A stretch of 64,000 nucleotides of DNA, from positions 156,736,001-156,800,000 of the forward strand of contig OX597814.1 in NCBI GenBank assembly GCA_951406725.2, in the 5' to 3' direction. The position numbers and the translations under genes were made by a program. Positions within the stretch are counted from its first letter, which is position 1. Each line of letters begins with the position of its first letter. Under the pieces are notes generated by a model that had not been told where the DNA came from, made no database searches, and saw only the letters and a program-made list of their open reading frames with translations. This stretch comes from Octopus vulgaris. Its lineage: Eukaryota. This document shows, piece after piece, positions 1-64,000 of the stretch.

Positions 1-640
1 CTTGACTGGCCAGCAGAGAGACTGACTAGCTGGCAGAGAGACCAACCAGCTGGCAGAGAGACTGACTTGCTAGTGGAGAGACAGAGCAACTGGCCAGGAC
101 AGGGACTGACTAGCTGGCAGAGAGACCAACCAGCTGGCAGAGAGACTGACTTGCTAGTGGAGAGACAGAGCAACTGGCCAGGACAGGGACTGACCAGCTG
201 GGAGAGAGACTGACCAGCTGGGAGAGAGACTGACCAGCTGGGAGAGAGACTGACCAGCTGGGAGAAAGACTGACCAGCTGGGAGAGAGACTGACCAGCTG
301 GGAGAGAGACTGACCAGCTGGGAGAGAGACCGATCTTCTAGTGGAGAGACAGACTGGCCTGTCAGCAGAGAGACAGACTGACTGGGAGATTGACTGACTG
401 GTTGGTGGAAAGACCAACCAGCTGGGAGACAAAGAAACTGACTGGGTGACAGACAGACCAGCCGGGAGACAGACAGACCAGCCGGGAGACAGACAGACCA
501 GCCAGGAGACAGACAGACCAGCCAGGAGACAGACAGACAGACCAGCTGGGAGACAAACAGACCAACTCTGGGAGACAGACAGACCAACCAGAAGACAGAC
601 AAATCAACCAAGTGAGAGACAGACAGCTGGACTGGAAGAC
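1..640. repeat. Minisatellite with ~20-bp units (gactgaccagctgggagaga, changing to gacagacagaccagccggga)
   Basis: Tandem copies visible at 187-330 and 446-600; the overlapping ORFs are periodic low-complexity translations. Confidence 0.9.
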
Positions 641-764
641 TGACAGACAGGCTGGAAGTAAGAAATAAACATATACTTAATAATACACATTCAGAATATA
701 AATGGTTAATAAATAAAAAGAAAAATTAATATGATAAAAAAAATTTCGGAGGAAACAAACATAC

Positions 765-810
765 GGTGAGATGACAGAAAGACAAAAACAGTGATGCAAG
801 CCATTTTCAT
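765..810 (-). CDS. Candidate first coding segment MKMACITVFVFLSSH (signal-peptide-like) in a putative exon 1052-765; gene would continue left of the window
   Basis: Minus strand: branch-like CTGAC, then ctttctttcAG acceptor at 1054-1053; in-frame TAA five codons before ATG 810; hydrophobic N-terminus; phase-1 donor C|GTATGT at 764. No homology evidence. Confidence 0.4.
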
Positions 811-991
811 TCGAAAGCAATCTTATTTATGTAACAAACAATTTTCATTCTGACAAATGGAATATAATGTAGTTGCCCAAGACAACGATTCCATCAGAGT
901 ATAAGAGGAGGAGCCAAAAATTATATGTCTTCTCTGAATTACAGGTGTGTGTGTGTATGTGAAGATGTGTGTGTGTGTGTGAAGATGTGTT

Positions 992-1024
<33 letters not shown>

Positions 1025-1839
1025 AAGCTTATGTGGAACAAGTCTTAGGCACCTGAAAGAAAGTGTTCAAGGTCAGGACATTTTTAAGTGCTATATTTAA
1101 CACATGAAAACTGAGCAGCAGTAGCAGCAGTAGCAACATTATTAGTTGCAGTTGAAACAGCAATAATAGCATCAATATCAGCAGCAGTAAAGTCTGAGAA
1201 CACTTTGCCAATATGGCAGTTAAAGTAACAGTTTAAACACCAGCATTGATCTCCTAACTCAGGAGAACTTCATCCTGGAATCTAATTTCACTAGTAATTC
1301 TTCCTATTTTCTTTATCAGCTTTGGAATACTTGCACATAAGCAACAGCATGAGAGAGAGAGAGAGAGAGACAGAGAGAGAGACAGAGACAGACAGACAGA
1401 CAGAGGGGGGAGGAAGAAATGAGAGTGAAAGAAAGAGGAGATAGGGACACACAATATGAAAATCAGAGATTATTAACAAGAGCCATATCAATAAAGCAGG
1501 GAAACAGCTTCTTGCATGCATGTATGTACATGTGCATATACATATATATATATATTCACATATATGCATGGTGGTAAACAGGCATTAAATGATGATGATA
1601 TATATATATACAGAGAGAGAGAGAACAAAGTGTACATACGCTGCTATATATATATATATATAAAATAAAATACAAAATGGGACAAGAACGCAAAACATCC
1701 GGAGAACTAGGTGATACAAAAAGGGACAACAAAACATCCAGATAGACGATACAAAAAAAGCAGGGACGGGTCATTCAAAGCCTTTTATCTTCAGTCAAGA
1801 ACCAGATCATCCTCGCAATTTCGGCTGATTATATATATA

Positions 1840-2195
1840 TTTTTACTTGTTTCAGTCAGTTGACTGTGGCCATGCTGGAGCACCACCTTGAAAGGTTCTA
1901 GTCGAGCAAATCGACCCCAGGACTTAGTTTTTAAGCTTAGCACTTATCCTATTGGTCTCTTTTGTGGAATTGCTCAGTTACGGGAATATAAACATACCAA
2001 CACCAGTTGTCAAGTGGTGATGAGGGGACAAACACAGCCTCAAACACACACATATATATATATGACAGGATTCTTTCCATTTCTGTTTACTAAATCCACT
2101 CACAAAGCTTTGGTCAGCCCATGACTATAGTACAAGACACTTGTCCAAGGTGCCACGTAGCGGGACTGAACCCAGAACCATGTGGTTGGAAAGCT
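1840..2195 (-). mobile_element. tRNA-derived SINE family A (CORE-like, probably an octopus OR-type SINE); further copies at 2275-2650 (-) and 2655-2800 (+, partial)
   Basis: Matches the clean copies at 54362-54768 and 57540-57921 (ggcaccttgggcaagtgtcttc, gtgagtggatttggtagac, gactgaaacaagtaaaa tail). Confidence 0.85.
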
Positions 2196-2226
2196 ATATA
2201 TGTATGTGTGCATGTGTGTATATGTA

Positions 2227-2274
<48 letters not shown>

Positions 2275-2880
2275 TTTTACTTGTTTCAATAATTGGATTG
2301 CATCCATGTTGGGGCCACTGTGTTGAGGGATTTTAGTCAACTGAACAGACACCAGTACTCATTTTTTAAAGTCTAGTACTTATTCTATTAAGTATTTTTT
2401 GCTGAGCCACTAAGTTACAAGGACAGCAGTAGTGGGGAACAAACACAAAAACACATACACATAGGTATATACGCAGAGACACACACACATATAAATATAC
2501 AAGAGGCATCCTTTAGTTTCCACCTCCCAAATCCACTCACAAGGCTTTGGTTGACCCATATCTTCAATAGAAGACATTTGTTCAAGGTGCTACATACTGG
2601 GACTGAACTCAGAACCATATGGTTGAGGAGAAAACTTCTTACCACACACCCATAATTTAGTGGTTCAGCAAAAGAGACCAACAGAATAAGTACCAGGGTT
2701 CAAAACAGAAATAGAAAATTAGTACCGGGGTTGATTAGTTTGACTGAAATTCCTGAAGGTAGTGCACCGGCATGGCCAAATCTAATGGCTGAAACAAAGG
2801 AAATATATATACCAGAGCAAGCATATATGTGAAACAAGGTGGAAAAAATAGCACTTGAATACTGGAGGTAGAGTAATAAA

Positions 2881-3002
2881 GCTGCAAAGACATAACAAAA
2901 ACTGTTACTCAGAGTTAAACATAACTGTTTGCCAGACAGGTTTTGTCTGATGAATGGGAAAGTGAAACTCTGAGTAACAGTTTTTGTGATGTCTTTGCAG
3001 CT
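2881..3002 (+). ncRNA. Palindromic Penelope-type relic containing a degenerate minimal type I hammerhead ribozyme
   Basis: ~36-bp inverted arms (2881-2916 / 2966-3001); ttgt-CTGATGA-atgggaaagt-GAAA-ctctgag-TA-acag at 2943-2980. Confidence 0.6.
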
Positions 3003-3011
3003 TATTAATAA

Positions 3012-3067
<56 letters not shown>

Positions 3068-3255
3068 CAAATAAGAAAATGGAGAAGCACAATAGCTGGT
3101 TCATCAACTCTAGGACATTAAAATGTTAACTTATTTATTTATTAAAATGATAATTATAATAACATACATACATATAGCATATAGCATATTATTCTATGCA
3201 TATAAAATAAGAATACAAGCAATTATTAAAAAACATGAATATAAATTATTAAAAT

Positions 3256-3373
3256 CACTTACAGCTGTTTCAGCCCATAGATAAAAGCATCTCATTCTGC
3301 CTATATTAGTCAAGTGATTTGAGGTAATAGGCAGTTGAAAATGAGGTACTTATATATATCTCTAGGCCTCATC

Positions 3374-3375
<2 letters not shown>
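3256..3375 (-). ncRNA. Hammerhead ribozyme-like core with long stem II and palindromic stem III (Penelope-like relic); stem I lost
   Basis: Minus strand: CTGATGA-ggcctaga...tctatgggct-GAAA-cagctg-TA-agtg. A related flank sequence (gcaaataagaaaatggag...ggttcatcaac) occurs at 3067 and 52532. Confidence 0.55.
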
Positions 3376-3411
<36 letters not shown>

Positions 3412-3476
3412 GTCCTCCACAGCAGAAGTGTTAAGGCCATTGCCTTTGATGAAGGGGATTAGCTTGCAAGAGTCAA

Positions 3477-3700
3477 GTGCCGGTGACACATAAAAAGCAC
3501 TTGTGCAGTACCACATAAAAGTGCTCATGTTAAAAGCACCCAGCACACACTGTAAAGTGGTTAGCATTAGGATGTGCATCCAGTCATAGAAACCAAGCCC
3601 AAACAGACTAGAACTTGCTGCAGCTCCCCATCTTGCCAACTCTGGTCAAACCATCCAACTCATACCAGTATGGAAAATCGATGTAAAATGATGATGATGA
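3477..3700 (+). mobile_element. 5'-truncated RTE 3' end with (GAT)n tail; similar remnants at 9272-9385 (-), 11851-12135 (-), 15207-15600 (-), 18843-19050 (-), 28665-28840 (+), 49500-49730 (-)
   Basis: Share the ttaggaagggcatccagc and ccaacccatgctagcatggaaa...gatgatgat motifs with the 3' UTR of the RT-coding copy at 24097-25126. Confidence 0.85.
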
Positions 3701-5356
3701 TACACATGCATACACATGCACACATATTATCAGGAGCAGCATTTTACATCTGTTTTCTATGCTTCTATAGTCTACGCAGGTCTTTTCCAACACAGTTATC
3801 GGGCCATCAAAAATATGATATGGAAATGACCATTAAACAAAAGGAAATTACTGTGTGATTGACTGTTATTAAGACAAAAGTGCTATTAGAATGACCGCTA
3901 ACTAAGGGGAGGGAGTAAAGGCAAAGTAAAAATGTTCATAGTAATCGTGTAAGCATGCATCTCCATACATACACATGCACCCCCGCACACCCACGTACAT
4001 GTGCCCTCATCCATCCTCACTTGAAACACACACATACTCACCCACACATTCGCCAAAAAATATATACATACCCGCATACATGCTTCCACACACACGCACA
4101 CACAAAAAAAGGTTCATATGCACGTCTATATATGCACAAGAAAAAACAGGGCTAAAGGCAAAATACAGAAAAATGTGCATATGTACAGTTTTTTTACACA
4201 TTTTCCTGTATTTTGCCTTGTGACTTAGTTCAGTAAAAGAGTCTGACAGAATAAGTACCCATCTTTAAAACAATAATTACTACAGTCAGTCTGTTCAACT
4301 GAAAACCTTTCAAAGCAGGCATGGCCACAGTCAATTGACTGAATGAAGTGAAAGACAAAAGATATCTATATCAGAAGACAAATTCATTATCCTAAAAAGA
4401 AATAGTAAAAATTTCATATTGTGTCTATAAACCAAGATAAGTTCAGTTTTTTGTTTTTCTGTTCATTCTGGGTATGGGGTATTTTATAATGTGTGATACT
4501 TTACAGTTACACATACATTGTACCATTTTGAACAATTACTAAATTGTGTGATTATAACCAAGATGAACTATGTGAAGTTGGAAGATTCATCACTACCTTC
4601 TTGCCAGATTTGCTTCACAAAGAAAGTACTACATCTCTCTCTTTGGAATGTCTGGCAAAAACACAACGTAAGAGTGAGCCACTTATTCAATGTGTTGCAT
4701 TGTAAAATTGAACTAGGAACAATGAAACTGAAGTGAATTTCTTAGCCACAGGGCTATGTTTGCTCAAAGTGACAGCATGCAATCCAACTCATTGTAGATC
4801 TTTCTCATACAGTTTGGTATAAACACATTAATTTCCTTACATGTCATAAAATAATATTTCTATGAATATAATATATGTGAAATTAAATAGAAAAAAAAAC
4901 ATACATCTTTTGATAGAAACCTTCCATCAAAACCAAGACATTTAAGAAACAATAAAAATTGAGATATTTGAAGAAATAATCTACTATCTGAAATTTCAAT
5001 ATGTATTCTATTAATAGGAAAAGAGAAAGAAGATCATATAACCTCAGTTCATTTGTTTTGATGTCTCTAGCTTAATCAACCTAATGACAGAGTAAGAATC
5101 TGCACAGAAAGTGCTTATTATTACTACTCCTACATCAAATATACGAGGATGTTTGGTGACACAAAATTGATGCTAATCTTCTAAAGCATCCTTTAATGAT
5201 CTCTTTAGCACTGATTTTTAGATGATGTCATTTACACAGGTTGCAGAAAAAGTCAAAGAAGAATGAAATTTATTTTACTCTGCTTTAAAAATATTAGGTT
5301 TCTTGATTCCTTACTTTGTTCATATTACTTCAAATAAATGTATTTTACAAGCTTAA

Positions 5357-5578
5357 CTCTTTAGCATTCAGATTACTCTGTCAAATGTAATGCTTATATA
5401 TTCATATTGATTTGAATTAATTATGCATTATCTTGTAACCTTGAGATTTCAACAATGTGATTACATATTTTTTTCAATAATATTGTTACGTAGGTGTGAG
5501 AGGCCAAATCTGACCAGTTTACACATAAAACTGACAGAAAATTTTGGGTTGGATATGGCCAGTTCAAATGCTACAGGG
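5357..5578. mobile_element. piggyBac-type MITE (~220 bp)
   Basis: TTAA flanks; degenerate CCCTTTAGCATT terminal inverted repeats; same family as 6648-6867. Confidence 0.8.
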
Positions 5579-6647
5579 TTAAGCCCTTGTAGACAGTGTT
5601 TCCATTTGTTTTTTCCAAGACGGCAGAGTAGTGATATGAAGGAAATCTGGCTGCTATTTCACAGCTTAAGCATCCACATAGAGGCACTCCATTGTTGGTT
5701 TGATTCTCATCAGTAATGTTAAATTGAAAATATGAATGGAATGTAGAGTCTTCACTTTAAGATAGCAAAGGAAAGTGATGGGGTGGTTAAGATAATGAAG
5801 AAATAACAAGTCATAGGTTTATATCTCACTACAAGCTTTAGGCATGAAAATTAATTCATCATCTACACTAGCTTAAAACTACATTAAACTACATCATCTG
5901 CATCATTAGCCAAAACATCATCTACACTAGCTTAATTACTCTTAGCTGTCAGGAATTAGTGATGAGCTTTCCTACAAAAGTTAACTGCAACAGAGTTAAT
6001 GTTCTATTGAAGAGTAAAGTTTTCTCAAATCTGTTTCATGTTACTGAAGCCAGCATTGTTATGTCCCAGTGGACAAACTCTTGTTATAATTACATGAAAT
6101 CAAAGAGTTACCCCTACCCTCATCATGAGTCAACCATAGAAAAGTTACCTCTTTGTGCAACTGTTAAATATACCTTGAAATTTAGTTTCTATGTCTTTCT
6201 GTTAAGAGATATAAAATTCCAGTCTTTTTCACCAGAGTCAGAAGTTTTATGAAATTAGAAGTTCAGTGTTGATACATTAAGTGATAAAAATTACTCATTC
6301 GTCAAAGACAAAAATGTAACTATTCGTTTTTATGATTATGATCTCTATTATATAATTTCAGTCTTCAGGTAATCACTGTTTTCTTTTTTTTTTTTCTCTC
6401 TCTCCTACTTTCTCATAGGATGGATCTTTAGACTAAGCTGCTTCCAATTTAAATTTGAACTAACAATTCCTTAATCTATCATATTGGCATGTGCTTGTAT
6501 GATTTTTACTGCCACTTCTGAAACATTTTTGTCTTATTCCCTTTGTTAATACAGTTCTCATGAAATTATACTCGTTTTTATTATGCTAGTGTCTGAAACA
6601 AATTATCATGAAATTTTGATGGTAAATTTTAAATTAAATCACTTTAA

Positions 6648-6867
6648 CCCTTTAGCATTTAAACTGGCCATGTCCAGCCAAAATATGCTACCCATTTTAT
6701 GTTCAAACTTGCCATAACAAGCATCTCAGACTTACCCTACAACACCATTCTAAAAATAAACAATCACATCATTGAAATCTAAAAGCTACAAGATAATGTA
6801 TGATTAACTAAAAACAATGTGAATAAATAAGCAATACAGTTGACTGAATAATCTGAATGCTAAAGGG
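6648..6867. mobile_element. piggyBac-type MITE
   Basis: ttaa|CCCTTTAGCATT ... AATGCTAAAGGG|ttaa: perfect 12-bp TIR with TTAA target duplication. Confidence 0.88.
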
Positions 6868-6976
6868 TTAAATGGGGAAATTTGTATCATAAAACCAAGA
6901 ATAGTTCCAGGTAGGTATACATCAAAAAGATTAATTCTTAATGATACGATATATATATATATATATATATATTCGT

Positions 6977-7273
6977 GGAGGCACATGGCCTAGTGGTTAG
7001 AGCAGCGAAGAGGCGGTTGAGGGATTGCGGGTTCGAATTTCAGACTGGGTGGTGTGTGTGTTTATGAGTGAAACACCTAAGCTCCATGCGGCTCCAGCAG
7101 AAGGTAATGGCGAACTTCTGACTCTTTCACCACAACTTTCTCTCACTCTTTCCTCCTGCATCTAGCAGCTTACCTGCGACGGACCAGTGTACTGTCCAGA
7201 TGGGGAACCTATACGCCAATGAAACCGGGAAAACCAGCCCTTATGAGCCAGGCATGGCTTGAGAAGGAACAAA

Positions 7274-7275
<2 letters not shown>
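6977..7275 (+). mobile_element. tRNA-derived SINE with V-domain-like 3' body
   Basis: A box tggcctagtggtt, B box ggttcgaatt; cctgcgacggaccagtgtactgtccag...gaaaccggga resembles the V-SINE domain. Confidence 0.7.
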
Positions 7276-7304
<29 letters not shown>

Positions 7305-7305
<1 letters not shown>

Positions 7306-8175
7306 TGTGTGGTGAATAAACTGCTGTCTAAATTACGCAAAAATGAAAATAACACTGACATCGCATTTTTTAACATATATTTACCAAAATTACTTGAAAT
7401 ACTTAAGAGTAAACTTATTTAATAAAATCCCCATTGACTTCAACCTTGGCTTCCAGACGACTTTGGAATCTCCTGCAACTCTTCTGGTTGGGCTCCTTGT
7501 TCAAGATGGTGAATGCTGCCGTAATCCTTGCCCTCACTTCATCTTTGCTGTTACAAGGAGTTTTGTTGGTCTTTTGCTCAACTGCGCCCCACACATGATA
7601 ATCAAGGGGGTTGCAGTCTGGGGAGTTAGATGGCCAGATGTTAGGGGTGATGTCGTCACAGAAACTGCCTGACACCTGTGACTAGGTTCTCCAACTTGTG
7701 TGGCATGGTGCAGAGTCCTGTTGTTAGATATAGCGTCTTCCAGCAGCCATCCTCTTGACCCAGGGCAGCACTACCTCCTCTGGGTACTTGATGTAGGCTT
7801 CTGTGATGAATCTGAGACTGTGTGGGAAGATGAATGGAGACATAACATCGCCATCACTAGTGATCCAAACACCATGATGTTGACTGGGTGTTTGATTTTT
7901 ATCACTCTCGGTACATGTCCTCAAATTGCACTGTTCTCAGACTGACACCCAAACACTCAGAAATATTCATACTGGAGCTTCCAGTGCAAATGCCAAGCAG
8001 TACAACATGTCATTCCCAAATTTCTGACAGAGTAAATTGCATCATGGTGCTGGTTTTGTCACAGATGCCCAACCAACTCTACTATACTTTGTAACCAACA
8101 AAATCAAAAACAAACAATGTGTATTCATGAAATTAAAAATATAAAATGGCAACAATTTACCCATTGCATGCTGTA
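7305..8175 (-). mobile_element. Decayed DD37D (maT/Bmmar1-like) Tc1/mariner-superfamily transposon; partial transposase pseudogene
   Basis: Minus frame reads QQDSAPCHT...WPSNSPDCNPLDYHVW with exactly 37 codons between the 2nd and 3rd Asp; in-frame stops; degenerate TIRs near 7305 and 8150-8175. Confidence 0.88.
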
Positions 8176-9954
8176 TATATGAAAATATAATAGGATGGTC
8201 ATGGACGGGACATCTTTTGACCATAGGTCTGCTGGATTTTACACTAGGGTAAACTACAACACTCAAACCAGGAATCATTTCTACAGGTTTTGCTTATGGT
8301 TCTAATTGTATATAGATTCATACTGCAATCAATTCTTTTGACAAATTTCCACCCTCACCTACCAATGTGCCAAAGTTTGAAATCATGATCATAAATGACA
8401 TAAATAGTGATTTTTAACCAAAAAAAAAGGAAATCTTAAATTTTAGGAAAAGGTATCATCAATAAAGGTCAAACCCAGGACTTGAATGGTACCAACCTCT
8501 GATGGATGAAAAGCAATGAGTGCTCTCAATGAGATTTGAGCAGATAATGTAAAAAAAAAACCAACAAAACAATTTGTGTGACACTAAAAATTCTGCCACT
8601 CCAGTACCCTATTATTATTTCCTGTAAGGCTATTATTTATTCTTCTGTAGCATTTCCTAAACAATAACACTTTTGACCAGAAAATAATGTGTGCATGTGT
8701 GAGGGCAAGATAGAGAGAAAGGGAGGCCAAAGGTTAAGTAGGAGTCAAATAGTGATGGCTATTTAAAAGCCTTAGATGAAGACAAGAGAGTTAAAATTAG
8801 CTTCTATTTTTTTAAGTAAAATTTGACAGGCTTCAATCAGAAGCTGTCTTTTTGATGTGAACAAATTATGGAGTTATCACTGCTAAAAGCTGTATCATAA
8901 TGACTCAGAAAATAAAAGTTTGTTTGTTATTGTTTAATCACAGACCAACCCTGATCCAGTAAAACTAAGATCAAAAGCATTTCAATTTTTATCATCCAAT
9001 ATTTCACTCAGTCATATACTATATCAAGGATTGCATTATCAACTGTGTCTTTTGTTATAACTGTAAAGAGAGATATGAGATAGATCTAGAAGGTTGGGTG
9101 ACCATATACAGGCACTCACTATAAGCAGTTAGAAAACGACATTGAGTAAAATTTGTCTTCTTTTTATTTAAATTAGTAATTCTCAACTATGTTTTGCCAA
9201 TGGACTCCTTTGATTCCTATTTCACTCTACTGAACCTCCATAGCCATTCAATGCTTAAGAGAATCCTACTATCATCATCATCATTTAAGCATAGGTTGAA
9301 TGGTTTGACTACAGCTGGTCAGTCTGATTTGGCATGGTTTCTACAACTGGATGCCCTTCCTAATGCCAACCACTCTGAGAGTGTAATATATTTCTATAAC
9401 AAAATATTATTAGGAATTGTATAAATAATATTAAAAAAGATATTTTGTGTATTGTAGGATTTTTACCAGTTTATTGTACATAAATTTAAACAACAAAATC
9501 TTATATGAACCCCCAAAGGTCATATGGAGCTCAGTTCAGAACCACTGATTTAAATGAATATTCTTAACCACTGTACCTGGCATATGTTTCATAACAGATC
9601 AAGGACAGCATTTTCAAATATGTCTTTTCTTATAACTGTAGGGAGTGGTATGAGACAGACTTGTGGATAGTGAGGCTTTGGTTAATTAAAAAACATTTTG
9701 TGGTCTTTTATCTTTTATTTAGATGAACATGGTCAACCACTGTATCTAATACACTTTTATGCCATGTATGGTTCATACGTGTATCACAAATTTTTAAGGG
9801 AAGACAAAATATTAAAAGCTTCAGTGAGTTAAATCCATTGCACTAGTGCATTGATATACCTTTTGCAGTAAAATGCAATGCATGCAACCATCTCTGTTTT
9901 AGAAAAAATTTAATTCTACCTTGTTTTTTTTTAAACAAATCCTTCAAAAACTAA

Positions 9955-10056
9955 TCCATATGTAGTGGAAGTCAACAATCTATATGTAGTGGAACAATCT
10001 ATATGTAGTGGAATCAATCTACATGTAGTGGGATCAATCTACAGGTAGTGGAAATC
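9955..10056. repeat. Short tandem repeat, ~19-22-bp unit (atctatatgtagtggaa), about 5 copies
   Basis: Directly visible. Confidence 0.85.
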
Positions 10057-11185
10057 AACAACAGGTAGAAAGGATTTAGCTTTTTCAATACCAACCTTCC
10101 CAAGATCATTTCTTGTTCTGTGGTACAAAATTAGGTTTTAACATGTTCATATCTAACTTAGAAAATCTTTCATCATAACTTTTAGTAGAACTTTTTATAA
10201 AGTTGTGCTCCAAATACCTCATAGGTAAGGAAAAATATTTTGCTAAATCCCTTCTAATTCATAATTAATATCAGAATTAAATTGAAACAACTAGGCAATG
10301 TATTTTCTTAGAAATATGGAAACGATAGGGTTTCATGTGAAAAAGTTAGAAGTTAGTTATTTCTATAAAGCTCTTAGAATTTTTGATTATTTTGAAAATT
10401 AAAACATGGGTAGAGTGTAATCATGCTAGAAGCATGATAAGAAAATGGTTGAAGAACTCAGATATTCATAGTAATTAAACACAGACTCAGGTTGTTATTG
10501 CTGTTGTTTAGCTCCTGATAAGCTCTGAGTGAACAGGCCTATGGTCAGAAGTGTTCCAAATGTGACCATCCAGGTCTTCTTGCAGCTATTAAATTAAGAT
10601 AGTAAATTGTGATTTGAGGGAAATATAGCTGCTATTTTGAGCAGTTGAAATGACTTTAATTGGCTCAGCCTCAAAGGTAAGATTACTTAGTGATGTGCTT
10701 ATTTGATTCACTCATGAAACCATGACTTGTTAGATCTGCTCTTAATTCGCCTCATCATATGCTATCAACAAAAATTGGCATACATACCAAAGTGTGAAAA
10801 TTGGCACAAGTACCAAGTTGTGTGAATAGTCCGTACCTTCAGGGTTCAGTGATAAATGACAAAATGGCCATCCAGCTGTAAAATTACACATTCCTACAAA
10901 GCAAATGTGTGTGTGTGTGTGCATGCACACTCACATGCACACACATGCACATATACACACACACACACACACACACCAAAGATTACTAATATATAAACAA
11001 AAGCTGTAAACTATCTAAATCAAATATTTTCAACTATTCTTGGTCTGAGTAAGGTGGTAAAAGAGTTAAGGCACTCCATTAGTTTTTGAATGATTTGTTT
11101 TAAAAAGAAACAAGGTAGAACTAAAATTTTTCTAAAACAGAGATGGTTGCATGCATCGCATTTGGCTGCAAAATGTATATCAATG

Positions 11186-11412
11186 TGAGCTGGCAGAAAT
11201 GTTAGCATGCCGGGCGAAATGCTTTGCGGTATTTCATCTGCCGCTACGTTCTGAGTTCAAATTCCGCCGAGGTTGACTTTGCCTTTCAGCCTTTCGGGGT
11301 TGATTAAATAAGTACCAGTTATGCACTGCGGTCGATATAATCGACTTAATCCGTTTGTCTGTCCTTGTTTGTCCTCTCTGTGTTTAGCCCCTTGTGGGTA
11401 GTAAAGAAATAG
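11186..11412 (+). mobile_element. tRNA-derived SINE family B with 11-bp TSD
   Basis: TSD gtatatcaatg at 11175-11185 and 11413-11423; B box gagttcaaattcc; body gactttgcctttca...aataagtaccag. Confidence 0.9.
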
Positions 11413-11692
11413 GTATATCAATGCATTAGTGCAATGGATTTAACTCACTGAAGCTTTTAATATTTTGTCTTCCCTTAAAGAATTATGATACACATGTAAA
11501 CCATACATGGCACAGAAGTGTATTAGTCACACCCCTAATTTAATATTAAATCTTAGTACAGATTTTTTTGTTTCATCATTTCAGCTTTGCTTCATGCAGT
11601 TAAAATCAAGTATGGAATAGTGCGACTTATATATGAATAAATAATGGTAGATTGCTTGTGAATGAGTACTTCACAAACTTGTGTACCCATAA

Positions 11693-12189
11693 CCCATTAG
11701 CATTCAGATTACATCAAATGTAATGTTTATTTATTCACATTGCTTTCAATTAATCATGCAGTATCTTGTAGCTTTCAGATTTTGATGATGTGATTATTTT
11801 TAGAATGACATTGTATGTAGATGTGAGAGACCAGATCTATCTTGCTTGAACATCATCATCATTTAGCGTCCGCTTTCCATGCTAGCATGGGTTGGACGGT
11901 TCAACTGGGGTCTGTGAAGCCAGAAGGCTGCATCAGGCCGTCTGATCTGGCAGTGTTTCTACGGCTGGATGCCCTTCCTAATGCCAACCACTCCGTGAGT
12001 GTAGTGGGTGCTTTTTATGTTCCACCCGCACAGGAGCCAGACGAAGCTGGCAAATGACCACGGACGGATGGTGCTTTTTACGTGCCACCAGCACGGGGGC
12101 CAGGTGAGGCTGGCAACGGCCACGATCGGATGACACATATAGCATGTAAAATATTTAAGCCTGATATGGCCAGTTTAAAAGCTAAGGGG
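11693..12189. mobile_element. piggyBac-type MITE interrupted by an RTE 3' end (11851-12135)
   Basis: CCCATTAGCATT start and gctaagggg|ttaa end; MITE homology resumes after the RTE piece. Confidence 0.75.
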
Positions 12190-13319
12190 TTAATGTAATC
12201 ATCAAACAGAGTCAGTATGAGATGAAATATGATAAGGCTGAACCTTTGAATTACAGATGCAGTCAGTTTATCCAAGAAGCTGCTATACAGCTTCCATCTA
12301 TCCATTTTCATTCGCAACAGCTATATTGACAGGAGACTACAATAAAACACACTCGGTCAAGATACATCTCAATTTTAAACCAAGTTACAATGAATGTGAA
12401 ACAAGCACCATAGCTGTGTCTACTTTGATCTCTTACAACAGTACAAACAATCCATCACTACCATTAACAAAAACACAAGCAATCGCTTACATTAACACAA
12501 ACACACAAATCTGTCAACTTTGGTCATTGACCAGCTGTCCCCCTTTTAAATCTACTCCTCTTCTTCCTTATTCTTCAGAATTAATATTTTTTTCTTACTC
12601 TCCCTCTACTTTGAAAATTTTTCTTTACCACTACCAGTAAACTTTTAACTCTCATTCCAACAAAGAGTTCTTCTCAAAGCAAAATGATTTATTTCACTTT
12701 GTTAATTATTTATATTTGCTACTTGCCAATGCATGCCATCAATGGTTTCTTTAAATTCTCCTGTTTCGCATAAATTTATAGGTAAAAGATATAACCAATT
12801 AGTTAATCCCATAAGAGATGTAAAAGAAGATTAATTGCAGTAATGTTTCTTCTTAGTAAATATCTTATCAGAAATACAGCATCTGTAATTGCATGATTTG
12901 TTACAAACCCAAGGAAGGCTCTTTGTGGTCACCCTAATTGCTAGCAATAGCAGCAAAGTTTTCCTCAAATCACATCTACTATCTTAAAAAAGAGAAATTA
13001 CACATTAGATAATATAGTTCTATATATCGTTAAAAAGATAAACTGGACACAAGCAGAATGTCTTTAATCATAGGTTTGCTCAATTAAGACTGAAATGGAA
13101 CTAAACAACAACATCCCTATTAAAATTTCCATCTTGAATATGTTTCCCAGAGGATTCTACAATCTTCCTTGTTTGAACAATGTGTTCTGTCTGAAGTGAC
13201 ATTTACATGCATAGCATTTTATAATGAACTTGCTAGGTTTGCTTGTACTGAACTGTTAATGATAACAGACATTGTAAAATTAACATCATACAATACGCAT
13301 TTTCTGTACATTTTACCCC

Positions 13320-13351
<32 letters not shown>

Positions 13352-13459
13352 AGTCTGCTAAAAAATTAGCTCAACTTCTTAAACTGATTATGTTAAGAGA
13401 TAATGAACTTACCCACAATAACTAGAGATCAATCAGGACTTATAATAATCGTAACTTAC

Positions 13460-13496
13460 AATATGTGTTCTGTCCAAATCAGTGCACTTTACAAAT
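13460..13496 (-). other. Candidate 37-nt exon
   Basis: Pyrimidine-rich tract ending cacaccAG upstream; donor ATT|GTAAGT; one open frame (FVKCTDLDRTHI). Confidence 0.35.
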
Positions 13497-14377
13497 CTGG
13501 TGTGTGTGTGTGAGGGGAGAGACAGACAGACAGACAGAGAGTGAGTAAGAATGGGAGTTGTACTCTATCCAGTTTTATACAATTATATATATTTAACAAC
13601 TCATCTGAATCTACAGGCTTTGCTTTAAACATAATATTGTGTATTTGGCAACCATTTTCTATGAAGATTATTACAACTGATTTAACACTATCCATCCCTC
13701 TTGTATCTAGATTCAACTTTTCTAAATTTAAATTTGATTAGAAACAGTCTTATGAACTCTGGAGCTTTCAGATAAACAAAGATATAAAGAAGAGGAAGGT
13801 CCCTGGTGAGTATGCTAGATGCAGGAATCAATTAACTGACTGAATTAGCAAACTAATATATCACCATAAATATGACATTTTTTTAATGCATAAAATATGG
13901 CTGTGTTTGATCTGTTTACCAAGAACTACCTCCATGTTACCATCTGGTGGCTCAATATCCGATTAGAGATGTAGGCTCTGCAAGTAGCAACAAAGATGAC
14001 TTGTCTAGGTGGGGAGTACTAACTTGGAATGAAAACTAATACAGGGAAGAGAAGACCCTTTAGCTCTGACAAACAACCTCTAAAAATAATGGAAGTATGA
14101 TACAATGTTCCAGGTACCTGCTGTAAGGTGGTTAGCAATAGGAAGGGCAGTTAACCATGATAGCATGTTAGAAATACATGATATAGACAGTAACAGTGAT
14201 TGGCAGTTTTCTCTGCTGTTGTGTGTATTAAATGACAAAGGAATGCAGTAACAGCTGTTCAACCCATACCAGCATGGAAAAAAAATGGATGTACTAATCT
14301 TGTTCATGATCATGATGAACTATAGTTGGTCCCCATGTTCAAATAATGACAACTAAATCAAACTGATCTAAACTGCC

Positions 14378-14780
14378 CTAGGCGAGGCTGTGTGGAAAGA
14401 TGCTTGCTTCCCAACTACATGGTTCAGTCCTATTGCATGGCACCTAGGGCAAGTGTCTTGTACTATAGCCTCGGGCTGACCAAAGCCTTGTGAGTGGATT
14501 TGGTAGATGGAAACTGAAAGAAGCCTGTCGTGTATGTGTGTGTGTGTGTGTGTGTGTCTTTGTGTCTGTCCCCCCAATCACTGCTTGACAACTAGCGTTA
14601 GTGTGTTTATGTTCCTGTAACTTAGCAGTTCAACAAAAGGATTCAATAAAATAAGTATCAGGCTTAAAATAAGTATCAGTCATAAATACTGGCGTTAATA
14701 TGTTTGACTAAAAATTCTTCAAGGTGGTGCCCCAGCAAGACCGCAGTCTAATGATTGAAACATGTAAAAGATAAAAGATA
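14378..14780 (+). mobile_element. SINE family A; older copies also at ~17900-18035, 26135-26430, 29070-29210, 32655-33120, 51790-52165
   Basis: Homology to 57540-57921 including the central (GT)n. Confidence 0.85.
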
Positions 14781-15840
14781 TTTCTTCATAATTAGTTTTA
14801 ACTTATTAGTTACTTCTAAGCACCTGACTGATTCCCTTTATGACATAGGCCAAGACTGTCATATTTAACAACAACGCTCAGATAGAAAACTAAATGTGCT
14901 GCATTATTTTCCTTACTAGACCCCAAGATGCTAGATTATAAACCATCACTTTTTAATCAGCTGCATAACCTGCGGCAGTCTGAATTAAGACTAAATGCAA
15001 ACATCATCACTTAATGTAAGGTTTCCTTACTGGCATGAGTTGAACTGATCTCACAGCATCTGAGGGATCTGTCCAACACATGCCAACATGGGTTGGTAGC
15101 AGGAAGAGCATCCAACCAAAGAGTCCTATCCAAGCCTTGCTAACATGGAAAAGCTGATATAAATGTACAGAAGATACTCCACCACACACACACAAATATG
15201 AATCTCATCATCATCATTGCTTAATGTCTATTTTCCATGCTAGCATGGGTTGGATGGTTCAACTGGGGTCTGGGAATCCATGAGGCTGCACCAGGCTCCA
15301 ATCTGATCTGGCAGTGTTTCTACAGCTGGATGCCCTTCCTAACGCCAACCACTCCATGAGTGTAGTGGGTGCTTTTTATGTACCACCAGCACAAGTGCCA
15401 AGGGAGGCTGGCAACGGCCATGATCGGTTGGTGCTTTTTATGTGCCACCTGCACGGAAGCCAGTCAAGGCAGCGCTGGCATCAGCCACTTTCAGATGGTG
15501 CTTTGTACATGCTACCGGCACAGGTATCACATCTACAATTTCCATTTGATTTTTTAATGTTGATCAAATGAAAATTGTAGTTGTGATACCCGTGCCAGTG
15601 GTATCTATACTAGTAAATTTTTACACACACACTGTAATTCTAAGCAAGTCATCAAAAGGATACAAGTAAGACCGACACAATTTGGGATACTGCCTTTATA
15701 CACAAATACAGAATAGACATACAGACATCATCTAAAAGAAGGCAATTCAGCAAGTAGTAAGGACAGCCTCATCAAATTACACTACAACAGCATATCTGCA
15801 GGCATATTTCTTCATTTTTACCCCTGATACTAATTACTGC

Positions 15841-16204
15841 AGAGGCACAATGTCCCAGTGGTTAGGGCAGTGAACTTGCAGTCTTAGGATTGCGGTTTCA
15901 ATTCCCAGACCGGGTGTTGTGAGTATTTATTGAGTGAAAACACATAAAGCTCCGCGAGGCTCAGGCAGGGGGTGGTGGTGAACTCTGCTGTACTCTTTCA
16001 CCCCAATTTTCTCTCACTTTTTCTTCCTGTTTCTGTTGTACCCGTATTTCAAAGGGCCAGCCTTGTGTCACGCTGAATCTCCCCAAGAACTACGTTAAGG
16101 GTACACGTGTCTGTGAAGTGCTCAGCCACTTGCATGTTAATTTCACAAGCAAGGCTGTTCCGTTGATCGGATCAACTGGAACACTCATTGTCGTAACCAA
16201 CATA
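15841..16204 (+). mobile_element. tRNA-derived SINE (head shared with the 6977 element, different 3' body) with 12-bp TSD
   Basis: TSD actaattactgc at 15829-15840 and 16205-16216; A/B-box-like head; 3' body shared with 50620-51335. Confidence 0.85.
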
Positions 16205-16794
16205 ACTAATTACTGCTAAATTGTTCTTCACCACAACTGAAGCCTTCTGGAATTCCTCTCCAACCCAAGTGTTTTTTCCTTTCTAGATTTCTAGATACAC
16301 ATAGCAGCTTACTGAATGTTTAAACTGGGTATCAACCAAATTTGAATGATGAGGAGTGGAGAATGGAGAGATTACAAAGGTCACGAGCATTGGCTCCCTC
16401 CTCCTATAATTCATAATCAAATAAATAGATCACCAAATTGGCTAGGTAACACAGATTAATAAAGCACAGGGATTATCATCAACAGTTCAAGGACATCAAG
16501 ATTAATAATTCCCAATTTTGGGATAATATTAAACACACTTTATACATTAGATGTGTATTAGAAACCAAAGCAATCAGACTCATGTAATTGCTGTCTTTTA
16601 ACATAAATGGTTTCTGAAATCATTTTGTTAATTAGAAAAAATAAAATGTCTGTGTTTTACTACTTTATGCACAATTAAATAATCATAATTTTACATTACA
16701 ATTTCAAAACTAATTAATCATTTACAATAAATAGATAAGAGTGATCTAAGAAAATGGTTCTGTCAAAAGTAATCCTTACTATGACAACTACTAC

Positions 16795-16970
16795 AAGAAG
16801 AAGGAGAAGGAGGAAGGTGAAGGAAGGAAGGAGAAGAAGGAGGAGGAGGAGAAGAATAAGGAGAAGAAGAAGAAGATGAAGAAGAAGGAGAAGAAGAAGG
16901 AGAAGAAGAAGAAGGAGAAGAAGGAGAAGAAGGAGAAGATGAAGAAGAAGGAGAAGGAGAAGAAGAAGAG
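16795..16970. repeat. Polypurine (GAA/GGA)n tract
   Basis: ~175 bp almost purely G/A. Confidence 0.9.
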
Positions 16971-19572
16971 CAACAACAGTTGCGACACAAATTACACATT
17001 ACATTCAGTAAGGTTATCCTTATAATAACAATGAAAATAACAACAGTACTATTACTACTAATACTACGATTACCAGTAATAATAATAATAATAATAATAA
17101 TAATCCTCTAAATCTCAGTCCCCTCACCTCACTCCAGCCAGAATCCTAAATCTGAACCTTAAGTCACTAGCATTGTCCATAAATGAGCTATTTACTAATA
17201 TGCAAGCTTAATAACTACTTAGTGTCGTTTAAGTCTCTCTGCTGTAATCATTATGTACCAAAATTAAGTCAGTCACACGCACATATGAACAGGTCAAAAC
17301 ACACACACATATATATATGTGTGTGTGTACATGTGCTTATAGAAATTTGCATTTATGAATGTGTCTCTGTATGTATGTATGTAAGTATACATATAAAAGC
17401 ATATGGTAGTAGGCATTTATGGATGTGTGTGACTGAATCTGTATACCTGTGACCAAATATTTTTCTTAATATGATTAACAGTAAATGCACATGTTCATAC
17501 ATTTGTTTACGTGTTTGTAAATGAGTCTGTGTGTGTGAGGTAGATATATGTATGTATGTATATTTGTATGTATGCAAGCATCTTTGTGAGAGAGAGAGGA
17601 AGAGTATTTATGCTTATTATTGTTGTTGGGGCCCAAAGCAAACATAAACAAGCAGACTTCTGATTATTAAAATGCTAATACTAACCACCCTGCCTTTCAT
17701 TTTTACAGGGAGTATAAGTATACCTTTTCCAATGTAATTCTTTTCCTTCTTGAGAAAGTAGGATACAATTTGAAAGCTATTTCACTACCGCTTTTATAAG
17801 GTTAAGCAACACCATAAAAGATCCCTCATTTTGTGTGTGCAGGTGTATATTTTTCTCCAAAGGTATCCCGATATATCTCAGCAGGTATGTCTTTGACATC
17901 AGTACAACTGAAACTCTAAGTTTTGGGTTCAATAGCACTGCATGGCACCTTGCACAAATGTCATCTACTTTAGCCCCAGGCAAACCAAAGCCTTGTGAGT
18001 TAATTTGGTAGACAGAAACAGAAAGAAGCTTGTCAAAGCATGCTATTCATTTCTAATCTTCTTGAAAACATGTCCAGCCATGGGGAAATATTACCTCACT
18101 TGTAAAATTAGGTGAGAGCTGGTAACATAAAGGGAATCTAGGACAATAACTCTGAGGACAATAGATGATTTAAACTTCTCAATATATTGGAGAGGGGGTA
18201 ATTAACGAAGGTGAGCAATTGTCCTAGGGGGTAATTGTCCTGATACGCATGAAGGGCAGCCAGTCATAGAAAATCTGCCTCAGCAAATTTCATCTGACTC
18301 ATGTAAGCATGGAAAATAGATGTTGAAACAAGAATAATGATGACAATGATGATGTTTTATTTTAATGTTTTTTTAAAATCAAAGTGTTGTATGTTGCCTG
18401 TAAAATATAGGTATGGGTTCTGTGATTTTTGGAAAACTGTGTCAGGGGTTTCATGCCAAAATAAGTTTGGGAACCACAGACACAAACAATAGGACCTGCA
18501 ATTATGTAAATATAATGGAAGAAGCTTAGCTATCACTCACAAGTAGGTATGACCTATAGAATATACCATGGTTTGATAATTATTTTAGGCACCCATGTGG
18601 TCACACAAAGACAAAGACACTCTCTCAGACCAAAGAACACTGAAGTTATGACAGCTGGAGGAAAACAAAGCTCTACATGGTTTATAACTGAGTAAACTAG
18701 AGCAATGTGAAATGAATTTACTGAAGAACAGAATGATCTGCCTGATCCACAAAATTATAGTTGTGACCCCATCGAATAAAACATAATAAGCAATACAATA
18801 GTTTCAGAGAATTTGAAAGAAGTCTCAAACTTGATTAAGTGCATCATCATCATCATTCTTTAACATCTGTTTTCCATGCTGGCATGGGTTGGATGGTTTG
18901 ACCAGAAATAACAAGCCAAAGAGCCACATTAGGTTCCTGTCTGATTCGCTCGGTATCTATGGCTGGATGCCCTTCTTAATGCCAACTACTTTACAGTGTA
19001 CTGGGTGCTTTTAGCATGGGACCAACACAAGCACTTTTAAATGGTGCCACCACAATAGAGGAAAATTGTACAACTGTAAAGAAAATTTTTACATATATTT
19101 TCATAAAACTTTAATTTAATTCTGTTTCTCCAGTGTAAGGTGAACTCAATTTTGGATGTAGGTAACTGTACATAAGATTTCAATTGTTAGCATAGGAACA
19201 TTGTTTTTTTTTTCTTTTGCACTGCAGAAACTGGTATTCTGAGATTGAAACATGCTAATGAACATATGTATGAAAAGATGGACAGACAGCATTAAAATAT
19301 GGAGAGATAAATCATTAGTAGAGCGATGAGATCTGGCTCACAGCTATGACAGAAAGAGAAAATTAGAGTATATTATGTCACCTTTATAACTCTTGTGGAA
19401 GTTGAAGATTCAAGCCTCAGTGTGCATGTGTAGAACTATACACACACACACAAACACATGTATACAAAGTCATTTCTTGTGATCACTTATGGATGGAACT
19501 TCTAATAAAAAATATAGTGTGGGACTCATTAATTTTGATTAGCACTGCTGGTAATGTTATTTCTGATTATGC

Positions 19573-19607
<35 letters not shown>

Positions 19608-20440
19608 ATGCATGCACGCATACATACATGCATGTACACACAATCACACATGTGCAAAAGACAAAACAGAGCTTGTATGGACAGTAATATGACTATGGGA
19701 TAACAGCTGGGTAAAGAAATAGCAAACAATCTAGGTAGAAGAAAGATACACAAGAGGAAGAGCAAAGAAAGACATGAGAAGAAGTAGTGAAGGATGACTT
19801 GAAGATGCTAAGTACCATGAAAGAGATATTAATGGTAAGATGCTAGGCTACAGACATCAACAAGTGGTAAGATGCTGGGCTACAGACATCCTGCTTGACC
19901 TGTACAGCATGGAAAAAGGCATAAGAAAATGATGTTCATGACATATAGACATACACTTACACATATATAAAAAAGAAAATATGAGCACAGAGGTTAATTC
20001 ACTTGACTAAAATTCTTCCATGTAGTGCTCCAACATGGCCACAGTCTAATGACTGAAACAAGTGAAAGATAAAAGATATATACATATAAAGAAAGAACTG
20101 GGGTGATAGGTACTCCTCAACAAGGCCCAGCTAAGACAACCCATCTGGGAGAGTATTAACTCTGAGTAGAAATATGGATACAGAGTAGAGTGGACTATAT
20201 TGTTCTTTCACAGACATCCATTCTAGTGCCTCAGGTAAGGAAAACTGGCTCAGTCCACACAGTAAAGTGGTTGGTGATAAGAAAGGCAATGAACCATAGA
20301 GAAACATGCCAAAAGTATGACATAAGCAACAGATGACCAGGTTTTATATTGCTGTGCAACAAATGACTATGGACTACAACAAGTGGTGAACTACCAAACT
20401 GAGCCCAGCCAACCCAAGCCATGTAAATGATTATGTTGAT

Positions 20441-20478
<38 letters not shown>

Positions 20479-20479
<1 letters not shown>

Positions 20480-20680
20480 GAGGGAAGGCTGAAAAGTTAA
20501 GGGTATCAAAAAGGCCTGATTGGAGGCCCAACTTTCCAAGTTCTTTCACAGGGATTATAAAAACTGAAAGACTACTGCAATAAGTGTGTGAATATAAGGA
20601 TGGAATATGTTAAATAAAATCAGAATTAACTAATCCTTCTGTATTTTCTTCTACCCAAAGCTAGGAACTTTTCAGCACCA

Positions 20681-20685
<5 letters not shown>
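20479..20685. mobile_element. Mariner-type MITE (CGAGGG...GCTGAAAAGTT termini)
   Basis: Inverted termini cgagggaaggctgaaaagtt / aacttttcagcaccatctca-TA; same family as 58385-58873. Confidence 0.75.
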
Positions 20686-20737
<52 letters not shown>

Positions 20738-20739
20738 CA

Positions 20740-21118
20740 CTCTTTTACTTGTTTCAAGTCATTTGATTGTGGCCATGCTGAAACTCCACCTTTAGTTGAA
20801 CAATCCTGACCCCAGGACTTATTCTTTGTAAGCCTAGTACTTATTCTATCAGTCTCTCTTGCCAAACTGCTAAGTTACAGGGATATAAACACACCAACAT
20901 CAGTTATCAAGTGATGGTGGAGGGACAAACACAGACACACAATTACATACACACATATATACAACAGGCTTCTTACAGTTTCCAGCTACCAAATCCACTC
21001 ACAACGCTTTGGTTGGGCCAAGGCTATAGAAGAAGACACTTGCCCAAGGTGCCACGCAGTGGGACTGAATCCAGAACTATGTGGTTGGGAAGCAAGCTTC
21101 TTACCGCACAGCCACACA
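20740..21118 (-). mobile_element. SINE family A
   Basis: Near full-length match to 54362-54768. Confidence 0.88.
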
Positions 21119-21587
21119 TACAAATATATGTATACAGATATGTTCATAACTACAAAACAGAATTATTTCATTCTACTGATTCCCGTATATTAATTATACT
21201 TATTTAATGCAGTGGGATGAGAAGGCATCTTCATGAGGAAATGAACTCAGAATAACTTGGCACCACTCTACCATTTTTTAGCATATTTGCTTCCTGAAAT
21301 CTGTTGTTTGTCTTTATGCACTCATATACACCCATATATGTAAACACATACATAGAGAAATATATATATATATTAGTCCAACCCATGCTAGCATGGAAAG
21401 TGGACGTTAAATGATGATGATGATGATGATATATATATACACATACATACATATGCAGACAAATATACATACATAGATATGTATATTATACATATATATG
21501 CAGACAAATATTCATACATAGATATGTATATTATACATATATATGCAGACAAATATTCATACATAGATGTGCATATCATACATATGT

Positions 21588-21679
<92 letters not shown>

Positions 21680-21893
21680 ATGTACATTCATTTTATATAA
21701 AAGCAAATACATAAAACAGAATATAGGTCCCTCAGAAATAAAGTATATCTGTTGCTTTTTTTTTTCTTTTCTGTAATATTTTGTACAGCATCTGACAATT
21801 TAAAAAGGCACAACTATATAAATAATATTTACATACAAAGTTTATCTTTTCTGCTTTTTCATCATTAACAATAATTTAAATCAATCAACTCAC

Positions 21894-22345
21894 CTGGATT
21901 ATTGATACCCAATACCGTATTCACATCTTAAGTAAGCATCTTTGTATATAGCTCCTGTACCATATATATATATATATATATATATAGTATTACGTATGTT
22001 TGTGTGTGTTGTGTGTGTGCTTTTATAGATAAGTATATGTCTGTATGAATATATGTATATATTTCCGTTTTCTTGCTAAGAACTCACAAAAGAGGTACAC
22101 ATTTCAAAAAGTAATAGGCAAAAAAACCAATTTTGACAACATATGCGTGTGCCGTGGAATCAGAAAGGAGAGACAGGGAGGGACTGAGTGAGTCAGAGAA
22201 ACGCGTACGCGAGACAGAAAAGGGGAAAAGAAAGAAGCAGAGAGAGAAAGGAGGCAGCGAGTGTTATCAGGAAGACTGCGAAAATGTACACCAATGTTTG
22301 TACGCAAGCATGCGTCAAAACATTAGCTATTGATTTTCTAAAAAA

Positions 22346-22377
<32 letters not shown>

Positions 22378-22620
22378 ACGACTGAGTGTATGAGTGACTG
22401 TGTGTATGAATGACTGCGCGGAGGAATAGTGGCTGTGTGCTTGAGAGAGAAAGTGAGAGAGAGTGAGAGAGAAAGAGAGAGAAAGAGAGAGGTGGGGGTG
22501 CAATTAGATCACCTGCTGCACGGATAACATACTGAGTTTTCACTATGATGTGATTTAAACATTCATCCACAGAGATAGAGGCAGGGGGGTTCATCCCCTC
22601 CAGCACACACACACACACAC
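21894..22620 (-). promoter_or_regulatory. Candidate promoter and non-coding first exon ending at a strong donor at 21894
   Basis: CAG|GTGAGT on the minus strand; upstream region is TE-free, locally CpG-retaining (acgcgtacgcg, ctgcgcgg) and has GA/CA repeats; no ATG-initiated frame reaches the donor. Confidence 0.4.
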
Positions 22621-22851
22621 ACAATCGAATTAGTTAAAAAAAAAATCTACAAGAAGTTATGCTTTAAATGAAAAAAGGGATTCTCTGTCGAGAAATGTAT
22701 TTCTAAAAGGAACAGCTGTTCCACCCCCATTTCCCTCTTCATATCAACTTTTATTTCCTCTCAACTCATTAAGATAAAAATTAATTTTACTTGCACACAC
22801 ACACACACAAATCAACAGATGCATTTATAGACTTTTTTTGAACTGAAAGAA

Positions 22852-22911
<60 letters not shown>

Positions 22912-22976
22912 ATGTATAGTATATATATGTGTGTGTGTATATATATATATGTATGTGTGTGTATATATATATGTAT

Positions 22977-23031
<55 letters not shown>

Positions 23032-23542
23032 GCAAAAGAGCAAACTTATCGCATTAAAATAATTTAAACAAATTTTAGATTTTTTGAAAGTGGTTAGTCT
23101 GCTTCTTTATTTTTCCTGTTTTCATTCTGAAAATGTATTCTCTGGCTATGAATTTCCATTGTATTTATATCTTCTATTTAGTATAGTAAGCTTCCCATAG
23201 TAACATTTAAGGAGGAGTTGATTGTTTTTATATGCTGCTGTCTTTTCAAAACAAACGAAAGAAATGCTGGAGAGATTAATTTGAGGCTGGGATACAGACA
23301 TTCATTCAGTTTAATAGTAGAGTATATGGATTAAAAAAAAAGGTGTTATATAAAAGGCTGGATAATAAGCATAAATGAAAACATGAGGAGGAGTGAAGTT
23401 GTTGAGAAGGAAAGCTAACATGAGAATGGTGAATATATTGAACATTTAACAAAAATATAGAAATTAGCTATAGAAGTAACTGGCAAATATATTTATTTAA
23501 ACTGTAACAAATTTTTGAAATGGGGAAAAGATATATGTTAAG

Positions 23543-23563
23543 AAAAAAGAAATTAAATATGTA

Positions 23564-23623
<60 letters not shown>

Positions 23624-23655
23624 TATACATAAGTACATATTTAATTTCTTTTTTT
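23543..23655. repeat. AT-rich palindrome centred on a (TA)n run
   Basis: aaaaaagaaattaaatatgtactta ... taagtacatatttaatttctttttt. Confidence 0.85.
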
Positions 23656-24096
23656 TAGAATATATCTTTTTTTTTAACATATATATATATATATATATAC
23701 ATATTTATACACACATATATATACTACCAAAGCAGATATATATAAAAGGATCAAAGGTCCTTTCTGAGCTATAGGATCCTAAGATTGGTTTCCAAGATTC
23801 TGTCATGTATATATTCTCCACTGGATGGGACACTAGTCCATTGCAGCATCATACATTTTTGCCAGCTGAGTGGACTGGAGCAATGTGAAATGAAGTGTTT
23901 TGCGCAAGAGCGCAATGCATCATCCAGTCCAGGAATTGAAAGCACAATTTTAAGATCATGAGTGCCCTAACCACTAGGCCTTGGGTGCCCGCATATGTGT
24001 GTATATATACACACACATGAATACATATGTACATATATATGAATACATGTACACAAATATAAACACATGCACACACATGTATATACATGTGTATAT

Positions 24097-25126
24097 GTGT
24101 AGCAACATCAAAGGAAGATTAACCGGGAAGATAGCTTTCGTGTGTGGCAGATGCACATGGGCAATAAGCTCCACAGATGCTCAGGAAACAGATTCCATCA
24201 CATGCCAGGGGAAGAAACTAGAAGTAGTTGATAGCTTCCACTACCTAGGTGACCAAGTCTGTAGTGGGAGTGGATGCTCAGAGAGTGTTACCACTAAATA
24301 AGAATAACCTGGCAAAGTTCAGAAAGCTTCTACCCCTACTGGTGACAAAGGGTCTCTCACTCAGAGTGAAAGGTAGATTGTACGATGCATGTGTGCAAAT
24401 TGCCATGCTTCACTGTAGTGAAACATGGGGCCACAACTGCTGAAGACATGCATAAGCTTGAAAGAAATGAAGTTAGCATGATCTGCTAGATGAGTAATGT
24501 CAGCATGCACACATGACAGAGTGTAAGCGCCCCAAGAGAAATGTTGGATATAAGAAGCAGCGGATATGGTGTACAAGATAGACGTCTGCATTGGTATGCT
24601 CATGTACTACAGATGGATGAGGAGAGCTGTGTGAAGAAGTGCCATTCCCAAAGAGTTGAAGGAATCCAGAGTAGAGGGAGACCCAGGAAGACATGGAATG
24701 AGGTGGTGAAGCATGACCTTCGAATGTTGGGCCTCACAGAGGCAATAACAAAAGACGAGTCCTCTGGCGATATGCTGTGACTGAGAAGACCCGGCAAATA
24801 AAGTTAGTTCACAGCTGTAACCTACACCAGTGTCACATAACCAGCCCACTCAAAAGTACCTTGGATCGTAGGGCAACATGCTGTGCTTGAGGAGACCTAC
24901 TGAGTCAAATCAAAATCAAATAGAAATTGTAGTTGTGATCCCCATGCCAGTGGCATGTAAAAAGCACCCACAACACTCTCAGAGTAGTTAGCATTAGAAA
25001 GGGCATCCAGCTGTAGAAACACTGCCAGATCAGATTGGAACCTGGTGCAGCCTCCTGGCTTTCCTGACCCCAGTCGAACCGTCCAACCCATGCCAGTATG
25101 GAAAACAGACATTAAATGATGATGAT
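24097..25126 (+). mobile_element. 5'-truncated, frameshifted RTE LINE (end of PHD insert, RT C-terminus, unexpanded 3' UTR, GAT tail)
   Basis: Frames read CSNIKGRLTGKIAFVCGRC...LEVVDSFHYLGD, KGLSLRVKGRLYDACV, RLHWYAHVLQMDEE...GRPRKTW. Confidence 0.92.
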
Positions 25127-25143
25127 ATATATATAAATACACT

Positions 25144-25201
<58 letters not shown>

Positions 25202-25734
25202 AAGATATCTCAAAAACTGAAAGTTGTTTCTCACAAGAAATCTCTCCCTACCTGTTTATTTCTCAAAATTTCAAGTTCAAAAACTAACTCATATAAATTC
25301 AACGCCTGTCAATCTTTAATTCTTGAAGTAATATTTAAAACTATTCTGCAAACAATACTATTTATTTGTTAACTACTTTAAATACTAAACACCGCTTGTA
25401 TACTTTCTCAAAAGATAATATTTCCATGGTGAATAAGAAATAAAGCTAGAGGAAAACATCACTTTTTTGTTTGTATACCATAAATAAAAGGCTAGAGTAA
25501 AGATTAGGTTTACAGTTGTCAAATAAGTAGGACTATACAATATTTTGAACAATAATAACTACTACTGCAACAGAAGTACTAACAGTTATTGTTGGTGATG
25601 CTTGAAATATTATAAGTTGTTTATTATCTGACAATGCATGACTAGTACAAAACTAGTACAAATAATTTTAAAAAACATTAAAATATTGTCTGTTTAAAGA
25701 AAGCTAAAATATAAATAATGTACAAACAACTTAC

Positions 25735-25819
25735 ATTTTTGAAATCACATTCGCTCATAAATATTTCCAAATGATTAAAATATTGTGTTAAAAAACCAAT
25801 ACAAAAATAGAAACATTTA
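25735..25819 (-). other. Candidate 85-nt exon (mostly UTR; ends with ATG-initiated MSECDFKN)
   Basis: ttttttttacAG acceptor and AAT|GTAAGT donor in TE-free sequence. Confidence 0.4.
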
Positions 25820-26679
25820 CTGTAAAAAAAACTCGTATAATTTTGTTGCCAAGTCACTGTCTAATTGAAAGATGAGAGTTTCTTCCCTGTCAGGATTAAG
25901 ATTATTTTCAGAATATATTCCCATTATGCATGGTTTTGGGTATTTATACCTGAAAACCTCCTATATCTCTCAAACCATTTGTCTGATTTATGCAAAACTT
26001 GTTTTATTCCATATGTATTAACATTTCAGGGTAAACTTAATTTATAGTATTTTCCCATTATGCACCAATTTGGCTGAGTAACATTGAAAGCAAGCAAGAT
26101 TTGAACTAACTTTTAATGTATTATAGATATATAGGCACAGCCATGGCTATTTGACTATGAAGCTAGCTTTGCAACCACATGGTATCAAGTTCAGTCTCAC
26201 TAAGTGGCACCTTGGGTAAGTGACTTCTGTTGTAGCCATGGGCCAACTAATGCCTTGTGAGTGAATTAATGAATTTGGGAGACAGAAACTATGTAGAAAC
26301 CCATCTTGTGTGTGTGTGCACGCGCATGTGAGTGCATGCATTCGCATGTGTGTGTATGTATGTTTGTCTTGTCCTGTCCTATACCACTTGACAACTGGTA
26401 TTGGTTTGTTTATGTCCCCCAAAACCTTGGTGGTTATATATATCTAATCATATATATATAATGACACATTATATATGTGTGACATATATATAATGACAAG
26501 AGGTGAGGAGAGTGACCTTGACACTATTTGACGAAGACAAAACATGTCAAATAATTTCTCACTCTCAACTACCAGAGATCTTGTAATTTTTTCACAAATT
26601 TTATTTTCACAGCAAGATTAATTATATCTTTATATAACACATATGATTTTTCAAATACACATTTCAATGTAGCTACAGT

Positions 26680-27070
26680 GAACAGGGCATGTTTCCAGGA
26701 TAGAAACTCACTGCCTGCCTAAGACTATGTTATTTGACAAACTCTCATTGGCCATCATAGGAGAAAAGCATCAAAGAATAGTTACAAGGTTTCTCTGAAG
26801 AAATCCTTTGATGCCTGACACACTGAGAATTACCAGTGGTCTATCATAGCCTCCAATTGCAAGGGCCAATGACACATCATTAACCAGTCTGTCTCCTCCT
26901 TTGAGAACTCAGGTAGGGTAAAAAGGGACTGAAGAAGAATTGTGAAACAGCAATGCCAAATCCAGACCAGAATTTCTTTTGCAGCCACAGTGGCCAGGCT
27001 TGTATGCCTCCTTTTGGTAAGCCTAGTCAACAAAATCAGCTTCCTTTATGAATATTCATCTATGAAGCCA
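26680..27070 (+). mobile_element. Old RTE fragment of a second lineage (AviRTE/BovB-like C-terminus)
   Basis: Broken frames read GHVSRIETHCLPKTMLFDKL...YKVSLKKSFDA...QWSIIASN...HIINQSVSSFE, resembling the WAGHVSRM..RLPK..YGEL motif region. Confidence 0.75.
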
Positions 27071-27140
27071 ACCTGTGGGGATATTTTCTAAGAGAGGCAA
27101 AACATATGTTTATGAAACATATTGAATAGGATTTTCATTG

Positions 27141-27171
<31 letters not shown>

Positions 27172-29329
27172 TGCATGCATGTGCATTTGTGCGCATGTGT
27201 ATTGTCAAATGCAGATGACAATTAAATAACTTCTTAATGATTATCCACGAATATTTTGAAATAAACACTATCATTGCTTAGGGTGTCCTGGCTGATTGTT
27301 ATTAAAAGAATGGAAATCTGGAATACATACCTAACAAGGTTAAATTCTAAATCAAATTGGAATTAACTTTCAGCTTATTCATTGAAATTAGATGAATGAC
27401 CACCATGAAGTTAAGCAACACTTTATATTTTTTGAGACCGATGCGTACAGGCCATCGCAGCAGAAGCTGGGGGTCAAGGCATGCACTGGCTTCACGCCCT
27501 TTGATTGAATATAAACGACTTTCAGTCAGGAGGAAAGGTAGTGCCCAATAAACCCTTAACGGGCCTCTAAACCTGATGGGAAGGAAGAAAGTTGGTATTT
27601 TCAAGCCAAAAGCCTGACCCATATACTTGCAATAGAGAAGATTCCACTAAAGGCAACCAAAGGAATAACAGATTAAGCCTACTGCACAAGTAAGCCTGGA
27701 AGGATTAGAACTCTGAATGCAGAAAGCTAGGATAAATACTGTAAGATATCTTACAGTTCAGCCAATCCATTGCATAGAACAGAGAGAGACAGGACACACT
27801 CTGAAAAGTAATCTATCCACCATTCTAACAACTCTGCCAATTTGTTTTGTGATTAACATCATCTGCATTATTTATTTATCAGTCAATGAGGCAGAAAGTA
27901 CAACACATGAGGAAAATGAGAACTCAACATGTAAGTAAGAACCCAAACTCTTCTAAAAAAAAAAAAAAAAATCTAACTGTGGTCACGTTACATACAAAGA
28001 ATACATGCACTTTTCAACCTTTTGAGGATGGTCACGTCCTTACTTTTGTTTCACTAAAGATTAAATATTTCATTAAAAGAAACATTTCTTTTTTACCATT
28101 TAAACATTATCCAGTCATAAAATAAAAGATGTTTGAGCTTACGTGTGTGTGTAAGCATTAGTGGACAGACAGAGAAAAAAAAAAGAAAGAAATCAGACAC
28201 AAATATTTTGACTTAGAATAATTTTTCAATTTATCCATAAATTGCAATGTTTTAAAATGTCATAATACACAAGTTGAACAGCATTATAAACAAAAATTTG
28301 ACAAGGCTTTCCACTTTTGCAAATCTCTGAATAGCAGACATATACATTTTATTGGGTACATTCTCAATCCAAAGCAATAAACAAAAGTAAGGAGTTAAAT
28401 TCCAAGAATCAGAAATTTCAGAATAAATCAGGTAAAAGATGTTCATTTTGCTACTAGGCTCTCCAGTAATAATAATCAATAGAAATATTCTGCCAAATCA
28501 CGAAATACATCTCAAAAACATTAATGGAATTTTACTATTAGGAGTATATTTCCAAACAAGTTGGCTCTGTTGTTAGTTATTCATCCCCTGAGGATTTCTT
28601 TCTCCACATGATGCAAATATGTTGAATTGATATACAAACTCATCACAGAGTACATATGTATACATGGCATGTAAAAAGCACCCACTACACTCTTGGAGTG
28701 GTTGGTGTTAGGAAGGGCATCCGGCCATAGAAACCCTGCCAAATCAGAATGAAACTTGGCAGTCCCCTAACTTACCAGTTTTCAGTCAAACCATCGAACC
28801 CATGTCAGCATGGAAAGCGGACATTAAACAATGATGATGACCAACATATACACAAATACACATACATGCATATATATGTGTGTGTATGAGTCGATATATA
28901 TATATATATATATATAAATAATCTTTCAAAACATATAAAGAGATACATTCCAAAGCAAGAGTCTACAAAAGTGCTCAATAAACTAATGTTTAGAGCTTTA
29001 TATTATGTCGACAAACTAAGTGAAATAAAACTTCTAAGACTGTGTTGATAGGCAGAGACATTACTGTCATTAACAAATTTATTTTGCAGTCACATGATTT
29101 CAAGTTCAGTTCCACTGAATGGCATTTTGGGCATGTGCCTTCTACAATAGTCCTGACATAACCAATACTTTGTGAATGAATTTGGTAAACAAAAACTGTG
29201 CTAAAGCCTTTCACAGAGTGAGAGAGAGTTCATACTACAAAGAGGGCTGCAGGGTTATTTACACATTGAGGATAAAAGTTTGCATATTTAATGCATGCAT
29301 GTAAATTTTACAGCTTACACATGTACACG

Positions 29330-29590
29330 GTCTATCAGGTAGTACTAGGAAGAGTCATAACCAATGACTTATGTAACAGAATAATCATCAGCTGTTACAA
29401 GAGCAAAGAAAATTTTCTGAAAAGAAGCAATTATAGGAACATAACACTAATGGAACAAGTCATTGAAAGGAACAAAAAGAATTATAGACCTGATTAGGAA
29501 GAGAATTAATTAAGGTGAATCAGTGCCAGGACAGGGGACCTTTTATATCCTCTTTCTTGTGAGACAATTACAGAAGTTCAGAGCACGCCA
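29330..29590 (+). mobile_element. Highly decayed RTE reverse-transcriptase N-terminal fragment
   Basis: SCYKSKENFLKRSNYRNITLM and VPGQGT...FLVRQLQK resemble YKGKGD...NYRGIKL and PGRGTTDAIF..RQLQEK. Confidence 0.7.
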
Positions 29591-30770
29591 TTATATCTTG
29601 TCAAATCTTGAGCCCTCAACTCCTAATAGTCAAAGGAGTACTAGCATCACATATAGCATGTCTTGGGACAGTTTTTAGACTGAATAGAGACTGCTTCTCA
29701 CTAGGTCTGATCACAAGTAATTTCTTCCAGAAAAAGAAACAGACAGAAAGAATCAATCTCAGTGCAGTCCTAGTACTTTATCAATAGATCCTTCCCCACA
29801 AAAAAACCAAAAAAAACATGAACAGCTAAGTCAACTACAACAGTATTTGAACTCAGAGTACAAATAGTTGGAACAAATCTCACAAGGCAATTTATTCGAT
29901 GACCTAATGACTCAACCAATTTACTATCTATCTTGAGCTCATAAACCAAATGCAAAACATCCTCCCAACATTTATTCCCTGTGTGAACCATTCATCTCTG
30001 CAACAACACTTCCACAAATTCCCATTGAAACTATAAATCAAAAAAGTAAATTTAAGAGAAACTGCCAGAGCAAAAATAACAACAATAACAATATCAAAGA
30101 TGATAATAACACTAATAATAACATAATATACAATGAAATTAAAAGATTGGTAAATAGGCAAGCACTAATTCATATTCTTTTGTTGATTTATGTGTAAGTG
30201 AATATTTTACTAACAAAACAAAATAAAGTTCATTATTTGAATGATTTCAAACTTAACAGATCGATCAAACAGTATTTAGACGTTTGGTACAAGAGTGTGA
30301 GGAAGATATTATTACATATAGTTAAAGCAAACTCAGATGCTAATTCCCTTGGTGATGATCAGTCTTCTGTGAGGAAACAAAGAGTTCTATCAAAGAGTAA
30401 AAATTTAGCAGTGTGTGCGAACAAGAAACATCATAACCTGGAAGGAAGGAAGGAGGGGAAATTGATGGATGGCAGGATTGGTAGAATGGCAGACAAAATC
30501 CCTAATAACAGTCAGTTACATCCTTTTCCTTTCTGAGTTCAATTCCTGCAGGAGTTGACTTGCTGTGTGGAATCTATAAATTATGTACCAGTCAAGCACT
30601 GGATTTACTGTGATTAATATACCCCATCTCCCAAATTTCTGGCCTAGTGTCAATACAAAAAGTTATCATCATCATCATCACCCTTATCATTATTGTTATT
30701 ATTATCATCATTATTATTTTTCATATTGTTATCATTATCATCATCATCATAATTATGATCATTATTATCA

Positions 30771-31693
30771 TCATCGTTTAACATCTGCTTTCCATGCTAG
30801 CATGGGTTGGATGGTTTGACTGAGGACTGGTGAGCCAGAGGCTGCACCAGGCTCAATCTGATCTGGCAAAGTTTCTACAGCTGGATGCCATTCCTAATGC
30901 CAACCCCTCCGAGAGTATAGTGGGTGCTTTTATGTGCCACCGGCATGAGGTTCCAGTCAGGTGGTTCTGGCAATGACCACTCTCAAAAGGTATTTTTACA
31001 TGTTACCTGCACAGAAGCCAGTCCAGCACAACTGGCAATGACCATGCTCGAATGTTGTTTTTCACGTGCCACCAGCACATGTGCTGGCAAGGCAACGCAA
31101 GCAACGATCACGCTTGAATAGTGCTTTTCACGTGTCACCGGCATGGGAGCCAATCTGTGGCCCTTGGCAACGATCATGCTTGGATGTACTTTTAACGTTC
31201 AACTGGCACAAGTGCCAATCAGGCAGTACTGTCATCGCCATGTCAGCGATTTTGATTTGTTTACATTTGCCTCAATAGGTCTTCGCAAGCAAAGTTCACT
31301 GTCCAATGAATGAGAGGTTCTCGTAAGTGTGCCAGTTACACCCCATGTTCGGATGTGCTTTTAACATTCCACAGGCATGAGTGCCAATTAGGTGGTACAG
31401 TCATTGGCCATGTCAGCAATTTTGATTTTGATTTCACTTGCCTCAATAGGTCTTCACAAGCAAAGTTTATTGTCCAATGAATGAGGGGCATCCATAAGTG
31501 GACTGGTTGCACCCACTGGCATAGGCCATGGGCTATGGTCTCACTTGGCTTGTCAGGTCTTCTCAAGCACAGCATATCTCCCAAAAGGTTGTGTTTCACC
31601 ACCTCATCCCAGGTTTTCCTGGGTCTACCTCTTCCACAGATTTCCTCAACAGCTACGGTGTGACACTTTTTCACACAGCTGTCCTCATTCATC
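30771..31693 (-). mobile_element. 5'-truncated RTE with ORF end and a 3' UTR containing several diverged ~60-bp units
   Basis: MNEDSCVKKCH...GRGRPRKTWDEVVKH on the minus strand; (CAT)n tail merges into the 30660-30775 microsatellite. Confidence 0.88.
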
Positions 31694-32020
31694 AACTAGT
31701 CCCCTCCGACCAAGATTTCAGGCCTTGTGCCTTTAGGAGAAAGGATTATTATTAGTTAAAGGAAATGGTAAAGTGGTAGCCTTCATATTTATTTACAAAC
31801 CTTTATGTATTGAGTTCAAATCCTTTTAAAGTCCACTTTCACTTTCATTATTCCAAAGAGTAGGGGATATCAATAAAATAAGTACCACCCCCAGGACTAG
31901 AGTCAGTTTCATTAACTATATTGTTATTACTAAAATGTGGAAAGAAAGGGTGCAGTGATGGACATGTCTTGGGCATATTAAGCTTTACAGAGCCCAGCCT
32001 GCATCAAGTTTGGCCATAGC

Positions 32021-32062
<42 letters not shown>

Positions 32063-32812
32063 CAGGAGGATTGAACTCAGTACTGGGTTTAAGGCCAAGT
32101 TGACCTAAGTAAAATCTGAACTCAAGGTATAGACCTGGAACAAATACATCAATGCATTCTAGCTAATATTCTCATAACTTCAACACAGACACGTACACAC
32201 TCACAAACATATACACATGAACATGTGCTAGGTTTTAAGAAGGTCAGTCTTGATAGCGGAAATGATATCTAGCTGTAGAAACCATGCTAACAAGGAAATG
32301 CATAAGCAAGGTGCAGCCCTCCAACGCAGATAGGTAGATAGTAATAACTCCAAATATGAAGTGACCAAGACCAGGATGAACCACCCAACGCATGCCAACA
32401 TGGAAAGCAGGCGTAAAATGACGCCAATGATAAGGATGATGCATATGTTTGCATGCACACACACATGCTTGTGTAGATGTATGCATTTACATAAATACAG
32501 AGGTAGGTGAAGTCTTCTGACTTACCAGTACTTGTGGAACTGTCCAACCCATGCCAGCATGGGGAAACAGACATTAAATGATGAAGATGATGATGATGAA
32601 AACCACACACAATTGTGCAAATGCACAAAGACACACATACATGCACAAACAAGTGCAAGTGTGACTGTGTGGTAAGAAGTTTGCTTCCCAACCACATGGT
32701 TCCAGGTTCGCTTCTACTGTGTGGCACCTTGGGCAAGTGTCTTCTACTATAGCCTCAGGCCGACCAATGCCTTGTGAGTGGATTTGGTAGACGGAAACTG
32801 AAAGAAGCCCAC

Positions 32813-32865
<53 letters not shown>

Positions 32866-33444
32866 ATATATATATACACACACACACATACATACATGTG
32901 ACTGTGTCTACCACTGCTCAACATTAACCAGTGTTGATGTGTTTATGTCCCTGTAACTTAGCTGTTCAGCAAAAGGGACTGACAGAATAAGAACCAGGCT
33001 TTTAAAAAAAAAAAAGCAAATAATTACTGGGATTGATTAGTTTAACTAAAACTCCTCAAGGTAGCAACCCAGCATGCCCACAGTCTAGTGACTGAAACAA
33101 GTGAAAAATAAAATAAAAGATAAACATACATAGAGAAGAAAATGGAAATAAAAGAAGAGAATTATATATGTTTAGAAACAGTGGATGTCTGTTTAACAAG
33201 GAAAGAAATAAAAGAAAAACACTTGTAATGTTGGCAATCATTAATAAACAATAGTAGAGGATTAAGAACAAACACGAGGAGTTAGAGCATACATAGATAA
33301 GCTTAAGCCAAATATACTCGGGTGTTCTGCACAGATTTGGATGGGATTAACTTCTTTTTAACTGTAATACTTTAGAATCTGTCCTGAAGTTGGTGTGGTG
33401 GATATCATCCTCAGTGTTTTCCAAAGAAATGGCAGTGATTGCGA

Positions 33445-33700
33445 CATGATGATGATGATGGTGAAGATGGTGGTGGTGGTAGTGGCGGTGGTGGTGATGG
33501 TGGTGGCTGCAGCAGCAGTGGCATTCATCATGATGATGAGGAGGAGGAACAGGAGTAGGAGGAGGATGGTGAGGATGACAGTGATTTTAAGGAAGTAGAT
33601 GATTGAGATAAGGTTGAGGAAGAGCTGGAGAGTGGTGGTGGTGGTGGTGGCAGTGATGCTGGTGATAATGTTTAAGATAAAGATGGTGATGGTGATGATA
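33445..33700. repeat. Mixed GAT/GGT/GGA trinucleotide low-complexity tract
   Basis: Directly visible. Confidence 0.85.
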
Positions 33701-33767
33701 TTTACAATAGTTCCTAGCAGCAGAAATTCTAAGACAGATAACAATGGATAATGTACAGATGAATAAA

Positions 33768-33825
<58 letters not shown>

Positions 33826-33981
33826 AGAGTGTGTTTGTGTGCTTTGTCAGCTCAGGAGATTTGATGAATTGAAAATCAAATCATTTTAAGTGTTGATGAA
33901 TAACAAGTATTAACAATACAAATTAAAATATGAACAATAAAGGCAGAAAATATGGTAAGGGGGACATAGACAGAGAGAAAC

Positions 33982-34038
<57 letters not shown>

Positions 34039-34467
34039 ATTAGACAAAGAGATAGACAGATAGAAGAATGCAGCAGATTTAACAGACAGCCTGAATGATA
34101 ACAGGTTGGACAGATCAACAGAACTTATGAACAATCAAATGCACATGTAGCCCTCCCACATGTAGCCCTCCCACATGTAGCCCTCCCACATGTTCATTCC
34201 TCTTCACTTTTTTTTTTTTGTCAGTTTAATAGTAATTCCATTGCTTCCAAAAGAATATGGATGGTTAAGTTGACTAAGACAGACTCCAAACCATACAATA
34301 GAAATTTGAAATTAAGCTTGCCAGTTCTAGAACTTCTAGTATCCACATCAACTCAGTTGCTACTTTACTTGATTGGCTGATGAAAGAATGATTTGATAAA
34401 CATGAAAATAATCCTATGAAGGGAGAAGGAGAAGTAGCAGGAAGAGTAGAGCACCAAATTAAATACA

Positions 34468-34865
34468 TCTTTATATATAAAAGTGAAGTTGTGTGTCTGT
34501 CTCCTACAATTTAGATTCCTAACTACCCCCACCTTTTGCAGTGCAGTTTAACCAAAACCGGGTATCTTATAGTCGTGATTCATATCGAGCCCTTCTGGGT
34601 ATTAGCGCGCGTCTACGATGAGTCTACGATTTTAAAAATAATTTGCCCTCATTTTTTTCCATTTTAATGCATTTTTTCGCTATTATATAAGGGAAGTAAC
34701 TCTCTAAAAATGTCTACGATGAGTCAATGATTTAAAAAAAAATTTACCATCATTCTTTTTCCATTTTTAATGCATTTTTTTGCTATTTTTTGGCTATAAC
34801 TCTCTAAAAATGCTTATATAGTTATTTCCCTTACAAATCCGAGCAACGCCGTGCGATACTGCTAG
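34468..34865 (+). mobile_element. Non-autonomous Helitron (~400 bp)
   Basis: Inserted A|TC...CTAG|T; 5' tctttatatataaaa; subterminal GC-rich hairpin remnant ccgagcaacgccgtgcg; internal ~100-bp duplication; no TSD. Confidence 0.88.
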
Positions 34866-34933
34866 TTTTAAATATTTAATTGAGAAGCCCTGTGATCAAT
34901 GTCATTCTACTTGTGACTATCCTATTTCTTTAA

Positions 34934-35478
34934 CCCTTTAGTTTTTAAACCAGCCATATCCGGCTCAAATATTCTACATGTTTTATATTCAAACTGGCAA
35001 TATCTAGCCTTTCACACCTCCCCTACATTGACACTCTAAAAATAAATAGTGACATTACTGAAACCTCAAAGCTATAAGATAATGCATGATTAATTCAATT
35101 TGATGATGATGAATTTGAATGAAGAAGTATTACATTTAACAATAATTTAAACACTAAAGGGTTAAGGTGATGTATAACAATATTATCTAATGTAGTCCCA
35201 AAATCTACAACCTCTTGTTCCTGTTAAAAAATATATATCACCCCTATTATATCTTTTTATTTATAGCACATATTTTTATCTGTATTGTTAATCTTTCAGT
35301 ATTCAGATTGCTCTGTCTAATGTAATGCTTATTTATCTTGTAGCTTCAATATTTCAATGATGCAATTGTATATCTTTAGAAAGACATTACAGGTTAGGTG
35401 TGAAAAGCTGGATCTGGCTGGTTTGAACGTAAAACAGAAATATTTTGGCTGGATATGACCAATTTAAATGCTAAAGGG
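34934..35478. mobile_element. Two piggyBac-type MITEs in opposite orientation (34934-35161, 35292-35478)
   Basis: ttaa-CCCTTTAG and ctaaaGGG-ttaa termini; bodies match 6648 and 5357. Confidence 0.8.
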
Positions 35479-36004
35479 TTAATACTTATTATTCATCATG
35501 GCTTAAAATAATACGATTTTCAATTCAGCAAATCTCCTGAGCTGACAAAGCACACACACATACACACACATATGCACACTCACACAAGCGCCTGTTCTTG
35601 TTCTTGTGTTCACCTAAATCATCACAATTTTACATTCATCATTCAATAGTGGCATGAGTAAGGTGGGTTTCACATAGTCATACTATTTGCCATGGTCCTG
35701 AATCATTCATCTCCCACAAACATGCAAGTTCCAAATTTAATCCACTGCCTAGTAAACTAGGTTCTTGGTAGCCTTTAGCAGAGATCACCCTGTTGTAAAC
35801 AGTTAGGTCAGGTTTCTGGTTTAAAGATACCTTCCTCTCTTCCACCAGTTTCAGGGGCCTTGAAAGGGTTATAGGCATTGCATGCACTTCCTCCCGATTA
35901 AGAGATAACGAAGAGTTAACTTGACAAATTTGTTCTTGTTTTTTTTTATTTTGTGCTTTGTTTTGTTTTTCATATTTTTTTTTTTAAAGTCGAGTACTTT
36001 TCCT

Positions 36005-36235
36005 TATTTCTTTACTACCCACAAGGGGCTACACACAGAGGGGACAAACAAGGACAGACAAACGGATTAAGTCGATTATATCAACCCCAGTGCATAACTG
36101 GTACTTATTTAATCGACCCCGAAAGGATAAAAGGCAAAGTTGACCTCGATGGAATTTGAACTCAGAACGTAGCAGCAGACGAAATACTGCTAAGCATTTC
36201 GCCCGGCATGCTAACATTTCTGCCAGCTCTGCCTT
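36005..36235 (-). mobile_element. SINE family B with ~19-bp TSD; other copies at 49180-49400 (-) and 49905-50100 (+)
   Basis: aaagtc(g/a)agtacttttcct on both flanks; reverse complement of 11186-11412. Confidence 0.9.
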
Positions 36236-37319
36236 AAAAGTCAAGTACTTTTCCTATCATTAACCATTTACAGTAGGGACTATGTGCATTTTATCATACT
36301 ACCAGCACTAGAGAGCTCTGCCTTGTAGCAGTTCTTATTTGGAGTTGCTGCTTTCTTAAGGTTACCATGAAACAAGTGGTGTTAATATAGTCTTCATTTA
36401 TTCCTGCAAAATCAATCATAATACTGTTCCTCTACATTCACTAGGGTTGTTTCTTTACTTTCTCGTCTCTTCATTTTCTAGGTGTCAACAAAACAGGTAC
36501 CAGTCATGTATTGGGATTAATTCATTCATTCACAGATCAGTGCCAATTTAAGAGATCAATATGCATATGACAAACGTTACAAGACTTAGAGATGCCAAAC
36601 AGAAGAACTACACAAACAAATGTTAGATGGGGAGGTGCTATTTGATGGAGATTTGGTTGCTATATCTAACAGACTGATGGCCCTTATAGAGAGCCCATTG
36701 CTAGTTTATATAGGAAAATGTAAATGAATCGATGAGAAAAGGAATTGAAAGAATTCATTGGTATCATATAACTGATATGATTAATGGAAACAAAAACATA
36801 TACAGACAGTAATGAAGGTTAAACAAGGTGGACTTAGACAGAAGTAGCTTGAATAAAATTTAGCTCAATAAGTGACTGAATTAAAGTGGATACTTGACCT
36901 AAGAATGAAATACTTTTCAACATTGCAGACCCACTTTACTGCATTAAACAGTATTTTAAATCAAGGATGAAGAGGAAGAGGAAAAGCAATGGAGATAAAC
37001 ATATGCAAAGATACTAATTCAGCTAATTGATGCCTATACCAGTTGAACGCAATCCAGATTGGACTGAATAATACCTAAAACAGTAGCCAAATCTTTCTCT
37101 CTCAAATCACATTGTATTTTTTAAGAAAAGAAATAATGAATTAAAAGTAGGAAGGACAGAATACTGTAGCTTGATTCAGATTATGCTTAAACAACAACAT
37201 CTCAAAAAAAAAAAGTAAAAAAAAAGGGCAAGGTGATCACGGTTGACCTGGTCCTAAACAACAGTAACAACCACCTCAAAATATAAGGTGAAAAAGTGAC
37301 ACAAATATAGCCTTACAAG

Positions 37320-37543
37320 TCTTTTACCTGTTCCAGTCATTTTGACTGCGTCCATGCTGGAGCATCACCTTTAGTCAAGCAAATCAACTCCAGGACTCAT
37401 TCTCTGTAAGCCTAGTACTTATTCTATTGGTCACTTTTGCCGAACCGCTAAGTTACGGGGACGTAAACACACCAGCATTGGTTGTCAAGCGGTATTGGGG
37501 GAACGAACATAGACACACAAACATATACACATATATATATATA
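37320..37543 (-). mobile_element. SINE family A, 3' half (5' half displaced to 47775-47961)
   Basis: Homology stops at the central (TA)n and resumes 10.2 kb later. Confidence 0.9.
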
Positions 37544-37617
37544 TATGATGAATAAAAGGGGACTGAGGGCCGAGCCCTGGTGTACCTCTACTTCAACCCG
37601 AAATTCTTCACTATATT

Positions 37618-38710
37618 CCCTTTTATTCATCATAGTCCTCCAGGCAATAACAGAGGAATTCAAAACAGGTTGCCCTGGGAGCTCCTCTATGCTGATGACC
37701 TGGCCCTCATAGCAGAATCACTACCGGAACTAAAAAAGAAATTTCGGGTGTGGAAACAAGGGTTAGAATCTAAGGGCCTTAGAGTAAATGTAGCGAAGAC
37801 CAAAGTTATAGTATGCAGAAAGGCGAACTCAGCACACACCCCATCGGGCAGGTGGCCCTGCTCGAGCTGTAAGAAAGGTGTAGGTAGAAACTCCATAAGA
37901 TGCACCCAGTGTAAGCTATGGACGCATAAGAGGTGCAGCAACATCAAAGGGAAATTAACTGATAAGATAGCTTTCATGTGCGGCAGATGCATAGGGACAA
38001 TAGACACCACAGATACTAAAAAAACAGATTCCATCACACTCCAGGGGGAGAAACTAGAAGTAGTTGATAGTTTCCGCTACCTGGTTGACCAAGTTAGTAG
38101 TGGGGGTGGATGCACAGAGAGTGTCACCATTAGAATACGAATAGCCTGGGTAAAGTTTAGAAAGCTCCTACCCATACTGGCGACAAAGGGTCTCTCACTC
38201 AGAGTGAAAGGTAGATTGTATGATGCATGTGTGCGAACCGCCATGCTTCACGGCAGTGAATCATGGGCCGTGACTGCAGAGGACATGCGTAGACTTGAAA
38301 GAAATGAAGCTAGCATGATCCGCTGGATGTGTAATGTCAGTGTAAATGCACGACAGAGTGTAAGCACCCTGAGAGAAATGCTAGGCATAAGAAGCATCAG
38401 ATGCGGTGTGCAAGAGCGACGCTTGCGATGGTATGGTCATGTACTGCGGATGGATGAGGAGAGATGTGTGAAGAAGTGCCACTCCCGAACAGTTGAAGGA
38501 ATCAGGGGGAGAGGTAGACCCAGGAAGACATGGGATGAGGTAGTCAAGCATGACCTCATAGCGTTGGGCCTCACTGAGGCAATGGCGAAGGACCGAGATC
38601 TCTGGAGATGTGCTGTGACTACTAAGACCCGAGATGCTTCCGGCACCAGTTCCGCATACCCCCTGCCCATACAAAGTACCCTGGATCCCGGAACATCTCG
38701 CTGTGCTTGA
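37618..38710 (+). pseudogene. RTE reverse transcriptase, C-terminal half with inserted C4HC3 finger; one 1-bp frameshift near 37673
   Basis: LLFIIVLQAITEEFKTGC/PWELLYADDLAL...GLRVNVAKTKV...LEVVDSFRYL...RLRWYGHVLRM...GRPRKTW; open to TGA at 38710. Confidence 0.93.
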
Positions 38711-41700
38711 GGAGACCTGTTGAGTCAAGTGCATATACATATACATGAACATCGATACATGAACATCAAATCAAATATCAATGGAAACAGTTGTTGATTC
38801 CTGTGCCGGGGACACATAAAAAGCACCATCCGAACGTGGCCGTTGCCAGTGCAGCCTCCCCTGGCTCCTGTGCCAGTGGCACATAAAAAGCACCATCCGA
38901 CCGTGACCGATGCCAACCCCGCCTCGAATGGCTTCTGTGCCGGTGGCACATGAACATCGAACCAAATATCAATGGAAACAGTAGTTGTGATACCTGTGCC
39001 GGTGACACATAAAAAGCACCATCCGAACGTGGCCGTTGCCAGTGCAGCCTCCACTGGCTTCTGTGCCAGTGACACATAAAAAGCACCAACCGATCGTGGG
39101 ATCCCGGAACATCTCGCTGTGCTTGAGGAGACCTGTTGAGTCAAGTGCATGTCCATGTACATGAGAATCGAACCAAATATCAATGGAAACAGTTGTAGTT
39201 GTGATACCTGTGTCGGTGACACACCGCCTCGAATGTCTTCTGTGCCGGTGGCACACACCAACCGATCGTGGGATCCCGGAACATCTCACTGTGCTTGAGG
39301 AAACCTGGTGAGTCAAGTGCATGTACCGGAACATCTCGCTGTGCTTGAGGAGACCTGTTGAGTCAAGTGCATGTACATGAGATTCGAACCAAATATCAAT
39401 GGAAACAGTAGTAGTTGTGATACCTGTGCCGGTGACACATAAAAAGCACCATCCGAACGTGGCCGTTGCCAGTGCAGCCTCCACTGGCTTCTGTGCCGGT
39501 GGCACATAAAAAGCTCCATCCGAACGTGACCGATGCCAACCCTGCCAGCACCATCCGAACGTGGCCGTTGCCAGTGCAGCCTCCACTGGCTTCTGTGCCG
39601 GTGGCACATAAAGAGCACCAACCGATCGTGGGATCCCGGAACATCTCGCTGTGCTTGAGGAGACCTGTTGAGTCATGTACATGTACATGAGAAGCGAACC
39701 AAATATCAATGGAAACAGTTGTAGTTGTGATACCTGTGCCGGTGACACAACGCCTCGAATGGCTTCTGTGCCGGTGGCACACACCAACCGATCGTGGGAT
39801 CCCGGAACATCTCGCTGTGCTTGAGGAGACCTGGTGAGTCAAGTGCATGTACCGGAACATCTCGCTGTGCTTGAGGAGACCTGTTGAGTCAAGTGCATGT
39901 ACATGTACATGAGAATCGTACCAAATATCAATGGAAACAGTTGTAGTTGTGATACCTGTGCCGGTGACACACCGCCTCGAATGGCTTCTGTGCCGGTGGC
40001 ACACACCAACCGATCGTGGGATCCCGGAACATCTCACTCTGCTGGAGGAGACCTGGTGAGTCAAGTGCATGTACCGGAACATCTCGCTGTGCTTGAGGAG
40101 ACCTGTTGAGTCAAGTACATGTACATGAGAATCGAACCAAATATCAATGGAAACAGTAGTAGTTGTGATACCTGTGCCGGTGACACATAAGAAGCACCAT
40201 CCGAACGTGGCCGTTGCCAGTGCGGCCTCCACTGGCTTCTGTGCCAGTGACACATAAAAAGCACCAACCGATCGTGGGATCCCGGAACATCTCGCTGTGC
40301 TTGAGGAGACCTGTTGAGTCAAGTGCATGTCCATGTACATGAGAATCGAACCAAATATCAATGGAAACAGTTGTAGTTGTGATACCTGTGCCGGTGACAC
40401 AACGCCTCGAATGGCTTCTGTGCTGGTGGCACACACCAACCGATCGTGGGATCCCGGAACATCTCGCTGTGCTTGAGGAGACCTGGTGAGTCAAGAGCAT
40501 GTACCGGAACATCTCGCTGTGCTTGAGGAGACCTGTTGAGTCAAGTGCATGTACATGAGAATCGAACCAAATATCAATGGAAACAGTAGTAGTTGTGATA
40601 CCTGTGCCGGTGACACATAAAAAGCACCATCCGAACGTGGCCGTTGCCAGTGCAGCCTCCCCTGGCTCCTGTGCCGGTGGCACATAAAAAGCACCATCCG
40701 ACCGTGACCGATGCCAACCCCGCCTCGAATGGCTTCTGTGCCGGTGGCACATGAACATCGAACCAAATATCAATGGAAACAGTAGTTGTGATACCTGTGC
40801 CGGTGACACATAAAAGGCACCATCCGAACGTGGCCGTTGCCAGTGCAGCCTCCACTGGCTTCTGTGCCAGTGACACATAAAAAGCACCAACCGATCGTGG
40901 GATCCCGGAACATCTCGCTGTGCTTGAGGAGACCTGTTGAGTCAAGTGCATGTCCATGTACATGAGAATCGAACCAAATATCAATGGAAACAGTTGTAGT
41001 TGTGATACCTGTGTCGGTGACACACCGCCTCGAATGTCTTCTGTGCCGGTGGCACACACCAACCGATCGTGGGATCCCGGAACATCTCACTGTGCTTGAG
41101 GAAACCTGGTGAGTCAAGTGCATGTACCGGAACATCTCGCTGTGCTTGAGGAGACCTGTTGAGTCAAGTGCATGTACATGAGATTCGAACCAAATATCAA
41201 TGGAAACAGTAGTAGTTGTGATACCTGTGCCGGTGACACATAAAAAGCACCATCCGAACGTGGCCGTTGCCAGTGCAGCCTCCACTGGCTTCTGTGCCGG
41301 TGGCACATAAAAAGCTCCATCCGAACGTGACCGATGCCAACCCTGCCAGCACCATCCGAACGTGGCCGTTGCCAGTGCAGCCTCCACTGGCTTCTGTGCC
41401 GGTGGCACATAAAGAGCACCAACCGATCGTGGGATCCCGGAACATCTCGCTGTGCTTGAGGAGACCTGTTGAGTCATGTACATGTACATAAGAAGCGAAC
41501 CAAATATCAATGGAAACAGTTGTAGTTGTGATACCTGTGCCGGTGACACAACGCCTCGAATGGCTTCTGTGCCGGTGGCACACACCAACCGATCGTGGGA
41601 TCCCGGAACATCTCGCTGTGCTTGAGGAGACCTGGTGAGTCAAGTGCATGTACCGGAACATCTCGCTGTGCTTGAGGAGACCTGTTGAGTCAAGTGCATG

Positions 41701-44700
41701 TACATGTACATGAGAATCGTACCAAATATCAATGGAAACAGTTGTAGTTGTGATACCTGTGCCGGTGACACACCGCCTCGAATGGCTTCTGTGCCGGTGG
41801 CACACACCAACCGATCGTGGGATCCCGGAACATCTCACTCTGCTGGAGGAGACCTGGTGAGTCAAGTGCATGTACCGGAACATCTCGCTGTGCTTGAGGA
41901 GACCTGTTGAGTCAAGTGCATGTACATGAGAATCGAACCAAATATCAATGGAAACAGTAGTAGTTGTGATACCTGTGCCGGTGACACATAAGAAGCACCA
42001 TCCGAACGTGGCCGTTGCCAGTGCAGCCTCCACTGGCTTCTGTGCCAGTGACACATAAAAAGCACCAACCGATCGTGGGATCCCGGAACATCTCGCTGTG
42101 CTTGAGGAGACCTGTTGAATCAAGTGCATGTCCATGTACATGAGAATCGAACCAAATATCAATGGAAACAGTTGTAGTTGTGATACCTGTGTCGGTGACA
42201 CGCCGCCTCGAATGGCTTCTGTGCTGGTGGCACACACCAACCGATCGTGGGATCCCGGAACATCTCGCTGTACTTGAGGAGACCTAGTGAGTCAAGAGCA
42301 TGTACCAGAACATCTCGCTGTGCTTGAGGAGACCTGTTGAGTCAAGTGCATGTACATGAGAATCGAACCAAATATCAATGGAAACAGTAGTAGTTGTGAT
42401 ACCTGTGCCGGTGACACATAAAAAGCACCATCCGAACGTGGCCGTTGCCAGTGCAGCCTCCCCTGGCTCCTGTGCCGGTGGCACATAAAAAGCACCATCC
42501 GACCGTGACCGATGCCAACCCCGCCTCGAATGGCTTCTGTGCCGGTGGCACATGAACATCGAACCAAATATCAATGGAAACAGTAGTTGTGATACCTGTG
42601 CCGGTGACACATAAAAAGCACCATCCGAACGTGGCCGTTGCCAGTGCAGCCTCCACTGGCTTCTGTGCCAGTGACACATAAAAAGCACCAACCGATCGTG
42701 GGATCCCGGAACATCTCGCTGTGCTTGAGGAGACCTGTTGAGTCAAGTGCATGTCCATGTACATGAGAATCGAACCAAATATCAATGGAAACAGTTGTAG
42801 TTGTGATACCTGTGTCGGTGACACACCGCCTCGAATGTCTTCTGTGCCGGTGGCACACACCAACCGATCGTGGGATCCCGGAACATCTCACTGTGCTTGA
42901 GGAAACCTGGTGAGTCAAGTGCATGTACCGGAACATCTCGCTGTGCTTGAGGAGACCTGTTGAGTCAAGTGCATGTACATGAGATTCGAACCAAATATCA
43001 ATGGAAACAGTAGTAGTTGTGATACCTGTGCCGGTGACACATAAAAAGCACCATCCGAACGTGGCCGTTGCCAGTGCAGCCTCCACTGGCTTCTGTGCCG
43101 GTGGCACATAAAAAGCTCCATCCGAACGTGACCGATGCCAACCCTGCCAGCACCATCCGAACGTGGCCGTTGCCAGTGCAACCTCCACTGGCTTCTGTGC
43201 CGGTGGCACATAAAGTGCACCAACCGATCGTGGGATCCCGGAACATCTCGCTGTGCTTGAGGAGACCTGTTGAGTCATGTACATGTACATGAGAAGCGAA
43301 CCAAATATCAATGGAAACAGTTGTAGTTGTGATACCTGTGCCGGTGACACAACGCCTCGAATGGCTTCTGTGCCGGTGGCACACACCAACCGATCGTGGG
43401 ATCCCGGAACATCTCGCTGTGCTTGAGGAGACCTGGTGAGTCAAGTGCATGTATCGGAACATCTCGCTGTGCTTGAGGAGACCTGTTGAGTCAAGTGCAT
43501 GTACATGTACATGAGAATCGAACCAAATATCAATGGAAACAGTAGTAGTTGTGATACCTGTGCCGGTGACACATAAAAAGCACCATCCGAACGTGGCCGT
43601 TGCCAGTGCAGCCTCCCCTGGCTCCTGTGCCGGTGGCACATAAAAAGCACCATCCGACCGTGACCGATGCCAACCCCGCCTCGAATGGCTTCTGTGCCGG
43701 TGGCACATGAACATCGAACCAAATATCAATGGAAACAGTAGTTGTGATACCTGTGCCGGTGACACATAAAAAGCACCATCCGAACGTGGCCGTTGCCAGT
43801 GCAGCTTCCACTGGCTTCTGTGCCAGTGACACATAAAAAGCACCAACCGATCGTGGGATCCCGGAACATCTCGCTGTGCTTGAGGAGACCTGTTGAGTCA
43901 AGTGCATGTCCATGTACATGAGAATCGAACCAAATATCAATGGAAACAGTTGTAGTTGTGATACCTGTGTCGGTGACACACCGCCTCGAATGTCTTCTGT
44001 GCCGGTGGCACACACCAACCGATCGTGGGATCCCGGAACATCTCACTGTGCTTGAGGAAACCTGGTGAGTCAAGTGCATGTACCGGAACATCTCGCTGTG
44101 CTTGAGGAGACCTGTTGAGTCAAGTGCATGTACATGAGATTCGAACCAAATATCAATGGAAACAGTAGTAGTTGTGATACCTGTGCCGGTGACACATAAA
44201 AAGCACCATCCGAACGTGGCCGTTGCCAGTGCAGCCTCCACTGGCTTCTGTGCCGGTGGCACATAAAAAGCTCCATCCGAACGTGACCGATGCCAACCCT
44301 GCCAGCACCATCCGAACGTGGCCGTTGCCAGTGCAACCTCCACTGGCTTCTGTGCCGGTGGCACATAAAGAGCACCAACCGATCGTGGGATCCCGGAACA
44401 TCTCGCTGTGCTTGAGGAGACCTGTTGAGTCATGTACATGTACATGAGAAGCGAACCAAATATCAATGGAAACAGTTGTAGTTGTGATACCTGTGCCGGT
44501 GACACAACGCCTCGAATGGCTTCTGTGCCGGTGGCACACACCAACCGATCATGGGATCCCGGAACATCTCGCTGTGCTTGAGGAGACCTGGTGAGTCAAG
44601 TGCATGTATCGGAACATCTCGCTGTGCTTGAGGAGACCTGTTGAGTCAAGTGCATGTACATGTACATGAGAATCGAACCAAATATCAATGGAAACAGTAG

Positions 44701-47697
44701 TAGTTGTGATACCTGTGCCGGTGACACATAAAAAGCACCATCCGAACGTGGCCGTTGCCAGTGCAGCCTCCCCTGGCTCCTGTGCCGGTGGCACATAAAA
44801 AGCACCATCCGACCGTGACCGATGCCAACCCCGCCTCGAATGGCTTCTGTGCCGGTGGCACATGAACATCGAACCAAATATCAATGGAAACAGTAGTTGT
44901 GATACCTGTGCCGGTGACACATAAAAAGCACCATCCGAACGTGGCCGTTGCCAGTGCAGCCTCCACTGGCTTCTGTGCCAGTGACACATAAAAAGCACCA
45001 ACCGATCGTGGGATCCCGGAACATCTCGCTGTGCTTGAGGAGACCTGTTGAGTCAAGTGCATGTCCATGTACATGAGAATCGAACCAAATATCAATGGAA
45101 ACAGTTGTAGTTGTGATACCTGTGTCGGTGACACACCGCCTCTAATGTCTTCTGTGCCGGTGGCACACACCAACCGATCGTGGCATCCCGGAACATCTCA
45201 CTGTGCTTGAGGAAACCTGGTGAGTCAAGTGCATGTACATGAGATTCGAACCAAATATCAATGGAAACAGTAGTAGTTGTGATACCTGTGCCGGTGACAC
45301 ATAAAAAGCACCATCCGAACGTGGCCGTTGCCAGTGCAGCCTCCACTGGCTTCTGTGCCGGTGGCACATAAAAAGCTCCATCCGAACGTGACCGATGCCA
45401 ACCCTGCCAGCACCATCCGAACGTGGCCGTTGCCAGTGCAGCCTCCACTGGCTTCTGTGCCGGTGGCACATAAAGAGCACCAACCGATCGTGGGATCCCG
45501 GAACATCTCGCTGTGCTTGAGGAGACCTGTTGAGTCATGTACATGTACATGAGAAGCGAACCAAATATCAATGGAAACAGTTGTAGTTGTGATACCTGTG
45601 CCGGTGACACAACGCCTCGAATGGCTTCTGTGCCGGTTGCACACACCAACCGATCGTGGGATCCCGGAACATCTCGCTGTGCTTGAGGAGACCTGGTGAG
45701 TCAAGTGCATGTACCGGAACATCTCGCTGTGCTTGAGGAGACCTGTTGAGTCAAGTGCATGTACATGTACATGAGAATCGTACCAAATATCAATGGAAAC
45801 AGTTGTAGTTGTGATACCTGTGCCGGTGACACACCGCCTCGAATGGCTTCTGTGCCGGTGGCACACACCAACCGATCGTGGGATCCCGGAACATCTCACT
45901 CTGCTGGAGGAGACCTGGTGAGTCAAGTGCATGTACCGGAACATCTCGCTGTGCTTGAGGAGACCTGTTGAGTCAAGTGCATGTACATGAGAATCGAACC
46001 AAATATCAATGGAAACAGTAGTAGTTGTGATACCTGTGCCGGTGACACATAAGAAGCACCATCCGAACGTGGCCGTTGCCAGTGCAGCCTCCACTGGCTT
46101 CTGTGCCAGTGACACATAAAAAGCACCAACCGATCGTGGGATCCCGGAACATCTCGCTGTGCTTGAGGAGACCTGTTGAGTCAAGTGCATGTCCACGTAC
46201 ATGAGAATCGAACCAAATATCAATGGAAACAGTTGTAGTTGTGATACCTGTGTCGGTGACACACCGCCTCGAATGGCTTCTGTGCTGGTGGCACACACCA
46301 ACCGATCGTGGGATCCCGGAACATCTCGCTGTGCTTGAGGAGACCTGGTGAGTCAAGAGCATGTACCGGAACACCTCGCTGTGCTTGAGGAGACCTGTTG
46401 AGTCAAGTGCATGTACATGAGAATCGAACCAAATATCAATGGAAACAGTAGTAGTTGTGATACCTGTGCCGGTGACACATAAAAAGCACCATCCGAACGT
46501 GGCCGTTGCCAGTGCAGCCTCCCCTGGCTCCTGTGCCGGTGGCACATAAAAAGCACCATCCGACCGTGACCGATGCCAACCCCGCCTCGAATGGCTTCTG
46601 TGCCGGTGGCACATGAACATCGAACCAAATATCAATGGAAACAGTAGTTGTGATACCTGTGCCGGTGACACATAAAAAGCACCATCCAAACGTGGCCGTT
46701 GCCAGTGCAGCCTCCACTGGCTTCTGTGCCAGTGACACATAAAAAGCACCAACCGATCGTGGGATCCCGGAACATCTCGCTGTGCTTGAGGAGACCTGTT
46801 GAGTCAAGTGCATGTCCATGTACATGAGAATCGAACCAAATATCAATGGAAACAGTTGTAGTTGTGATACCTGTGTCGGTGACACACCGCCTCGAATGGC
46901 TTCTGTGCCGGTGGCACACACCAACCGATCGTGGGATCCCGGAACATCTCGCTGTGCTTGAGGAGACCTGGTGAGTCAAGTGCATGTACCAGAACATCTC
47001 GCTGTGCTTGAGGAGACCTGTTGAGTCAAGTGCACGTACATGAGAATCGAACCAAATATCAATGGAAACAGTAGTAGTTGTGATACCTGTGCCGGTGACA
47101 CATAAAAAGCACCATCCGAACGTGGCCGTTGCCAGTGCAGCCTCCACTGGCTTCTGTGCCGGTGGCACATAAAAAGCTCCATCCGAACGTGACCGATGCC
47201 AACCCCGCCAGCACCATCCGAACGTGGCCGTTGCCAGTGCAGCCTCCACTGGCTTCTGTGCCGGTGGCACATAAAGAGCACCAACCGATCGTGGGATCCC
47301 GGAACATCTCGCTGTGCTTGAGGAGACCTGTTGAGTCAAGTGCATGTACATGTACATGAGAATCGAACCAAATATCAATGGAAACAGTTGTAGTTGTGAT
47401 ACCTGTGCCGGTGACACACCGCCTCGAATGGCTTCTGTGCCGGTGGCACACACCAACCGATCGTGGGATCCCGGAACATCTCGCTGTGCTTGAGGAGACC
47501 TGTTGAGTCAAGTGCATGCATGTACATGTACATGAGAATCGTACCAAATATCAATGGAAACAGTTGTAGTTGTGATACCTGTGCCGGTGACACACCGCCT
47601 CGAATGGCTTCTGTGCCGGTGGCACACACCAACCGATCGTGGGATCCCGGAACATCTCGCTGTGCTGGAGGAGACCTGGTGAGTCAAGTGCATGTAC
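38683..47697. repeat. ~9-kb higher-order satellite built from RTE 3' UTR modules; HOR steps 1801, 1801, 1155, 1155, 1751 bp
   Basis: Equivalent ORF ends at 39261, 41062, 42863, 44018, 45173, 46924; the modules match the single-copy UTR at 24850-24970. Confidence 0.95.
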
Positions 47698-47774
47698 CCC
47701 TGGCTCCCCAGACCCCGGTCGAACCGTCCAACCCGTGCTAGCGCGGAAAACGGACGTTAAACGATGATGATGAT

Positions 47775-47961
47775 ATATATATATATATATATATATATAC
47801 GACGAGCTTCTTTCAGTTTCCATCTACCAAATCTACTCACAAGGCTTTGGTCGGTCCAAGGCTATAGTAGAAGACACTTGCCCAAGGTGCCACACAGTGG
47901 GGCTGAACCTGGAACCATGTGGTTGGTAAGCAAGCTACTTACCACACACCAACTCCTACGC
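47775..47961 (-). mobile_element. SINE family A, 5' half with tRNA-like head
   Basis: (TA)n-cgacgagcttctttcagtttcc...ctcctacgcc, colinear with 61050-61219. Confidence 0.9.
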
Positions 47962-47978
47962 CTTTGAGAATAAGTTAT

Positions 47979-48023
<45 letters not shown>

Positions 48024-50619
48024 AGGGTGAAGGGAGAAAGAAGCAGGAAGGAGAGATGGAAAGAGCATAGAAAATGAATATATAAGAATTAGTTAGCAAA
48101 TGGAACATAGGAAGATAAATGTTGAAAGATCTCAGATGAAAAAAATAAATAGATAGCAGCATTGGTCGATTTTTATAGAAATTCAGTGCCCTAGGTAACT
48201 TAGCATGTTTTGAATCTTAAAATATTCAATATTTCTTAGACAAAAATCTTCAGTAAATCATCTATGAGAAAAAAAAAATCCTGATTCCATAATATATCCA
48301 TCAAACCAATTCCTCTGGTATTAGCTATAGTTAGAATCCTAGCCTCCAGCATCAGTCTTTCAACACCTGTTCTTTCTCCTCCACCGTCCACCCAATAAGG
48401 TTTGCTGCCTCTTTCAATGGCTTTGAAAGTGTCTTTAGCTCTAGACATATTGACGTATATGCAAATAGAATTTCATGGAGTATATCTGATGTCCGTTATT
48501 GTTGTTATTTAATCACAAGTCAGCCCTAAACAAGTAGACTTATGTTCAAAGGTATTCCAACCATAACCATCTTCACTGAATTATATGGTACAATATGTCT
48601 TACCCTGTTTTGAGATGGCAGAGAACTATTTGAGAAAATTTCGCTGCTATTTCTAGCAGATCAAAGAACTATGTAGAAACTCTCTCCTAATTTCTCTCCT
48701 ATTTGTTGATGTTAGTAATGCAAATAGTTAGAGTATGATCAACATTTCTTTTTAGCAACTATTGCCTCTAGCAGCAAGACACCCATATATAGCATAAGCT
48801 ATACAGAAAATAAAATACATATAAAGATAATTACAATGATTAACCACCAATGAGTAATTACATCAACTATGGAAAGGCAATGATATTTGAACAACAGAAC
48901 AGTTACTACCATTATTATCAATGATTTTAGTGGTAGCAATGCTCTTATCCACCAGGCCACTTATATAGGTATGGGTGTCAATGCCTGAGTGCAAGAGTTC
49001 TCAAATTCATAGATGCCCTACCAGCCCTCAAAAAATAATATCAGTAAAGTGTTTTCTGTTTTTTTTCTTTTCTTTTCCCCTCGCATCATCTTTACTAATG
49101 TCACACCCTTTAATAAAATAATCCTCACAAGGTACTATGGAAAAATGTTCCCTATTACAATGAAAAGTGCTGCCAGAACTAATATTGGTTTCAAATTCTG
49201 GCACAAGGCCAGCAATTTCAGGATAGGGGCTAAGTTGATTTGATCAACCCCAGTGCTCAACTGGTATTTATTTTATCAACCCTGAAAGGATGAAAGGCAA
49301 AGCTGACCCCGGCAGCAATTGGACTAAGAACATGAAGATGGATAAAATGCTGTTAGGCATTTTGCCCAGCATGCTAAAATTCTGCCAGATTGCTGCCGTC
49401 CTGCTACAACTAATATTATTACTTCAGAAATAAAAATTCCTAGTTTCAATCCTGTCTGGGACTGTGTACACCTTCAACAATAAGATCTTTGATGATAATC
49501 ATCATCATCATCATCATCATTTAACGTCCGCTTTCCATGCTAGCATGGGCTGGGCGATTTGACTGAGGACTGGCGAACCAGATGGCTGCACCAGGCTCCA
49601 ATCTAATCTGGCAGAGTTTCTACAGCTGGATGCCCTTCCTAACGCCAACCACTCAGAGAGTGTAGTGGGTGCTTTTATGTGCCACCGGCACAAGAGCTAG
49701 TCTGGTGGTACTGGTAACAGCCACGCTCAATGTGATCAAACTGATTAAACAATATCTTGCATAATAAATAATTAAATAATATCTTGCTCCAGAATAATTA
49801 AATAATAACTTGCTCCAGCATGGCCACAGTCAAATGACTGAAACAAGCAAAAGAGTAAAAGAGTGTAATTCCAAACCTGAATATATTTTCTTATTAAGAT
49901 GAAAAGGTGGCACACCAAGTAAAATGCTTAGCAGCATTTCATTTACCTTTATGTTTTGAGTTCAAATTCCACTGAGGTCGATTATTTCCTTTCGTCCTTC
50001 TGGGATCGATAAAATAAGTACCTGTTGAGCACTGGGATCAATGTAATTGACTAGCTCCCTCCCTCAAACTTGCTGGCTTTGTGCCAAAATTTGAAATCAA
50101 TATATACTCTTTTTCTTACATAACATGGACATATATAAGTTGGTGAATCAACTAACATTGTTTGGTTATAATTCTACCAATTAGGTTTCCATCTTTAATA
50201 CAAACTAGATTTACAACATATTCTCGTTTTACAAATGAAGAATGTGTTGAGAAATATTTCGTTGCCATATTGGTGGGTCAAAGAACTATATAGAAGATTA
50301 CTTCCTGAGTTTGATAATAATGTTTTACAATATTGTATGAAAGAGATTATTATTATCCAGTAATTTATCTAAATTATAGAATAGATTTCTGTCTGCTGTT
50401 TACCAGAGGGCAGAGTACTTTGTTCCTATATGCTTAGGAATACAACAAACATAAAACACAAAAAATTCCCCCAAAAACTATCATAGTTAACTAGTTGTAG
50501 TTGTTGTTGTTGTTGTTATCCTCAGGTCAGCTCTGATTCAGCGGATCTATGATCAAAGGTATAAGGTATTCAAATCATAAATATTTTATCTTTATCTGAG
50601 TATGTAATACTACATTAGA

Positions 50620-51335
50620 AAATGCATGTGGCTTAGTGGTTAGAGTAGTTAGCTCACAACCATAAGGTCACAAGTTCGATTCCCAGCAGTGTGTTGTATC
50701 TTTGAGCAAGACACTTTACTTCACATTGCTCCAGTCCACTTAGCTGATAAAAGTGAGTTGTCCTAGTAATTCAAAGGGTCGGCTATGTTGCATTCTGTGA
50801 GGCAATGAATCTTCCTGAGAACTACATTAAGGCAGCAAGCTTGCAGAAATGTTAGCACGCCGGGTGAAATGTTTAGCGGTATTTCATCTGCTGTTACGTT
50901 CTGAGTTCAAATCCCACCGAGGTCGACTTTGCCTTTCATCCTTTCGGGTCGATAAATTAAGTACCAGTTACACCCTGGTTGGGTTCGATGTAATCAACTT
51001 AATCTGTTTGTCTGTCCTTGTTTGTTTCCTCTGTGTTTAGCCCCTTGTGGGTAGTAAAGAAATAGGTATTTCGTCTGTCTTTACGTTCTGAGTTCAAATT
51101 TCGCCATAGTCGACTTTGTCTTTCATCCTTCCGGGGTCGATAAATTAAGTACCAGTTACGCACTGGGGTTGATGTAATTGACTTAATTTGTTTGTCTGTC
51201 CTTGTTTGTCTCCTTGGTGTTTAGCCCCTTGTAGGTAGTAAAGAAATCTGTATGTGTTTGTGAAGTGCTCAGCTACTTGCACACTAACTTCATGAGCAGG
51301 CTGTTCTGTTGATCAAATCAACTGGAACACTTGCA
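50620..51335 (+). mobile_element. tRNA-derived SINE interrupted by a head-to-tail dimer of SINE family B (50830-51248)
   Basis: Outer element matches the 3' body of 15841-16204 on both sides of the insert; the inner unit repeats from ggtatttc at 50878 and 51065. Confidence 0.82.
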
Positions 51336-52642
51336 TTATCTCATGTATCCTTCTCCTCACCATTTTTTTGCAGATAATGAGATTCAAGATTTAGTAGCTA
51401 TTTTTAGCAAATGAAGTGAACATGTAGAGACTATCTTGTCGGTGAGTGGACAACAAAAAGGTTTGACTTCAGTGATTCCTTGAATCAACATTTGCTCTTT
51501 ACATTCCAAGTTTAAATCCTACTGAGATCAGTACAAGAGTCAATCAAGTACAAGAGTCAATCAAGTACAAGAGTCAATCAAGTACAAGAGTCAATGATAT
51601 TGACAAACAGCCTCTCATCAAAACTGCTGGCCTTGTGCTAAATCGGAAATCGTTATTTATAATAGTTGAAATCTAGAATAATCTGATTCTATTACACTAA
51701 GTACTAGCAGCTTAAACCACTTCATGAAGTAAGTATTAACCTAGTCTTTCCCTCCATTACTTCTTTGAAGAGTATAGTGATAATTAACAGGTGCAGGCAT
51801 GGCTGAATAGTTAAGAAGCTTGCTTTGCAACCATGTGGTTTTGGGTTCAGTTCCAATGTGAAGCACTTTGAGTGTCTTCTAATATAGCCCCAAACTTTAT
51901 GAGTGAATCTAGTAGGTGGAAACTGTGTGGAAATCTGTCGTAAATGTGTGTGTGTGTATCTGTGAAGGTGTGTATTCATGTGTGTCTATGCTTCTCCCCA
52001 CTCATTACTTGACAACTGTTTACATTCCTGTAACTTAATGATATGGCAAAAGGAATCTACAGAACAAGTAGCAGACTTCAAAAACAAAAATGTATTGGGG
52101 TTGATCTGTTCAACTAAAACCCTTCAAGGCAGTTCCCCAGCTTGGTTGCAGAAGTAAAAGATAAAGATAAAACCAAATAGTAATTTTTGCAACATTAGTC
52201 CATTGTTAACTATTAAACAGAAACCTGAAAACAGCCTTTCCTTCAGAAATAAATGCAGAATGAATTCAAAAGACCTATGCATATTTTTAAAACCCTTTTG
52301 ATAGCAACTCGCCTGAGGTTTACATTACAAAAACATCTGTTTTAAAGTGATATATATACATACACACACATATATACACACATATATGTATGTATGTTTG
52401 TGTATATGTATACAAGTGAACAAATGAAAGAAAATTGTACTCAACACATTTGGTAGGAGTTACAAGTGATATATGTATATATATATGATGATGATGATAT
52501 ATATGTATAGAGAGAGAGAGAGAGAGAGAGAGCAATAAGAAAATGGAGGGGATCAATAGGTGGTTCATCAACTTTTAGACATAATATGTCAACTTATTTA
52601 TTTATTTACTAAACTGACAATTACAAGAATATATACACATCT

Positions 52643-53262
52643 CCGTGTCGGTGGCACGTAAAAGCACCATCCGTTTGTGTCCGTTGCCAGCCTCGCCTGG
52701 CCCCTGTGCAGGTGACATGTAAAAGCACCATCCGTTCGTGGCCGTTTGCCAGCTCTGTCTGGACCCCGTGTCGGTGGCACGTAAAAGCACCATCCGTTCG
52801 TGTTCGTTGCCAGCCTCACCTGGCCCCCGTGCCGGTGACACGTAAAAGCACCATCCGTTCGTGGCCGTTTGCCAGCCTCGCCTGGCCCCCGTGCCAGTGA
52901 CACGTAAAAGCACCATCCATTTCGTGGCCGTTTGCCAGCTCTGTCTGGCCCCCGTGTTGGTGGCACGTAAAAGCACCATCCGTTCGTGTCCGTTGCCAGC
53001 CTCGCCTGGCCCCTGTGCCGGTGACACGTAAAAGCACCATCCGTTCGTGGCCGTTTGCCAGCTCTGTCTGGCACCTGTGCAGGTGGCACGTAAAAAGCAC
53101 CCACTACACTCACGGAGTGGTTGGTGTTAGGAAGGGCATTCAGCCATAGAAACACTGCCAGATCTGACTGGGCCTGATGAAGCCTTCCAGCTTCACAGAC
53201 CCCAGTTGAACCGTCCAACCCATGCTAGCATGGAAAACGGACACTCGATGATGATGATGATG
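52643..53262 (+). mobile_element. RTE 3' end with 8 tandem ~61-62-bp UTR units
   Basis: Eight gtaaaagcacc-containing units, then the standard terminal segment and GAT tail. Confidence 0.9.
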
Positions 53263-54017
53263 TATAATATATTATGCTTTACTTATAAGATAACAATATC
53301 AATATATAAAGATATCAGTAATTATTACAATATAACATACATGAATATAAATTGGGAAGGCACACACACTTTTCAGCCTTCTAAGAAGTTGTGTTCCAAT
53401 CAGTAATTAAATAATAAAGGAATAGCAGGCAAAACACCTAGCAGTATTTAGTTTGAGCACTTTATGTTCTGAGTTCAAATCTTGCAGCGGATAACCTTGC
53501 CTTCTATCATTCAGGAGTTCATGAAATACAATAGCACTGAAGTAGGAAGTGCAACTGGCCATAAAAATCTACCTAGAAAAACTCTGTCTGACCCATGCAT
53601 GTGGACAAATGTGGACATTACAACGACCATAATATAACATATTTTGAGATAATTTTTCATTTCTGAAAATACATGCAATTAAATTCATAAAATGTATGCA
53701 CTATTCATGTTACAACTATTATGTTACAGTTTTTATGTTCTAACGTTTTTCACACAGCTGCCTGTGTACTTTCATATATATATATATATATATGTACGTA
53801 TGTATATATAGTCTTTTATTCTTTTACTTGTTTCAGTCACTTGACTGCGGCTGTGCTGGAGCACTGCTTTTAGTCGAGCAAATCAACCCCAGGACTTATT
53901 CTATTGGTCTCTTGTGCCAAACTGCTAAGTTACAAGGTCATAAACACACCAGCATCAGTTGTCAAGTGATATTCAGGGGACAAACACAGATCCACACATA
54001 CACACACACACACACAC

Positions 54018-54054
<37 letters not shown>

Positions 54055-54338
54055 CCACTATTATGCAATTCAAACAATGATAGACATAAACCAAATCATA
54101 AATAAAAAATAAAATATATTTTAAAACTTATAACTAGATCACAAAAAATACAAAAATGAATAAACAATATACAATAAGTAATATTACTTATTACTTATTA
54201 TATATTACTTATTACTTATTATATATTGTTTATTCATTTTTGTACTTTTCGTGATCTAGTTATATGTTTTAAAATATATTTTATTTTTTATTTATGATTT
54301 GGTTTATGTCTATCATTGTTTGAATTGCATAATAGTGG
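54055..54338. repeat. Near-perfect AT-rich foldback palindrome (arms ~125 bp)
   Basis: ccactattatgcaattcaaacaatgatagac... mirrored by ...gtctatcattgtttgaattgcataatagtgg. Confidence 0.92.
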
Positions 54339-54361
54339 CTTTTCTCTAATTTATAAATATC

Positions 54362-54768
54362 TCTCTCTTTTCTCTTTTACTCTTTTACTTGTTTCAGTCA
54401 TTTGACTGCGGCCATGCTGGAGCACCGCCTTTAGTCGAGCAAATCGACCCCGGGACTTATTCTTTGTGAGCCCAGTACTTATTCTATCGGTCTCTTTTGC
54501 CGAACCGCTAAGTGACAGCGACGTAAACACACCAGCATCGGTTGTCAAGCAATGCTAGAGGGACAAACACAGACACACAAACATATACATACACATATAT
54601 ACATATATACGACAGGCTCCTTTCAGTTTCCGTCTACCAAATCCACTCACAAGGCATTGGTCGGCCCGAGGCTATAGCAGAAGACACTTGCCCAAGATGC
54701 CACGCAGTGGGACTGAACCCAGAACCATGTGGTTGGTAGGCAAGCTACTTACCACACAGCCACTCCTA
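54362..54768 (-). mobile_element. Young full-length SINE family A (partial copies at 53810-54020 and 55408-55558)
   Basis: CpG-intact; near-identical reverse complement of 57540-57921. Confidence 0.92.
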
Positions 54769-54859
54769 TATATTTATATTGTGAAATTTTATTTAATACT
54801 AAATTGAATTTTTCCCTGTAAGTTTGGAGTTATACTCCCTAATATTATCATATATATAT

Positions 54860-55406
54860 GTTGAGGCAAGTGAAATCAAATCAAATTCGATGACTGGCAT
54901 CCGTGCTAGCAGGGTGCAAAGAGCACCATATGAGTGTGATCATTGACAGAGCGGCTAACTGGCTTCAGTATCAGTGGCACTTGAAAGGCACCATTCGAGC
55001 ATGATCGTTACCAGCGTCGCCTTACTGGCACTCAAGCCCCGTGCTAGTAGTGTATTAAGAGCACCATCCGAGCATGATCGTTGCCAGAGCGGCTATCTGG
55101 TCTTCGTGCTGGTGGCACGTAAAAGATACCATTCGAGCGTGATCATTACCAGCATCGCCTTACTAGCACCTGTGCCGGTGGCATGTGTAAAAGATTCGAG
55201 CGAGGTCATTGCCAGTACTGCCTGACTGGCCCCGTGCCAGTGCCACATAAAAGCACCCACTACACTCTCGGAGTGGTTGGCATTAGGAAGAGCATCCAGC
55301 TGTAGAAACTCTGCCAGATCGAGATTGAATCTGGTTCACCAGCCCTCAGTCATTCGTCCAACCCATGCTAGCATAGAAAGCAGACGTTAAATGATGATGA
55401 TGATGA
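54860..55406 (+). mobile_element. RTE 3' UTR fragment with ~6 diverged units; a similar copy at 59133-59546
   Basis: Repeated gtgc.ggtggcac.taaaa.cacc motif, terminal segment and GAT tail. Confidence 0.85.
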
Positions 55407-56196
55407 TATGACGAGCTTCTTTCAGTTTCCATCTACAAAATCCACTCACAAGGCTTTGGTTGGCCTGAGGCTTTAGTAGAAGACACTCGCCCAAGTGGGA
55501 CTGAACCCAGGACCATGTGGTTGGTAAGCAAGCTACTTACCACACAGCCACTCCTGTACCTTTATTCATTTATATGTATGTGTGTATGTGTTTACTCCCT
55601 AGTCTGTACTAATTGTTATATTCTTGTCATTTTTCAATGAAATGTTTCATAAAAGATATGTAAACATATAAAATAACTAAGACCAGTGAATAACATTAAT
55701 ATATACATAAAAGCAAAATACAAATTGTCACTGACTAATCAGGAGAAATGAAATGGGTGAAGGACATCAGTGAAGTAAATGGATGATATACAGTAAATAT
55801 TTTAAACAAAGAATCACAATGTAAATTGGTGAGGGGGAAGCAGGGAGAAGTGATGAAAGTAGAGAGACAGGAATATGGGTGTCAACAGAAGAGGCAGATA
55901 TGTTAAATACAATGAAAGACAGACAGAAGTGAGAGATAGAAAATGAGAAAGATAAAGAAAAGAGCTACTGAATGACAGAGTGAAACACTGCTAAAGTTAT
56001 GTTTTAATAACTTATCAATACAGAGGAGTTAAATATATTTTCATTTATTTGGAAATGTGGTGAATTATAGATCATTATGCTATGAAATAGAGGTCTGAAA
56101 ATTTTGTTTGCTTTTACACAGAAATTAGTCTAAATAAGGTAACAGCCGCTGATCAACATGAAATATATGTTCTGGGTTTAAGTTTACACACACACA

Positions 56197-56227
<31 letters not shown>

Positions 56228-57195
56228 CTACATACACATAGATATGTTATCCAAAGTGTATAGTATAATATATATATATATATATATATATCCCATGCTA
56301 GCATGGAAAATGGATGCTAAATGATGATGATGATGATATCCAATACATTTGTTTGTTTGTACTCCACCTGCCTTCGTCTTTTGTTTATTTTCGTAAACTT
56401 TCCCGTTATGTATATATATGTTTGTATATATATGTATGTTTATATATGTATATGTATGTATATATATGTATGCTTATATATATATATATATGTATGTTTA
56501 TATGCAGCACGGAATTTTGTCAGTGAACAGGTCGCGGTCTCAAAGCAAAGAAACTATTTTGGCGAATTAAATTTAAATGTTGAAGTGAATCTAACAGTTT
56601 TTGTGTGTTTTTAAATGGCTTATAAACACCTTCCATGCTGCAATTGTATTTGTTTCAGCACACGGTCTCAGATCAAGTCACTTGCTTTGCAAGTACATTT
56701 CCGTAAATAGAATATTTTGGCCAGCCAAAATATTCTATGGCCAATTTATATGCTAAAAGATTAAGTGGTCAAAATGCATGACACTCTCACTGGCCACTAC
56801 TGAGATAAATTTTCATCTCTCCCAACAAAATCAAAAGAGATGTCATCTCAGGACAAATACTGTGGTAACTGGCCTATCAACATCATGACATGCATATGGC
56901 TAAGTTATTATGAGTTGCCTTATTAGAATTAGAGTAACAGATTGTTTTGAATAAGTAACCAGAAATAGATCAAACTGAACATTAACCACACTAACTTCAC
57001 AATCTTTCCATCAAGGAAAGACAGTGATAAATGAGAGTCCCTTCTTTAATCTAAGATATGATGATTAATTATTTTACCATTCATTAGTTTGTTAAAGAAA
57101 AACATTTACAAAAACTGAAAATAAATAACAAAAAATAATATAAGGAGGACAAGGAGAAACATAGTTGACCTCCAAAAACATATTACAAGACTCAC

Positions 57196-57300
57196 CTTTT
57201 TCTTAGTTCCAACTACAACAGTTGAACACTTAAAATATGGGTAAGGATGTTAACATCACACTGCTACAGGTTAGAAACACACTTTTGCACCTGTTGGAAT
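57196..57300 (-). other. Candidate 105-nt non-coding exon
   Basis: tgtttatttccAG acceptor, AAG|GTGAGT donor; stops in all three frames. Confidence 0.5.
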
Positions 57301-57508
57301 CTGGAAATAAACAATAAATATTATAGGTTAAAATCTGGAAATAAACAACAGATATATGTATACATATGTCACAGTATGTGAATATAGTAGATGCTAACAA
57401 ATTTTAGGTAGTGAATAACAATACTTTAACCAATCTAGACTTTACTCAGTATTAGAAGTAAATACTGGATCATTGATCAAATCCACCCAAATATAAAGAG
57501 AAATAGCT

Positions 57509-57539
<31 letters not shown>

Positions 57540-57541
<2 letters not shown>

Positions 57542-57921
57542 CGCAGGAGTGGCTGTGTGGTAAGTAGCTTGCTTACCAACCACATGGTTCCGGGTTCAGT
57601 CCCACTGCGTGGCATGTTGGGCAAGTGTCTTCTACTATAGCCTCAGGCCGACCAAAGCCTTGTGAGTGGATTTGGTAGACGGAAACTGAAAGAAGCTCTC
57701 GTCGTATATATGTGTGCATGTTTGTGTGTCTGTGTTTGTCCCCCTAGCATTGCTTGACAACCGATGCTGGTGTGTTTACGTCGCTGTCACTTAGCGGTTC
57801 GGCAAAAGAGACCGATAGAATAAGTACTGGGCTCACAAAGAATAAGTCCTGGGGTCGATTTGCTCGACTAAAGGTGGTGCTCCAGCATGGCCGCAGTCAA
57901 ATGACTGAAACAAGTAAAAGG
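57540..57921 (+). mobile_element. Young full-length SINE family A
   Basis: A box tggctgtgtggt, B box gggttcagtccc, CORE-like ttgggcaagt; (TA)n flanks. Confidence 0.92.
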
Positions 57922-58384
57922 GTGAATATATATATATAAATAAAAAAGTTTTTAATGATTTGACTACACTAAGATCTCAAATTGTATTGCAAGATATGAA
58001 TGTAGAAGAGGAAAATTGAAATGACCTTTGTTAGATATAATGACAATGCTGGATATGTATATGTATGTAGTTGGGTGTTTGAGTGTGTATGTATATGAAT
58101 GTGAGTGTGAGCATGTGTGAATGATGTTATAGTCATTACAATATATAAATTACAAGTAAATTAACAGTATTTTTTTTTATTTATGTATTACAATACCATA
58201 AGAGATATCAATATATTGTATGTATAGAGTGATGCCTTACACATCAATATATAACACCTTCAATAATCAATATCTTCATGGACAGAAAAAGAAAATGGGT
58301 CAATTGGACAAGTTTAAATCCTGTGTTGGGATTTCATCAGCAAGTGAGCAGCCTCTTTGGCTGTCTACTGAGACAAGGTTTATA

Positions 58385-58873
58385 CAAAGGGAGCTGAAAA
58401 GCTCCTGGTTTTAAGGGTACCGTGAAAAGCCTGGTTGAAAGCCCAACCTTCTGAGTTCTTTTACAGGGCTTAGAAAACTGAAGGTGAATTTTTTTGGCAT
58501 CCTTCCGTCTCGAGAGACGATGGTGTAGCTCGGAAAAGGTGGTGGGTTTATCTGCACTTCCTGGTGTGGCTGTGCAGACCAATCATCGAGTAGCAGTCTC
58601 TACCACATCTGGTGTAAGTGAAAGGGGATGAGAGCTGTGGTTGCTGCTGCTGCTCCTTTTGCCTAGTTCTCTTTAGTTTGGCAGTAGTGGTCCTCAGGTT
58701 CTCTGCTGTCATGGCACCATGCTTGACACTGTGACGCCAGGTTTAGAAAACTGAAGGTACCACTGCAATGTGTGTGTGAATGTGAGAGGGGAATATGTTG
58801 AACAAAATCATAATTAATTGATCTTCCTGTATTTTCTTTTACCTAAAGCCAGGAATTTTTCAACACCACCTTG
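58385..58873. mobile_element. Mariner-type MITE interrupted by an RTE fragment
   Basis: Colinear with 20479-20685 once 58486-58758 is removed. Confidence 0.8.
58486..58742 (-). mobile_element. 5'-truncated RTE (AviRTE/RTE-1-like, zinc-finger C-terminus) with 16-bp TSD
   Basis: TSD ttagaaaactgaaggt (58470-58485, 58743-58758); minus frame WRHSVKHG...KLKRTRQK...FTYTRCGRDCYSMIGLHSHTRKCR*; 3' hairpin gtctctcgagac. Confidence 0.88.
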
Positions 58874-60834
58874 TGGACAGTGTCTCAAAAGAAAGTTAAA
58901 AAGTGAGTTGACTATTTCTAAGGTCTTACATCTTTTGATATCAATCCTCTTGAGGCCACATCAAGTTCTACGATACAAACTTTACATTCAAAATTCTCAA
59001 AGTAAAAAACCTTCCATCAAAATTTTATGTTAATTTATGCCCAAACACCAGTTTATTAACAATACTTTATTTCAATGCTAAACTAGAGCCGAAAATATAT
59101 CTATAGATTCTAACAGCTTGGAGCGCTAACAGCTCCATCCAAGCGGGATCACTACCAGAGCAGCTGTCTGGCTTATAAAGAGCACCATTTGAATGTGATC
59201 ATTGTTAGCGTCGCCTCACTGGCACTTGTACCAGTGGCACATGAACAAAACATTTGAGCGAGGTCATTGCCAGTGCTGCTAGTCTGACTCCTGTGCAGTT
59301 GGCACATGAAAAACACCATTTTCGAGCATGGCCATTGCCAGTACCGCCAGACTGGCCCTCGTGCCGGTGGCACGTAAAAGCACCCACTACACTCTCAGAG
59401 TGGTTGGCATTAGGAAGGGCATCCAGCTGTAGAAACTCTGCCAGATCAGATTGGAGCCTGGCACAGCCATCTGGTTCGCCAGTCCTCAGTCAAATTGTCC
59501 AACCCATGCTAGCATGGAAAGCGGACGTTAAACGATGATGATGATGACATAAATAAAGGTATTTACAATATTGACTAATATCTATAGATATATTCAGACA
59601 AGGAAGTTTATAACATCACTGATGCCCCATCTCAACAAGGTACCATGTGGATGCCTGGGTCTTTCAGTATCTCAGCCTTGCAATCACTGCTGGGTTTTGG
59701 ACTACCTCAAAAATTTACCATTCTGTGTTATTTTCCCATCCTGATGTTATTAGGTGATACAGTGTTGGAAACATGAACCAGCTGTTAATTCAATACTGTA
59801 CTTGCTTTTAAATAGACACCAAATTATTTTGTTAATCAAAAGCAGTCGTAAACAAAACATGGAAAAATAGAAAAGAATACAGAGAATATATTTTACATGA
59901 AAATAAAGCTGTTATTTCATGAAATAATTAGTATTGATTATTGTCATGGTAAAATAATTACGGTCATGGCCAAAATAATAACGGACAGCTGGTTTAGTTT
60001 CAATACAATGTTTGTCATAATTATTGTCATCATTAACAGCCTCTACATATATATTTAAATGTACAAGTATTGACTGAACAGGTCAGTAGTAAATTCACAA
60101 GCTTGTTTAACTAGTGCAAATAAGTTTATTTGTCTATGTTGTAGTTTATTCACCACTTAGTGTTGATCAAGGTGTTCTAGGCATAACATCCCTTACTTTT
60201 GTAAATCCAGTGTGTCCACCCTATGTAAAAATTTTTAAATGACAAGGTGTGATTTGAGGGAGATTTGACAGCTATCTAAGCAGGTCAAACAAAAACATGG
60301 ACACTTCCTTGTTGGTTCCTCAAGCTTAGTACTGTGATCCACTGTTTTATCGACTTGCTTTGAGCAGGCTTCATTCACCAGACTGACACAACCGAGATGT
60401 TGCTCCAACTGATGTTCCAATCCTCTTATACTGGAAGCCTTTTGACTGAATGCTCTGTTTTCAATCAAAAGAAAGCCAGTGACATGAATTTAAATCATGA
60501 ATGTGAAAAGCTTGAACAGGTACTGAAAGGCATCGCTTCTGACACTAACAATTACACTAACAATTCCACTAATCAATTTCAAATAAAAAGATGAAAGGCA
60601 AAAATGATCTCAGCAGGATTTGGAATCAGAGTCCAGACAGATAGAACAAATACAAGAAATTAATTCTATGCAAAGCTCAAATGACTCAGCCCAACACTAC
60701 CTTTAGTGTTTGAGTGTGTGTGTGTGTGTGTGTGTGTGCGTATATATATACTAATATGTTCGTAACCCTTTACCATTTAAACCAGCTATGTCTGGCTCAA
60801 CTATTCTACATATTCATTCATTTTTTTTTCATTT

Positions 60835-61219
60835 ATTCATTTACTTGTTTCAGTCATTTGACTGTGGTCATGCTGGAGCACCACCTTTAGTCGAGCAAAT
60901 CGACCCCAGGACTTATTCTTTCTGAGCCTAGTACTTATTCTATCAGTCTCTTTTGCCGAACAGCTAAGTTATGGGGATGTAAACACACCAACATCGGTTG
61001 TCAAGTGATGTTGGGGGAGGGAGGCAAACACAACACACAAACATACACATATATACGACGAGCTTCTTTCAGTTTCCGTCTACCAAATCCACTCACAAGG
61101 CTTTGGTCGGCCCGAGGTTATAGCAGAAGACACTTGCCCAAGGTGCCACGCAGTGGGACTGAACCCAGAACCATGTGGTTCGTAAGCAAGCTACTTACCA
61201 CACAGCCACTCCTACGCCT
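60835..61219 (-). mobile_element. SINE family A, nested in a piggyBac-type MITE (60766-60815, resuming ~63969)
   Basis: Full-length match; MITE sequence ...attctacatatt continues as ttcaaactgg...cctctcacac at the window end. Confidence 0.85.
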
Positions 61220-61221
61220 AT

Positions 61222-63960
61222 ATCATCATCATCGTTTAACGTCCGCTTTCCGCGCTAGCACGGGTTGGACGGTTTGACCGGGTCTGGGAAGCCAGGGGCC
61301 GCACCAGGCTCCAGTCTGAATCTGGCAGAGTTTCTACGGCTGGATGCCCTTCCTAACGCCAACCACTCCGTGAGTGGATTGGGTGCTTTTTACGTGCCAC
61401 CTGCACAGGGGCCGGAGGGTCCGGCATCGTCACGATCGGTTCGAGCATTTTAACGTGTCAGCGGCACGGGGGCAACGAGGTCCGGGGTACTTTGGGGATC
61501 GGGGTACTTTGGGGATCCAGGGTACTTTGGGGATCCGGGGTACTTAGAATGGGTAGGGGGTATGTGGAATTGCTGCAGAAAGCAGCCCGGGTCTTTGTAG
61601 TCACAGCATTTATCGTCACTGAGTAACGTAATTAGGTAGAGGAAAGAAATACAGATATTCTAAGAGTTGAGTTGGGGAGGGGGGTCCAGTTGAGGCGGGT
61701 AATATAGGGGAGCAACCAGTGGGAAGGTTGGGGTAAGGAGGAACGATGGCAGGAAGGGTTGGTGTAGGTTCCTAAGAAATAAAAACGTAGGATATTACGA
61801 GGCGGGAGGGTACTAAAGGGGATGGTCGGAATGAGGCAGTGTCAGGAGGAAGCGTAAGATCGGTGGGCAGTTGATGAGCTATGGCGCTAGCAGGGCAGTT
61901 GATGAGCTATGGCGCTAGCAGCTTGTCTTTTCACAGTGAAAGCATATGAGGAGAAGGGGTAGTGGGGAGAGGAGGGAGTAGGGCGTACCCGGTGTAGATG
62001 AGTAAGGCGTATCCGGTGTAGATGGTGAGAACTGGGTATAATGGTATTGGTGGTGGCGGTGAGAACAGTGTTCACCGGTATTGGTGGTGGGGGTGAGAAC
62101 AATGTTCATCGGTATTGGTGGTGGGGTTGGGGGGGCGGGCGCACCGCCACTGGCGGAAAGATGGGAAGAGATGGGATTACGGCTTGAGGCAGCCTAATGG
62201 TTAAATTTTGTAGAGAGAGAGATAGGAAAGATAAATCAAGTTATGGCGAAGGCTTGAAAGTAGTCTAAAAAGGTTAAATTTTCGTAACAGTGTATGAATA
62301 AACGTAGTAACAACAAATAAAAAGAGTAAGATAAATTTTTAAGAACTTGCTGCGGGCATCGACCAGGAGTTGAAATTGAAGAAGAAAGTAAGTTGAATTG
62401 GCGGAAAGATGGGAAGAGATGGGATTACGGCTTGAGGCAGCCTAATGGTTAAATTTTGTAGAGAGAGAGATAGGAAAGATAAATCAAGTTATGGCGAAGG
62501 CTTGAAAGTAGTCTAAAAAGGTTAAATTTTCGTAACAGTGTATGAATAAACGTAGTAACAACAAATAAAAAGAGTAAGATAAATTTTTAAGAACTTGCTG
62601 CGGGCATCGACCAGGAGTTGAAATTGAAGAAGAAAGTAAGTTGAATTGGCGGAAAGATGGGAAGAGATGGGATTACGGCTTGAGGCAGCCTAATGGTTAA
62701 ATTTTGTAGAGAGAGAGATAGGAAAGATAAATCAAGTTATGGCGAAGGCTTGAAAGTAGTCTAAAAAGGTTAAATTTTCGTAACAGTGTATGAATAAACG
62801 TAGTAACAACAAATAAAAAGAGTAAGATAAATTTTTAAGAACTTGCTGCGGGCATCGACCAGGAGTTGAAATTGAAGAAGAAAGTAAGTTGAATTGGCGG
62901 AAAGATGGGAAGAGATGGGATTACGGCTTGAGGCAGCCTAATGGTTAAATTTTGTAGAGAGAGAGATAGGAAAGATAAATCAAGTTATGGCGAAGGCTTG
63001 AAAGTAGTCTAAAAAGGTTAAATTTTCGTAACAGTGTATGAATAAACGTAGTAACAACAAATAAAAAGAGTAAGATAAATTTTTAAGAACTTGCTGCGGG
63101 CATCGACCAGGAGTTGAAATTGAAGAAGAAAGTAAGTTGAATTGGCGGAAAGATGGGAAGAGATGGGATTACGGCTTGAGGCAGCCTAATGGTTAAATTT
63201 TGTAGAGAGAGAGATAGGAAAGATAAATCAAGTTATGGCGAAGGCTTGAAAGTAGTCTAAAAAGGTTAAATTTTCGTAACAGTGTATGAATAAACGTAGT
63301 AACAACAAATAAAAAGAGTAAGATAAATTTTTAAGAACTTGCTGCGGGCATCGACCAGGAGTTGAAATTGAAGAAGAAAGTAAGTTGAATTGGCGGAAAG
63401 ATGGGAAGAGATGGGATTACGGCTTGAGGCAGCCTAATGGTTAAATTTTGTAGAGAGAGAGATAGGAAAGATAAATCAAGTTATGGCGAAGGCTTGAAAG
63501 TAGTCTAAAAAGGTTAAATTTTCGTAACAGTGTATGAATAAACGTAGTAACAACAAATAAAAAGAGTAAGATAAATTTTTAAGAACTTGCTGCGGGCATC
63601 GACCAGGAGTTGAAATTGAAGAAGAAAGTAAGTTGAATTGGCGGAAAGATGGGAAGAGATGGGATTACGGCTTGAGGCAGCCTAATGGTTAAATTTTGTA
63701 GAGAGAGAGATAGGAAAGATAAATCAAGTTATGGCGAAGGCTTGAAAGTAGTCTAAAAAGGTTAAATTTTCGTAACAGTGTATGAATAAACGTAGTAACA
63801 ACAAATAAAAAGAGTAAGATAAATTTTTAAGAACTTGCTGCGGGCATCGACCAGGAGTTGAAATTGAAGAAGAAAGTAAGTTGAATTGGCGGAAAGATGG
63901 GAAGAGATGGGATTACGGCTTGAGGCAGCCTAATGGTTAAATTTTGTAGAGAGAGAGATA
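61222..63960 (-). mobile_element. Putative bipartite non-autonomous RTE: 248-bp array, C-rich leader, last ORF codons, 3' UTR and (GAT)n tail
   Basis: Minus strand near 61610 reads tgctgtgactacaaagacccg...ataccccct.cccat...aagtaccc.ggatccc, matching the ORF end at 38611-38690; (TA) on both flanks. RTE origin of the leader is inferred. Confidence 0.65.
62151..63960. repeat. Tandem array of a 248-bp unit, 7.3 copies, apparently identical
   Basis: tggcggaaag starts at 62151, 62399, 62647, 62895, 63143, 63391, 63639, 63887. Confidence 0.97.
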
Positions 63961-64000
63961 TATATATATATTCAAACTGGACAATGCATACCTCTCACAC

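Follow-up and report, generated by a model that had tools for sequence, protein, structure and literature searches.

How did the 3' UTR of a single retrotransposon copy in Octopus vulgaris come to consist of higher-order repeat units, and did the repetition arise before or after the element reached its present site? The window (the whole stretch of 64,000 nucleotides that was analysed) corresponds to positions 156,736,001-156,800,000 of the forward strand of OX597814.1 (GCA_951406725.2), and positions below refer to it. Within it, 37544-47774 is a single 5'-truncated RTE-type LINE insertion that splits a SINE at its (TA)n, and the LINE has a 3' UTR of 9.05 kb (exactly 9,052 bp) made up of six higher-order (HOR) units (Table 1). 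An earlier note, made from the sequence alone, had read this locus as a satellite born in situ, first by shuffling of modules and then by kilobase-scale unequal exchange. From the comparison with other copies we consider it fairly probable that one LINE copy inherited its UTR array ready-made and that a ~1.8-kb unit of it was amplified after insertion by DNA-level events.

Structure of the insertion and its array

Table 1. Features of the array-bearing LINE and its host SINE (window positions).
Feature	Position	Strand	Remarks
Host SINE, left part, ends in own (CA/TA)n microsatellite	37320-37546	unspecified	SINE alignment
Candidate left target-site duplication, (AT)8	37531-37546		within host SINE left part
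Inverted RT coding piece, 75 bp; 5' inversion of twin-priming pattern	37544-37618	-	sequence comparison
5'-truncated RT C-terminal coding region with PHD-like insertion	37618-38710	+	stop 38708-38710 inside first module A
Single-copy UTR start: first A and N modules	38689-38814	+	subfamily-specific variants
H1, 1,801 bp	38815-40615	+	about one inherited UTR array
H2, 1,801 bp	40616-42416	+	gapless against H1, 12 substitutions
H3, 1,155 bp	42417-43571	+	internal 646-bp deletion
H4, 1,155 bp	43572-44726	+	3 differences from H3; 2 derived variants common to H3/H4 only
H5, 1,751 bp	44727-46477	+	one 50-bp module collapsed
H6, older partial unit, 1,221 bp	46478-47698	+	without locus-private variants; 1.15-1.44% from H1-H5
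Element terminus, ends in (GAT)4	47699-47774	+	behind ~0.6-kb deletion; genome-unique junction
(AT)n, candidate right target-site duplication, and host SINE right part	47773-47963	unspecified	SINE alignment

Aligned to the intact copies at 54381-54768, 60837-61219 and 57920-57539, the two SINE halves cover consecutive parts that join within the internal (CA/TA)n, and the divergence of the halves from the majority sequence (10.3% on the left, 6.6% on the right) lies inside the spread of intact copies, which bears out the earlier claim that the whole 10.2 kb is enclosed by one split SINE. The (AT)n on either side would allow for a candidate target-site duplication of up to ~16 bp. Recombination of two adjacent elements between different SINEs was also considered and rejected, because H6 carries the markers of the subfamily, which has ~4 copies.

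The element was said to begin with RT coding sequence; it does, but its first 75 bp are inverted, which had been overlooked. The inverted piece starts 17 bp inside the forward part (17 bp overlap) and shares 3 nt of microhomology with the flank, a pattern that suggests twin priming during target-primed reverse transcription; 5' inversions of this type in cell assays are described as almost exclusively those of human L1 (PMC4245944). None of 30 other family copies showed a comparable 5' inversion, about half of these copies extending past the retrieved stretch. The RT region includes a PHD-like Cys/His insertion (~37859-37990; Pfam PF00628, below cut-off), which is annotated in many relatives of ~1,100 aa and is therefore lineage-wide. 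The RT C-terminal frame is open up to its TGA, and this stop does lie within the first module, as the earlier note had it. The right end, too, agrees with the earlier description of a normal RTE terminus with (GAT)n tail and of a junction lacking the terminal segment of other copies: ~0.6 kb was deleted there at 2-nt microhomology, and the deletion junction has a single match genome-wide. That the deletion was taken over from the source was rejected, as the junction is in no other copy. Lacking the endonuclease and the RT N-terminus, the copy cannot transpose alone; no host function is implied, and Rfam gave no matches in 36000-64000 of the window.

Decomposition of the array (38689-47698) yielded 51 A and 40 N modules. 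The HOR markers (38910, 40711, 42512, 43667, 44822 and 46573) reproduce the steps of 1801/1801/1155/1155/1751 bp reported earlier, and the difference between 1801 and 1751 is indeed one module, H5 being without exactly one of 50 bp. The units are 98.6-99.7% identical to each other and the modules inside them differ in length and content, which qualifies the units as HOR. Their internal boundary falls inside a ~49-bp cassette whose sequence does not differ between the first module and the internal ones; the deletions of 646 bp and 50 bp both lie at identical A/N module starts. Long antisense open frames within the array were read as by-products of the repeat. Satellites have been characterized as contiguous arrays that are long and have been amplified outside the element they came from (PMC7004042); the array described here is 9 kb long, inside a LINE and at one locus, with private variants and a HOR repetition found nowhere else in exact or one-mismatch searches, so that the earlier term "satellite" overstates the case. 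It may be classed as a compound VNTR at a single locus that has not yet reached the stage of a satellite.

The LINE family and its inherited module order

The family label RTE is based on structure, and the protein relatives retrieved are unnamed. In the near full-length sister L055, PF03372 (2e-9) is followed by PF00078 (6e-28); its endonuclease and RT domains occupy two frames of one decayed ORF of ~1,050 codons, and the family is therefore RTE-like by structure. Protein relatives (~1,085-1,130 aa, ~45-54% identity) likewise combine endonuclease and RT. A short tandem repeat replaces poly(A): the present copy ends in (GAT)n, as do almost all of the 32 distinct copies inspected. The ORF end of the family gave 3,565 first-look candidates genome-wide (2.8 Gb), and the 40 that were scored are 96-100% identical.

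The UTR was compared with that of 30 other copies, a non-random sample of the best ORF-end matches plus one, with one interrupted copy, two copies without ORF end and three duplicates left out. Their UTRs measure 377-3,206 bp (median 1,037) versus 9,052 bp here, and each is its own string of the same modules, which makes the family 3' UTR a VNTR of modular build. Many copies have simple UTRs of 0.4-0.7 kb, and at seven further loci, picked for repeated junctions, UTRs of 1.2-2.6 kb were found. The longest other UTR (3.2 kb, L047, C5:28.197-28.200 Mb) repeats a ~343-bp unit about four times at 95-98% identity and represents a smaller, independent expansion.

Three sisters on other chromosomes (C2:121.07M, C2:56.6M and C5:0.83M) are 98-99% identical to the array-bearing copy and share 11 diagnostic ORF sites with it. 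Their UTRs (1.7-2.2 kb) show the identical module order, including the 172+50-bp pairs, and the same module variants, and are mosaics of one another's variants. Of the first 1,927 bases of the array, 1,725 are collinear with the C2:56.6M sister (97.9% identity) and 1,359 and 1,210 with the other two, and 7,431 of the 8,986 array 25-mer positions (83%) recur verbatim in the three sisters; therefore, the 1,801-bp HOR unit corresponds to about one inherited UTR array. The three sisters, copies with the same module order of the kind that the earlier note had proposed to look for, place the shuffling before the insertion. A simpler, earlier stage is seen in the close relative L080, with a UTR of 0.8 kb. 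Two of the three sisters reach further 5' than the array-bearing copy, and the truncation point of the C5:0.83M sister lies at most 3 bp from the far end of the 75-bp inversion.

The copy near 24.9 kb of the window, previously taken as a sister that carries each module once, does have a short UTR with single modules, but these are degenerate and the copy is older. With ~80% identity over 24097-25130, module matches of 35/50, 24/33 and 12/18, and none of the 8,986 array 25-mer positions, it was rejected as ancestor or sister. Elsewhere in the window, a short RTE 3'-end copy (52643-53260) carries 7.4 tandem 62-bp cassettes related to that of the array, and others have 1-4 cassettes (11851-12132, 15205-15554, 30763-31217, 54901-55409 and 59174-59550).

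A further element of the window (61219-63969, minus strand) is young and non-coding, with a GAT tail and the same RTE 3' end as the array-bearing copy. This partner element comprises an ORF-end match (61530-61608), the terminus (61219-61298), a body of ~0.55 kb of unique sequence in which short tandem duplications occur, and, on the 5' side, an array in which 7.3 copies of a 248-bp monomer are 100% identical. Its dispersed copies are 96-99% identical, with 1-21 monomer starts (~247 bp) at 14 of 15 loci and lengths of up to ~5.2 kb; the monomers are locus-typical (246-248 bp, or 273-274 bp in older copies), and the copies lie mostly in (TA)n and are 5'-truncated within the array. The partner element is probably a retroposon mobilised by the RTE and a vehicle for the spread of tandem arrays. 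The RTE machinery here commonly targets (TA)n (about 9 of the 32 family copies and 10 of the 15 partner-element copies, judged by eye). Other repeats in the window are two-copy tandem duplications of 184 bp (50878-51247) and 171 bp (31175-31485) inside other dispersed repeats, and a degenerate 20-bp minisatellite of ~660 bp at the left edge (5-663).

Amplification of the kilobase unit

Restart junction 1 has 86 exact matches genome-wide, 25 of them here and at most 3 in each of 55 other loci, and restart junction 2 has 74 (6 here, at most 7 elsewhere, the maximum being in the copy with the 3.2-kb UTR). The subfamily junction has 16 of its 24 matches at this locus, and the HOR-start marker, present six times here, was found as a single occurrence at each of four further loci. 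No other locus with the private variants or a repeated HOR start was found by exact or one-mismatch searches of one haploid assembly, which old, diverged arrays could escape; the kilobase-scale amplification thus appears to be a unique feature of this locus. Between four and six substitutions are present in every H1-H5 unit that spans them, absent from H6 where spanned, and private to the locus (the range is given because 40191 and 39383 are private by their 15-mer context but their 11-mers are found elsewhere). Two of the private variants were searched genome-wide, with 5 and 4 occurrences here and in none of 19 matches elsewhere. Positions 39750, 40425 and 40496 were dropped as private variants since they are present at other loci.

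The relationship of the four subfamily copies, judged from 1,063 ORF columns, is star-shaped, with 11 sites common to all, none common to two or three, and 7/7/11/4 private changes (0.68% per copy). H1, H2 and H5 are also star-like (pairwise 0.57-0.69%), with 17 lineage changes in 5,353 bp, i.e., 0.32% per lineage, and H3 and H4 differ by 0.26% and share two derived variants exclusive to the pair. The HOR units are less diverged than the four-copy burst (0.32% vs. 0.68%; p=0.008 in a pooled rate test, though the UTR is more CpG-rich), whereas the ORF of the array-bearing copy alone (7/1,063 vs. 17/5,353) gave p=0.089, not significant (p=0.057 in an earlier form of the test). H3/H4 are probably younger than the H1/H2/H5 units, although the count of changes alone is borderline (p=0.059). 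Shared and single changes sum to ~0.55-0.65%, about the insertion age. With an octopus rate of 0.0036 per Myr given in PMC13282606, the three age layers would be ~1.9, 0.9 and 0.4 Myr old, a borrowed calibration with wide error. One unit of H1 looks converted, and gene conversion inside the array would likewise reduce HOR divergence.

The private shared variants, the lower divergence of the units and the younger H3/H4 are the reasons why amplification after insertion is favored. In this scenario, the modules would have been reshuffled along the source lineage via short homologies, and the copy would have inserted ~2 Myr ago (at the borrowed octopus rate) by target-primed reverse transcription with twin priming, bringing in an array of perhaps ~3 kb, namely one H unit and the H6 tail. 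After insertion and before amplification, the 4-6 private substitutions would have been gained. Mispairing of the identical ~49-bp cassettes at the array start and in its interior may then have raised the 1,801-bp unit to ~4 copies, by DNA-level unequal exchange or by template re-annealing (DNA-level events would have added ~6 kb in all); the star-like H1/H2/H5 would date this rise to about half of the element's age. Later, the 646-bp deletion, the duplication of the 1,155-bp unit that produced H3/H4 and the collapse of one 50-bp module could have followed (the loss of ~0.6 kb at the right junction may belong to any stage). The unequal exchange in situ of the earlier note is accordingly retained as probable, through the locus-private shared variants and the nested ages, and its exact route is what we infer.

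A less probable explanation, to which we give a minor but real share, is that the kilobase repetition predates or accompanies the insertion, either because the array expanded in an unsampled source bearing the private variants and was copied whole (10.2 kb) or through repeated template jumps as such a source was reverse-transcribed, leaving only the H3/H4 step and small edits as local events. One event of this kind would be expected to leave H1/H2/H5 star-like, as they are, and the mosaic UTRs of the sisters, one of which has just 4 private changes in 1,063 bp, fit it as well; template switching has been reported in RTE-clade LINEs (PMC4476161). The partner element points in the same direction: its arrays, with as many as 21 monomers, have 5' truncations that fall at different places within the monomer, and with its RTE 3' end and an insert of ~6 kb it suggests that long arrays can probably be reverse-transcribed whole. 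Nor was an orthologous allele with a smaller number of units seen. However, the private variants, the repeated HOR start and the right junction are at no other locus, the star of the four copies is perfect and lacks any internal branch, and the derived variants common to H3/H4 need time in DNA; the source would have to have left one daughter only and be missing from the assembly. Much less probable is an assembly that inflated or mis-joined the number of units, the array being shorter in the animal. No read was seen to span the array. On 36300-39760, the contigs of two public runs cover the unique left flank but break in the SINE, none of the listed pieces spanning the SINE-element junction, and two raw read runs placed 2 and 4 reads, but the substitutions are nested, 19 of 23 copy-specific changes are transitions, H1/H2 are without indels, the 646-bp and 50-bp deletions form distinct structural junctions, and the nearby 248-bp array shows no differences among 7 units. 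Shuffling of single modules of a simple UTR at the locus itself, followed by amplification into a satellite, is very improbable: the older window copy and the many simple UTRs of the family would suit it, but the modular UTR is family-wide, the shuffled order and the module variants are shared by three 98-99% identical copies elsewhere, restart junctions are also present at several dozen loci elsewhere, and the sisters hardly fit as daughters of a truncated copy beyond which two of them extend.

Comparison with known systems

Amplification after insertion would add a variant form to a known process; of wider reach is the modular UTR of the whole family, of which the array-bearing copy is the extreme. 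The retrotransposon-UTR route to satellites is documented chiefly in plant LTR elements and in finished LINE-derived satellites, and the value of this case is that one array shows three age layers while parent element and flanks are preserved and three young sisters serve as a control for the ancestral state. This allows testing of whether higher-order periodicity can come ready-made from a transposon and how fast arrays grow. Neither a new satellite family nor a host function is shown. More speculatively, and we hold this only as a tentative possibility, the family could be a genome-wide nursery of ready-made HORs and the locus a dated, still-turning-over intermediate (1 to 4 to 6 units), the array-spreading partner element included. 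If so, one unequal exchange at the insertion site would produce a HOR instantly with no long divergence of monomers, array length at the locus should differ among individuals of the population, and the RTE machinery would also spread multi-kilobase monomer arrays via a non-coding partner.

In the SVA retroposons, which are non-autonomous and driven by L1, an internal variable tandem array (the VNTR) travels with the element and varies among copies, whereas the octopus array belongs to a family of autonomous type and occupies its 3' UTR. In the same species, RTE-2_OV is described as a LINE with a single ORF for endonuclease and RT, a C2H2 finger and a ~600-nt, mostly microsatellite 3' UTR (PMC9115989); it resembles the present family in its single ORF and similar ORF length and differs, by description only, from its PHD-like insertion and modular UTR. 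Nothing found in the literature searched, a body of work largely outside subscription journals and Repbase/Dfam, describes a cephalopod RTE with a modular array in its 3' UTR.

Satellites derived from LINE 3' ends include the common cetacean satellite (L1), the chicken HinfI repeat (CR1) and 18HT (HeT-A/TART), as listed in a review (PMC9659126) in whose main text RTE as a whole word has no match. As in these, tandem DNA here arises from a non-LTR 3' end (module A includes the last ORF codons and the stop), but those satellites are established, whereas the octopus array remains in its parent copy with flanks and tail. The SINE-derived satellites of squamates (sSat) also form arrays inside retroposon copies with locus-specific subvariants, and their copy number is reported to vary between orthologous loci; they have units of 70-290 nt at many loci and up to ~1,000 units (PMC10702118), unlike the 1.8-kb compound unit at one octopus locus. 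A close parallel is found in the Ogre/Tat LTR-retrotransposons, in which hypervariable tandem repeats of the 3' UTR are described to expand into satellites, e.g., PisTR-A and FabTR of Lathyrus (PMC7004042, PMC9659126). Both systems have variable 3'-UTR tandem repeats across the family, with most copies short, few expanded and intermediates visible, but the octopus host is a non-LTR element, its modules are compound, the repeated unit is a whole 1.8-kb UTR array, and no free-standing or multi-locus satellite was found for it. By analogy, the octopus array may be regarded as the equivalent, in a LINE, of the path that leads from Ogre 3' UTRs to satellites.

What the first reader, a model, noticed from the sequence alone, without database searches (positions are those of the whole stretch)
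38860..47640. The amplified UTR motif can fold as a compact H-type pseudoknot, giving a tandem pseudoknot array
Seen: UGUGC-C-GGUG-GCACA-UAAAAAG-CACC allows stem 1 UGUGC/GCACA, a 1-nt loop, stem 2 GGUG/CACC and a 7-nt A-rich loop. This geometry resembles luteoviral frameshift pseudoknots (established fold). Stem 1 pairing survives in variants CGUGC/GCACG (53 kb, 59 kb), CAUGC/GCAUG (24.9 kb) and UGUGU/ACACA (array), although some changes could be plain CpG decay and many units carry mismatches. By eye there are about 18 motifs per 1.8-kb HOR, roughly half with the full A-rich linker. The conserved downstream segment ggttgg...ggca-t-ccagct-gtagaaactc-tgcc allows a second pseudoknot of similar design. 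Inference: the family uses multimerised RNA pseudoknots for RT binding, nuclease blocking or translation control.
Basis: partly seen in the sequence, partly recalled or inferred. Interest (0 to 1): 0.75.

Follow-up and report, generated by a model that had tools for sequence, protein, structure and literature searches.

The report
Satellite grown inside a retrotransposon tail
An 8.9-kb repeat array fills the tail of one broken retrotransposon copy in what is likely an octopus genome; its unit comes from a family motif predicted to fold as a small RNA pseudoknot, but only 11 of 92 array copies keep both stems, so the array is likely passive satellite DNA rather than a working RNA.

Summary
The counts are right: 18 motifs per 1,801-bp higher-order repeat (HOR), 9 with the A-rich linker. 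The intact motif has perfect H-type pseudoknot geometry. The interpretation mostly fails for the array. Only 11 of 92 motifs keep both stems; 44 lack the linker; 30 of the 48 with a linker carry a stem-1 mismatch that is the minority letter family-wide. The 'compensatory' UGUGU/ACACA variant occurs only in linker-less units. The 'second pseudoknot' segment is deleted from this locus. The array sits in the 3' UTR of one 5'-truncated, 5'-inverted RTE-type LINE copy (closest named protein: Octopus bimaculoides, 74%). Its HORs are 99.3-99.6% identical, likely younger than the insertion, which points to DNA-level satellite expansion. What remains interesting is the family 3' UTR. Dispersed copies carry 1-8 tandem hairpin-plus-pseudoknot units and a downstream segment that other animals keep in RTE 5' UTRs and SINEs, in one case next to a twister-like ribozyme. 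Stem 2 is 92% paired but covariation is weak, and outer stem-1 changes fit CpG decay (p=0.67). No slippery site, no Rfam match in the array.

The parts
37544..37618 (-). Inverted 5' piece of the LINE copy; encodes the RT motif just upstream of the + strand ORF remnant (5' inversion, likely twin priming)
   Evidence: translation EYSEEFRVEVEVHQGSALSPLLFII
37619..38710 (+). 5'-truncated ORF remnant of an RTE-type LINE: end of RT, PHD-like insert, C-terminal region, stop codon
   Evidence: closest named protein Octopus bimaculoides RT 74%
38684..38800 (+). Single-copy start of the 3' UTR region (modules D and E) that was drawn into the repeat monomers
38767..47696 (+). Satellite-like array: 40 monomers, 92 motif copies, six HOR blocks starting at 38,767, 40,564, 42,365, 43,520, 44,675 and 46,426
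40564..42364 (+). One complete 1,801-bp HOR: 8 monomers, 18 motifs, 9 with linker, 2 with both stems intact
40670..40695 (+). Example of an intact motif (M1): stem 1 5 bp, loop 1 nt, stem 2 4 bp, 7-nt A-rich loop; predicted H-type pseudoknot
40646..40666 (+). Hairpin GCCAG/CUGGC with variable loop that precedes the motif in full units
47697..47774 (+). Remainder of the element's 3' end: terminal stem-loop region and (GAT)n tail, joined to the array across a deletion of about 85 nt
52640..53310 (+). Dispersed 3'-end copy with 8 tandem units of about 62 bp, followed by segment M2 and the tail
59398..59445 (+).
24100..25130 (+). Second ORF-bearing copy of the family with a single motif and an unexpanded 3' UTR; reference for the deletion

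Best explanation
The array is a repeat expansion inside the 3' UTR of one 5'-truncated, 5'-inverted RTE-type LINE copy, and it likely grew at the DNA level after insertion, carrying mostly broken copies of a family motif that is predicted to fold as a hairpin plus small pseudoknot in the active element's RNA. Shown: position between the stop codon and the (GAT)n tail; monomers built from the family's own 3' UTR modules with new deletion junctions; nested HORs; loss of segment M2. Inferred step 1: reverse transcription inserted a truncated copy into an (AT)n tract. Inferred step 2: slippage between the pre-existing 62-67-bp units and short microhomologies made rearranged monomers. Inferred step 3: unequal exchange multiplied an 8-monomer block. 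Inferred step 4 (about 45% likely by itself): in active elements the unit folds as hairpin plus pseudoknot and helps the element's own protein bind or protect its RNA, as the 3' UTR pseudoknot of vertebrate R2 does. In the array that role is likely lost.
For: 11 of 92 motifs keep both stems; 44 lack the linker, 19 of these by a clean loss of loop 3; 30 of 48 linker units have a C-A mismatch closing stem 1. In contigs of two DNA runs the stem-keeping G at 39,005 makes up 85% and 81% of summed depth, so the array amplified the minority letter. Five HOR comparisons give 99.3-99.6% identity, while the ORF differs from the family majority at 11 or more of 400 positions in run X4 (40 of 84 rows shown). 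The copy is truncated and inverted. M2 is deleted. In a nested folding model of one HOR, local stem-1 pair probability is at most 0.37. Precedent: satellites from retrotransposon 3' UTR tandem repeats (PMC7004042). For structure in the family unit: stem 2 91.9% paired, covariation score 0.178 vs 0.141, 4 of 500 shuffles; loop-1 base C15/A6/T5/G1 in 27 dispersed copies; upstream hairpin 102 of 110 cells paired over 16 different loops with two double changes.
Against: The age argument could fail if this copy came from a minor subfamily rather than having private mutations. The tool warns that related sequences can beat its shuffles without structure, and 7 of the 34 rows are array variants. The hairpin count is partly built in, because units were picked with at most one mismatch per arm. 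The intact motif's best nested fold is a 6-bp hairpin (-7.8 kcal/mol) that competes for one stem-2 G, and RNAalifold uses GGUG/CACC in a non-knotted helix for terminal units, with 0 of 24 pairs changed on both sides. Relatives in other animals have no M1 and short 3' UTRs (40 of 41 with a tail found end within 150 nt; 51 examined), so M1 is not needed for RTE transposition in general. Transcription of the array was not settled either way.
Confidence: 0.7

Rival explanations
1. The motif has no RNA function anywhere. It is a GC-rich palindrome in a minisatellite-prone 3' UTR; the second stem is chance, and copies look paired only because they descend from recent masters.
For: Outer stem-1 pair independent in 27 dispersed copies, p=0.67. 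Only 2 of 136 stem-2 cells change on both sides. The junction pair of stem 1 is broken in 8 of 27 dispersed copies. Folding z-scores are -0.85 and 0.21 for a dispersed copy and an array stretch. M1 is absent from 100 related loci.
Against: Perfect geometry arises in 0.4-2.5% of shuffles. Hairpin arms stay while loops change in length (5-11 nt) and sequence. The loop-1 base varies including non-CpG changes to A and G.
Confidence: 0.3
2. One reading: the array itself is a selected multimer of RNA pseudoknots used for RT binding, nuclease blocking or translation control.
For: 11 intact motifs, and 20 more with perfect stem 2 and a 4-bp stem 1. Dispersed elements do multimerise the unit up to 8 times. 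R2 precedent for a 3' UTR pseudoknot bound by the RT protein (PMC11601368).
Against: 81 of 92 motifs are broken or truncated; the array favours the minority stem-breaking letter; the host copy lacks its 5' end; no slippery site in 79 motifs; M2 is deleted.
Confidence: 0.06
3. The last unit plus M2 is the relic or a rearranged variant of a twister ribozyme captured from an RTE 5' UTR; the 'pseudoknot' would be a re-used piece of it.
For: In locus L041 a twister-P1 match (42.3 bits, E 2.8e-6, below the 67.2 cut-off) directly abuts M2 upstream of what reads like the start of an endonuclease ORF. The window shares an 8-mer and the flank of M2 with it. A relaxed twister-like pairing pattern fits 2 of 10 window copies and 1 of 2,000 shuffles of each. 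Twister ribozymes head the RTE element Perere-3 (PMC8501958).
Against: No twister match in the window at E up to 5. The strict pattern fits 0 of 10 copies. The relaxed pattern was written after seeing the sequence and missed its positive control L041. The array lacks the 3' strands needed and the loop motif.
Confidence: 0.1
4. The array is an assembly artefact.
For: No contig in the four runs spans the whole stretch laid; a 248-bp repeat with 100% identity lies at the window's end.
Against: HOR blocks differ by 0.4-0.7% and have different lengths with nested structure. Bins holding array-specific junctions are covered by contigs in both DNA runs, and array-type small indels at 39,148-39,190 are seen there.
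Confidence: 0.03

Closest known systems
Satellites derived from retrotransposon 3' UTR tandem repeats (Ogre elements in Lathyrus sativus; PMC7004042, passages read)
   Same: Short tandem units in the element's 3' UTR, expanded into a long array; that paper also reports HORs, in its other satellites.
   Different: Here a non-LTR (RTE-type) element in an animal; a 9-kb array still inside its parent copy; monomers are rearranged mosaics of a structured unit.
3' UTR pseudoknot-hinge-stem of vertebrate A-clade R2 (PMC11601368, passages read)
   Same: A pseudoknot in the 3' UTR of a non-LTR retrotransposon; a model for what the family motif may do.
   Different: R2's is single, within the last 65 nt, and proven by structure and compensatory mutation. 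M1 is about 175 nt from the 3' end, repeated 1-8 times and untested.
Polerovirus/luteovirid -1 frameshift pseudoknots such as BWYV (PMC5009743, passages read; stem sizes recalled)
   Same: Compact H-type geometry with short loop 1 and A-rich last loop.
   Different: No slippery site, not in a coding region, loop-1 base not conserved.
Bipartite RTE-derived elements and SINE bodies (Kojima 2018, PMC5786205, parts 1-4 of 5 read)
   Same: A piece found in RTE 5' UTRs is joined to an RTE 3' tail; M2 occurs this way in SINE-like loci L009, L010, L017, L019.
   Different: Here the piece sits in the 3' UTR of an ORF-bearing LINE family. The M2 words were not in the paper's text supplement; its figure alignments could not be seen.
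Twister ribozymes of RTE elements (Perere-3; PMC8501958, methods part and passages read)
   Same: M2 abuts a twister-like sequence in RTE-like locus L041.
   Different: No twister match in the window; 3' rather than 5' position.

Membership tests
Luteovirid -1 frameshift pseudoknot | Compact H-type geometry (5-bp and 3-4-bp stems, 1-2-nt loop 1, A-rich last loop) | tested here: met
   Met by sequence in 11 of 92 array motifs; folding itself not shown
Luteovirid -1 frameshift pseudoknot | Slippery heptamer a few nt upstream | tested here: not met
   0 of 79 motifs
Luteovirid -1 frameshift pseudoknot | Lies within a translated ORF | tested here: not met
   All array motifs follow the stop codon at 38,710
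Luteovirid -1 frameshift pseudoknot | Conserved loop-1 C forming a base triple (recalled) | tested here: not met
   C15/A6/T5/G1 in 27 dispersed copies
Twister ribozyme | Match to an Rfam twister model | tested here: not met
   None in the window at E up to 5; L041 matches at 42.3 bits
Twister ribozyme | P1-P2-P4 with two tertiary pairings and fixed loop lengths | tested here: inconclusive
   Strict 0 of 10, relaxed 2 of 10; pattern missed its control
Twister ribozyme | Self-cleavage | not testable with these tools
   Needs an in vitro assay
Hammerhead-bearing tandem repeats (retrozymes, recalled) | CUGANGA core in the repeat | tested here: not met
   0 on either strand of the array; no Rfam match
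RTE-clade LINE | Single ORF with APE-type endonuclease and RT | tested here: inconclusive
   The window copy is truncated; full-length relatives of about 1,050 aa carry PF03372 and PF00078
RTE-clade LINE | 3' microsatellite tail | tested here: met
   (GAT)n at 47,763-47,774 and in dispersed copies
RTE-clade LINE | RT phylogeny groups with reference RTE elements | not tested
   No reference set fetched; the label RTE rests on architecture and recall
Retrotransposon 3' UTR-derived satellite | Monomer also present as short arrays in dispersed element copies | tested here: met
   1-8 units in dispersed copies
Retrotransposon 3' UTR-derived satellite | Expanded, homogenised array | tested here: met
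   8.9 kb, HOR identity 99.3-99.6%
Retrotransposon 3' UTR-derived satellite | Free-standing long arrays elsewhere in the genome | not testable with these tools
   No genome is held for this window
R2-type RT-binding 3' UTR pseudoknot | Bound by the element's protein and required for insertion | not testable with these tools
   Needs binding and retrotransposition assays

The most novel reading that the evidence does not exclude
The octopus RTE family has rebuilt its 3' UTR from a captured 5' UTR module. It uses a variable-number string of hairpin-pseudoknot units, possibly descended from a twister ribozyme, plus a pan-animal structured segment (M2) as a multivalent signal for its own reverse transcriptase or as a nuclease block. 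That would help explain the family's very high abundance, and the same modules would seed new satellites such as this array.
Probability: 0.15. Interest if true: 0.65.

Novelty: new variant of a known kind. Interest (0 to 1): 0.3.

Why it matters
The array is a clear snapshot of a satellite being born inside a LINE 3' UTR in an animal, with parent copy, modules and nested repeats all visible; the precedent read here is from plant LTR elements. It also warns that repeat number is not evidence of RNA function, since the amplified copies are mostly the broken ones. If the family unit and M2 do fold, they give two short, testable RNA elements in an abundant element family, and M2 a handle on why RTE 5' UTR pieces recur in SINEs.

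Tried and rejected
Own-genome search: no genome held, so no genome-wide covariance model or R-scape test. Rfam on the whole window: 105 matches at E up to 5, none in the array. Exact M1 patterns: 0 in metagenomes, 0 in viral contigs, 1 bacterial match taken as chance and not examined. M2 pattern: 0 in viral contigs, 21 in genome contigs; L012 and L021 look like chance bacterial matches and were left out. Plasmids: no match. Model of M1 over 100 of 123 loci: best E 0.47. Expression: no RNA holder listed; the two runs guessed to be RNA cover the family motif, but contigs cannot show expression and they may hold DNA, so no conclusion is drawn. The whole-window pseudoknot scan was swamped by (AT)n tracts; its block shuffles gave 0-4 per window. 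M2 alignment A3 held one misplaced row (L115) and was redone as A4 without L115, L003 and the 3.5-kb window copy; M2 covariation is not significant (34 of 500 shuffles), and its second stem is missing in the L061-type SINE group. Twister pattern failed its control. Sigma-70 scan is irrelevant for an animal. Earlier-findings look-ups were empty. Literature searches listed no paper whose title or abstract start describes this motif or array; one search's 40 hits were unrelated by title. Supplements: Kojima's text file lacked the motif words; 4 of 8 files of PMC9115989 were searched without a hit, 4 were not searched and 2 more are too large; PMC13282606's file had none. Repbase/Dfam and the Okada-lab octopus SINE papers could not be consulted, so the element may already be catalogued.
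Full report
Setting. The window is AT-rich, microsatellite-rich animal DNA. An open frame ending at 38,710 has a weak RVT_1 match and a PHD-like insert. Its closest named relative is an Octopus bimaculoides reverse transcriptase at 74% identity, and full-length relatives are single ORFs of about 1,050 aa with endonuclease, RT and PHD domains. I call it RTE-type from this architecture, the (GAT)n tail and recall; no tree was built. The copy is 5'-truncated, and its first 75 bases are inverted and encode the RT motif that belongs upstream. It sits between (AT)n tracts.

The array. It runs from about 38,767 to 47,696, between the stop codon and the element's last 78 bases. It has 40 monomers built from the family's own 3' UTR modules, grouped into blocks of 1,797, 1,801, 1,155, 1,155, 1,751 and about 1,270 bp. 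Five block comparisons give 99.3-99.6% identity. The new junctions show short shared words (for example ACAT at the motif-to-E junction, read), as slippage would leave.

Checking the motif. Across the array there are 92 motifs and 48 have the linker. Of those 48, 11 keep both stems, 20 keep stem 2 but have a C-A mismatch closing stem 1, 9 have both stems damaged, and 8 have other stem-2 mismatches, one of these also with the stem-1 mismatch. Of the 44 without a linker, 19 lost exactly the 7-nt loop, which leaves nothing to span stem 1. All 8 UGUGU/ACACA-type units are linker-less. In contigs of two public DNA runs the stem-keeping G at 39,005 has 85% and 81% of summed depth, so the array multiplied the minority form. 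In a nested model of one HOR, local stem-1 pair probability never exceeds 0.37; this model cannot draw pseudoknots.

Is the family motif a real structure? For: perfect geometry appears in only 0.4-2.5% of 3,000 shuffles of a 431-nt UTR copy (post hoc). In 34 copies (27 dispersed, 7 array variants) stem 2 is 91.9% and stem 1 87.6% paired, with 4 of 500 shuffles reaching the covariation score. The loop-1 base varies (C15, A6, T5, G1 in 27), which fits an unpaired base better than the competing 6-bp hairpin. The GCCAG/CUGGC hairpin before the motif keeps 102 of 110 cells paired over 16 different loops, with two double changes, though the units were picked by similarity. Against: only 2 of 136 stem-2 cells change on both sides. 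The outer stem-1 pair is two CpG sites, and its changes are independent among dispersed copies (p=0.67). Whole-region folding is no better than shuffles. RNAalifold places GGUG/CACC in a non-knotted helix with no double changes. I put the chance that the knot forms and matters in active elements at about 45%.

The second segment (M2). It is not in the array (0 matches); about 85 nt holding it are deleted at the array's 3' end. It is in 13 window hits outside the array. A degenerate pattern found it in 21 stretches of genome contigs, mostly apparent animal contaminants. There it lies in SINE-like elements and, in L001/L022, upstream of an endonuclease ORF (Pfam E 0.004). Stem 1 is kept through G-U/A-U swaps. 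Stem 2 is kept in most groups but lost in one. Covariation is not significant. Relatives of the ORF in other animals have short 3' UTRs (40 of 41 with a tail found, of 51 examined) and no M1 (100 loci). So this family likely lengthened its 3' UTR with a piece that elsewhere belongs to RTE 5' UTRs, in line with the bipartite RTE elements of Kojima 2018 (PMC5786205, parts 1-4 of 5 read; figures not seen). In L041 a sub-threshold twister-P1 match abuts M2. A twister reading of the octopus unit was tried: strict 0 of 10 copies, relaxed 2 of 10, control missed. It stays a lead.

Age and reality. In run X4 the ORF letters of this copy differ from the family majority at 11 or more of 400 positions (40 of 84 rows shown), against 0.4-0.7% between HORs. 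The expansion is therefore likely later than the insertion, unless the copy came from a minor subfamily. Bins with array-specific junctions are covered in both DNA runs, at summed depths from 64 to about 31,000 against millions for the motif bins; the tool warns this is not a copy number.

Mechanism. Shown: position, modules, nesting, deletion, broken motifs. Inferred: insertion by target-primed reverse transcription with a 5' inversion; slippage among the 62-67-bp units; unequal exchange of an 8-monomer block. The closest precedent is satellites arising from 3' UTR tandem repeats of plant Ogre elements (PMC7004042, passages). For the motif in active elements the closest model is the R2 3' UTR pseudoknot bound by the element's protein (PMC11601368, passages). 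A luteovirid-type frameshift role fails three defining tests (PMC5009743, passages).

Novelty and verdict. Eight literature searches and the supplements I could search showed no description of this motif or array; repeat databases and several supplements were out of reach. PMC9115989 (passages) describes RTE-2_OV with a 3' UTR mostly of microsatellite, which I could not match to this element. PMC13282606 (part 1 of 3 and supplement search), PMC4758252, PMC10048060 and PMC10085705 (passages) and PMC8501958 (methods part, passages) gave context only. Verdict: observation partly confirmed, interpretation partly supported for the family and not for the array. New variant of a known kind; interest 0.3.

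Noticed in passing
window 37,544-37,634: 5' inversion with a duplicated stretch of about 16 nt at the inversion junction, a twin-priming-like signature in an RTE-type element.
   Followed up: partly
window 37,810-38,010 (ORF residues 95-146): PHD-like Cys-rich insert after the YADD motif, shared by many invertebrate and fish relatives.
   Followed up: partly
window 62,151-63,960: 248-bp tandem repeat, 7.3 copies at 100% identity, purine-rich; very recent expansion or assembly artefact.
   Followed up: no
window 54,901-55,070 and 59,150-59,195: Variant units in which the motif is rearranged into two successive hairpins; the GGUGC/GCACC helix is kept and the first hairpin resembles the element's 3'-terminal stem-loop.
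   Followed up: no
window 47,785-47,965 (-), 37,340-37,520, 20,900-21,100, 32,600-32,780, 50,878-51,247: Other abundant short repeats flank the insertion and recur in the window; likely tRNA-derived octopus SINEs (OK/OR families, names recalled).
   Followed up: no
L041:1050-1165: Twister-P1-like ribozyme directly followed by M2 in the 5' region of an RTE-like element; the twister's last strand overlaps M2's first stem, which could allow refolding after cleavage.
   Followed up: partly
L001-L011, L013-L020, L022-L026, L028-L042: Many prokaryotic genome and MAG records in genome contigs carry what look like animal or plant LINE/SINE sequences, i.e. eukaryotic contamination.
   Followed up: no
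L004 and L010, upstream of M2: Another short motif ending in an A-rich loop and stem precedes M2 in these SINE-like elements and shows paired changes between them.
   Followed up: no
window 13-663: 20-bp purine-rich minisatellite at the window's start.
   Followed up: no
window 7,440-7,960: GC-richer stretch that reads like a decayed transposase fragment on the minus strand (by eye, from recall).
   Followed up: no
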